64,000 bases of DNA from assembly GCA_964016885.1 (NCBI GenBank), contig OZ024741.1, positions 33,108,001 through 33,172,000 of the forward strand, in the 5' to 3' direction. Made by a program: the position numbers and the translations under genes. Of the stretch, positions 1 through 64,000 are shown one piece after another. The notes beneath the pieces were generated by a model. It was not told the origin of the DNA. It searched no databases and saw only the letters and a program-made list of their open reading frames with translations. Numbering within the stretch: the stretch's first letter is position 1; every line of letters starts with the position of its first letter. The DNA comes from Eledone cirrhosa. Lineage: Eukaryota.

Positions 1-3000
1 GAACTCGTAAAATATATAAAGCAGCACACAGACATCACGGAAAAAAATTACTACACTCCACCAACACCAAGAACTCTCCCGACAAACATAAGCATCATCG
101 AAATCTCATTAGAACAATACAAACCTTTAAAACAAAAATTCCCCAACGCAGTTGGAGACTTTAGAGGGACGGTTACCAAGAGGATATACACTGACATCCT
201 CTTGGAAACACCCATGACCAGCGAAATGGACGGTTCTACTGTCCCTTCACCACACGAACAAGGTAAGTGACCCTTTCTCATTTGCCCCGTTTCTCATCCA
301 ACATGGCTGTACTCAGAATAGGCAGTATAAATGCACGTGGCCTGGGGTCATCTTGGAAGCAGGGTCACCTGCTCAATGACCTCAGGTCACTAAACATAGA
401 TGTGGTGGCCATCAGTGAAACCAGAATCTCCGAGGCACGGGCCTTCGCACCGATCTTCGGCGGCTACGATGTATACGCATCTCCCAGCCGTCCAGGATCG
501 GGGGAGGGGTTGCCGTCCTTTTTCGGAGAGGCTTGGATCTCGCGATACGGGCCATCCTCCTGGACCCAGAAGGTCAGTCGGTGGTGCTGGACGTGACCGG
601 CAGCGAAGGCAATGCTTTCAGGCTAGTAGCCGTCTACGCCCCAACAGGGGCAGGACGGCCAGATTTCTTCAGACGTCTAGAGACCTTTACTGGAACGTCC
701 CGCTCTTTAGTGTTAGTGGGCGACTGGAACGGTATCTTGGATGCACGCTGGGATCGTGTGGGGCTAGTGGATAGGGGAGGAGGGTGCAAGAGCCTCACCA
801 ACCTGCTCAGACGTTTTGAACTGTCTGACAGGTATCGACTGGATCACCCGAATGTGCCAATGTGGACATGGACAAACCTCATCGGGTCATCCAGATCGTA
901 TCTAGATAGGGTATTCTGCAGGTAACTAGATAAGGCTAGTATAAGTTGTCCACAATTTAAAATAGTCGACTACACAGACCACAAATTTGTGATCTGTGAC
1001 ATCGACATAGACAGACTTCATAGACAAGGGCCTGGTTACTGGAAGCTGAACGCGTCTTTCCCGGCGCGCAAGGCCTACAGAGACCGGATTAGCGTATTGG
1101 TTAAGCGGGCGTTGACGGGAGCGGTCGTCAGCAACAGGTGGTGGTTCGCCCTGAAAAGGGCAATTAAAGTAGAGTCGATTAGGTTTAGCAAAGGAGTAGT
1201 GATAGAGGAAAATAGAATAGAGGGAGAACTAGTCAGAAAGATAGAAGAGGCGTTTAGGACAGGCATCGCAATCGACGTGCTTGCGGCGAGATTGACACTC
1301 GACCAATTCTTTAACGCAAAACACGAAGGCTGCGTTGTCAGAGCTAGAGGGGACAAAAGCCGTCCAATGGGCCCGGGTGGCAGAGGCGCGACGTGGCAAT
1401 AAAGCCACAATTCGGTCTTTGTCTGACCAAAACGAGTGCGTGATGCGCGATCCCGAGCGGATGTGTGAAGCTTTTCAGCAGCACTTTGCTGAACTGTTCG
1501 GGAGCGGCGGCGGCCCGGATCGGGACATGGACTTCAGTGCATACCTCGACGGATTGCCTCGGCTCTCGACGACCGCAGCACAGTGTTGCGAAAAGCCAAT
1601 AACAGCCGGTGAAATACGGGAAGCGATGGCTAACTGCACAAGAGGTAAATCGCCAGGTTTAGATGGTCTGCCCTACGAGCTTTATGCATTTATACCAGAC
1701 TTGTTCGGTGACCTCTTGGCAGACGTCTACTGCAACTGGCAGCAGAACAGGAGCATTCCCAGTTTTGTGAGCCGGGAGCAGTGGCGCTGCTGAGAAAAGA
1801 CTCGAACAAGGGGGATGTTATTGATAATTTCAGGCCCATAACTCTGCTAAACGCAGAGTTCAAGATTTTGGCCAAGGTGTTAGCAACGAGGTTGGCGCTT
1901 GTCGTCAAGGGTCTGGTGGGAGAGGCGCAGACATGCGCCATCCCGGACAGATCCATACACGACAACCTCCACCTCATGCGATACATCATAGAGAGGGTGG
2001 TTAAGGAACCTGGCAAGGGTGGGGCCCTGATCAACTTGGATCAATCCAAAGCATTCGATAGGGTCGACCATCGGTACCTGGCTGCGGTCCTCGAGGCAGC
2101 CGGTTTCGGGCCCGTTTTCAGGCGTTGGATCGCAGCAATGTACAGCGACATCTGCTCAGTTGTGAGGGTGAACAGTCACTTGTCGCAGGCGTTCAGCATC
2201 ATGCGCTCAGTCCGCCAGGGTTGTCCCCTCTCGTCTCTCTTGTACGTATTGGCTCTCGAGCCGTTACTGCACAAACTGGGGGCGATGAGGGGCGTCCCAC
2301 GCGAACTAGGATGCGGGAAATCCGAGTTGGCTTACGCTGACGACGTCACCGTGGCGGTGTCGAGCACCAGACACGTCCAGATTCTCGGCACCGCTCTCAA
2401 GGAATACGAAACGGTGACAAGAGCAAAGATAAACCAGGAAAAGTCGGTGGGCTTGCAGCTAGGCACCTGGAGAGGCAAGTCCATGCCGTCCTACAGCGTC
2501 GTGGGGCGTTGGACGGATGGACCGGTTAAATTGCTCGGGGTCTGGTTCGGACCGGACCTCCAGATGGAGAAAAACTGGAACGAGGTGACGAGCAGGGTGG
2601 CCCCCCTCACCCAGAAATGGGCTGAGAGGAAGCTGTCCCTGAAAGGCCAGGCGGAAGTGGCGAATGCGTACATCGCATCCGTCATCTGCTACCGCCTCAC
2701 CGTCGTCCCTTGCTCCAGCCCAACTCTCACCAAAATGGAACGCCTCCTCTTCCGCTTTTTGTGGAAGGGACGCGCTCCCATGGTCAGACGATCCATCTGC
2801 TGTCAACACCCGTTGCGTGGAGGACTGGACATGCCATGTCTGATGATGCGCAAACATGCGCTGAGGCTGCGACATCTCTGGTGCTTCCTTGATGGTGAAC
2901 GGGTGTGGTCGCCGTTCGCCAGGCACATTTTCCCACAGCTCGTCTCCTTGACGGAGCTGCAGTCCTGGGTCAGAAAAAGACCGAGGGATAGCGCTTGAAA

Positions 3001-4012
3001 ACTGGAATGTCTCCAGGCGCTCACTGCCCTCTCCCAGTTTGGCACCAGTATCGGTGGAACATCCACCTCGGCGTTCTATAGAGGACTAGTGGAGGGGAAG
3101 AGCGACGACGTTTTCGGAGAGATCCTGGGCGTCGAAGAAGATCAGCTGCTTGCTCTCTTCCGGAGAACTTTCAGCCCGGGGCCTATGGATAACTTCCAAA
3201 AATCCCTGGCCTGGCAGTGCTACCGAGGAGCGCTGCCGGTTCGAGATAAGCTCTACAGGCACGGAAGTGCCGTCAGCCAAGCCTGTCCGAGATGCGCGCA
3301 TAGCGACGAAACCGTTGTGCACGCACTCGTTCAGTGCCCGAGCATTGCTGACTTGTGGTGCTATGTCGAACAGTTGCTGTCACGTGTGGGACTGATCCGG
3401 TTGTCGACTGAGTCCATTGTGCAGATGGTCTCGCCGTCTTCCTTTGAGGAGGAAGGGCAGGCGGTTTTCATCTGCCTGGTGGCCATGGCGAAAGAGATTG
3501 TGTGGTGGACAAGGTTAAAAGGATTAAAGACAAACACTTTCCTCTTCGGCGAATCCCTGATTAACTTTTTCAAGTTTCACTTGAAGAGGAAAATCAGGGT
3601 GGAGAGGCAAGTGCTGCTTTCTAGCAAGTTTGTTGAATGGTGGGTAAATGTAGCGAGAATGGTCCGAGTGAACGGGACCACTCTGAATATACGTCTGTAG
3701 TTTGAGAGATGGAAAAATTGAGAGAGGGCGCTTGCCCTGGTAGTCAGGGTGGCCGTGGTCTTTTGTGTGGTTTTCGCCACGAGTAACCCTCTGAGGTTTC
3801 CCCCCTATTGGGGAATTTTTCATTGTTTCAATTTTCATTTTATAGTTTATATATATATATATGTTTTATGTCTTTTCTTTTCTTATATAAATAATAAAAA
3901 TATTTACACGCACAAAACCCACATCGTACCGTCCTGTTCTGTCTGTGATGTTTTTTTTGATGTCAGCCCTTGTGGCCAAAAAAGAAATCATTATTATTAT
4001 TATTATTATTAT
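1..4012 (+). mobile_element. Tx1/L1-clade non-LTR retrotransposon, degenerate; 5' part runs off the window
   Basis: End of an upstream ORF (TGA 268-270), ORF2 from ATG 303, 3' UTR 3701-3990, then a (TTA)n tail at 3990-4012. Confidence 0.9.
303..3700 (+). pseudogene. ORF2: APE endonuclease + reverse transcriptase + C-terminal Cys/His motif, broken by frameshifts and stops
   Basis: APE motifs INARGL, ISET, GDWN, SYLDRVF; PGYWKLN; KSPGLDGLPYE; RT motifs NFRPITLLN, LDQSKAFDRV, SVRQGCPLS, YADD; CPRC..ETVVH..C. Split over at least 6 ORF pieces. Confidence 0.92.
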
Positions 4013-5070
4013 TTCTAAAACAATAGTCAATCAATAGTTAATTAGAATCACGATTAATGAGAGAAGAATTATACCACCACCTCCACTGCCATCACCACCT
4101 CCACTGCCATCACCAACGCCAACAACAATCACAGCAAAACCAAAACATAAACTTAAATATAATAGCAATTGTCATAATGGTAATTGCAACAAAAGCAACA
4201 GAAAACAGAAAACAAAAGCAAAAGGAAAACTTCAATATAATAATAGTGAAGTCAAATAACAGCAACAACACCGTCAGCCGCAGCAACACAGTCAATGGTA
4301 ATGTATTTTACAGGCCTGCAGTAATTGAGTAATTCTAATTTCTATTTCTCCCAAGTTCGTTTACGCTGGCCAGTTATTTAAAATTACTAGATTCCATTGC
4401 GGGTCTTAAAAAGACGATAAACAATTCTACATAAGCGCCATAGATTAATAGATTTTGATTTATTTTATATTATATCGTTATAAATTAATTTTTACTTATT
4501 GTTCTTTTGTCTTGTTGCTGATGTTGTTGTTGTTGTTTCAGTTATTTCTTAAAGGTTTTATTGTTTAGCTTTTTATTAAGTGTTTTTCTTGATCTAAAGC
4601 TATCTACCATATCCACATTGCTATTTAACAAAGCGATAAATAATTATTTCGTACATAAAGCATTCAGGTCATAAATTTCGGGTGGTAAAAGGAAGGGTAA
4701 GAGGGTAATGTCGATTTAATCAACTCCATTACTTGACTGGTATTTAATTTATCCTCTGCTGTGGTGGTTGGAGGATAGAGTTTGCAAGATGGAGGATAGA
4801 AGTTGATGTTGCGAGAGAAATTTCAACACCTATGGTGTTTAAACTAGAGAACTTTCTAATATTTTCTCCAACGTACCACAGATCGATATCATCCTAACCT
4901 TTGTGTCCAGTGTCTAATGGGGTATCGCCATGACACACGGCTTTTCTTGGATATTTAAATATTGTGATGCACATCTTTCTCTCGGTTTGTCTTTAGTCAA
5001 CATCTCCCAGAGAGAGAAAGAGACAGAGAAAGATTGTGTGCATGCATATGTATGAATGTATGTGTACGTA

Positions 5071-5107
<37 letters not shown>

Positions 5108-5109
<2 letters not shown>

Positions 5110-5260
5110 ACGTGGCTTAGTGGGTAGGGGTTCAGCTGGCGATTGTAAGGTGGTAAGTTCGATTCCCGGCGGTACGCTGTGCCCTTAAGCCATACACTTT
5201 ATTTCACGTTGCACTAATCCACTCAGTTGGGAAAAAATTAGTTTTACCTATAACTCAATG
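5108..5260 (+). mobile_element. tRNA-derived SINE, family B (CORE-like body)
   Basis: A-box TGGCTTAGTGG, B-box GTTCGATTCCC, body CACTTTATTTCACGTTGC shared with the copies at 28100-28237 (-) and 59550-59690. Confidence 0.75.
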
Positions 5261-5841
5261 AGCCAGCTTTATCATTCTGAATCTTCCTCAGATTTAGGTA
5301 AAGGATACACGTGTCTGTGGAATGTTCAACCATTTACAAGTTAAATCACGAATACATTAATCCGTTGAAACACTCGACTGAAGTCGAATATCAGCGTTCT
5401 AATGACTCTGTCGACTATTAATGGGATGAAAGACTGGTTCAAGAATGAATGAACAATTTGATCTCAGACGGATGTCCGCTCAAAATTAAAAAGGATAAAA
5501 TAAATACATAAACGATTTCTAAAGTTGGCACAAGACATCTAGTTTTTTTTAAGTAAAGATTATATTGATTTCCTTTCTTAGTACATAATTGGTATTTATT
5601 TTACCAACTTTGGCAGTGCTTGAACTCGGAACATGGAACATATTGTTTGGCGTTCTACAGGATAAAGTGAAAAGTGTTGGTGGATAAGGAAATCAGGACC
5701 AGGTATGCAGATACTATTGCATCCAAATTCAGAGGACTCCCTGATGCAAACTGAGGACTTTGAGATAGAGTGGATATTGTTCAGCTCAGTAGATTTGCTT
5801 CTACTGATTCAGTATATATAAAATTAAATATATTTCTATGT

Positions 5842-5980
5842 AGGCGGCGAATTGGTAGAGTCGTTAGAATGTCGGATAGAATTATTTGCTGTATTCGTTT
5901 CTGCTCTCTGAATTCAAATCCCGCGTTTCCTCCATTCAAGTCTGATAAAAAAAAGTACCAGTCAAGTACTGGGAGTCGAT
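5842..5980 (+). mobile_element. tRNA-derived SINE, family A (Deu/Nin-like body), diverged
   Basis: Head GGCGGCGAATTGGTAGAG, B-box AATTCAAATCCCGC, GATAAAA..AAGTACCAGTC; matches the minus-strand copies downstream. Confidence 0.65.
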
Positions 5981-7126
5981 TCTTCTTCTATATCTCTTTC
6001 TAATTTTCATTTCCTCAGTCTCTCTCCTTCTCTGGCAGAAATCAGCTGTATCCAGACCTGGAGATAAGATAGGCTCCACCAGATTTAAAACTTCTCTAGG
6101 GACGCCGTATATCAATACGGCAACCCTGCGACTCATTTAGGAGTTAAGGACCATGCATCCATGTATATTTCTCTATGTATCCCTCTACTAAAGATGTTTC
6201 CAAAGCTTGTCATCCTCCCGGAGCCATTCAGGAAAGAGTTTAATGAGTATAGAGAAAAAGTGTTTGTTCTTCAAAACCTTGCGTCCATGGCTTAGCTGTA
6301 CTGTAACGACGGGGGACCATTCCAATTACAGAGAGATTCTGTTGCCGCTGTCTAACGCGGATCACCTTCATACTGTCTTTTGGTCTATTAAAGAAGATAG
6401 CAGAGTTTGTCACCGTGTTGGCTGATGTTATTTAAGTTTCAAAAGAGTGAACATGTTAAGATTTCTGGTTTAGTCACGGGCGTCCCTATCATAAAATAAA
6501 GAGCGCTGTTGTATGGGGGTACCTCAGCCGTCCGGCATGTAACACTAAATATAAAGGGATAATACTGTATAACATTGGCACAATGTCATACTTGTGGTAT
6601 GGGTAATATAATCGATTAAATCGGAGCTAGTATTTAAGAGTATGTATTTGATAGACCCCTGAAAGTACCAAAAGCTTTGTCAAGATTCTTGTAAGAATTT
6701 TAAACTCAGAAAGTAAAGAAACATAACTACAAAATACTGTATCTATTTTGCTCGTCTCTTTACTGTTTGTATCAGACTCCGTCCTCAAATTGCTAATAAT
6801 GGAAATTGTGTTGAAAGAGAACAATAGACAATTAGAAATAAGTTCTTAGTCAAATGAAACTCTGATACGTTTACATAGACTATAATACCAAGTGGTCGGG
6901 CTTCAGCCAGATGACCACCACGCCGGAGGTTGATTGACGGAGTGGCATATACACGCTCCGTACGTACAGTAGTTACTATTGCAAGCCTCGCGTCTTACTG
7001 CAGATCACCGACTTATCTCCCCGTGACACATTTCGGGTAGAACTGCCTGGACAATAAAATAATTCAATAGTAGTATATATCACAGTCTTGTAGATTGAAA
7101 AGTGAAAAGTTTCTCTGAGTGTAACA

Positions 7127-9941
7127 GACGACAGCTTCTCAAACCATAGTACAACAGTCTCCTGCCATGGTTCTCAGTATAGTATTACTTCAATACGACA
7201 GCCTCTCAAACCATAGTACAGAAGTCTCCTGCCATGGTTCTCAGTAGAGTAATACTTCAATACAACAGCTTCTCAAACCATAGTACAGAAGTCTCCTGCC
7301 ATGGTTCTCAGTAGAGTAATACTTCAATACGACAGCTTCTCAAACCATAGTACAACAGTCTCCTGCCATGGTTCTCAGTAGAGTAATACTTCAATACAAC
7401 AGCTTCTCAAACCATAGTACAGAAGTCTCCTGCCATGGTTCTCAGTATAGTAATACTTCAATACGACAGCTTCTCAAACCATAGTACAACAGTCTCCTGC
7501 CATGGTTCTCAGTAGAGTAATACTTCAATACAACAGCTTCTCAAACCATAGTACAACAGTCTCCTGCCATGGTTCTCAGTATAGTAATACTTCAATACAA
7601 CAGCTTCTCAAACCATAGTACAGAAGTCTCCTGCCATGGTTCTCAGTAGAGTAATACTTCAATACGACAGCTTCTCAAACCATAGTACAGAAGTCTCCTG
7701 CCATGGTTCTCAGTATAGTAATACTTCAATACAACAGCTTCTCAAACCATAGTACAGAAGTCTCCTGCCATGGTTCTCAGTATAGTAATACTTCAATACG
7801 ACAGCTTCTCAAACCATAGTACAGAAGTCTCCTGCCATGGTTCTCAGTATAGTAATACTTCAATACGACAGCTTCTCAAACCATAGTACAGAAGTCTCCT
7901 GCCATGGTTCTCAGTATAGTAATACTTCAATACGACAGCTTCTCAAACCATAGTACAGAAGTCTCCTGCCATGGTTCTCAGTATAGTAATACTTCAATAC
8001 GACAGCTTCTCAAACCATAGTACAGAAGTCTCCTGCCATTGTTCTCAGTAGAGTAATACTTCAATACGACAGCTTCTCAAACCATAGTACAGAGGTCTCC
8101 TGCCATGGTTCTCAGTAGAGTAATACTTCAATACAACAGCTTCTCAAACCATAGTACAACAGTCTCCTGCCATTGTTCTCAGTATAGTAATACTTCAATA
8201 CGACAGCTTCTCAAACCATAGTACAGAGGTCTCCTGCCATGGTTCTCAGTAGAGTAATACTTCAATACGACAGCTTCTCAAACCATAGTACAGAGGTCTC
8301 CTGCCATGGTTCTCAGTAGAGTAATACTTCAATACAACAGCTTCTCAAACCATAGTACAACAGTCTCCTGCCATTGTTCTCAGTATAGTAATACTTCAAT
8401 ACGACAGCTTCTCAAACCATAGTACAGAGGTCTCCTGCCATGGTTCTCAGTAGAGTAATACTTCAATACGACAGCTTCTCAAACCATAGTACAGAGGTCT
8501 CCTGCCATGGTTCTCAGTATAGTAATACTTCAATACGACAGCTTCTCAAACCATAGTACAGAAGTCTCCTGCCATGGTTCTCAGTATAGTAATACTTCAA
8601 TACGACAGCTTCTCAAACCATAGTACAGAGGTCTCCTGCCATGGTTCTCAGTAGAGTAATACTTCAATACGACAGCTTCTCAAACCATAGTACAGAAGTC
8701 TCCTGCCATGGTTCTCAGTATAGTAATACTTCAATACGACAGCTTCTCAAACCATAGTACAGAAGTCTCCTGCCATGGTTCTCAGTATAGTAATACTTCA
8801 ATACGACAGCTTCTCAAACCATAGTACAGAAGTCTCCTGCCATGGTTCTCAGTATAGTAATACTTCAATACGACAGCTTCTCAAACCATAGTACAGAAGT
8901 CTCCTGCCATGGTTCTTAGTATAGTAATACTTCAATACGACAGCTTCTCAAACCATAGTACAGAAGTCTCCTGCCATGGTTCTCAGTATAGTAATACTTC
9001 AATACGACAGCTTCTCAAACCATAGTACAGAAGTCTCCTGCCATGGTTCTCAGTATAGTAATACTTCAATACGACAGCTTCTCAAACCATAGTACAGAGG
9101 TCTCCTGCCATGGTTCTCAGTAGAGTAATACTTCAATACGACAGCTTCTCAAACCATAGTACAGAAGTCTCCTGCCATTGTTCTCAGTATAGTAATACTT
9201 CAATACGACAGCTTCTCAAACCATAGTACAGAAGTCTCCTGCCATGGTTCTCAGTATAGTAATACTTCAATACGACAGCTTCTCAAACCATAGTACAGAG
9301 GTCTCCTGCCATGGTTCTCAGTAGAGTAATACTTCAATACAACAGCTTCTCAAACCATAGTACAACAGTCTCCTGCCATTGTTCTCAGTATAGTAATACT
9401 TCAATACAACAGCTTCTCAAACCATAGTACAGAAGTCTCCTGCCATGGTTCTCAGTATAGTAATACTTCAATACAACAGCTTCTCAAACCATAGTACAGA
9501 AGTCTCCTGCCATGGTTCTCAGTCGAGTAATACTTCAATACGACAGCTTCTCAAACCATAGTACAGAAGTCTCCTGCCATGGTTCTCAGTAGAGTAATAC
9601 TTCAATACAACAGCTTCTCAAACCATAGTACAGAAGTCTCCTGCCATGGTTCTCAGTAGAGTAATACTTCAATACGACAGCTTCTCAAACCATAGTACAA
9701 CAGTCTCCTGCCATGGTTCTCAGTAGAGTAATACTTCAATACGACAGCTTCTCAAACCATAGTACAGAAGTCTCCTGCCATGGTTCTCAGTAGAGTAATA
9801 CTTCAATACGACAGCTTCTCAAACCATAGTATAGAAGTCTCCTGCCATGGTTCTCCGTAGAGTAATACTTCAATACGACAGCTTCTCAAACCATAGTACA
9901 GAAGTCTCCTGCCATGGTTCTCAGTATAGTAATACTTCAAT
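7127..9941. repeat. 67-bp tandem array, about 42 copies
   Basis: Unit ACGACAGCTTCTCAAACCATAGTACAGAAGTCTCCTGCCATGGTTCTCAGTATAGTAATACTTCAAT; period checked 8401 to 8468; variation almost confined to four sites. Confidence 0.97.
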
Positions 9942-10543
9942 AAAACAAATTTTACTAAGTTCCTACATGTATTGACAAATAGGTACTTAAGTACTTTATC
10001 TGCCTAAAATAATTAACGAATGTTTCTCTAGTGAGGAACTCAACCTTCTAATGAATAGATACATTTTGTTAAGAACTGAATATATGAACAAAATCTTACA
10101 TCGTTCCTATTTTCACCTTTATTCTTTCACTTTGTTCTGAACTATGTTGGTCTTTGATCTTCGTCTTCCAATTTCCGACATCCGTTCATTTATCGAGGAA
10201 ATCCTACTTGCTGCACAGGATCACTGCAGTGCATGTAGGAAGGATCCAAAGATTTCACCTCTAATTTATTCTTATATTCAATCATTGACTTGGCGTGAAC
10301 GGACACTGGGTGATAACGAAGTCATTTCCATCAGACAACACTTTACTTATATTCCATTCACGTTCCGTGAATCTATTCCCTTTGCTTTAAACTAACGTTT
10401 TAATCTCCATTATTGAACTGCCCATCGTATTCATTGATACTTCCTAAACGGGAAACAATAAAAGTGACTCTAAGTGGTCACACAAATGCTAGAAATAGCA
10501 CCCGAATTGTTCATTACAATGTTTCAATATTCAAATGTATTCA

Positions 10544-10650
10544 AATTTGTTAGAATCAGCTGCAAGATATACATGTTTGTGTCTGTGAGCGGAGTGAATA
10601 GGAGTGTGCGCGCAAACACATGTATATATTGCAGCTGATTCTAACAAATT
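10544..10650. repeat. Short foldback abutting (TA)n
   Basis: AATTTGTTAGAATCAGCTGCAA..TATACATG pairs with CATGTATA..TTGCAGCTGATTCTAACAAATT. Confidence 0.85.
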
Positions 10651-10728
10651 ATATATATATATATTATATATATATATATTATATATATATATATAATATA
10701 TGTGTATATATAATATATATGTATATAT

Positions 10729-10770
<42 letters not shown>

Positions 10771-10884
10771 TAAGAGGAATTCCAACTTTGTCTGATTTAC
10801 TCGTTTTATTTACAATCCTTTAAAATATATATAATGGTATTATAATGAAATAGTATGATAGAATATTAAATTCTAAGTGTTAAT

Positions 10885-10923
10885 TGAACAATTACTTTCA
10901 TGCTTTCGCAATCTTCAGGTTCA
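10885..10923 (-). ncRNA. Minimal type I hammerhead ribozyme motif
   Basis: Reverse complement: TGAAC-CTGAAGA-TTGCGAAAGCAT-GAAA-GTAA-TT-GTTCA. Confidence 0.7.
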
Positions 10924-11046
10924 TGATATGTGGTGACAGTCGAGTTTGCAATTTTCAACTGTTGAACGACAGTTGAAAACGACAGTTGAAAACGACAGTT
11001 GAAAACGACAGTTGAAAATTGCAAACTCGACTGTCACCACATATCA

Positions 11047-11085
11047 TGAACCTGAAGATTGCGAAAGCATGAAAGTACTTGTTCA
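11047..11085 (+). ncRNA. Minimal type I hammerhead ribozyme motif
   Basis: Stem I TGAAC/GTTCA; core CTGAAGA; stem II TGC-GAAA-GCA; GAAA; palindromic GTAC loop III; CUU site. Confidence 0.8.
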
Positions 11086-11252
11086 ATTAACACTTAAAAT
11101 ATTCTATCATACTATTTCATTATAATACCATTATATATATTTTAAAGGATTGTAAATAAAACGAGTAAATCAGACAAAGTTGGAATTCCTCTTATTAATA
11201 TAATCTTCTATACACAATCATACACACCCGTGTATATTTACCTATCTATATC

Positions 11253-11291
<39 letters not shown>

Positions 11292-11292
11292 G

Positions 11293-12394
<1,102 letters not shown>

Positions 12395-12554
12395 CATTAA
12401 GGATACTATTTATGGTTATGTATATACTAAAACTTTTTATAATTATATATATTTTAAACTCTAAACAGTGAAAGTCAGTAATTTCTTACTACCTTATTAC
12501 CAGTAAGATAAATAGCTCAATGTAATAACATCAGTTGTTCTACAGACCAGTTAT

Positions 12555-13985
12555 ATAGAATACACAGGAATCAAAGCTATGTTCACAGCATTTATTCGCT
12601 TACAATTTTTTCATCCAAACTGAGGCTTGGAGTCTTCGAGTCATTTTTCAATGTTTGTACACATACATGACCTCCTCTCCAACGCAAGAGACATACAGAT
12701 ACATATGTATATATTGATGTACAGTGGGGTGATATATATTATATTATTTCTGAATGGCAATTTAAGTTCAAAAACAAAATCACATTAAAACAGAATCAAA
12801 GCACAACAAAAATTAAAATACAACATCAATGCAAAATTAAAATACAATCGGCAGTTAACGTAGATAATGCAAGAGGATAGTTTGTTAGTCAGTTGTAGTA
12901 GTGATTGTATGCATTAGTTACACGTGGGGCATGCACATGTGTCTTATTTATATATGATTATTGTGCGGCAGGGTGTTACATTTAATACAAGCACTTTAGG
13001 CGGGTAATCAAGAGTATTATAGAGGTTGTAGTGGTAAGGTATTTTTTGTATATGATAAAGAAGCTTGTGTGTAGAAAAATAGTATAAATGAGAAGCAAAA
13101 TAATGTTATGATTTTTGTATACACCACCATTTACGCAGTCAGGAAACGTAATATATAGTTTATATGTCCTTCACATAATTAACGATGATTTCGTATTGGA
13201 TGTTTGATGTATTAAGTTAAATTATTATAGCTTGTTGCGGCTCTGTGTTCTTTAATCCAATTTTATAGAGCATGTTGTTTCTGTTGCGAGAATTTACATC
13301 GTTTTATTGTAAATTCTCGCAACAGAAACAACCTGCTCTATGAAATTGGATTAAAGAACACAGAGCCGCAACAAGCTATAATAATTTAACTTAATACATC
13401 AAACATCCAATACGGAATCATCGTTAATTATGTGAAGGACATAAAAACTATATATTACGTTTCCTGAATGCGAAAATGGTGGTGTATACAAAAACCATAA
13501 CATTATTTTGCTTCTTATTTATACTATTATTCTACACACAAGTTTCTTTATCATATACAAAAAATACCCTGCGGCACAATAATCATATATAAATAAGACA
13601 CACGTGCATGCCCCACGTGTAACTAATGCATACAATAACTAGTACAACTGACTAACAAACTATCCTCTTGCATTATCTACGTTAACTGCCGATTGTATTT
13701 TAATTTTGCATTGATGTTGTATTTTAATTTTTGTTGTGCTTTGATTCTGTTTTAATGTGATTTTGTTTTTGAACTTAAATTGCCATTCAGAAATAATATA
13801 ATATATATCACCCCACTGTACATCAATATATACATATGTATCTGTATGTCTCTTGCGTTGGAAAGGAGGTCATGTATGTGTACAAACATTGAAAAATGCT
13901 CCGAAGACGCCAAGCCTCGGTTTGGATGAAACAATTGTAAGCGAATAAATGCTTTGAACATAGCTTTGATTCCTGTGTATTCTCT
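12555..13985. mobile_element. Large foldback (arms ~700 bp) with hammerhead motifs near the outer ends; unique tail 12395-12555
   Basis: AGAATACACAGGAATCAAAGC... pairs with ...GCTTTGATTCCTGTGTATTCT; short central loop near 13299-13307; ~70 bp extra in the left arm. Confidence 0.9.
13898..13942 (+). ncRNA. Hammerhead motif, U4C variant (degenerate mirror at 12598-12642, -)
   Basis: GCT-CCGAAGA-CG-CCAAGC-CTCG-GTTTGG-AT-GAAA-CAATTG-TA-AGC. Confidence 0.6.
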
Positions 13986-13992
13986 ATATATA

Positions 13993-14076
<84 letters not shown>

Positions 14077-14149
14077 ATAATAATAAATTTGAAGACTATA
14101 TGTGTATATATATGTAGATATAATTATATATATATATATATATATATGG

Positions 14150-14187
<38 letters not shown>

Positions 14188-14266
14188 ATATATATATATA
14201 TGTGTGTGTATATATATGTGTATATATATGTATGTATGTGTGTGTGTGAATATATATGTATATATG

Positions 14267-14297
<31 letters not shown>

Positions 14298-14305
14298 ATA
14301 TATAC

Positions 14306-14360
<55 letters not shown>

Positions 14361-14831
14361 AATGTAAACATCCTACAAATGTTTGAATGGGTTGTTGGAT
14401 CAACTTTCGAGTCCGTTCAGTGTAACAAGGTGCAAATCAATCTATGGGGACGCATCTGCAAGATATTATTGTGTGGTGTGAGAGATTTAAAGAACATGGC
14501 ACCAGAATGTGCTGAAATAGAATATCTCGAACAGAAACGGTCGGTAGGGAATCGAATGTTTGGCAGAGAGGAATAGTAATGTGTAGTCAGGCCACCATGT
14601 TGTGCACGCACACTCATCATGTATATCTACATACATATACACACGCTCATTATGTATATATACACACACATACACACACACACATCATGTATATATACAC
14701 ACGCGTACACACATATCATACATATATACACACAAACATACATAGACACGAATCATATATATATGTATATATATATAGATATATGTGTGTGTATATATAT
14801 ATATGTAATAATCTTTTTCTCCCTATTTACT

Positions 14832-14895
<64 letters not shown>

Positions 14896-14898
<3 letters not shown>

Positions 14899-15029
14899 TT
14901 TTAATATAGATGAGATTCTACAGGACTAGAACTGTTTCATTCTTTAGAAATCATGTAGAATCTCATCTATATTAAAACTTTTATACTCTGCAATGTATTG
15001 TGGTTACCTCCGATTCAACCCGGAATAAC

Positions 15030-15030
<1 letters not shown>
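14896..15030. mobile_element. Small foldback with core-truncated hammerhead, in (TA)n
   Basis: AAGTTTTAATATAGATGAGATTCTACA / TGTAGAATCTCATCTATATTAAAACTT; minus strand reads TTCTACA-TGA-TTTCTAAAGAAT-GAAACAGTTCTAGTC-CTGTAGAA; same family as 18455-18580. Confidence 0.7.
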
Positions 15031-15126
<96 letters not shown>

Positions 15127-15559
15127 CATACGTAGACACACGCATCAGAAATACATATGCACAGATACATATACACAATTCATACATTAATATATATATA
15201 TGCAAACGTGGAAGATGGACGTTAAACGATGATGATGATGATGATGATGATATATATGCAGACACACAAACACACTCACATACATATATACACAGACATA
15301 CATGCACACAGACATCATAAGTATATATACACACATACATACACACAATTCATACATATATATACGCAGACATACACACACATCATACATATATATATAT
15401 ACATATGCATATACACACACATACACACACTACATACATATATATATATATCTGTGTGTGTGTATATGTATGTGAGTGTGTGCGTTCGTGTATGTCTGTA
15501 TGCGTTTTGATTCACACATCAATATCTATTACATACATATATTCACTCAGAATCATGCA

Positions 15560-15609
<50 letters not shown>

Positions 15610-15614
<5 letters not shown>

Positions 15615-16058
15615 CTTCATCAGTGATCTTCCAAACGTCATTGGTATTTCATCGCTTTAAAAATCATATACCTCTGGTTGGTGCGAAAAATAACTAAATA
15701 AAGTTATTGGGACAAGTAAATTATCGTGAAGCGAGCGAGACATGTAAACAAACAAAGATGGTATTGCAACGGAAAGAATCCTTTACTCGCTCACATCTCA
15801 CCCATCTCGTCCATGACTTCACCAAGCTTAAGCTTATAGATATTTTTCCGTTGCAATACCATCTTTGTTTGTTTACATGTCTCGCTCGCTTCACGCTAAT
15901 TTATTTGTCCCAATAACTTTATTTAGTTATTGCTCGCACCAACCAGAAGTATATGATTTTTAAAGCAATGAAATACCAATGAAGGTTGGAAGATGACTGA
16001 TGAAGGACTAATTTTATTCATATGTAACCCATGTGCAACCACGCAGCACTCCATTTTT

Positions 16059-16060
<2 letters not shown>
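15610..16060. mobile_element. Foldback insert (arms ~170 bp) plus short tail, in (TA)n
   Basis: TAGTCCTTCATCAGT...GGTATTGCAACGGAAA is inverted at TTTCCGTTGCAATACC...ACTGATGAAGGACTA. Confidence 0.8.
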
Positions 16061-16108
<48 letters not shown>

Positions 16109-16436
16109 TATGTGTGTCTACACATGTATGCGTACATATGTGTATGCATGCATGTGTCTGTGCCTGCCCGTGTGTGTGTATATGTGTGTATTTGTGTGTA
16201 TGTGTGCGTACATACTCTGAAGTGTGAACAGACGTGTGAGATACCGAACCAAGCATGACTCCATTGAAGTGTGTCGGACTGAAAATGGCTGATGACCCGT
16301 GTAGCAGTAAATAGTGACCAGAACTTAAGATGACGTAGAATAACAACAGCCATTGGCATAACAAGAGTGGAAGATGTTTTTTGGTGTTTTTTTACGATAA
16401 CATCCCAGTGAGAAAATTTGCTCCGAACGAACTTCT

Positions 16437-16527
16437 CGTGTCCGAAGGAACCTGAAGCCGTAGAATCAGCCAGATCCATGCAGTGATCATGTCTCGAGCT
16501 ACCTGCCGGCGAAACAATTGTAACACG
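16437..16527 (+). ncRNA. Hammerhead-like motif with variant core
   Basis: Stem I CGTGT/ACACG; CCGAAGG instead of CTGANGA; ...GCCGGC-GAAA-CAATTG-TA. Confidence 0.45.
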
Positions 16528-16659
16528 CAATAAACTGAGTACAGATGCATCACTGATTTTTCGTTTTTTAATACAATCTACACTCTGCTCTGTATGAATA
16601 TTGAGTGCTAATTTTGGCATACCGCCTATGGAAGCACCATAGCTACCATTATACACAAG

Positions 16660-16691
<32 letters not shown>

Positions 16692-16748
16692 AAAAGTAGC
16701 GAAGCAAGCGGTTATTAAACAATTCTCTAAATAATCACCTGTTCCATT

Positions 16749-16829
16749 GCTGTTAACGACGGTTTCATCATTCCAAAAGATTGGAAATCCAGAGAATTTC
16801 CAATGGAAAGAAATGAATCTTCAGACAGC
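16749..16829 (-). ncRNA. Type I hammerhead motif with long stem II
   Basis: Reverse complement: GCTGT-CTGAAGA-TTCATT...AATGAT-GAAA-CCGTCGT-TA-ACAGC. Confidence 0.75.
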
Positions 16830-16997
16830 CTATTTCCACACCATAAGGTTGCAAGCCCCATAGTAATTAAATATTATGCTTCCTGCCCAACGCATGCGGT
16901 CAATCCGTTAAAATGACACACACGCAAAATCAGGTCGCTGATAATAGCTGTATATTATAAACATGTTGATATTGCAACTTTTCTCCTTATGAAATAG

Positions 16998-17122
16998 GCT
17001 GTCTGAAGATTCATTATTTTCTGTCTGAAGATTCACTATTTTCTGTCTGAAGATTCATTATTTTCCATTGGAAATTCTCTGGATTTCCAATCTTTTGGAA
17101 TGATTAAACCGTCGGTAACAGC
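16998..17122 (+). ncRNA. Type I hammerhead motif with triplicated core and GAAA>TAAA change
   Basis: 22-bp CTGTCTGAAGATTCA(T/C)TATTTT x3, then AATGAT-TAAA-CCGTCGG-TA-ACAGC. Confidence 0.6.
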
Positions 17123-17308
17123 AATGGAACAGGTGATTATTTAAATCATTTTTTAATTTATTTAGAGAATTGTTTAATAACCGCTTGCTTCGCTACTTTT
17201 TATATTGTTCTGGCATCTCGAATTAGTACCATTGAACCACAAGTATTATAAACAACTTGAATATTTCCACAAGTACATTGTACCTGTCGAGGTATTGATC
17301 CACTTTAA

Positions 17309-17472
<164 letters not shown>

Positions 17473-17544
17473 AATATATATATAGATTATATATGTATAC
17501 ATGCAAATATATATACATACGTATATAGGTCACACATACAAGCA

Positions 17545-17578
<34 letters not shown>

Positions 17579-18086
17579 CATACATACACACCAACATACA
17601 TACATAAGTACATAAGTACGTGCGTACATGCATGCATGCATATACACACAAACATACATACACACATACATATGTGTGTGTGTGTGTATGTGTCTGTGTG
17701 TATATATGTGTTTGTGTGTGCAGCGAGCGAGAAAAGGAGCAGTTAATCGAAAATCCCCAACTTCCATCATCTCACGATCCTCCATCTAAACACCAAATAA
17801 CGCCAAAATATGTTAGCTATATGCCTTATATTTGCCTCAAAGGGAAAATCACTTAATCCTTCATAATTAATCAAGTCATCTGTTTTATATATAGTGGGAA
17901 TGACTTTAAGGTCCGGGGGAGGAGGGTAAGGTCGTGGAGGAAAGGTTATTAAGTACAGCTGACCTATATATACCTATGTACGTGTATACCAATAAATCTG
18001 GGTATTTTCTTGTATGTGCATACTCAAGCATGCGTGTTATAGTTGTAAATATGTGTGTCTGTGTATGCGAGTATGTGTGTATATTG

Positions 18087-18133
<47 letters not shown>

Positions 18134-18155
18134 TATATATATATGTATATATATG

Positions 18156-18252
<97 letters not shown>

Positions 18253-18253
<1 letters not shown>

Positions 18254-18580
18254 GCGAGAATCGCATTTCGGCGAGTAGTAATTAGCGAAACGCAACTTCC
18301 GATTTATGTTGGCAAGCGGTCTATGGACCCGAAAAGACGAGAGCAATAAACATAAGTTTAAAGGCCATACAAACTGAGACGATGGTTAAGAGGCCATTAA
18401 CCACCTAGGCCGGGTTCAATCACAGTAAGTAAGGTACTCAAAACATAGCAGAGTATAAATATTTAATATAGAAATGGAAATGGCTTCTACAGGACTAGAA
18501 CTGTTTCATTCGGGAGAAATCATGATTTCTCCCGAATGAAACAGTTCTATTCCTGTAGAACCCATTTCTATATTAAATAT
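18253..18580 (-). mobile_element. Tail plus foldback centred in the hammerhead core, in (TA)n
   Basis: Palindrome 18459-18580 centred at AAATCA|TGATTT; arms read ATGA-TTTCTCCCGAAT-GAAACAGTTCTA(G/T)TC-CTGTAGAA. Confidence 0.75.
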
Positions 18581-18590
18581 ATATATTATG

Positions 18591-18708
<118 letters not shown>

Positions 18709-18869
18709 AGGCGGTTTTATTCGTACATCTTCATGTTATTGTCTATTTCAATTTACGTATTTCAAAGGTGTAAAGGTAGTTATGTTTCTGCATGGAGTAT
18801 TGCATTGTTGCTCGAGGTGCTATGATTCTGGAATTCTTCATAAGCATCCGGAAGATGGAAGATGCTTGT

Positions 18870-19341
18870 GTTTATTTGTGATGCGGAATGTCATGTTTTT
18901 AGCACGAGTAGCCTATTTTCCGCTGGGGCGGTTAAATATATGACGGTATTTGTGGCCTACAGGGAAGTATGGATACAAAAGTGCCACGAATTTCTTATCC
19001 ACGTTAGTTTTAACTTTGTGCACGAATGCTGGGGTGAATCACACAACTGCCTAAAACATGGATTTCTTCTTGCTAGGTAAGAGGTGCTGATCTGGAGAGT
19101 AAGAAAAGCCGCTGTTGCTTAAGGCTGCGTTATAGTAGGGAGCTGCACTATCAAATATAGTTTTTCTAGAAGAGAGGCTGGATACCATCTTGCTGATATT
19201 TCTTATGAGAATTTCTAAATGTGTCGAGGTCAAGGCTGCATTTATGACTCGATACGGCCAGACAATCATTATGGTATAGACCTGTAGAGAAATCAGGGAA
19301 TGTCTTACGTAACGTACCACCCGTTTAATTAATGCAAGCAC
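18870..19341 (-). pseudogene. Penelope-like element fragment (RT C-terminal/linker region), second PLE clade
   Basis: GLYHNDCL, NISKMVSSLSSRKTIFDSAAPYYNAALSNSGF, VKTNVDKKF..YFPVGHKYRHIFN; homologous to 61280-62090. Confidence 0.75.
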
Positions 19342-20682
19342 AATATTGGTGCTACCACTCAGCTAAGAACAATGGCAGACACAAGAGATGAAATTGAAGA
19401 CAAGAGTACTTCAGTGGAGCTGAAAGTCCAGAGGAGAGGCAGTACGAAGAATATAAATTTTGTAAGTTGCTCGTAAAACTAAGTTGTTAATAAATACAGT
19501 AATATAAAAAAATAATAAGGAGAGTAGCATGGCTTTTTATAGATATATGACAAAACATAAAATATAGTAGTAGTTCAGTATTGAAGATTTTTAGATGTGA
19601 TTTTATTCTGTCATCTACAAACAAATCATAATCAATGGAGATGATTTGCTGGAAAGTATTTTTCACTACATATATGAAACCTTCAAGATTAGAAGAGAAC
19701 TTCAAAAAGAATTCATGCTGACAAGTCAATTAAAGATTGACTTTATTATAAAATCGTTCTAGACTCATGTTTTAAATGGCTGACGTTGTCAGCTATGTTT
19801 TCACCTGCACTAAAGCAAACAAATAATGGGTTGGGTACTGCTTACCAAAATCCATTACTGATCCCAAACGTCTCATACACTTGGTTAATAATTTAACCTC
19901 CAAACTGTTACTGAAGTTCTCCATACCACAGACCTACCAACCTCTGAAAACCCAAACGGAGAGTATCATGCAAAAAAGTGTCACGAAACGGGGAGAAATG
20001 AGGCAAAATGGTGAGATTTCATAAAATGAAAGCTATACTCATTTTCACAAGTGAAGACATCTCTCATCCACCCTAAAGTGGGTGGGAGATTTCCCCGTCG
20101 GACGGAGAGGGTTGACAGGTATGAAAATGTCTTATGCTCTTGGTTAATAATTTAACCTCCAAACTGTTACTGGGGTTCTCCGCACAATATAGAACGGGTT
20201 ATTAACTGACATAATCATTAAAATCCCGATGAATTGATAAGAAAAAATATTTCTATCATATGCCAAGTAAGCTTCGTCAGCAATGTTGGTGTAATCACTG
20301 CCTCCGTCTCTCTCACTCTCCCCATCTGTCACTATTATGAGCAAATGGGGGCCCAGGCGTTGGCCACCCCACGGCCCCGGTGGACAGAATAGAGAAATCG
20401 TTTCATGGATGTGGAAGGCACCTTAGATTTATTTTTTAGGACTGCTAAATTTCCGTTACATGCGGATTAATCAAATCTACGAAGGAATGAAACTTTATTC
20501 CTAGCTTATGTTCGCTTCATAAAAGAAAGGAAATATCTAAAGAGTAAATATTTGCGAGACATTTCGAAATATATTCTAAGGGAGAGTCGGTATTTCATGT
20601 TGACGAAGAGACGTGTTGAGGGAACAAAGGCAATTAGAAATTAAAAATTAAAGCTCAAATTTAAGAAGTACCATCATTTCTG

Positions 20683-21052
20683 GTTACAGCACTAAAACTG
20701 ATATTTTTATCTTGTTTTGAGCCCTTATGAAAACGTTACAGCACCAAAACTGAAAACTGATATTTTTCTCCGGTTTTGAGCCCCTGTGAAAACTTTACAG
20801 CACCAAAACTGATATTTTTATCCAGGTTTGAGCTCTTGTAAAAACGTTACATCACCAAAACTGATATTTTTATCCAGGTTTGAACCCTTGTGAGAACGTT
20901 ACAGCACCAAAACTGATATTTTAATCCAGTTTGAACCCTTGTGAAAACGTTACAGCACCAAAACTGATATTTTAATCCAGTTTGAACCCTTGTGAAAACG
21001 TTACAGCACCAAAACTGATATTTTTATCCAGTTTTGAGCCCTTGTGGAAACG
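20683..21052. repeat. ~52-bp minisatellite, about 7 copies
   Basis: Unit TTACAGCACCAAAACTGATATTTTTATCCAGTTTTGAGCCCTTGTGAAAACG. Confidence 0.92.
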
Positions 21053-21708
21053 TTTGTAGGAGGAGTATTTAGTGCGGTTACAGATATTTTAACAAAACCG
21101 TGTGATCACTCCATTACAAATATACATTTTGTTAGCACCCTCAGACGGGTTCTCTCGCTTATACGTTCAAACAATATCTCATTGTGTGAGTAATGTGAGC
21201 AATCGGAATTATAGCGAATCTATTTCCTATAACCTCACTACATAGACAAAAAATAGGTGACAATAGTCGATTTAAGGGCGCTGCTTATTAATATTGAGTC
21301 AAATGTGCAACATTTAGTCCCTTCATTTCAGGCTCAAAACACAATAATAAAACAAGAAATAATTCCAATTTAATTTTCAATATATCGCTTTTGAACGGGT
21401 TTACGGAGAGGTGGAGTCTTTCTGATAAATTTTATTCTCTAAAATCGAGTAGGATTCCTAAAATATATGACAAATACTGTTGTACATGAACGCTAATGGC
21501 AATCATAACAGATATACCTTACACATTTTTACGTTTGAAATTATTTGCTGTTGGTTGTATGTATTTCAGCTTCGTATTAAAAGAACTATTAACTAGAGAT
21601 CTAATATTGTTTGGGCCAGCAATGCACAATTCTTCTTTATCAGATATATATGTCTGGCAATATAAAGTGATTTGTGGTCGTAGACTGATGGTTGCAACCT
21701 ATATTATG

Positions 21709-21822
<114 letters not shown>

Positions 21823-21942
21823 GAGGTGAGTTTTATTGTAGCACAATAAAGCAATGCAAATATAGGATAAGTAGCACTCAACAGTTTATAGGACTGGAGT
21901 ATAAATAATATAAAATCAAAAGATGGTTAAAAGAGTTCCATG

Positions 21943-22013
21943 TATTTTATTATGCGCATTTCAAAAACAAATATCATCGTGGGATGATATTTGCATTCTC
22001 ATCAGATAAAATA
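21943..22013 (-). ncRNA. Type I hammerhead ribozyme
   Basis: Mirror of 22429-22499; CTGATGA and GAAA intact. Confidence 0.85.
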
Positions 22014-22428
22014 GGGAGACATGATATGAAGCTTAAAAAACACTTGCGAGCAGTGAAGTGTTAAATCAACATATGAAAAATAAAATAAGATGGATATATG
22101 AGATTGGGAAAAAAGGAAAGGAAGGGGGGAAGGAAAAGTATTATCTTACAACGGTTTTTTTTAATTTCTCTCTGTGAGACAGTGTTTCTCAGTATTAAAG
22201 GTTATCTCTCTCTCTCACTCATTTTCTCCTCCTCTCTCACCCTTCCTTCTTATACTCCTCTTCCGTCATTTTCTTATTACATTCTTTCTTCCTCTTCCTT
22301 ACCTTTTCCTTCCCCCCTTCCTTTTCTTTTTTTCCCAATCTCATATATCCATCTTATTTTATTTTTCATATGTTGATTTAACACTTCACTGCTCGCAAGT
22401 GTCTTTTAAGCTTCATATCAGATCTCCC

Positions 22429-22499
22429 TATTTTATCTGATGAGAACGCAAATATCATCCCACCATGATATTTGTTTTTGAAATGCGCATAATAAAATA
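22429..22499 (+). ncRNA. Type I hammerhead ribozyme
   Basis: Stem I TATTTTAT/ATAAAATA (8 bp); CTGATGA; stem II GAACGCAAATATCAT/ATGATATTTGTTTTT; GAAA; palindromic TGCGCA; AUA site. Confidence 0.88.
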
Positions 22500-22843
22500 C
22501 ATAGAACTCTTTTAACCATCTTTTGATTTTATATTATTTATATATATATATGATATTTTAACGCATCACAACATATTTTTACAGCGGATATGACAATTTA
22601 AATTTGAATATCATATGGCTTTCTTTCATGGTTCCGAGCTTTTTAATTTGAAATCTTCAAGATTAAATGTTTTCTAAATTAACACACAATTCATTCGGCA
22701 GTTTAGATTTGAATAGTCATAATTAGTATAGAAACTACGTATTGTGTTTTTTTTATTTCACTTTTTATACCTCCCTAAACACTTCAAACCAAACTCAAAG
22801 AAGCTTAAGTAGCAATCAACAATGGGAATGTTCATATATGTGC

Positions 22844-22925
<82 letters not shown>

Positions 22926-23042
22926 CTATCTTTGTGTTTCACCTTCCGTATTAAAGTTTTATATTATAAAATTAGTCAGCATTTAATTTGTAACAGTGCT
23001 GTTCATATCTATTAACTTTTCAAAGTCTTCTAAATGAAATAA

Positions 23043-23220
23043 TTGTTTCTACTTTTGGCACAAGGCCAGCAATTACCCAGTGTATTATGGTACTTTATTT
23101 TATCGATCCTGTAAGGATGAAAGGCAAAGTTAACCTCGGCGGGATTTGAACTCAGACCATAAAGGGCCGTAACTCTTTGCTGCATGGCGTCCGGCACTCT
23201 ACCGATACTGCCAATCCACC
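23043..23220 (-). mobile_element. SINE family A (tRNA head + Deu/Nin-like body)
   Basis: Reverse complement has A-box TGGCAGTATCGG, B-box GAGTTCAAATCCC, then AACTTTGCCTTTCATCCTTAC.GG.TCGATAAAATAAAGTACC. Confidence 0.85.
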
Positions 23221-23468
23221 GAAATAATGATAGCGGTGCATTAGTGATGTGTTTTAGTTCTCAGACAGAGACCGTGGGTTGGTGTTGGAACTGTTACTAT
23301 CATCAGCTGCGGATTGAAGACACTCGCTCTTATACAAAATTCCAGTCACGACACATTGGTCAGTCAGAGATTATAGTCAGATACACTTACCCAAAGTGGC
23401 ATTCATCGAGATTGAACCAGAAACCATGAGGTTGGGAAATGAACGCCTTAACCACACAACTATGTCTG

Positions 23469-23500
<32 letters not shown>

Positions 23501-23711
23501 CAAATTTAAGTCCAAAGAATCATTAGATAAAATATATACAGTATTTCCTCTCCCAATCAGCATAAATCAACCACATATAAAAATCATAAACAATATATAT
23601 ATATATATATAATTATTTGTTCAATCTCGGTGAATGTCACTTTGGGTAAGTGTATCTGATTATAATCTCTGACTAACCAATGTGTCGTGACTGGAATACA
23701 CACACACACAT

Positions 23712-23779
<68 letters not shown>

Positions 23780-23989
23780 CATATATATATAATTATATAT
23801 ATATATATTTCGTTCTGAATTTGTTTAGCAAGATTCTTTATCTGAAATCGTGTGTTGAAACCGATATTGTTATACTTTGGGAGGGTCATGTTGCCAATAA
23901 GAAACACACGCACCAGTTGCTTTCACTTCAATTTATTATAATAAATTTATAATAAATTTATAAATTTATAAATTTCTGGTTGGTTGGTT

Positions 23990-26900
23990 GGAGAGAGAAA
24001 CTAATATTTATAAGCCTTATACGTCCTGAAGAACAGTACATTACTCAAGAATGTGATAAGCACTTTAACAAGAAACTAAAGTGGCTTAAGCAGATAAAGC
24101 TAAATCAGGATACTATAGAGAATACCAATAGATATCCCGACAAAATTGACGGTATAAATATGGCCGACACCTCATTAAGAGATGAGTTCAACAACAACAA
24201 CAACACAAATATATACGGCAACACAATAATAGATAACGATGAGTTATCTGTATTATGTCTACCCCCAAAATTTGCGACATTCAAGAAGGTAAATATGATT
24301 AGTTGTCTGTCAGAAATAGAAAAATCATTTACAAAACTACGCTGGAGCCTCAAAAACAAAAACAAAAACAAAAACAAAAACAAAAGTAACAATATACGCA
24401 CACACATATACAACACACATCCCAACAACAACAGACACACAGACACAAACAACAATAACAAAAACACACACACCAACAACAACAACAAAAATAATAACAT
24501 ACCCAGAAACAACAACAACAGACACGCAGACACAAACAACAATAACAACACACACAACAATACTAACACACACGGAGACAACAACAACACACATCAACAA
24601 CAGCACACATCAACAACAACAACACACACACATTCAATGCCTCTCACCACCACCACAGTCTTAACAAACACACAGACACAGAAAACAAGTAATGACAGTA
24701 GGACAGAAATCACAGAAATAAGGGAAAGTAATAGGATTAAAAGGAGAAGGGAGACTAAGGACAAAGAAAATAACCAAGACGAACACACAGACTCATAAAA
24801 TAGGGTAGATAACAACAATGAGCCAGTGGAAAGAGACAGGAGTAATTATGAGAGACATAGAAACAACCATGAGGCTGTTGGTGGAAATAGAAATAGAAAC
24901 AACACAACTAACAATAACAATAGCACTAGTACACATAAAGCAGCAGCCTGGAACTCTACGTTTTATAATCCCTCCGATAAATCGTTCGACCTGCGACGAG
25001 TCCACTACACGACTTTACCATTCAACAAACGCACGCAATTGCCGTCGTAGGTCGATGAACAAACAGAAGCACAATTTAGTATAGCTAGATCCGAACTTAG
25101 AAATATTATAGAACAGTATAGCAAGAAGCATAATAGAATGGAGGTCCAGCAACTGGGAGAAAAATCTGCAAATGGCTTGCGTAAGCTCATGCAGCGCTCG
25201 CGTAATGGAGAGATAGCATGCTTTCCAACAGACAAGTCTGGCAGAATGTCGGTTGACAGCCTGCCAAACTACATCCAGGCAATGCAACCCCACATCACTA
25301 ACATAAGAGAGGTAACACCACAGGAGCATGAGGATAGAGAAAAAGCCCTCAATGCCCATATGGTGATGTGGACGAATATAATGCAGCCCAACAAAAGGAC
25401 TGCCAACAACTTCCAGGCCTGGAACAATGACGTGCCGGCGTTGTATGGGCTTCGAAAAGACCATAAAACGGGCAGTGACCCTGTCGCGGGACCACCAACA
25501 CGGCCAGTCTGTGGAGCTAACATTGCTAGTAACTACAGACTGTCCTACTTCCTCTCCCTGATCATACGCCCCATCATTGAAATGTCCCCAGATGTATGTG
25601 ACAGCACGGAGGACCTCCTCAGCAGAATCAGCGTGAGTAACCGATCTAGGGACCTAACAAACTGCATAATAGGTAGTATGGATGTTGTGTCCCTGTATCC
25701 ATCTATTGACGTGGATTTTGCTGTGGAGAAATGCGTAGAAATGATCAGTGAGAGCAATGTTGAGTTCCGTGGGATTGATACCAGTGAGCTGGGACTCCTA
25801 CTTAAACTTACCTATAGTAATAATTACCTAGACACATATGACCTTAGCAACATGTGCCCTACAAGACCAGCAAGAGGCAGACCACCTACCATTACCTCAA
25901 TGGCCAAGAAAACCCACACAGATAGATGGAACGGGTGGACCAGAGCCATACGGACACCTGAAAACCACGATGAACTGAAGAAAATGATTGCACATGCGGT
26001 AGGGGCCAGCATAAAACTAACCCTTAAGGAACATATGTTCAAATTTAATGGAAAAACATATGCCCAAGAGGAAGGAGCAGCCATTGGTGTTAGCATTGCA
26101 GGCGACATAGCTAACTTATTCATGGTATGGTGGGACAGTAGACTTAAACTTAAAGAACAATTAGAAGACCCCTTAACCCTGATAATGTACTCCCGCTACG
26201 TTGATGATATAAACATCGTAGTTAAGACACCCCACTAGAGAACAGTCAGGAACTAGAAAAAAACACAATGGAAAGCATCCAGCAAATAGCTAACTCCATC
26301 CACCAGAGCATTAGAGTTACTATAGACTACCCAAGTAAACACCCCAACCATCGATTACCTGTACTAGACACAGAGCTCTGGCTAGATACTATTAATAATA
26401 AAAAAACAAATCCTCCATTCCCATTATGCCAAACCCATGACTTCCAAACATCTGATCCACCGAAACTCGGCCATTTCGGACCATACCAAAATCAACATAC
26501 TGATTGCGGATTTGGTACGGGTGATGAGAAACGTGTCCCGCATGTGCAACCCCGAAGAACTAGAGAGACACATACAACACTTCATCCACCGTATGCAGTT
26601 CTCTGGCTACAATCAGAGTGATAAAATCAGAGTGTATAGAGGAGCCAGAACCCAATGGGGAAAAAATGATAAATAATGACATAAATGGGACCTGCCCCTT
26701 GTATAGGAGCAAATTTTGGAATAGAATAGAAAGAACTAGGAACAAGGCTAATAGAATAAACTCATGGTATGATAGCAATAAATACCAGAGTGTAATGTTC
26801 ATCGATACAACCCCTAGAGGTGAATTAGCTTACAAATTTAGAAGGGCCCTAAATAAACATAAACTCAATATTAAGATAGTAGAAAGACCAGGTAGCTCCG

Positions 26901-27328
26901 TAAAAACACTCATGAGCAAGACATACCCTTTTCAAAGACCCTCATGTATGGATAAGAAATGTATAACCTGTAAAATAAAGCCCCATATTAACTGTAAAAC
27001 TAGAAATGTAGTGTATAGCATAAGATGTACCGAAGGACAATGTAGAGACAAAAATATAGTGTACATAGGTGAGACAGCTCGTAGTGTAGGGGAACGGATA
27101 AATGAACACTGGCGAGACCTTCAAGATAGTAAAGAATCATCTGTACTCTACCAACATGCTAAAATAGAACACAAGGGTAAATTAGAGAACATAGAAATAA
27201 AAATAGAATCTACACACAGAAAAGACGCAATGTTTAGACAAATTACAGAGGCAATAAACATAAAAGAATTACAACCAAAATTAAATAGAAAATATGAGTG
27301 GAACAGCAATATCACAACTTACAATTAA
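23990..27328 (+). pseudogene. PLE ORF: RT + C-terminal GIY-YIG endonuclease (Naiad/Neptune-like Cys linker)
   Basis: PTDKSGR, LYGLRKDHK, RPV, SMDVVSLYPSID, QEEGAAIG..MVWWD, RYVDD, LPVLD, CMDKKCITC..NCKTRNVVY..YIGETARSVGERINEH..RQITEA; in-frame TAA 24796 and TAG 25048, several frameshifts. Confidence 0.92.
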
Positions 27329-27529
27329 GGACAAAATGAAAACACACACACACATAGAACAAACAACCAACCAGTAACATGTAAATAAACAAATAAATAA
27401 ATGAACATAAACACACACAGACACCCGGATGTAGCGCATGCACAGACTGAGCACACAACACACACACAGAAACAAAATGGCGTAGGACAGAACAAAGAAG
27501 AGGCACAGAAACAAAGAAAGGAATCCCCA

Positions 27530-27572
27530 GTCAGTGAAGAGGTCACAGAGTGTGTGACGAAAGAACTATGAC
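27530..27572 (+). ncRNA. Minimal hammerhead in PLE 3' UTR (C3G change)
   Basis: GTCA-GTGAAGA-G-GTCACA..TGTGAC-GAAA-GAAC-TA-TGAC; the sister copy at 39979 has an intact core. Confidence 0.7.
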
Positions 27573-27732
27573 AATATATAAACAACTATCTGGTTGTGGA
27601 ACCAACCAACCAACCAGAAATTTATAAATTTATAAATTTATTATAAATTTATTATAAATTTATTATAATAAATTGAAGTGAAAGCAACTGGTGCGTGTGT
27701 TTCTTATTGGCAACATGACCCTCCCAAAGTAT

Positions 27733-27817
<85 letters not shown>

Positions 27818-27899
27818 CGCAGACTCTCTATCTCTCTCCCTCTCCCCTCTCTCTCTCTATCTCTTTCTCTACATATATATATATATATATGTATATATT

Positions 27900-28237
27900 G
27901 GGTGATGGGTAAAGACCTCCTTCGGTTACGAATGACCATGAGATTTTACACGTAGAAGTTCCTCTGTGAGGCACAAGTCCGGGCAAGGTTATTTGTAGAA
28001 GACGAAAAGTCGCCAATACATACCAGTCTCCCCTCTCCACGCCACCGATGTTGTCCAAGGGAAAAGCTATGGCTGATACAGCTTGGTACAAGTGATGTCG
28101 CAACTCATTTCTACAGTTAATTAAACTGGAGCAACGTGAAATAAAGTGTCTTGCTCAAGGGCACAACGCAGCATCCGATCCGAAAATTGAAATCACATCC
28201 TCCCAATTGCAAGCTCAACGCTCTAACCACTAAGCCA
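27900..28237 (-). mobile_element. SINE family B (CORE-like)
   Basis: Reverse complement begins ATGGCTTAGTGGTTAGAGCG and contains CCTTGAGCAAGACACTTTATTTCACGTTGCTCCAG. The left boundary is approximate. Confidence 0.75.
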
Positions 28238-28328
28238 TATATAGTAAACCCAACTGAGAGAATACTGAGTTGAGAAATGAGAGAATACTGTGCTGCGTGT
28301 GGATGTGATAAGTCGAATATAATGAAAC

Positions 28329-28590
28329 AAGTTGAAAATGGGACAAAATACGAAAAACAGAACTACAGAAATGGGTGAAAAATAATTGGGAACTTAACAC
28401 TCTGATCTTCATCTGACTCCTCTAAACATTGAAACACCGGGAGTTTAGAGGGTTTATATATACCCGATTCCTCTAAACTCCCGGTGTTTCAATGTTTAGA
28501 GGAGTCAGATGAAGATCAGAGTGTTAAGTTCCCAATTTTTTTCACCCATTTCTGTAGTTCTGTTTTTTGTATTTTGCCCCATTTTCAACT
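28329..28590. repeat. Foldback, arms ~125 bp
   Basis: AAGTTGAAAATGGG...CCGGGAGTTTAGAGG is inverted at CCTCTAAACTCCCGG...CCCATTTTCAACTT. Confidence 0.88.
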
Positions 28591-28653
28591 TTTCAAGTTT
28601 AGGAATAACCAAAGAGTGCTTAGAAATACATTGTTTTATTTGCTAACAGTATG

Positions 28654-29240
28654 TCATCCATACCCAAGGGCAGGAATCATCATAGCCTGGTCATCGTTCA
28701 TCAGTTTTGGCACCATCTTCGCGCAGACTTTCCGCATGTCCAAATATTTAGTGAGAATCTTCCAGATGCTGTCCAGATTCATGCCCAGCTCGTTTGCCAT
28801 TAGTCGAACAGTCAGCCGACGATCGCTACGCACCATCTGCCTGACGCGCTCAACGTTGACCTCAGTCCTGGTTGTTGAGGGCCTTCCGCTCCTGGGGTCA
28901 TCTTCCACGTCCTCGCCTCCTTCTTTAAACCTCTTGCACCACTCAAAAACACGAGAGCGTGACATCGTCTCATCTCCATACACTTGCTGCACCAATCCCA
29001 GTGCTTCTGGCGGAGTTTTCAAGTTTGTTCATTACTCTGTGCTCATTGCTTGACGACCTGAAACAGAGGACATGTATATAAAATTATAAAGAAAAAAGTT
29101 TGATCGCTGCAGAGAACTAAGATTACAGTTACATACTCCAGGGGGATTACTTTCAAGGAGAAAACTCTTAGTGTGAAGTTTGGGTTTTAAATATGTCTTT
29201 TGTGACATCAGTCCTGCAACTTTTCTGACAGACCTCGTAT
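28654..29240 (-). mobile_element. Mariner remnant: N-terminal HTH fragment (-) joined to a C-terminal GDYF segment and TIR (+)
   Basis: VYGDETMSRSRVFEWCKRFKEG..DDPRSGRP..DRRLTVR..KVCAKMVPKL; GGGGATTACTTT near 29141; terminal CTTTTCTGACAGACCTCGTA. Confidence 0.85.
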
Positions 29241-29632
29241 ACGTATGTATTCATGTATATATTTATTCATATATGTACATATGCATATATGAATATATGT
29301 AAGTATGTATATACGTACTAACACTTCACAACATTGCCCTTCAGTAGAGTTAGCAATTTAATTATTTCTACCATCAGACCAATTTTAGTTGATCCTAGAT
29401 TTTAATTTATAATCTTCAGCTTTTAAAATTCTCCTAAATTAACACTTCATACAGCATTTCGGAATTGAATAGAATTAATGACTTTTTCGCCTTCCATACC
29501 TCTCACAGCTCATTCAATTCAAACCGAAAGAGTGGAGAGCAATCAGTAAACACACATTAGCAAGGTTGTGTTTCTCTCAATACGTCAGGAAACACACGCA
29601 TATAAATATATGTATACGTATATATGTGGATA

Positions 29633-29682
<50 letters not shown>

Positions 29683-29832
29683 AGTATGTACGTATACGTA
29701 CATACATATATGTATACGGACGTAGTATGTATATATATACATACATGCACACATATACGTATACATACATACTTGCATTTAAGTAAGTGCCGTACTAAGA
29801 GTGAGAAATGAAATTTCGTTTCATTCTATTCC

Positions 29833-29890
<58 letters not shown>

Positions 29891-29902
29891 GTGTATATAT
29901 TA

Positions 29903-30082
29903 TGTTTCTACTTTAGGCACAAGGCCAGCAAATACCCAGTGCATTACTGGTACTTTATTTTATCGATCCCGTAAGGATGAAAGGCAAAGTTAACCTCGGC
30001 GGGATTTGAACTCAGATCGTAAAGGGACGTAACTAGGCTTGAAAGCATGGCGTCCGACCCTCTACCGATACTGCCAATCCAT
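29903..30082 (-). mobile_element. SINE family A
   Basis: Same sequence blocks as 23043-23220. Confidence 0.85.
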
Positions 30083-30104
30083 GAACAGATAGATAGATAG
30101 ATAT

Positions 30105-30802
30105 ATTTCTTTATTTACCATAAAGGCATAAAAAGAAGGGACAAATACAAAGGGGTAGTTTACATAAAACCGAGTAAAAAGGGTATAAAATGAAAATAAT
30201 CGAAAACAACCTCAAAAGAGAGGGGACGTGATGGGGGTTGCACCCCCCCCCCCCCCGAAAAAGTGTGCAATCCTTTGCCCGGGGAGCACATGGAGAAGGT
30301 GCTCCCCTCTCCTTCATTTCTTTACCTACAGGATGGTATACAGAGAAGGCCCATTTACACGAGCCATTCTCGCCACTATCACCCACCTTTCATAAAACTG
30401 CCTGTGGCCAAGCACCTCTCTCTCCATTCTTATCCTTCTTCCGAAGTGATATCGGAAGAAGTAGACCAGACTATGGCCAGAGAGAAAGTTGCCTGACCTC
30501 AGACCTTTCAATCGTGTCCACCAAACAACCTCTTTCAACATGGCTATTACGCACAGAAAAACCGCCTTTGCTTCCTTTGTGAAGAGGGGTGGCGGCTTGA
30601 TTGTCATCACGGACTCGGCGGTCAATCGAATCGGCGCCACCCGTGACAGCAGTCGTTCGGCGTAGTCCCACAGATCAGCCACGCCCGGACATTGCACCAA
30701 TGCATGCGCAACGATTTCTTCGTGACGCACGCATCTAGGGCAAATCTTTTTCGAGGGATCCCTGCCCGAGCGCCCGTGTCTGTAGAGCCTCTCTCGAACG
30801 GG
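30105..30802 (-). mobile_element. 5'-truncated Tx1/L1-type LINE, relative of the element at 1-4012
   Basis: LPVRERLYRHG..CPRC..HALVQCP..KEVVWWTRLKG..ARMARVNG aligns by eye with ORF 3089-3700; A-rich 3' end. Confidence 0.88.
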
Positions 30803-30849
30803 TAGATAGATAGACAGATATCTGAATATGTATATATATAAATACATTA

Positions 30850-33655
30850 TGTATTATATAACTTTGAAATGTTTTGACCAGTATTGGCCCAGGCTATGTC
30901 TAACTTAATAGCACCACCTGGCGAAGTCTTTCAATTCAGGATTTGGGCACCATGGCCCATTCGAGAAGAGAATTACTGTTTGCGGAGACATATCCGTGTG
31001 TGGGTGGTTCGTCCGGGATTACTTGGAAGAATTTGTCCAAAGACTTCTTGAATTTTGTGTGGTCAGTTTCTGTTTTGACGTGTCCTGGTGTGATGTTGAA
31101 GAGAGCAGGGCCAATTGAGGTGAAATAATTGTGCCGTATTGTTGTTATGAGTTGCGATTTAGATTTTTGTTTGGGACGGATAGCACGGAGCCCAAGCCTT
31201 GGGTGTATTTTGAAGGTGATGCCAACATGATTTTGGCAGTGCTGATGAAACATTTTCCACATCATGCAGATAATATAACGCTCACAGCGACGTTGGAGTG
31301 AGTAAAGTTTCAGCTTTTCTAGTCGACCCCAGTAGTCAAGATCTGACATGCCATCTATCTTTTTCGTGATTGCCCTTTTGGGAGCTTCAAGTTTCATGAT
31401 ACTTTGTTTCGTGTGGGGAGACCACAGTGGACAACAGTATTCAAGGTGTGGTCGGGCAAAAGTGGAGAAGAGAAGGATAATGGTGTGGGAATCTCTCGAC
31501 TGGAAGGTTCTGAGGATCCAGGAACACATTCTGAGGGCCATGTCAACTTTGCTGCTTATATGCGTGGCCCAGCTTATGTTGCTATCCACGGCTAATCCCA
31601 AGTCTCTGATGTTGTTAGATGCACGAGAGTTTCACCGGAGGGAAGGGAGTACGGGAGTTTCAGAGCATCCTCTTTTCCAAAGTGGATCAGTTCGAATTTG
31701 TCTTCGTTCAGTAACATGTTGTTCTTTTCCGCCCATTGGGTAACAGCCAGTAGGTCTGACTGAAGGCTTATCCGGTCATCCACGCCATTGATGACCTTTT
31801 GGAGCTTGGAATCATCAGCGAAAATTCTAATGTTGCTGTGTTTGATGATGTCAGTGATGTCATTAATATAGATGATGAAGAGAAGTGGGCCCAACACAGT
31901 GCCTTGTGGGACCCCACTACTGACTTTGGCTGGGCTGGATTTGACTCCTTCGACTACAACATGTTGGGTTCTGTTTGACAGGAAGCACTTGATCCACTGC
32001 AGCAGCTTTCCAGTGACACCAATATTGGACAGCTTTCTCAGTAGAATGTTGTGATCAACCCTGTCAAAGGCCTTGCTGAAATCAAGGTAGATAACATCAG
32101 TGTTGGAACCCTCTCCCAAGGCTCTCAAAATATCATCAAATTGATGCAGTAGCTGCGTCAAGCAATCCCTTCCATTACGGAATCCATGCTGGTTGGAGTT
32201 CAGCATATTGTTACTCTCAAGGAAGTGAGTCATTCGCGATCTCACCACTCTCTCAAATACCTTAATGATATGAGAGGTGAGTGAGATTGGACGGTATTTC
32301 ACGGCAAGGGATTTGTTTCCTTTTTTGAAAACTGGGACAACAGACTGGGATAGAAGGTTTTCTGGCACATATCCAGCATCCAGTGAGTTCCGCCACGGAT
32401 TGGCAAGAGGAGATGCAAGTTGGTGTTGACACGCCTTCAAGACACAAGCAAGGAACCTATCGGGACCTACTGCTGAATTATGCTTGATTTCCTTTATTGC
32501 CGCTAAGACATCAGGGGCGCCAAACGTTATGTCCGATAAGGTGTAATGGGGAGTAACATCGCCGATACAGCCCAGATCGGCCATATCAGGATTGCTGAAA
32601 ACAGAGCAGTATTGTTTCTGCAGTATCTCACCCATGGTTTTAGCATTGTCTTGAAGAGTGCCATTTTCATCAATTAGAGGGCCAACAGTTGAGCCAGTGA
32701 TTTTGTGTTTTTTTGCAAATGAAAAGAACACTTTGGGATTGAGTTTGATCTTCTCAATGGCCCAGGCCTCTTCAGCTCTTCTCTGATTGTTGATGATAGA
32801 CATCATATTGTTTTGGAGATTATGTTTTTTAATCTCTAGTGATGAAATGGCAGTCAAGTTGATGTGTTGCTGCTGACAGTATTTCAGCTTGTTGATTTTT
32901 TTGTTAGTTCTCTTAATTTTCCTGATGAGCGTTTTTCTATTTCTAGGGATTCTGCTCTTAGATTTGTTTATAGTTCTTAATGGGGTGTGTTTTGTACATA
33001 TGTTTGTAACAGTGTCCACAAATGTCTTCCAGGACTTTTTGATGTTAGTGGGAGTGTGAGTGTGCGTGAAGGACCAGTCGACATGTGCAAGATCTTGACT
33101 GATCGCTTCCCAGTTTGCATTGTGGAAATCCATAGCGTCAAACGGATGGACAGGAGAGATAACATTGGTTTGTATATTCCACTAATCTCAGATCACAGAG
33201 AACCATGTCATGATCAGAGAGTAGAGTTTTCTCCACTGCAATATTGTGGATAGTGTCAGTGTGATTGCTGAAAATTAAGTCTAGGACGTTTTTGTGACAC
33301 CTCGTTGGTTCGAGCACCAGTTGGGACAGGAAGAAATCATCCATGAAGTCAAGAAGCGATTCCACTGCTTCCCTTTCAGAGGTTGAGGCAGAAGAACCTG
33401 GTGGCAGGCTGTTTGTGGACCAGTCAACTCCGGGGAGGTTGAAGTCCCCCATCATTAATATGTTGTCAGGGTGACAATCTTGGATGAAACATTTTATGCT
33501 GTTGATGCATTCCTTGAAGCATGGTAGAGGCGTTTGGGGTGGCCTAATGAGCCCGACTACTATTAGGTTGTTGGTTTGACTGAATACAGTGAATGCTTCG
33601 CAGTATCCATTATAAAATATGTTCATAGCCTCTGTTGAGAAAGAATTATGGACAT
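30850..33655 (-). mobile_element. CR1-type LINE, 5'-truncated (partial APE + RT, frameshifted)
   Basis: MGDFNLP, PTR..NVLDL, SDH; YRPISLTS, QHGFR, YLDFSKAFDRV, SGVPQGTVLGP, FADD, RPHLEYC..WSP. Confidence 0.9.
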
Positions 33656-33682
33656 ATATATATGGACATATGTATATATTAT

Positions 33683-33765
<83 letters not shown>

Positions 33766-33767
<2 letters not shown>

Positions 33768-34325
33768 AAAGAATAGAGATGTAACACACAAGTTATGATA
33801 TATTGGTAAACGGAAAAGAAAATGCTGACAAATTGTTCACAGTGAAAAATAGTTTAATTAGGAATAAGTGAGAATTAGTAATAGTATTGGTTAGTATTCA
33901 GTTTTGGTTTTAAGTTTTACCGGTTGCGCATTTCTAATGCTTTTCAAAAATAATTTTGAGGTAGAGCGTCCGTGATGTTTGCTCTAATCTGATTAGTTTT
34001 GGAAATTCTACCTGTTTTTATGTTAAAAAAGTGGCTCCAGAGGTATTAAAATAAGTTTTGCGCCAATTCGTGTTGCAAAAATTCATGTGGTCAAAACAAT
34101 TTTGATTGGTCGGTAGAGGTCATCTGAATGTTAAAAATTGATTTTGCGCCAAATGTAGGTTTGTGTCGGCTGATTGAGAAGTCACTGAAAAATAAGTCGT
34201 TCAAAACAAATATGTGTGTGTGTGTGTAGTAGTAGTAGTAAAGAGGTTCGTTGTTGTGATAATGGTCACCAGGGATGTGTGTGCGAACCGCAGCCCGTTG
34301 ACAGTTCAAATGCCTATTAAGACAA

Positions 34326-34405
<80 letters not shown>

Positions 34406-35079
34406 CAGAGTAATTCGTTGTAGAGGGATGGTCAGTAGGAATGTGTCTGTAAGTGTGTGGGGGATATTTTAACATGTTAAAAGATATTTGTCAGCTCTTG
34501 TCTTATACGGGGAAGTGTGTGTGTGTGTGTGTGTGTGCGTGTGTGTGTGTATGTCTCTTTGTATGTTAATGTACGCGTGTGTATGTGTGTGTGTATATAT
34601 GTGCGTGTGTGCGCATACACGTGTGTGTGTGTGTGTGAGAATGTGTGTGTGTGTGTGGCTGGACCAGTAATTATTTTTGTGATACTGGTGAGATGGTGTA
34701 CATTATTCGATATTTTCAGTAAAATCGATTCTCTCAATAGAACATCAAAAACCTTAATAATAAAAGGTGTGAAATGATATATAGTATTGGCATAATACCA
34801 AGGTGTGTGTGAGTGTGTCCAGATTGTACGTACTGCAAGGGGAATCCATTAGGCCTTTTTTAACATAAAAACAGGTAGAATTTCCAAAACTAATCAGATC
34901 AGAGCAAACATCACGGGCGCTCTATCTCAAAATTATTTTTGAAAAGCATTAGAAATGCGCAACCGGTAAAACTTAAAACCAAAACTAAATACTAACCAAT
35001 ACTATTACTAATTGTCACTTATTCCTAATTAAACTATTTTTCACTGTGAACAATTTGTCAGCATTTTCTTTTCCGTTTA

Positions 35080-35083
<4 letters not shown>
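33766..35083. mobile_element. Insert with ~230-bp inverted terminal arms, in (TA)n
   Basis: 33805-34032 is inverted at 34855-35081; arms contain GAAATGCGCA (HHR 3'-half-like) but no CTGANGA. Confidence 0.75.
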
Positions 35084-35131
<48 letters not shown>

Positions 35132-35222
35132 AATAGAAAGATATATATATATATATATTTATATATGAAAGACGTAAAATAAGAAAATTTTAAAAATTAA
35201 AAATTAACTTATTCAAATTTTC

Positions 35223-35304
35223 ACTCCAACTAATTAGTTTCTGTAATGGGATAAATATAGTTACACAATGTAACTATCGAGAATTCATTACGTCATCAGG
35301 GAGT
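35223..35304 (-). ncRNA. Type I hammerhead ribozyme
   Basis: Reverse complement matches 36376-36457. Confidence 0.83.
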
Positions 35305-35759
35305 CTATTCTCAGCTAAGTTCCCAGGCAATGCGCGGACACTAGGAACCCATATCAAAATAATAATTCAGTGGATGTAATAAGCTAGCAGTGGATGTAAT
35401 AAGCATAGCACTGAAAAAGTTCACTGCTTCTGGTCAGTGGTGAATTCTAAAGAATCAATCACGTGACACTGAGGTTAGTCAGTTAGGAGTGGGGTGGTAT
35501 TATGACAACAGCCTACTACTACTACTATGAATTAGCAGTAGATTTAGCAAGTTTGCTCAACAAATAATTTGGAGATAAATATAGAGAATTAATACATCTA
35601 CAAACATATGCGTACAGATGTACACTAATTCTAGTAAATATATAAGTTATGTCAAAGTACCTAGGTAGTTCAATGCAGGGGGATGCAGAACAATTATATG
35701 AAAGACGTAAAATAAAAAAATTTTAAAAATTTAAAATTAACTTACTTACTAAAATTTTC

Positions 35760-35841
35760 ACTCCAACTAATTAGTTTCTGTAATGGGATAAATATAGTTA
35801 CACAATGTAACTATCGAGAATTCATTACCTCATGAGGGAGT
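35760..35841 (-). ncRNA. Type I hammerhead, G5C change (CTCATGA)
   Basis: Second tandem copy with a mutated core. Confidence 0.65.
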
Positions 35842-36375
35842 CTATTCTCAGCTAAGTTCCCAGGCAATGCGCGGACACTAGGAACCCATATAAAAATAAT
35901 AAATCAGTGGATGTAATAAGCTAGCGGGGACTAAGTAAGTTAATTTATAATTTTTAAAATTTTCTTATTTTACGTCTTTCATATAATTGTTCTGCATCCC
36001 CCTGCATTGAACCACTTAGGTACTTTGACATAACTTATATATTTACTAGTATTAGTGTACATCTGTACGCATATCTTTGTAGATGTATTAATTTTGTATA
36101 TTTATCTCCAAATGATTTGTTGAGCAAACTTGCCAAATCTACTGCTAATTCATATTAGTAGTAGTAGGCTCTTGTCATAATACCACCCCACTCCTAACTG
36201 ACTAACCTCAGTGTCACGTGATTGATTCTTTAGAATTCACCACTGACCAGAAGCAGTGAACTTTTTCAGTGCTATGCTTATTACATCCACTGCTAGCTTA
36301 TTACATCCACTGAATTATTATTTTTATATGGGTTCCTAGTGTCCGCGCATTGCCTGGGAACTTAGCTGAGAATAG

Positions 36376-36457
36376 ACTCCCTGATGACGTAATGAATTCT
36401 CGATAGTTACATTGTGTAACTATATTTATCCCATTACAGAAACTAATTAGTTGGAGT
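36376..36457 (+). ncRNA. Type I hammerhead ribozyme
   Basis: Stem I ACTCC/GGAGT; CTGATGA; stem II GTAATG/CATTAC with inner ATAGTTACA/TGTAACTAT; GAAA; palindromic CTAATTAG; GUU site. Confidence 0.85.
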
Positions 36458-36963
36458 GAAAATTTTAGTAAGTAAGTTAATTTTTAATTTTTACAATTTT
36501 CTTATTTTACGTCTTAAATATAATTGTTCTGCATCCCCCTGCATTGAACCACCTAGGTACTTTGACATAACTTATATATTTACTAGTATTAGTGTACATC
36601 TGTACGCATATGTTGGTAGATGTATTAATTCTCTATATTTATATATATATATATATACATATATTGTTATATTTGGGGAGGGTTATATTGCCAAATAATA
36701 ACAAAACACACTCAATATTTGGTTATATGCATATATATATATATATATATATACATAGAAAATATATATGTATAGATACAATTATGCATAAATATTTGTA
36801 TGTACATATATATTCATATAAATATAGATCTAAACAATTATTTATATATATATATATATGCATATATATGTATATAAATTTAAACAAAAATACACATCAC
36901 TCACACACACACATATATATATATATTGACATGCTTATATATATAAAATTATATTCACACACA

Positions 36964-37016
<53 letters not shown>

Positions 37017-37266
37017 CAGAGGGCTAAGGCTCACCACTTTCTTTATTCTTATACACCTGATCACTTTAAATTCGACCAATCTAGATTGGTACGGTGTATT
37101 ATTGGTTGTGTCATACGGTCCAATAAACCTTTGTTAGCAATATTAAGTTCTCAACGCTTTTGTATATCTCCCATTCCATTTATGGGAACAGCTAGATGAT
37201 GTAAAACGTAGCATTTGTATCAAAATAAAGATCCGAAGGCATGGTAAAAATTTCCAATCATTTTAA

Positions 37267-37340
37267 TCACGACACATGTTTCAATAAGAGATAGATTGAT
37301 CGTGCGGCCATGATCGATTATCACTGACCTCGTCAGGTGA
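37267..37340 (-). ncRNA. Type I hammerhead ribozyme
   Basis: Reverse complement: TCAC-CTGACGA-GG..GATAATCGATC..GATCAATCTATC..TT-GAAA-CATGTG-TC-GTGA (GUC site). Confidence 0.8.
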
Positions 37341-38762
37341 AAATGAATTGTCTTCAAATCCTTGATATAAGGGAGAAAATGTAACGATGTCCACTCCGAG
37401 ACAGTCGAGGAAGTAGAGGGCCCACCAGATCCGTCACCTGGGCCGAGTCCGTGGATCCTATGGTGATGTCGAAATTGTCCGACCAATCTCTCCTAGTCCA
37501 CAAGTCCCCGTTGAACTCAATTAAGGTTTTCCTAGCTAGGAGAATAATGTTAATTTCTTCAGATGTAAGGTCGGTGTGTAAACTACCAAAGTTTAGGGCC
37601 TTACCTAGAAGAGTTGGGGAGATCGAAGAGTAGTAGTTAGAGATATCGAACTGTATAAACTTAGTGCTTTTCTTATTCTGCGATTTCTCAAACCAGTTAA
37701 TTACCTCACTAGTTCCTGGCCATAATTTAAGCTTCGATCTCCTAACTAGAGTGGGGATTATTTTATCAAGGATGTTTTTACTCACGATTCCTATGTCCGA
37801 CTTCGAAGGGGCTATCAGCCTGACAAGTCTTGATGATTCAAAGTTTAATTTGTGGTCTTTCAATAAAATCCTCGGAATTCCAGGATGCAAGGGCTCAGTT
37901 TTATCTTCAATACCCAGTTTAGTTATGACGCTATTGGCCTCCGTGTTGATTAAATCCAGGCCTGTGTAGTTTTCCTGTAGCTTTTTTTTTTTTTTAATTT
38001 TATTTCTGTGTTGGGTAACACACCTCCACCACTCAAACACCTATCCTAAAAGCCCAAGGGTCCATATGACGGGAAAAAGCACATACTGACACCTTAACTC
38101 AAATACCCAACCCTACACAGAGCCCCTTGGTGGTCTACATGACGGTGTCTTGCGCGCACAGATTTGGGGACTCAGATTCTCAATGCGACAACGCCACATA
38201 CAGAGTTCGATATGAGCTGACTACTTGCTCTTCACATGGATGTGTATATACCAAAACATCCACTTTTTTAGACGATATGGATGTGTATATACCAAAACAT
38301 CCACTATTTACAATCGATACACGTATAGCAGAACATTGAACTGAATTTACTTGCGTGTGTATAGGGTTGCGGTTAACCCAATGTCTCCAATTTACATCGT
38401 CAAATTGAGATTTGACCAATATAACATTTGTTGTTTTGTAAACTAACTTTCGGTGAATACTATGTTGGTATGTATATATTTTTTTTTTCTTTGACCTCGC
38501 GTCGGTGTGTGAGTATGTGTGTACTCACTCACACTGACTGTGACCGACTGTAATTCTAAAGATTTGATGTTGAGATTAGACTCTGTCCAGCGTCTTTTAC
38601 AGCTATTGAGAGATAGAGACTTGATAGTTTTATGACCCCAACCGAGGACGATAGCAGTGGGCGTGTTTTGGCTGCTTAATCTTCATATGGGGGACAAAAC
38701 TCTAGTGAGTGAACATCGTTAAATTTTCTCCCTCATATCAAGAATTTGAAGACAATTCATTT

Positions 38763-38836
38763 TCACCTGACGAGGTCAGTGATAATCGATCATGGCCGCA
38801 CGATCGATCTATCTCTTATTGAAACATGTGTCGCGA
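38763..38836 (+). ncRNA. Type I hammerhead ribozyme (inverted pLTR copy)
   Basis: TCAC-CTGACGA...GAAA-CATGTG-TC-GCGA. Confidence 0.75.
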
Positions 38837-38874
38837 TTAAAATGATTGGAAATTTATACCATGCCTTCGGATCT

Positions 38875-38919
<45 letters not shown>

Positions 38920-38932
38920 ATAATATAATGTA

Positions 38933-39048
38933 ATTGTTTCTACTTTAGGCACAATGCCAGCAGTTACTCAGTACATTACTGGTACTTTATTTTATCGACC
39001 CCGTAAGGATGAAAGGCAAAGTTAACCTCGGCGGGATTTGAACTCAGA
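38933..39048 (-). mobile_element. SINE family A, partial
   Basis: GGCACAATGCCAGC...CTCGGCGGGATTTGAACTCAGA. Confidence 0.8.
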
Positions 39049-39393
39049 ATGACAAGGGTCAATATAATATAAGTGAATGAACAAAAGCATCAACTGCCTC
39101 TTTTGCTACCCGCTTAGTATCTAAGGGTGGTATTGCAGGAAATAGAGCTTAGGCTGTACGATGGTTTAGAAGAAGTCACTGGAAAGATGTATATGAGACA
39201 ACACAGCATAGTAACAGGGGACAACAAATTAGTGTCGTTTAATTGATAACATATATAGTGACGATAGTAACGCCAGAAGTAGAGAAATATAAATATACTC
39301 TGGTCAACTTACTTTCATCGAAAGAGTTTGTGTATATGTGAGAGTGAAAGAGAAAAAGAGAGAAAGAGAGAGAGAGAGAAAGAGTGAGAGAGA

Positions 39394-40348
<955 letters not shown>

Positions 40349-40358
40349 CATATGTATG

Positions 40359-40411
<53 letters not shown>

Positions 40412-40674
40412 TCTGCAAATACTTGTGAATTTGCACGTAGCGGAACTAGGCTGCAGTACCACCGTGGAAACACTTGTAAGCACACGGAATAAACTACCTT
40501 TTTATGATGTCTACCTGTTATTATTCATTCTTTATATACACTCCGGAATACTGAAGGGTCAGGAACTAAGTTTCTTGAACAATTCTTCCATAACTCGTAG
40601 AGTAACCTCTTACCGTACGTCAACCATATCCAGTGTAGTAATTAACCATCACTACATCTTGGATAATCCTATAC

Positions 40675-40713
<39 letters not shown>

Positions 40714-42069
40714 GCAAGTTTACGATTCTGTGTGTCCGCCTAAAACTAGCAAACTACTGGACCAAACTCCTCAAAATTACATGTACATATTCACTATACA
40801 CTCCGACAGGTAACGGTCGAGAAAGTTTTACTTTGCAAAGCAAGGATTTCATTTAAATTCAATTTATCTTATTTTCTAATGACTATCAAAAGAGATCATC
40901 CATTTTGTTTTTTTATGTTCTCCAGTCTGTAGATAAGAGAGTGAGGGATGGGAGAGAGAAAGAGAGAGAGTAAGGGATGAAAGCGAAAGAGAGAGAGTGG
41001 GAGATGGGAGAGAGAGTAAGGGGATGAGAGAGAAAGAGAGAGAGTGAGTGGATGGGAGAGAGAGTAAGGGGATGTGAGAGAGAAAGAAAGAAAGTAAGAG
41101 ATGAGAGAGAAAGAGAGAGAGTGGGAGTTGGGAGAGGGAGAGTAAGGGGATGAGAGAGAAAGACGATGAAAGAGAGAGAGGGAACGCAGCTAGCGTTGTT
41201 AACTTTTATTTATTTACTCTCCTGCTTCCTTAACGTTATTTATCTTTTCTTTATTTTTTGTTCTCTATTCTGTAGAGAGAGGGGGGATGTGAGAGAGAAA
41301 AAAATAGAGAGAGTAATGGGATGGGAGAGAGAGGGAAAGCAGCCAGCGTTCATTAACTTTTATTTATTTAGTATTTTTACACACTTCTTAACTCTCCCAA
41401 TGTTATTTATCTTTTATTTATTGTTTGGTATTCTGTAGAGGATGAGAGAGAAAAAGAAAGAGAGGAGATGAGAAAGAGAAATGGAGTGAGGCGGATTGGG
41501 AGAGGAAGACAATAAGAAAAGAGAAAAGATGGGAGAGAGAAAAAAAGTAAAGAGGCAGGAAAGATGGAGCGTGATTGGAGGGATTCTTTACCTAACCGGT
41601 GTCCGCGTTTATATATATATTTACACACACATATGTGTGTGCTATGGGGGGGGGGCGTTCTTTAGCAGACGATATATGTTACCATAAAAGCTTATTTTCT
41701 ACATATGTCTAAAGAAATCGCAGATTCTTTTATAGAAGTTGTATATATGTATGTATGTATTTAACAGACAAAAAAAAACGGTATTTTTAAAAGACATTAT
41801 TTGAATATATTATTTTCCGCTGTTATTTGAATTAACACAGAAAATATTTTTTTTTGTAGTGTTTGTCGTATTTTTTTTTGGGGGGGGGGGGGGGGGGGGA
41901 TAAAAAATGATAATTTCAGAATACAATCTGAAATCCCAATATTTTCTACATATATCTAAAATTAATTACATCTAATATACATTCATATAAAGAGATCATT
42001 TAAAACAACTTTACTGAGTGAACAATATATTCTATAGTTGTTTCTATTTCGGAAAGAGTGTGGTGTTTA

Positions 42070-42127
42070 TACTTTTGGCACAAGGCCAGCAATCATTCCA
42101 GTGCGTTACTGGTACTTTATTTTATCG
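42070..42127 (-). mobile_element. SINE family A 3' fragment
   Basis: TACTTTTGGCACAAGGCCAGC...TTTATTTTATCG, flanked by a GTGTGGTGT direct repeat. Confidence 0.65.
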
Positions 42128-42179
42128 TGTGGTGTGTAATAATATCACTTCAAATGCATAGAAAACGTTCCAGATCATT

Positions 42180-45100
42180 ATATGGAAGGTCATCTTCAGA
42201 GGCTAAGAGAAAGAAAACAGCGATCTGAAGAAAGTGAAGAAGTTCGGCATGCCCGTCTAGCTGCTAACAGAGCCCAAACAGCTTTAGCACGAGCTGATGG
42301 GTGCTTTTTATTATGACCCCCAAAAGGACTACAGCAGTAATCTAAAAAATAAACATTGGGAAAATGAACAAATTCTGCCAGTATTGTGGTGCCAAGAAGT
42401 AGGCAGCAGAAACATCAAGTCTATGCTGCTCAAAAGGCAAAGTGAGCCTTAAAACAATACAAGAACCTCCTGAATTTCTGAAGAATATGTTCCTTCAGCA
42501 TACACCAGAAACACGACACTTCAATAAATACAACATAAAATATAATTCTGCCTTTCAAATGACATCTTCTGTGGCTGACAGTAATGTGACTGACTTTAGA
42601 TTCTGTACAACTTATAAAATTCAGGGACAGTGTTACCATTTAATGGGTGGCCTTCTGCCACTTTCACAGGAGCCTCACAAATTTGTGCAGGTTTATTTCA
42701 TGGGTGGAAATGAAACACAGGCACAACAAAGATGTACAAATGTCCATGGTGGATTGCAGTTCTACATAGTCATAAAGTTACAAGAAATGCTTCACCAACA
42801 TCACATGTAGGTCAGTGTATTTAAATATGCACTGGAGAATATGAACAACACCAGAGATCGTAAAATCATCATTAGGGCAGACAAACGCCTAGCTTCAGAA
42901 CATGAAAGCATATTCAACGCACCTGTCACTGATGAAGTTGCAATCATAATGGTTGATGAACAGCATGAACGACGTGACATTGTTTTGCAAAAACGAAGTG
43001 GACATTTTGAGCGAATTTGTGAAACTCATAGAGCCTATGATTCACTCCAATATCAGCTTATCTTTTGGAATGGTCAAGATGGATATCATTTTCAGTTACG
43101 GCAAATCAGCCCAGGAACAGGACAAGAAACTGGCGATCAATCAGCTGCAAAGAAATCTATGCTTCTCATTTCATGGTACATGATCACTTCAACCAAGTTC
43201 TGCGATTCAAAGAAATAACCAGCCAGTTCATGGTGGACATGTATGCCAAAATTGATACAGAAAGATTGGGTTTTCTGCGAAGGAATCAAACTAAGTTGAG
43301 GGCAGATAACTACATCCACCTTAGAGATGCCATCAATTCTGATGTTGACCCAAGAATTATTGGCCAGCCAGTCATACTACCATCAAGCTACACGGGAGGA
43401 CCACGTTACATGCATGAACGTACGCAAGACACAGTGGCCTATGTAAGAAAATTTGGTCGGCCAGCTCTCTTCATTACATTTACATGCAATTCAAACTGGT
43501 CAGAAATATAAAATGAATTATTTCAAAATCAAAAACCAAAGGGTCGACATGACTTCATTAGTCGGGTTTTCCATGAAAAGCAAAAAAAAACTCATCTGGC
43601 TCCTAAAAGAAGGAAGAATCTTTGGTGAGCTTAGTTCTTGGATGACCACTAGTAAGTGGCAGAAGAGAGGTCTTCCTCACTCGCACACACTAATCTGGTG
43701 CAAGGAGAAGATAATACCAGGTGATGTTGATAAGATCATTTCAGCAGAGTTGCCTGATAAGGGTGGTGATCCAGTGCTCTTTGAAACCATCAAGTCCAAA
43801 CTCATTCATGGTCCATGTGAAGTCATCAACCATTATCTTAGAGCATTTATTCGGGAAACTCGGACTGACAATAATGGATACCCCCTTTATCGTAGGCCTA
43901 GACCAGAACATGGAGGCAATACTGCAAGCCTAATAGTTCGAGGAGAGGAGCTGACCATAAAAAATCAATGGGTCGTCCCACACAACAAATTGTTGTGTAA
44001 ACTTTTAAAAGCTCATATCAATGTTGAGTATTGCAGCTCCGTCAAGGCAATCCTATATGTCACAAAATATATCATCAAGGGCAGTGACATGGCTACCTTT
44101 ATTACTGACAAAGAACTAAATGATGGTGGGCTGGATGAGGTCAAACGGTATCAAACAGGTCGATACATCTCCAGCAATAAAGCTATCTGGCGAATCTTTG
44201 GATTTGATATCCACTAACGCCACCCAACAGTGGTCAACATCGCAGTTCATCTGGAAAATGGTCAGAAAGTGTACTTCACTGAGATCACTGCTCATCGGTT
44301 GGCACAAGCATCACATGACACTACACTAACTGCTTTCTTTAAATTCTGCCAGAATGATGAATTTGCTCGATCCTCCTATATGCTGAAGTCCCAACATATT
44401 ACACCTGGACCAATTGCAAGACCTGGAATCGAACAAAGCAGGGTCATTTAGTGGGAGGTCATGAAGTCAAGTCAAGTGATGCTATTGGGCGTGTTTACAA
44501 TGTCCATCCCAACAACAGAGAATGTCTTTATTTACGGCTACTTCTGCATACTGTTCGAGGACCAACGTCATTGGAGGATCTTAGGTGCTTCAGAGGAAGG
44601 GAGTGTGCAACATACCAAGAAGCATGTAAACAGCATGGACTCCTGCATGGCAATGGACACTGGAAGAAGTGCCTAGAAGAAGTAGCAATCACTCAAGTAG
44701 CCAGTTAAATAAGACAATTATTTGCTATTATGCTCATAGCATGTGGAATTGATGAAGCTCATCTACTCTGGCAGGAGTACAAAAACAATATGTCGGACGA
44801 CTATCTACACCTAGCCCGAAGACATCATGGCAATATGTATATGGAATATACCCCCAGGATTTACAATCAAGCTCTCTGTGACCTGTCCCATCGAATTCAG
44901 GCAATGTATAGCACATTGGCTAACTGTGGGATGCCAGAGCCAGATGAAGAAATGGAGGTAGCACAAGACATTTTTCAGGAGACAAACTACGATATTCAAA
45001 CATTGCGTAAGTTTGTGGATGAAAATGAACCTCGATTGATGGATGACCAGAAATACGCCTACCACAACATCATAGAAGACATTCAAGATGGCAGGGGAGG

Positions 45101-46282
45101 ACTTTTCTTCATCGATGCTTCTTCTGGCACAGGCAAGACATTCCTCATAAAGTTCGCCAAAAGCAACATATTTCCCGTGCTGTCGCTTCAAGTGGCATTG
45201 CAACAACACTTCTGGATGGAGGAAGAACTGCACACTCCATGTTTAAGCTGCCCATAGATCTCTCACGGCATGAACAATCTTTTTGCAACATCAAGAAGAA
45301 CTCACCCAAGGGCAAGCTTCTGCAAACATGCAAGATGATAATTTGGGATGAAGCTACTATGAGCCATAAAGGAGCAATTGAAGCTTTGGACGATAAGGGA
45401 TCTGAGAGAAAATAGTTGCGTAATGGGAGGAGTGACAATGGTTCTTGCTGGTGATTTCAGACAAACTCTGCCTGTAAATCTTCGAGGGACTCAAGCTGAT
45501 CAGGTCAATGCCTGTCTGAAAACATCCTATCTCTGGCCCCGCTTTCAGCTGCTGAGCCTTACAACCAACATGCGAGTGCACTTAACTGGTGACGAAGGTG
45601 TCAGTGAGTTTGCCATCCAACTACTTAAATTGGGAAATGGACTTCTTGAAAAGGACTCCAATGACCATATTCAGTTGTCATTTGGCCATATCATTGACAC
45701 AGAACAAGAACTGATTGCCAGAGTGTTTCCAAACATTCAGACCAGGCAATGTGATCTGAAATGGCTCTGTGAACGAGCAATCTTAGCACCTAAAAATGGT
45801 GCTGTGAAAGAAATCAACAGAAGGCTGCTGGAGATGTTACCGGGAGAGAAAATATGCTACAAATCAGTTGACACAATCACTTCTCAAGACCAGGTTGTAA
45901 ACTATCCAACTGAATTTTTGAACAGTCTTGAACAAACGGGAATTCCTCCACACAACCTGATACTGAATCTTGGAGCAACGGTTATGCTACTTCGCAATCT
46001 GGATCCTCCAAAACTTTATAATTGCACAAGACTCATCATCAAAACTATGATGTCCAATCTTCTAGAAGCTGCAATCATGTCAGGACAATTTGCCGGTGAC
46101 AATTGTTTCATTCCCAGAATACCTCTGAAGCCAACTGATTTGCCATTTGAATTTCAAAGACTTCAATTTCCGATCAGGCTCAGTTTGCCATGACCTTTAA
46201 TAAATTTCAAAGGCACTCATTGAAAGTCGTTGGGTTGAATCTGGCAGATCCTGTCTTTTCACATGGTTAACTCTATGTTGGC
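42180..46282 (+). pseudogene. Helitron A: Rep (HUH) + Pif1-family helicase, degenerate
   Basis: YNSAFQMTS, ILPSSYTGGPRYM, LFITFTCN, WQKRGLPHSH, HINVEYC, YVTKY, GTGKTF, LAGDFRQTLP, RAILAPKN, RLQFPIRL. Confidence 0.93.
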
Positions 46283-49237
46283 ACAACAAGGGATGCTGTG
46301 ACCTACGTACGACATTACGGAAGGCCCGATCTGTTCATCACATTCACTTGCAATCCAAAGTTTAAGGAGATCGGGGCAGAACTGTTCCAAGAGCAACAGG
46401 CCAAAGACAGGCAACCTCATGGCCTGAGTCTTTCGGCTGAAGCTTATCAATCTTATGGAGCTCATCAAGAGAGGGGAAGTCTTTGGCCCAGTAAAGTGCG
46501 ACATGTACACCCTAGAGTGGCAGAAGAAGGACGCCCACAATCCTCATTTGGCTGTCAACAAAAAATCTTCAAATGACATTGACAGCATCATCTCCGCAGA
46601 GTTTCCCGATCCGTCTATAGACAAAAACCTCTATTACATAGTGAAGACAAACATGGTCCATGGTCCATGTGGGCGGGGTTTCAATTTAAGCTCACCCTGC
46701 TTGAACGACAATGTCTGCAGCAAAAGATTTCCCCGAAAGTTCCTCCAAGAAACCCAGACTGGCGTTGACGGATACCCACTGTACAGGAAAACGCCAGCCC
46801 GGAGACGGTGGTTTTACAGCAACAGTTGGACAGCACGAGGTCGACAACAGATGGATAGTGCCATACTGCCCATTTCTTTCCATTTCTGCCCAATTTCTGT
46901 GCTCACATCAATGTCGAGTTCTGTAATTCCGTCAAGTCAATCAAGTACATATGTAAATATGTGAATAAGGGTTCAGACGCTGCTATGTTCGGTCTTCAAC
47001 AGGACAACAGCCGTGATGAGGTCACGCAATACCAAGTTGGCCGTTACATCAGCATCAACGAGGCTTTCTGGCGTATTTTCGGCTTCCCTATACACCAAAG
47101 GCACCTTGCAATTGAACAGCTCGCAGTCCACCTGAAGAACGGTCAAAGGGTGTACTTCACTGACGTAAACCACCCTCACTGCATTCTTCAAACTTTGTCA
47201 AGTCGATTCATTTGCTCAAACCCTGCTGTATCCTCAGGTGTCGTCCTATTACACATGGAATAAACCAGAATGGGTTTGCAGAAAAGCAGGTCAGCCTGTT
47301 GATGGACATAAAGTTTGAGAGTTGCCTAGGGAGAGTTTACACAGTGCACCCGAACTAGCATGAGTGCTTCTACCTCTGTCTTCTGCTACATGCGGTAACA
47401 GGACCCCAGTCCTTTCATGACCTTAGAACTACCTACGGTTCCATGTGCAGCACTTACAGGGAAGCTTGCTTCAAGCGCGGCCTGCTAGAAGAAGGTGCGC
47501 AGTGGGATGCCACTTCATTCGAAGCTGTTGCATTTCAATCTCCTATGCGCCTACGAGCTCTATTTGCAGTACTGCTGCAAACTTGCGAACTGAGTAATCC
47601 TATCTCTTTGTGGCTCAAGTATAAAGATGACTTATCCGAGGACTACAAATGTCAGGCGCAAGTGCAATACCCTGAGATGGAACGTACCAGCGACGAGTTC
47701 TTCAATCTAGAGTTGATTGACATAGAGGATAGAGTTACATCACACGGCGGAAATTATTTGCCCTCACATGGTCTGCCCCAAACACTCCGTACAAGGTCAA
47801 ACGTACTTCCTACAGCTCTTCACCGAGAAACGTCCTACAACGTCGATGCTCTTACCAAGTGCGTCCTTGAAACTGAACCACAACTTCTTCCGGACCAACG
47901 TCGTGCTTACACCATTGTTGCCGACCATGTGCGCTACAGAAAAGGAGGTATGTTCTTTCTGGATGCTCCTGCAGGGACGGGAAAAACATTTTTAACGAGA
48001 CTCCTCCTTGAAAAAGTCAGGATGCACAAGGACATTGCGGTTGCTGTTGCCTCTTCTGGAATTGCTGCCACTTTATTGCCCGGTGGCAGCACCGCACACT
48101 CCAGTTTTAAATTGCCTCTCAATTTAACAACGTCAGAAATGCCTACTTGCAGCATCAGCAAGACCTCATACCAGGGCCAAGTCCTAAAACGATGTCAGCT
48201 CATTGTCTGGGATGAGTGCACCATGGCCCATAAGAGAGCTCTGGACACATTAAATAGAGCTCTAAAGGACATTAGAGGCTGCCAGGCTCCCATGGGAGAT
48301 GTTATGCTGCTGCTTTCGGGTGACTTCAGGTAGACTCTTCCCGTCATTCCCAAAGGCACAAAAGCAGATGAGGTCCAAGCATGCCTAAAGTCCTCTCCTC
48401 TGGCGCCATGTCAGGACACTGATTCTTACAACCAACATGAGAGCTCAATTACACGGCGACCAAACGTCCGTGGAATTTGCACAGTACATTTTGAAACTTG
48501 ACGACGGCAAAATACCTCTGGACGTTGCAGGAGAGCTGGAAGTGTGGCCATTTTCGACCTCAGTTAATTCTGCGGGGGAGCTGAAACACAAAGTGTTTCC
48601 AGATTTGAGAGACAATGACCAGAACCACGCATGGTTGTGTGAAAGAGCAGTGCTAGCTCCAAAAAACGTCGCTGTTAACAGAACAAACGACCAACTACTG
48701 CACTCCCTTCCTGGTGTTCTTCACATTTACAAATCTGTTGACACGATGCCAGATCCCAATGAAGTGGTGAACTTTCCGCCGGAGTTCCTCAATTCTTTGG
48801 AGCCCCCAGGACTACCGCTTCACAAGCTTCTCCTTAAAGTTAGCACCACTGTAATGCTGCTGCGGAATTTGGAACCACCAAGACTGTGCAACGGGACACG
48901 GCTGGCTATAAAAAAGTTGATGGCACATGTAATCGAGGCAACAATCCTTTCTGGGTGCGAAAAAGGTGATGATGTCTTCATTCCGAGAATTCCTCTCATT
49001 CTTTCGGGAGCAGAAATTCCGTTCACTTTCCGAAGACTCCAATTTCCGCTTCGGGTCAGTTTTGCTATGTCCATCAACAAGTCCCAGGCCCAGACTCTTT
49101 CTGTGGCTGGACTTCTTCTGGAAGAACCGTGTTTCTCCCACGGACAATTGTACGTTGGGTGCTCTAGAGTGGGCAGTCTTTTCGCATTTGCACGCCGAGG
49201 AAAAACAAGAAACATCGTTTACAATGAGGTGTTGTAA
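46283..49237 (+). pseudogene. Helitron B (different family): Rep + Pif1-family helicase, 5'-truncated, degenerate
   Basis: YGRPDLFITFTCNP, MVHGPCG, DAPAGTGKTF, ASSGIAATLL, IVWDECTM, GDFR, LCNGTRL, RLQFPLRVSFAMSINKSQ, FSHGQLYVGCSRV, TRNIVYNEVL-stop. Confidence 0.94.
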
Positions 49238-50480
49238 ATGCAACAGCGAGGAGATAGGTCCGTAATCACCATTTCTTTAGCCAGCCTGGTGAGCTTTTAA
49301 AGAGTCTCTTAACTAAAACGTATGTTTCCCTCGGTTTAAGGTGATCGCCTTCAGAGCGGAACCCAGCTTGACATCGGCGCGGTATTTTAAGGCGGCTGAA
49401 CAAATCGTGTACGCATACAGAGTCATTCTTATGGCTGCCAATGAACGCAACTGAAGTCTTTTTGCGGCCGTTGGAGAACGCAGTCAAAGTCCTTTCAAGG
49501 GCTGCAAGTGAACGATCAAACGGCCCTTTTTAGGGCCGAAATTGTTGATGGTGACCCCTCATTTTTAGGGCTGTCAGTGAACGCACACACAACTCTATTT
49601 AAGGGACCCTACTTGAAATTGTTTGACGGCTACCGCAATGGTAAATTCAAATCCGCTAAAACAGTGTTATAAGCGCTACAGTGGACAGACAGGTACGTTA
49701 TCGCTCTTCTTAACAAGCCCGGTTTACCTTTACCTATTTTTCCTAACAACATTTGCTTCCTTTGGTTAAAGGTGAACACACACACAACCCTTTCTTAGCA
49801 CCTCCCCCCCCCCCCCTGTGCGTCTCCCTTGCCGTCCTCCGGTGAAACGCCTTCTCGATTCTGTCCGCCGGGGCTGTGGGGAGGCCACCAATATGATTGA
49901 CTGACTTGTCAACTCCCTTTTGCATCAATGGCCAACCACAAAAGGCTGGTTATAGAAAGTGTAGCATTAATGGCCGTGCCCCAGCATGACCACAGCCTCT
50001 CGTCTAGAACACGTATTAGAGTAATAAGGTAATACGTCGCTTGAAAAGAAGCAGCAACCTCTAACAGTAAATTTTTATATATATATATTTCTATTTTCTT
50101 AGAGCGTTTTTTCAGGACCCAGACAACCACAATGGAGGCGAAAGAAAGTGTAGTATCAGTGGTAGTGCCCCAGCATGGTCACACGTCCTCGGCTGGAACA
50201 CATAATAGAATAATAATAGAATAACAATATAACAGTTTGTGTGTATTTTATTTCATCTAGTGATTTATAAACGATGTAATTGCTTTAATTGTTTGGTCTC
50301 CAGAACGTCTTATATCCAGCCGACCTATCCCAAAAATTCTCATTCTATACACTTTAGTTATATGTTATATACCTCTTTTTATATTCGTTTTATACACTCT
50401 TTTTATTATAATCGTGCTTATCAGCACAATTGCTTCTATTTGTTTATTTATCTCATCACTCCTTTATTTATCTATACCTT

Positions 50481-50643
<163 letters not shown>

Positions 50644-50805
50644 GAGAAAGAGAGAGATAGTCATATATACATGTATATATACTGTTATATACAGCCCGTT
50701 GCTAAATCAACAGTATTGTTTACAGATGTGTGCAATATTTCGCGTGAAGATCGCAAGTTATAAATAGTAGCCAATCGGAAGGTGAATCTTGATTAGTGAG
50801 ATTTA

Positions 50806-50834
<29 letters not shown>

Positions 50835-50836
<2 letters not shown>

Positions 50837-51126
50837 AATTGAGTATATGTTGGTTGTTTACCGACACCTCAGTATGCAGATTGGAGCACTCGACGAAGTA
50901 CGCAAGTTGGTTTGTTTATTCCGGAGTAATGTAAAATAATTAAGTCTAATATGTAAAATTTGGCTTCATTTATTATAAATTAAAAATTACTGCTATATAT
51001 ATTTCGGTGACAGCAATTCGGACTGCCTGAAGAGGTCACAGCCAATGATGGCTGTCTCCGAAATATATATAGCAGTAATTTTTAATTTATAATAAACGAA
51101 GCCAAATTTTACATATTTGACTTAAT

Positions 51127-51132
<6 letters not shown>
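50835..51132. mobile_element. Foldback plus tail with hammerhead, in (TA)n
   Basis: 50932-51014 is inverted at 51051-51132; the left copy stops within stem II. Confidence 0.82.
51022..51076 (+). ncRNA. Type I hammerhead ribozyme
   Basis: Stem I ACTGC/GCAGT; CTGAAGA; stem II GG..ACAGCCA/TGGCTGT..CC; GAAA; palindromic TATATA; AUA site. Confidence 0.85.
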
Positions 51133-51168
<36 letters not shown>

Positions 51169-51244
51169 GAAAACGAAAAATCAGTGATGCATCTGAACTC
51201 AATTTATTGTGTGTTACAATTGGAAGCATCTTAGCTACCTTCAG

Positions 51245-51283
<39 letters not shown>

Positions 51284-51599
51284 CATACATATACATAACA
51301 TACATACATGCATACATGCATACATACATACATACATACATACATACATACATACATACATACATGACTTAATTTGGATTTGTGGACAAAGAACGCAACT
51401 CCCTAATTCATAGACTACAAATAGCGGTGATATTTGGCACCTTCAAAATTTACAAAACATTCTTGCGATTCAAGGTATGACAATTTCTTTTCTTTTACAA
51501 CCGTACCACCAGGAAAGTATCCGGTCAAAATTGTACTCGAAATTAAGAGAAATAGAACATACATAGATACATACATACATAATGGCTACCCCCTCATAA

Positions 51600-52405
51600 T
51601 CAAGTATGGCCTTTGCACGAAAAAAAGAACACATATATTAATAATTTACGGTGCTGCGATCGAATGTGGCTTTTTAGCCCAGCCAATGATCTAAAATGTC
51701 TTGCACAGGGTTGGCAACCAAAACATTTCCCTGGCAATAGCCGTACGTGGTTGGACTTCATGTACTTTTGCATGTCGCTTGAGCCCTCCTGCTGATCTAG
51801 ACTCTCTACCACATGCTTGACAGGTATGATGAGTAGCATCTCCGACAGCAGCCTGGTAGTCAAACATTGGTCTCATTTTATGACTGCGAAAATGACTTTT
51901 GAGTCCAGCTTTATTGGGGCAGAGTCTCGCACAAACGCTGTATGTCAGTGCCTTAGGAGGACCTTTGCTGTCTGGAAATGTAACAACAATGCCTTTCCTC
52001 ACATCCCTTTTTACTTTCTCGTATGCGATTTGAGATGCTTTGAAACCAACTTTCCCCTCATATACAGTCTTTCTCCATTTATTGCGATCAGCAGCTACGC
52101 TTTCCCATGTATCAGCAGAGATGTTAGCATCTTTTTTGGTTTATGTGGCGGTCGTTTTCCCTTAACTAAATCTCCATAAAAGAGTTGTTTTGGTATTCTA
52201 GAATCCTTCATCCTGGCAAGGTGACCACTCCCTCGGAGTCTTTGCTTAAGCACAAGAGCTCCTGTGCTTTCACGCAGAGAGCTTTCCAAAATCTCGACAT
52301 CACTGATGCGGTCCCTCCAGTGAACGTCATGGATATGTCTGAGACACACCTGATGAAAACGTTCTAACTGTTTAAGGTGGTGTCGATATGTGACCCAACT
52401 CTTGC
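51600..52405 (-). mobile_element. RTE-clade LINE 3' fragment with three C2H2-like fingers
   Basis: LERFHQVCLR..WRDRISDVEIL..GHLARMKDSRIPKQLFYG; CARLCPNKAGLKSHFRSH, CQACGRESRSAGGLKRHAKVH, CQPCARHFRSLAGLKSHIRSQH. Confidence 0.85.
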
Positions 52406-52498
52406 AGACATACATACATGCATACATGCATACATACATACATACATACATACATACATACATACATACATACATACATACATACATACATACATACA

Positions 52499-52529
<31 letters not shown>

Positions 52530-52599
52530 TATGGAGGCTGAAAGGAAAATAATTAATAAAAGATTCAGCCGAAACAAAACATCAGTCTATAGGGATATG

Positions 52600-53400
52600 A
52601 AGGTCAACGTAATAAATGTCACAGAAATGTGTTTGGAGTTTGCCAAGCAACTACTAATTAACAAAACCGTGAGGTTTTGTGACAGAGGAGGAACATGGTT
52701 ACAGTTTGACTGGACTTGAGAAAAGCATTCGATTCTGTTTCCCCCTTTTGGATGATTGAGGCCCTCCGACATGCTAAAGTCCCAGACACCATTATCAGAG
52801 CCATACAGAACCAATATTTTTCTTGGGTCACACCCTAAATTTAAAAACAGAGAAGGAGAACTCTATTTTCACTGATAAAATAGAATATCACAGGGCAGTA
52901 TTTCAAGGAGACAGTCACTTGAACTCCTCTTTTCTGCTAAAATAAGGATACATAATTAGCTCACAGAAGGACAGGAATACAAACCTAACCAATAATTTAT
53001 TTGTGGATGACCTGAAACTTTATGCCAAGAACATAAATGGGATGAAGAAATACCTTGACCTGGTTACGACATTCTCGAAAGATATAGGAATGGAGTTTGA
53101 CCAGGATAAATGTTCATATATAATTGTATAGCAGGGAAAAACAACAAATCAATCTAGCAACATTTGTATCAATAGCCTGACTGTTTCACCAATATCTGAC
53201 GAGGGCTGCTACAGGTACTTAAGAATAGATGAAAATATATCCTATGATGGTATTTCTAACAAGGAACGTGTAACTAGGGAATATAACACCCGTATAAGAA
53301 AAAATAGGGTCTTCTGAAATTTCTGCGCAGAAATAAATCAATGGCCTACAATGTGTTTGTTATGACTGTTCTGACACTAGACAGTGGACGCGAGATGAAA
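52600..53400 (+). pseudogene. Non-LTR RT fragment, R4/R2-group-like
   Basis: Manual translation: LEKAFDSV (52716), VFQGDS (52898), LFVDDLKLYAK (52997), IGMEFDQDKC. Confidence 0.75.
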
Positions 53401-54092
53401 TCCGAGCTATCGATTAAGATACATCTCTGTCGAATTAATAAAAAATCTGCAGATACATCACCTTTGATAATAGGTTTAGATTTGTAACTGTGAACATTGG
53501 GGGACTAAAATATGTTAATAACTTCTTTTTCACACATCCTGAAAAGTTGGGGTTCACAAACCCCAAAAGAGCACGGATTATGTTACAGGTACAATTAACG
53601 AAACTAAAATTACTCTCGAGTCTTGAAGAATCGTCCCCCTACCAGATTATTAATTTTTCAGATTTTTTCCACCACCACCCAGGCCCTACTTATTAAATTT
53701 TGCTAACTAAGTCTGGGGAAATTTTATTTTAAGTGGTAGCATTCCTGTGACTATTAATTTTCTTTAGACATTATAAAACATTATACATGACAAAAAAATA
53801 TGTGAGACCTATTATTTGGGGCCCGAGAGTATATAAAACATTTAATAGGTTTTGCATGTAATAATTACATATACACACTTGCAGCTATAGGAACACATGT
53901 ATTTGTTCAAATATATCATTTAGAACATACAGATCCACACATGCAACAATATTCGTGCCTATACGTATACACACAAGTAGACAGACGTACATAATTAACT
54001 AGCTGATACCTAAATTCCAATGAAACGGCTTTGTTTCCGGATCAGAAATCAGACCTGTCACTATTGATGAGGAATTTCATGAATTAATCCAG

Positions 54093-54128
<36 letters not shown>

Positions 54129-54231
54129 ATAAAAATCCTATAAAAGGGTTAAGAGGGGGTCACCTTCTGATTATACGTTTGGTACCAAACGCTCCCAGTG
54201 ATACCAGTTGCCCTTGAGACATCCACGTAAT

Positions 54232-54417
54232 AATTGTTTCTACTTTTTGGCACAAGGCCAGCAATTACCCAGTGCATTATTGGTACTTTATTTTATCGAC
54301 CCCGTAAGGATGAAAGGCAAAGTTAATCTCGGCGGGATTTGAACTCAGACCATAAAGGGCCGTAACTCTTTGCTGCAAAGCATGGAGTCCGACCCTTTAC
54401 CGATACTGCTAATCCAT
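54232..54417 (-). mobile_element. SINE family A
   Basis: Same blocks as 23043-23220. Confidence 0.85.
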
Positions 54418-55274
54418 GTTCTAATAATATAGATTTATTAGAACTCTACGGAAGTCATATCTACACTCAACCCAATGTACAGTGTATCATATTATGTGGC
54501 GTTTGCTCTGAATAAATTTTTCTAGAAATCGCTGTTTGTCAAAGAACTTTAACTATGCACCTATGAATCTAAAGAGCTACGCTGAGTCCCCTTGTTCGCG
54601 TTCTTCCTTAACTATGTCATTTCCCACAGGAATCAGTTATAAGGCATGTTGCAAAACCTTGTGTTTCCGATTTCAAAAGCAATTATAAATAAATTAAATG
54701 ATATGAGGTTATTCAACATGTGATACTGCTTTTGGAAACTTTCCCTCCAAAACCTTTCCACAGGTCTCAGTAAAGTCATATTTAGTTTGTGGGATAGAAG
54801 ATACAACAGGTTTTGCTAGGATTTTTGATTCTTACACATGTTGATTTCATCTTAAAGAATAATAATCTTATTCCTGTGGAATTTTCTACCCCATCTGTAA
54901 AAGATATACTCTAACTTTCAGCATAAAACTATTGTCTTCATTGGCAGTTTATCTTTTTTCATTGAGAAGTCCCTTGATTTCCTTTTCTTCCAGCATGATG
55001 TTTTATTTATTTCCCAGATCATCCAAGGTTTCACGATAATATTTTGACAACGGTGTAAGCAGAAGAAAGGATGTTTTTTACGAGGAAAAATTTGATTTTG
55101 TAGGGTTTGTAGCACATGCAACTTCTATGTTTATATATTAATCTTTTAGCTTCATCACGAGACAATCTGTACATTTGACCTTACTCATAAAGAACATCAA
55201 CTTCTCAAAATCCATTGTGAAAATGATGAAAAAACAAAGGTTTCGCCCCAGCATATATATATATATATAAATAA

Positions 55275-55425
<151 letters not shown>

Positions 55426-56336
55426 ACATTTTTATTTCTCCTCTTTCCACATATTTTACCTGAATGTAAGGAGGAGACAAGCGTAGTAAGCTTTTTTCTG
55501 CCAAGCTTTGGCGTTTTCTTTGCCTTTCTTCTTCCAGTGAAAAATCATGTCCTCTAATTGGAAAAAATATAAAGACCTTACAAATGATTTATGTGTGACA
55601 GAACTTTTTTAATTATATTTTCGAAATATCTTCTACGTGGGTTTTCGCCAAATCACCTTGTCTCGTGGAGAAATAAATCTGAACGTAATTATCTTTTTGT
55701 ATCTTTTCATTTTTTTACATACAATCTTTTGACTCCCTGCTGACATATGACCGAAAGCTGCACCACTTCCAATTTATCAGCTACCATGTTAAATTCTAAA
55801 GTTATCAGTTCACATAAGGCTCTCATGTTTTTTATACTGGTTTAGTTGCAGTTATCATGATGTCGCTTCTGTCCCTATTGTTGCTACCGTTATTACCACC
55901 TATATCCGACGGGAGATTGAGAGAAGTTAAAAAGCATTAGACAAATTGGCTAGAGGTAATTAATTACGCTTCTGATTACCCTCTCAGTTCAAAAGCAGCT
56001 GAGGTCAAATTTGTTATTCATTTTGCTCTAGGTTCCTCAAAACAAAGTACCAGTCACGCAATGGGTCGATTTAATTGACAAATGTTTTGGCTTTGTGCCT
56101 ATGTTAAAAACGATTAATATTATCACCATCTTTCAACATTTTCATATAATTTTCTATTGACGAACAAATGTACCTCCTTCTTCATAAGATGTGTACAGCA
56201 TTGTTCTTTATTTGTGTACTTTAGAGTTTCTATGTTACACTGTTTTGCTTTGTTGTAAAGGTTTATTTTATTATTTCTTGTGTCTCTTACGTGTTTCATC
56301 TAGTTTTTATTGTAGGTATGTGCAGTGTTATTTGTG

Positions 56337-56600
56337 TTATTTTGTTAGATGGCGCTCCACTTGATATATGTTGCCAGTTTTGTCGGAATGGACGTGCACG
56401 GCATTAGAATCCTTAATAAAACGAATTCTATTCAACGGGTCCTGCTGGAAGGAATTGCTCCTATTCCGAAATTTGATACTCCGTATGAGTTCCAAGACAT
56501 CATTTTCGAAGGGTAGAAATGCTGGGTTACACGGAGGGTTATTATAGGTTTTAAACCAAAATTTATCCTGTTTGTTGTCCGCTTTTCGCCAACGCAACCT
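56337..56600 (-). pseudogene. PLE N-terminal fragment (second clade)
   Basis: RWRKA..FKT..PP..FENDVLELIRSIKFR..NSFQ..SDKTGNIY (DK motif that precedes PLE RT). Confidence 0.6.
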
Positions 56601-56668
56601 TCAATTACCTTTGTTTTTTATTTACTTCATTCTTAACTCTGAAGCCGAGAATCATTCGGTTTCCTAGT

Positions 56669-56945
56669 TAGAATTTTAGTCTACGACTTCAGTTATACCA
56701 TTTACGTGGTTTTGTCTTTGCGTACAATTGTTCTCCACGGTCCACATATGATGTATTATCTTCGTTTTTTCCGTTCATTGCCAGAAAACGTCTCTATGAA
56801 CCACCAAATAGAATATTAGTCTACGACTTCTTTTATACCATAAACGTGGTTTTGTTTTTGCGTGTAATTGTTTTTCACCGCTCCAAATATTGACGTATTA
56901 TATTCGTTTTTTCCTGTTCTTTGCCAGGGAATGTTTCCACGAACA
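56669..56945. repeat. Diverged 140-bp tandem duplication
   Basis: TAGAAT.TTAGTCTACGACTTC...TTGCCAG at 56669 and 56809. Confidence 0.8.
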
Positions 56946-57227
56946 AAGTATCGTCTTCCTGTCTTCCTCCGGTTGCAACGTTTTTCAAAATATTTACTTC
57001 TGCGTTCACAGATTGTTTTTTTTAGTTTCAGAAGATCCCGTTAAGAGTGAAAGCAGCGATTCTTTTCTTAAACGTTAATCTGAATAATATCTAAACATAG
57101 AAATGACCCAGCAGATAGGCAAATCAGAGAGGCAAGTGAAATAGAACTTAGAAGGCAAAAGCTAAACAGAAAAAATGAATGGAATAACAACAATACCCAA
57201 ACAAACAATACTGACTTAAGAGAAATA

Positions 57228-57270
<43 letters not shown>

Positions 57271-57558
57271 ACAGATTAAATAAAGATGGCGTAAATATAC
57301 AATACAACAGGAGGAACATAATAGCACCACTGGCGATGTTGCAGATGTGCAACGAAAGAACTTTGTTAGACTATATATATGTATTTATATCTATATTATA
57401 TCTGTATTTTTGACCGTTGGTCAGTCAATGGTAAACATTGAGGACCGAATGAATTAACTGATATAAAAGATACAGAAGTGAAAACCAACCAAACTGTGAG
57501 TGTGTTCTGTTATAATTCTGGCAATATTATTACAACAATATGACCCTCCCCAAGTATC

Positions 57559-57618
<60 letters not shown>

Positions 57619-57923
57619 TGTTCTGTTTTGTGCAAACTATTCACCAATCAGTTCCTGTCGATTGCGCCCATATTTGAATTGATATATTAAGGTATTGAAG
57701 TATTGAGGTATTGAGGTATATATTGAGATGTGCCGAATTACAGATCAATCAAATAAGATCTAAAGTTTGCACACTCTCACATCTTTTTATTTACGACGAT
57801 TGTTTGGATCTGGTTTATAGTATATTGTCTTTTCTGTTCACTTTACTGAATCCAATATGGAAACCACACGACAGGAGGAAATAAAATGAAAATAAGTAGG
57901 CGGGACACGTTCTAAATAAACAA

Positions 57924-59480
57924 TTATATTGGTGATAGAGAAATATTTATGCATGAAATTAATAACAAGAAATGACTCTTTGTAAATCTCTTGACATACA
58001 TGCTGTAAACTTCAGTTGTTTTTTTAACAGATCTATCTTGATCACATAATTGGCCATAGCCATCCAACGAGACAGGTGGGGAAATTCTGGGTCCAAGAAG
58101 AAGAACTGGAGAGATGGCCAACCACCAAGATAGTGAAGGGAGAGCTTTATGAACTCGGCATAGTCGTCTCGGGGATGATCTCCAGAAAGCGGTATAGTCA
58201 GTAGATATTTAACCATCTCTTCCCGCTTTTGCTTGTAAAAATCTTCCATGGGCCCATCATCATCATCATCCAGGATAGTTTGATAATAAGACTTATCGAT
58301 GAAGTCCCAATGTTCCTGGAACTTTTTTAACATTGGGATACTGACACCAGATGATTAGGAAAAGATCTCAAAGACTTTCTTCAAAACCAGTTCAAGAATG
58401 TGATGGCAGCAAGCCAGCCACAAGAGATATTTTTACAGAACTACTTCAATTTTCGTATTGACTTCTTGGTGCCAGTATTTCGAGCAGTGATGTAGAACGA
58501 CATACCAATTATTTTATCCTAAATTTTGGGTCGTTGAATTTCCTTCAAAATAACTTCAGTGCCTTGTCCGGTTCCACCTCTCGCAATAGTTACACATAAG
58601 AGCCCCTCCGTAGCGAAATCTGGAATCTGATCTTCGAGTGTGCTAGATCGGGAAGCCGATAATAATCAGTCACCATCCCAGTGAAGAGCTAGCCAGGATT
58701 TATTTTGAGGTGGGAAAGCGGATAACTCGATTTGCTGAGCCATCATCTCACAGTGAATGGTTCTCGTTCGATAAACAGTTGAGGGGGAAATCGAAAGTTC
58801 AGACAGATCATGACCAAGACTCTCTGCTATTATGATGTAAGAAGTACTTCCTCATAGTTTCTCCCATTTCAACGTGGCAACAAGAGTGTCGTAAAGAGTC
58901 GGCTTTATTTGCAGTGGTTCTGGGGGCGGTGCTGACTTGAAGAGTTCATCATCATCATCACTACCAGATGAGCTAGATGACGAACCTTCAAGAGATACTT
59001 TCTCGGATATCCTCTTGACTCCTTCATCCTGCTTTTTCTTTCTCATTTTCATATCGTGAATCGTGTTTTCCTTCTTCTAAATGGCTCTTACATGTTCAGC
59101 ATTACCACCAGCCAGGAATGAAGATTCGATCTTTCTTCTGTATCTCAAAGAAAGATTTATCTTCAGATGGGACATCCTTTCATTCGCGAAAGTCCTTGCT
59201 TGCAATGTCAGAACTTTCCTCGAGATCACCTTTTCAAATTTCACCTTACAATTGCTCTCTCAGAGATCTTTAATTTTTTTTCTCAGCCCTTGATAATCTT
59301 TATACAATATTAGGATTGAAGTGCAGATGTTTTCTTCCGTTTTTGGTATCTTCTGGCTAGTGTCATTTATGGCAACTGAATTTCTCTCCCCGAGTTCGAC
59401 AATAGCACTTGTTGTTTGGAGGCGAGTTGAGTCTGAGGTAACTCACATACGGGCTTTTTCTTAAGCTGCCAAATGGTCTT
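57924..59480 (-). pseudogene. Degenerate cut-and-paste DDE transposase, probably hAT group (hATm-like)
   Basis: Minus-strand LALHWDG, GMSFYITARNTG, LLWLACCHHILEL (CxxH), PRDDYAEF, HLSRWMAMANY..KI.L. Family assignment is from recalled motifs only. Confidence 0.65.
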
Positions 59481-59549
59481 TCTGGTTTAGCTGTGAAAAA
59501 TGTAAAGATGTAAAACAAAATCAATTAATCAGTTTTATTTTAACTGTGA

Positions 59550-59690
59550 AGGCGCATGGCTTAGTGGTTAGAGTTTTGGGCTTGCAATCGAAAGGTTGTG
59601 TGTTCAATTCTCGGATCGGGTCGTGTGTTGTTTCCTTGAGCAAGACACTTTATTTCACGTTGCTCCAGTTTACTCAGCTGTAGAAATGAG
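59550..59690 (+). mobile_element. SINE family B (CORE-like)
   Basis: GGCGCATGGCTTAGTGGTTAGAG, GTTCAATTC, CCTTGAGCAAGACACTTTATTTCACGTTGCTCCAG. Confidence 0.8.
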
Positions 59691-60064
59691 ATGATGAGAC
59701 TGGGGTCCCTATCATTAAATTACCCAAGACACATCCAACGAGATATACCTTGGAGGAGGCCAGCTAAACCTGCATAGGTGTGATATGTCACAACAACAAC
59801 AATTTAACGAACCTTTGTGTTCTTACATTACTGGAACCCATTCAGGTAATGTAAAGCAAAAATTATTTCATAATTTATAAAAACGGATGGAACTTGACGA
59901 AAACCAGTGTGTTTACTACTCAACAACAAAACCAACACTGAACCTTGCAATGTACCTTGCATTAGGACCTTAGTGTTACCTCATTATCTTGTTGAATTAT
60001 CAAAACAATTATCGAAAAGCTCAACTCATCAACGTGATACCAAATACTTCTTTGTACAAACAAT

Positions 60065-60280
60065 GGTTTCTTATATAGGCAAAAGGCCAACAATTTTGGG
60101 GCAGGGGACAGTCGATTAAATCGACTCCAGTACGTGACTGGTACTTTATTTTATCGACCCCGTAAGGATGCAAGGCAAAGTTAACCTCGGCGGGATTTGA
60201 AGTCAGATCATAAAGGGCCGTAACTATATACTGCAAAATATGTTATCCGACGCTCTACCGATACTGCCAATCCGCTGCCC
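60065..60280 (-). mobile_element. SINE family A
   Basis: Head on the reverse complement GGGCAGCGGATTGGCAGTATCGGTAGAGCG plus Deu/Nin-like body. Confidence 0.85.
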
Positions 60281-60599
60281 TCTGTACAAACAATAAAAAC
60301 AAATCACTGATGTAAAATTATTTCTACATACTTAGTTTAAATTTATGGTTCATTTCTTCTTTATTTAAGATCCTATAAGTGGTAGTACACAGACAAAAAT
60401 GGACAGAAAATTCAATCTGGTTACAACCAAGAAGAGTTGAAGTAAATTCTTTTCATCTTTAGGAGGTGGATAGCATTAAAAAAGCAGCAAATTGTGCAAC
60501 CTCTAAATATATTCATACCTTGTATGTAAAATAAATTCAGAACGCAATCGACCTAAAATGATTTCAACTAAAACATTTTCCCTATAAATATGAAACACC

Positions 60600-60666
<67 letters not shown>

Positions 60667-60682
60667 AATACAATATAATTAC

Positions 60683-60748
60683 CTCATTACCAGAGGTTTC
60701 CCGAATAAGACGAATACAAGAAACGTCCGTATTCGTTCGTCAGACAAG
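60683..60748 (-). ncRNA. Type I hammerhead ribozyme next to (TA)n
   Basis: Reverse complement: CTTGT-CTGACGA-ACGAATAC..GTATTCGT-CTTATTCGG-GAAA-CCTCTGG-TA-ATGAG (stem I with two G-U pairs; GUA site). Confidence 0.7.
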
Positions 60749-61279
60749 TCAATTTAAAACATAGTGAAATATTTGAAAAATCTCCTCAAGAAAGGCAAAA
60801 GTTTAACGGGCAAAAAAAATATATAAATAAAAGGAATAATACAAGAGATATATAAAAATAAAAATAAAAATATATAGTAAGGAGATGTGTATAAATGTGT
60901 GTATATGCACCTACAAATGTACATATGTGTGTATGTACAAATGCATGTGTATAGTGAAAAAATGTGTGCGTAAGTACATACATGAGGGCAAGCATATCAT
61001 TGTATGTGTGACCACAAATATGTATATAATATATGTTGAAAAAGGAATTGTAAGATAATAGAGTTAGCGTACATACAGACTCAGGGACTAACAATTGAAG
61101 TATATACACATACAAGGATGAAAGGACGCGCGCGTATAAACATACACACACGCGCAACTACATACATGTATGTGATATATACAGGGAAGGGAGTGTATCA
61201 GTCAAAGCGGTGTCAGACTGAAAGTCGATACAAATGTAAAAATATAAAATATGAAAAATTAATGAAATAATATCTAAAA

Positions 61280-62147
61280 TCTAACCCAGAGAACCCATTC
61301 GATGTCTCTATGGGTTCTCTTGACAGTGCTGACGTGTGTGATTTAGTCGGACTATTCCTCCTACACACACTTAAAGAGAAATTCCCTAACCATACCTTTG
61401 GGCTTTATCATGACGATGCTCTAATACTTTCCGATACCACTATAGGCCATAACTTAGATAGATTCAGGAAAGACTTAATAATAACCTTCGCTAGTTTTAA
61501 TCTTAAAATTACTATTGACACTAACCTTTCTAATGTTAATTTTCTAGATATAAACCTACTGTTCTTATAAACCGTTCCATAAACCAAATGAAAATTTAAA
61601 ATATATAAATAAAGGCTCTTGCCATCCTCCTATAGTTTTTAAAAACCTTATCCCTAATATTAGCCGTAGGATCTCCACCCTCTCTTCCTCAGAAGCTATT
61701 TTCAATAAGGCTATAATAAAGCCCTTCAATAATAAAGCCCTTCAAAATAGCGGATTTAGCGAACCGAGTAAGTACATACCCAACAATACTAACTCCTTTA
61801 AACATAATAATAGGAAAAGAAAAATAATCTTTAGCAGTTAAAACTAATGTAGGCAAAACATTCCTAGAGCTCTTAGATAAACATTTCCCTAGAACACATA
61901 GATACTATAAGATCTTCAATTGAAACTGTGTCAAAATCAGCTACTCCTGCGGTCCCTCTATTAAATTCTATATCCTCAATAAGAAAATACCCAGAGAACA
62001 TCAAAATTGCTCCTGTAGAGTCAAAAGTGAATGCCCATTACAAGGTAAATGCAACACTAAAGCCATTGTATATGAGGCTAAAGTGACTCACGTCCAGAAA
62101 TAGCCGTCGAAACGGCTTGAACTCTGCCGTCGGGATCATACTTTTTC

Positions 62148-62152
<5 letters not shown>
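61280..62152 (+). mobile_element. PLE fragment (second clade): RT end, linker, start of GIY-YIG, fused to a hammerhead 3' half
   Basis: [77 protein letters not shown]; then TAGCCGTC-GAAACGGC..GCCGTC. Confidence 0.85.
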
Positions 62153-62213
<61 letters not shown>

Positions 62214-63439
62214 GTAAAACCTGGCTTAATACGAAGAGGGAATTTTGAGAGAAAGCTTCGGGAAAGTTTTTAATTGGTTTCAAAACACTGAAAATTCGTG
62301 TCTTTCTTTATGGCGTTTATTCTTCTCCAACATGATTAAGTTATGACAAGTGATAATTTAGTAGTATTGCTGTCAGATTATGTGACTAACCTGTAAACAT
62401 CAAGAAGCTAAACGTTATAAATCAGTGTTTCCTAAATTGGGGGTTTATATTCTAAGTTCAGAATTTCAAGTATCTTGTTATGAATATAAAATACACACGC
62501 TATTGGGTAATTCTTCTCTAAGTATAATCATTAATCTCTTATTTCAGCCCTAGAACAATTTGAGAGATGGATTCAAGGAGGAAATCATTTATGTTAATAG
62601 AGCTCTTGATAGTAGAATGTTAAGAAATCTCTGTTCTAAATGATTTAAACGCAATAATTATACTTTTGCTTGTTCTCCAAATCAACCGAAGCGCCAAATA
62701 ATGAAAGTAGTCAAAACGGACCATTGTATCTCGAATTAAAATGCATGAGTTGATGAACGTTGCAGCTGTAAATTAAATGGGGATAAATGCAATAGTTTGT
62801 AGTTTATTAAGCATGTAAAAAGCGTTAACTATCGATGTAAACTTTGTAAGAGAGAGGCAATGTCTGCCAGGTAGTACATACAAAAATTAAGGTCCGATAT
62901 TGAAGCAATTTTTCGGGTTATGAGGCGCATATAAATATAAGACAGGCAATTATTTTGAAAAAAATTTAGTTTGGCAAACAAAGCTATAGTGTTTATGATC
63001 TTTATTAGGTGTATAGAACGTAATCATATTTTGACATCAAGATTTGGGGTTTTAAAAAAGTGCGTTTTATACACCGAAAAATATAATGTCATACTTGACA
63101 GATTTTACAGTCATTCTATGATGGCAATTTGTAAGCATTTTAAGTGCGACATTTTACTTTTGCCAGCTCAGATAAGTATCTCTGCTTATAAAAGGTCTGG
63201 GCACCATACTCACAAATCATGTGGAAAGGAGAAAAAATATTCAGAATAAATATGTTCATAAGTCAAAGATCATGGTTAGGGTTATTTTTATTTTTATTTT
63301 TAATTCTGTTTCTTATGCAGAATAGTAAATTTCTAATAAAATACTAAATGTTGTTCCTGGTTTCTTTCCTTTTAAATGGCCATTGCACATTTTGATCGTT
63401 TCACATAGGGCTTTATGGTGCTTTCATTTATGTGTATAT

Positions 63440-63875
63440 GTGTTTTGGTAAGTCTGTGTGTCTGTTTGAGTGTGTATACGTGTGTGTACATATATGTGTT
63501 TATTGGTGAGTCTATGTGTCTGTGTGAGTATGTAATTGTATGCGTGTGCGTACCTATATATGTGTAATTGTGAGTCTATGTGACTGTGTGAGTATGTAAT
63601 TGTATACGTGTGTGTACCTATATGTGTGTATTTGTGAGTCTATGTGACTGTGTGAGTATGTATTTGTATACGTGTGTGTACCTATATATGTGTAATTGTG
63701 AGTCAATCTGTCTGTGTGAGTATGTAATTGTATACGTGTGTACCTATATGTGTGTAATTGTGAGTCAATGTTTTCTGTGTGAGTATGTAATTGTATACGG
63801 GTGTGTACCAATATATGTGTATTTGTGAGTCTATGTGACTGTGTGAGTATGTAATTGTATGCGTGCGTATATGTG
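63440..63875. repeat. ~64-bp TG-rich tandem repeat, 6-7 copies
   Basis: TGAGTC recurs at 63571, 63635, 63699 and 63761. Confidence 0.88.
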
Positions 63876-64000
63876 TGTATTCATTGGCGTAAACAGGGTG
63901 TTACAAGGAAAAACATAAATTTAAATATTCAACATATACAGATCAATAAAAGGAGCACCAGACTGAGATAAGTACTGGCTAAAATACCTTGAAGGCAATG

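Follow-up and report, generated by a model that had tools for sequence, protein, structure and literature searches.

The closest described systems are the Penelope-like elements (PLEs) and, as regards priming, the twin priming of L1, in which a second primer is placed within the RNA, at a stretch resembling the target, and the 5' part of the copy is inverted. Inverted and truncated pseudo-LTRs (pLTRs), optional tails and the targeting of TA repeats are known features of PLEs (PMC8557442; PMC3846280). The start site of Penelope lies in the pLTR (PMC2377424), and dual hammerhead motifs on opposite strands have been noted in metazoan PLEs (PMC4209133). The purified Poseidon protein (Anolis) is described as nicking and extending both strands without need for hammerhead cleavage, with reverse transcription starting internally at two positions, which correspond to the tailed and the tail-less end (PMC11167929). 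Very short PLE insertions, with a median of 128 bp, have been seen arising de novo in Chlamydomonas and were ascribed to 5' truncation (PMC9977147). For palindromic copies, self-priming on an antisense template is favoured in PMC3846280, which leaves a sense template possible.

The window analysed here is a stretch of 64,000 nucleotides from a 3.0 Gb animal genome rich in TA repeats. Its insert at 18410-18581 is an unremarkable stub belonging to a highly abundant repeat, referred to below as family 1, and consists of a tailed arm and a tail-less inverted arm of a unit of approximately 133 nt, lying within TA repeats. The unit is numbered from the first base of stem I of its hammerhead motif (+1), and its tail ends near +133. 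The features of the insert are:

18410..18523, minus strand: tailed arm, unit +10 to +126
18522..18581, plus strand: tail-less inverted arm, unit +10 to about +67
18522..18523, no strand: head-to-head junction, where the arms have the self-complementary AT (+10/+11) in common
18527..18536, plus strand: predicted stem II, 3 bp (TTC/GAA) with a 4-nt loop, closed by a U-U mismatch
18541..18556, plus strand: GAAA end and predicted stem III, ACAG/CTGT with an 8-nt loop
18555-18557, plus strand: GUA cleavage triplet, as read from the sequence
18558-18563, plus strand: 3' strand of stem I, with one mutation
18490-18482, minus strand: intact mirror copy, in the opposite arm, of GUA and the stem I 3' strand
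18580..18706, no strand: (TA)n run, the likely target on the tail-less side

The palindrome is nearly perfect between 18477-18522 and 18523-18568 (46 bp, 2 mismatches, centre 18522/18523), and continues to about 18459/18581, past a 6-nt duplication in the left arm. A sequence-only reading had placed the centre at ATCA/TGAT, leaving only ATGA of CTGATGA followed by TTC/GAA and GAAA, and comparison of the two arms, both of which start at this point, agrees. The insert is nevertheless larger than that reading allowed, and asymmetric: the minus strand arm, which holds the 3' part of the hammerhead and the AT-rich stretch, runs on to 18410 through a tail that has a 10-nt deletion and is missing its final ~7 nt, whilst the plus strand arm merges into the TA run, making its end ambiguous. 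The arms differ by point mutations and one indel. The 'GUC site' of the earlier reading sits in loop III, which holds CTAG in family 1 and has its G mutated on the plus arm of this copy; the cleavage triplet is instead the GUA at 18555-18557. Similarly, TTCTACAG belongs to the mirror arm: it corresponds to the 3' part in reverse complement, and had been taken for the stem I 5' strand. The intact consensus predicted to contain TTCTACAG has only 25 matches in the genome, all 25 of which are arm-to-arm junctions. Judged by its sequence, the window copy is unable to fold a ribozyme in either arm, being without the 5' strand of stem I and the CUG. The same centre recurs at unrelated loci (L017, L026 and L030).

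The native motif was defined on 26 copies in which the 5' side is proven by upstream template. It reads as a type I hammerhead, with the core CUGANGA / GAAA / NUH and stems I to III: stem I is RGCTTC/GAAGCY, the core CTGATGA is followed by an extra U and a 3-bp stem II, and on the 3' side there are GAAA, a 4-bp stem III and the GUA site, giving a predicted cut after +45. The native core occurs in exact form at least 2,618 times in its own genome, as against none for the reversed control, which excludes chance. In the 26 copies the core is invariant and 95.4% of cells are paired; two pairs of stem I have double, compensatory changes, the outer pair being A-U in 13 and G-C in 9 of 25, and the covariation score was reached by 0 of 500 shuffles, although relatedness between the copies inflates such scores. 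The G10.1-C11.1 pair that closes stem II, a typical rather than a defining feature, is replaced by U-U, which suggests that the hammerhead may be weakly active. An Rfam scan of the window detected no hammerhead, returning only microsatellite-driven miRNA-like matches below the gathering score, and at the gathering score nothing was found in five loci with intact motifs. The folds of monomers in RNAfold were not significant (z -0.7 to -1.2); hence the structure rests on core identity and covariation.

The ends of family 1 copies were mapped in a tail-anchored sample, in which a 43-nt tail pattern had 991 exact matches, the first 100 listed yielding 90 loci, all on one contig. Both arms were mapped to a profile and the breakpoints curated by eye, with some ambiguity due to microhomology; in about 12 loci the automated breakpoints had run 2-8 nt further upstream through a gap and were reset. 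This sample favours young copies, and tailed ends below +82 are not visible in it. End rates were calculated for 157 arms of the 90 loci, excluding two inverted arms that end below +51. Per base at risk, the rate is flat at 0.91%/nt across +11..+51 and is 0.92%/nt at the cut site itself (+44..+47); it then rises to 7.2%/nt at +3..+10, here termed the shoulder, and to 38.5%/nt at +1..+2, the cliff, and is 1.2%/nt further upstream. About three quarters of the arms reaching +2 stop there. Counted per insertion (n = 90), 32 stop at +1/+2, 19 at +3..+10 and 30 earlier, with 9 passing upstream. Among the first 100 matches of a list anchored on the core, at least 25 go on upstream into the promoter, as do four of seven incidental arms in locus flanks, a proportion above the quarter seen in the anchored samples.

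That breakpoints fall within ribozymes, as the sequence-only reading observed, is borne out by 126 of 159 arm ends lying at +1..+51; the implied link to the core or cut site is not, given the flat rate. That breakpoints lie inside the ribozyme is mainly a consequence of its place at the 5' end of the unit. There is no peak of ends at the cut site among the 157 arms, which speaks strongly against ends defined by cleavage.

The longer family 1 copies reveal what lies above +1. A pattern spanning the promoter has 920 matches in the genome, a few of them junctions. In these copies the TATA box begins with a T at -30 and has CCAAT boxes above it; of 32 that bear the promoter, 31 have a C at -1, making a pyrimidine-purine step at -1/+1. 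A first T at -30 is the spacing of a Pol II start. Where ends at +1 abut TA runs, the base at -1 is mostly a G found neither in the template nor in the target: among 90 ends of G-start copies it is G in 61, the TA-run base in 22, the template C in 3 and another base in 4, and the excess is present in both of the sets from which these ends derive (26/41 and 35/49). Among 30 ends of A-start copies it is G in 14, C in 11 and A in 5. None of 30 inspected copies beginning GGG (of 413) continues into the promoter. The equivalent TA-abutting pattern at +18, searched in one register, had no matches, a control that shows the pile-up and not the specificity of the G to +1. Several stubs (L108, L266, L273 and L280) begin GTG rather than GAG or GGG at -1..+2. 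Summed read depth across +1 falls from about 0.7-1.7 million to 8-24 thousand in the contigs of two runs of unspecified type; such depth does not measure copy number, is raised by the similarity threshold and could stem from the assembly's own sample, and the drop is not counted as support.

We infer that +1 is a Pol II start and that the extra G would be a copied cap, the explanation given for the untemplated 5' G of L1 and SVA (PMC3287187). It would also fit non-templated addition at any RNA end; either way, the G marks run-off. Against this interpretation, 11 of the 30 A-start ends have the template C.

The sister insert and two further families allow these features to be compared within the window:

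14896..15029, no strand: sister insert of another family 1 subfamily, two-arm build with TA runs on both sides
14954 to 14896, minus strand: the sister's inverted tail-less arm, reaching +10
14954 to 15029, plus strand: the sister's tailed arm, starting at +42, one base at 14954 being common to both arms
11386..11574, no strand: family 2 repeat, unrelated to family 1, palindrome 11386-11493 plus tail
50932..51133, no strand: third family, its plus arm (51015-51133) holding a whole predicted type I hammerhead

Arm mapping places the sister, noted previously at 14896-14980, in the family, broken at the core just as had been described. In family 2, the longer copies contain a whole predicted type I hammerhead, the core of which is the U3-A8 variant reported in PMC4209133 and the fold of which is not significant. 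They also have a TATA-like box, and the pile-up site of the family, inside loop II, is 29 nt below it. It is at this site, the +1 of family 2, that the tail-less minus strand arm of the repeat at 11386 begins, the plus arm beginning 6 nt later. Only about 6 of 80 family 2 arms in the loci pass the site, as judged by eye, and 578 genome matches adjoin a TA run there. The U3-A8 variant, the TATA-like box and the pile-up site were noted from loci L186:877-975, L159, L099 and L026 together with 11386-11574 and 62092-62151 in the window. The pile-up therefore keeps its distance from the TATA-like box whilst moving relative to the ribozyme, and so follows the promoter; an RNA starting in stem II/loop II would carry only the back half of the ribozyme. 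There is no excess of G in family 2 (T 85, G 7, C 7 and A 1 in the first 100 of the 578), a test that is weak, since T is both template and target there, yet not supportive. Summed depth across its +1 drops from about 3-4 million to 0.16-0.24 million in the same two runs and is likewise not counted as support. In the third family, the earlier description of the copy at 51014 as ending in stem II applies to the left arm, which by eye carries the longer tail; the other arm carries the whole hammerhead (fold z -2.28), and copies are too few for an end test. The tails of families 1 and 2 have in common a short motif, ACTCT...GTATTGAGTAC (11505-11530 and 18430-18460), the rest being unrelated; ACTCT...GTATTGAGTAC is a candidate protein-binding signal.

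An inverted arm is present in 69 of the 90 tail-anchored loci. Both arms are tailed in only 3 of the 69 pairs, with 127 tailed and 138 tail-less arms overall; leaving out these three, the arm reaching further is the tailed one in 27 pairs, the tail-less one in 31 and neither in 8 of the remaining 66. In 13 of the 66, the tailed arm starts at +59 or later and the inverted arm reaches further, so that they overlap little or not at all. The positions of tail-less ends follow the target, with 15 of 17 at +55..+57 in (TC)n and most at +60, +62 or +67 in (TA)n (n = 92). Subfamily marks agree between the arms of one copy in 46 of 70 cases, compared to 21.8 when shuffled, and in 38 compared to 13.5. 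Concordance so far above chance implies one template or one source per copy, and rules out two random RNAs per insert. These data would fit a single RNA primed by each of the two cut strands, strand displacement taking place where the arms overlap.

Such an insertion likely works as that of a Penelope-like element, on the strength of its layout: an inverted 5'-truncated copy at the 5' end, an optional tail at one end only, and a hammerhead and promoter, recognised as sequence features, in the position of a pseudo-LTR. The parent open reading frame was not found, in that a search of upstream DNA, an ORF scan of the loci, a search with a Neptune-like protein and tblastn of the flanks detected no linked RT-GIY-YIG frame; four PLE proteins gave a match in one of 27 flanks, to a separate, deleted fragment. 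The 27 copies with a far-upstream motif run into TG/TA repeats approximately 330 nt above +1 and have nothing family-specific in common beyond, and in the longest copies (L237-L262) this boundary makes a unit of about 465 nt. Among the loci examined, no copy had a common continuation past the tail, as a partial tandem pLTR-ORF-pLTR would, and no head-to-tail array of 468-nt units was seen, same-strand cores being only 218-252 nt apart, in four places. The genome also contains a very young autonomous PLE family (L336-L343), with a 775-aa RT and GIY-YIG frame, an upstream frame and no hammerhead match, of which 150 scored copies are 98-100% identical over the query; its 3' ends are both tailed and tail-less, and it has inverted copies. 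It was ruled out as the parent, having other ends by sequence.

We consider it probable that the palindrome consists of two very short copies joined head to head, likely made when a Penelope-like reverse transcriptase, primed internally from two strands, ran off the 5' end of a capped sense RNA. Both nicked target strands would prime on the same uncleaved sense RNA, one at the tail end and the other at the AT-rich stretch (+55..+67); both cDNAs would then run toward the cap, or drop off at a rate of about 1% per base, and microhomology of 0-4 nt would join them head to head. In the end-forming step the hammerhead would be a passenger, and the arms passing +1, about a quarter, would derive from read-through RNA. 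The window copy (+10/+10) would belong to the shoulder just below +1, either because its ends were trimmed when they were joined or because the tip of the hairpin was lost afterwards, two routes between which the data do not discriminate. A further claim, which we hold tentatively and find almost as easy to accept as to doubt, is that the default product is a strong-stop-like cDNA, primed approximately 130 nt from the cap from both cut strands and run off, with the stubs integrated head to head and the template capped, sense and uncleaved. If so, only read-through RNA could carry the whole family 2 hammerhead, as the start there is inside the ribozyme.

The sharing of subfamily marks between arms would also be produced by a single cDNA that reaches the 5' end of the RNA, folds back at a self-complementary word and copies itself, with the asymmetry arising later. 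The commonest junctions are indeed hairpin-like, with 3-4 nt loops at +1..+7, and palindromes of this kind have been interpreted in print as the outcome of self-priming, with an antisense template (PMC3846280). However, snap-back of a tailed cDNA predicts that the tailed arm should be the longer, contrary to the 27 against 31 observed, and does not account for the 13 pairs with little or no overlap, whilst an antisense template predicts no G at the sense +1; later spacer inversion could even out which arm is longer in palindromic copies. On balance we regard this explanation as unlikely.

More doubtful still is a SINE-like, non-autonomous source, the DNA of which begins at +1 with the G such that the cliff is simply its boundary. 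The high copy number, the recurrence of some junctions letter for letter and the lack of a parent frame in the loci and flanks searched are all in keeping with such a source, but the extra G is found in both the G-start and A-start subfamilies, the upstream promoter is present in longer members of these subfamilies (the 920 matches above), and the junctions are of many kinds, comprising dozens of types in both orientations.

The link implied by the sequence-only reading, whereby the ribozyme would set the breakpoints, self-cleavage or its fold halting the reverse transcriptase, seems very improbable. Even with 126 of the 159 ends inside +1..+51 and the family 1 cliff coinciding with the completion of stem I, the rate is flat through stems III and II with no cut-site peak, largely refuting the cleavage version; the enzyme would meet the 3' edge of the fold first, yet the cliff is at the 5' edge; and neither the stop in loop II of family 2 nor the extra G is explained. 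We give least credence of all to later decay of longer palindromes by centre deletions, a MITE-like DNA element or read fold-back artefacts, since, despite hairpin-tip loss between two AT words giving exactly the centre of the window copy and palindromes in TA runs resembling MITEs, non-inverted ends also adjoin TA runs at +1 (90 matches, none at +18), tails are one-sided, junctions fall into dozens of types, arms differ by point mutations and an indel, and opposite-strand joints are present in short-read contigs too. Decay may be the origin of the shoulder at +3..+10, though not of the cliff. A MITE of the Tc1/mariner type would have fixed terminal inverted repeats and a uniform internal sequence, unlike these copies, in which ends and centres vary from one to the next and tails are one-sided.

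Other repeats are found nearby. A broken PLE at 23956-27328 has RT-like and GIY-YIG-like frames (Pfam below cut-off), and a related end at 39497-40228, with a hammerhead-like core near 39983, lies in inverted orientation 12 kb away. Further palindromes or inverted repeats of other families are at 10874-11096, 13038-13568, 21900-22542, 28379-28542 and 35202-36642, some with hammerhead-like cores (11052 and 22437). The stretches at 400-3700, 30936-33764, 42403-49237 and 28654-29028 we take, by motif, to be degraded LINE-like sequence, Helitron-like helicase frames and a mariner-like transposase fragment.

Family 1 may already be represented in Repbase-type annotations. A search of literature listings and of the openly available papers cited here found no description of a start-site cliff with an extra G. 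The pattern of the family bears on the question, left open in PMC3846280, of whether palindromes arise via antisense self-priming or from a sense transcript, and on the role of the hammerhead (PMC8557442; PMC11167929). A cliff 30 nt below the TATA box with an extra G points to capped sense RNA, and would take the hammerhead out of the end-forming step. Were the strong-stop reading true, thousands of stubs would record the transcript start to the base, and would be evidence against the antisense self-priming model. The family-level pattern is testable, since it predicts precisely what should be seen by cap mapping and in the in vitro system already established.

In comparison with known systems, family 1 shares with the EN+ Penelope-like insertions, as described in PMC8557442 and PMC3846280, the head-to-head inverted copy, the tail at one end only, the (TA)n target, a hammerhead with TATA/Inr in the terminal repeat and microhomology at the 5' junction. 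It differs from those descriptions in having two arms that are mostly under 135 nt, ends that cluster at +1 together with an added G, a tail of ~65-75 nt rather than 30-40 and no linked ORF. Poseidon in vitro likewise generates two types of 3' end, with and without tail, copies from uncleaved RNA, uses an AT-rich target and primes a short way downstream of the hammerhead; however, its reverse transcription is described as starting without homology to the cut DNA (PMC11167929), whereas here the tail-less ends match the target repeat, and the account, as far as consulted, mentions neither run-off at the start of the transcript nor an inverted join. The type I/minimal hammerheads reported from metazoan PLEs (PMC4209133) agree with the family 1 motif in topology, in an additional U separating A9 from stem II, in a palindromic word within loop III and in a covarying stem I, the family 1 motif differing from them in its 4-bp stem III, its 3-bp stem II without G10.1-C11.1 and its failure to match Rfam at the gathering score. 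As in the account of non-LTR retrozymes in bioRxiv 10.64898/2026.07.22.740005, the repeat is non-coding, has a type I hammerhead and is related to PLE pLTRs; unlike them, it was not seen to repeat head to tail at unit spacing in the loci examined. L1 twin priming resembles the scheme proposed here in the internal second priming and inverted 5' part, and complete L1 5' ends also have an extra G (PMC3287187 for the G). The arms of L1, by contrast, do not overlap and belong to an element that is kilobases at full length, whereas here the arms often overlap and a 'complete' copy is ~133 nt.
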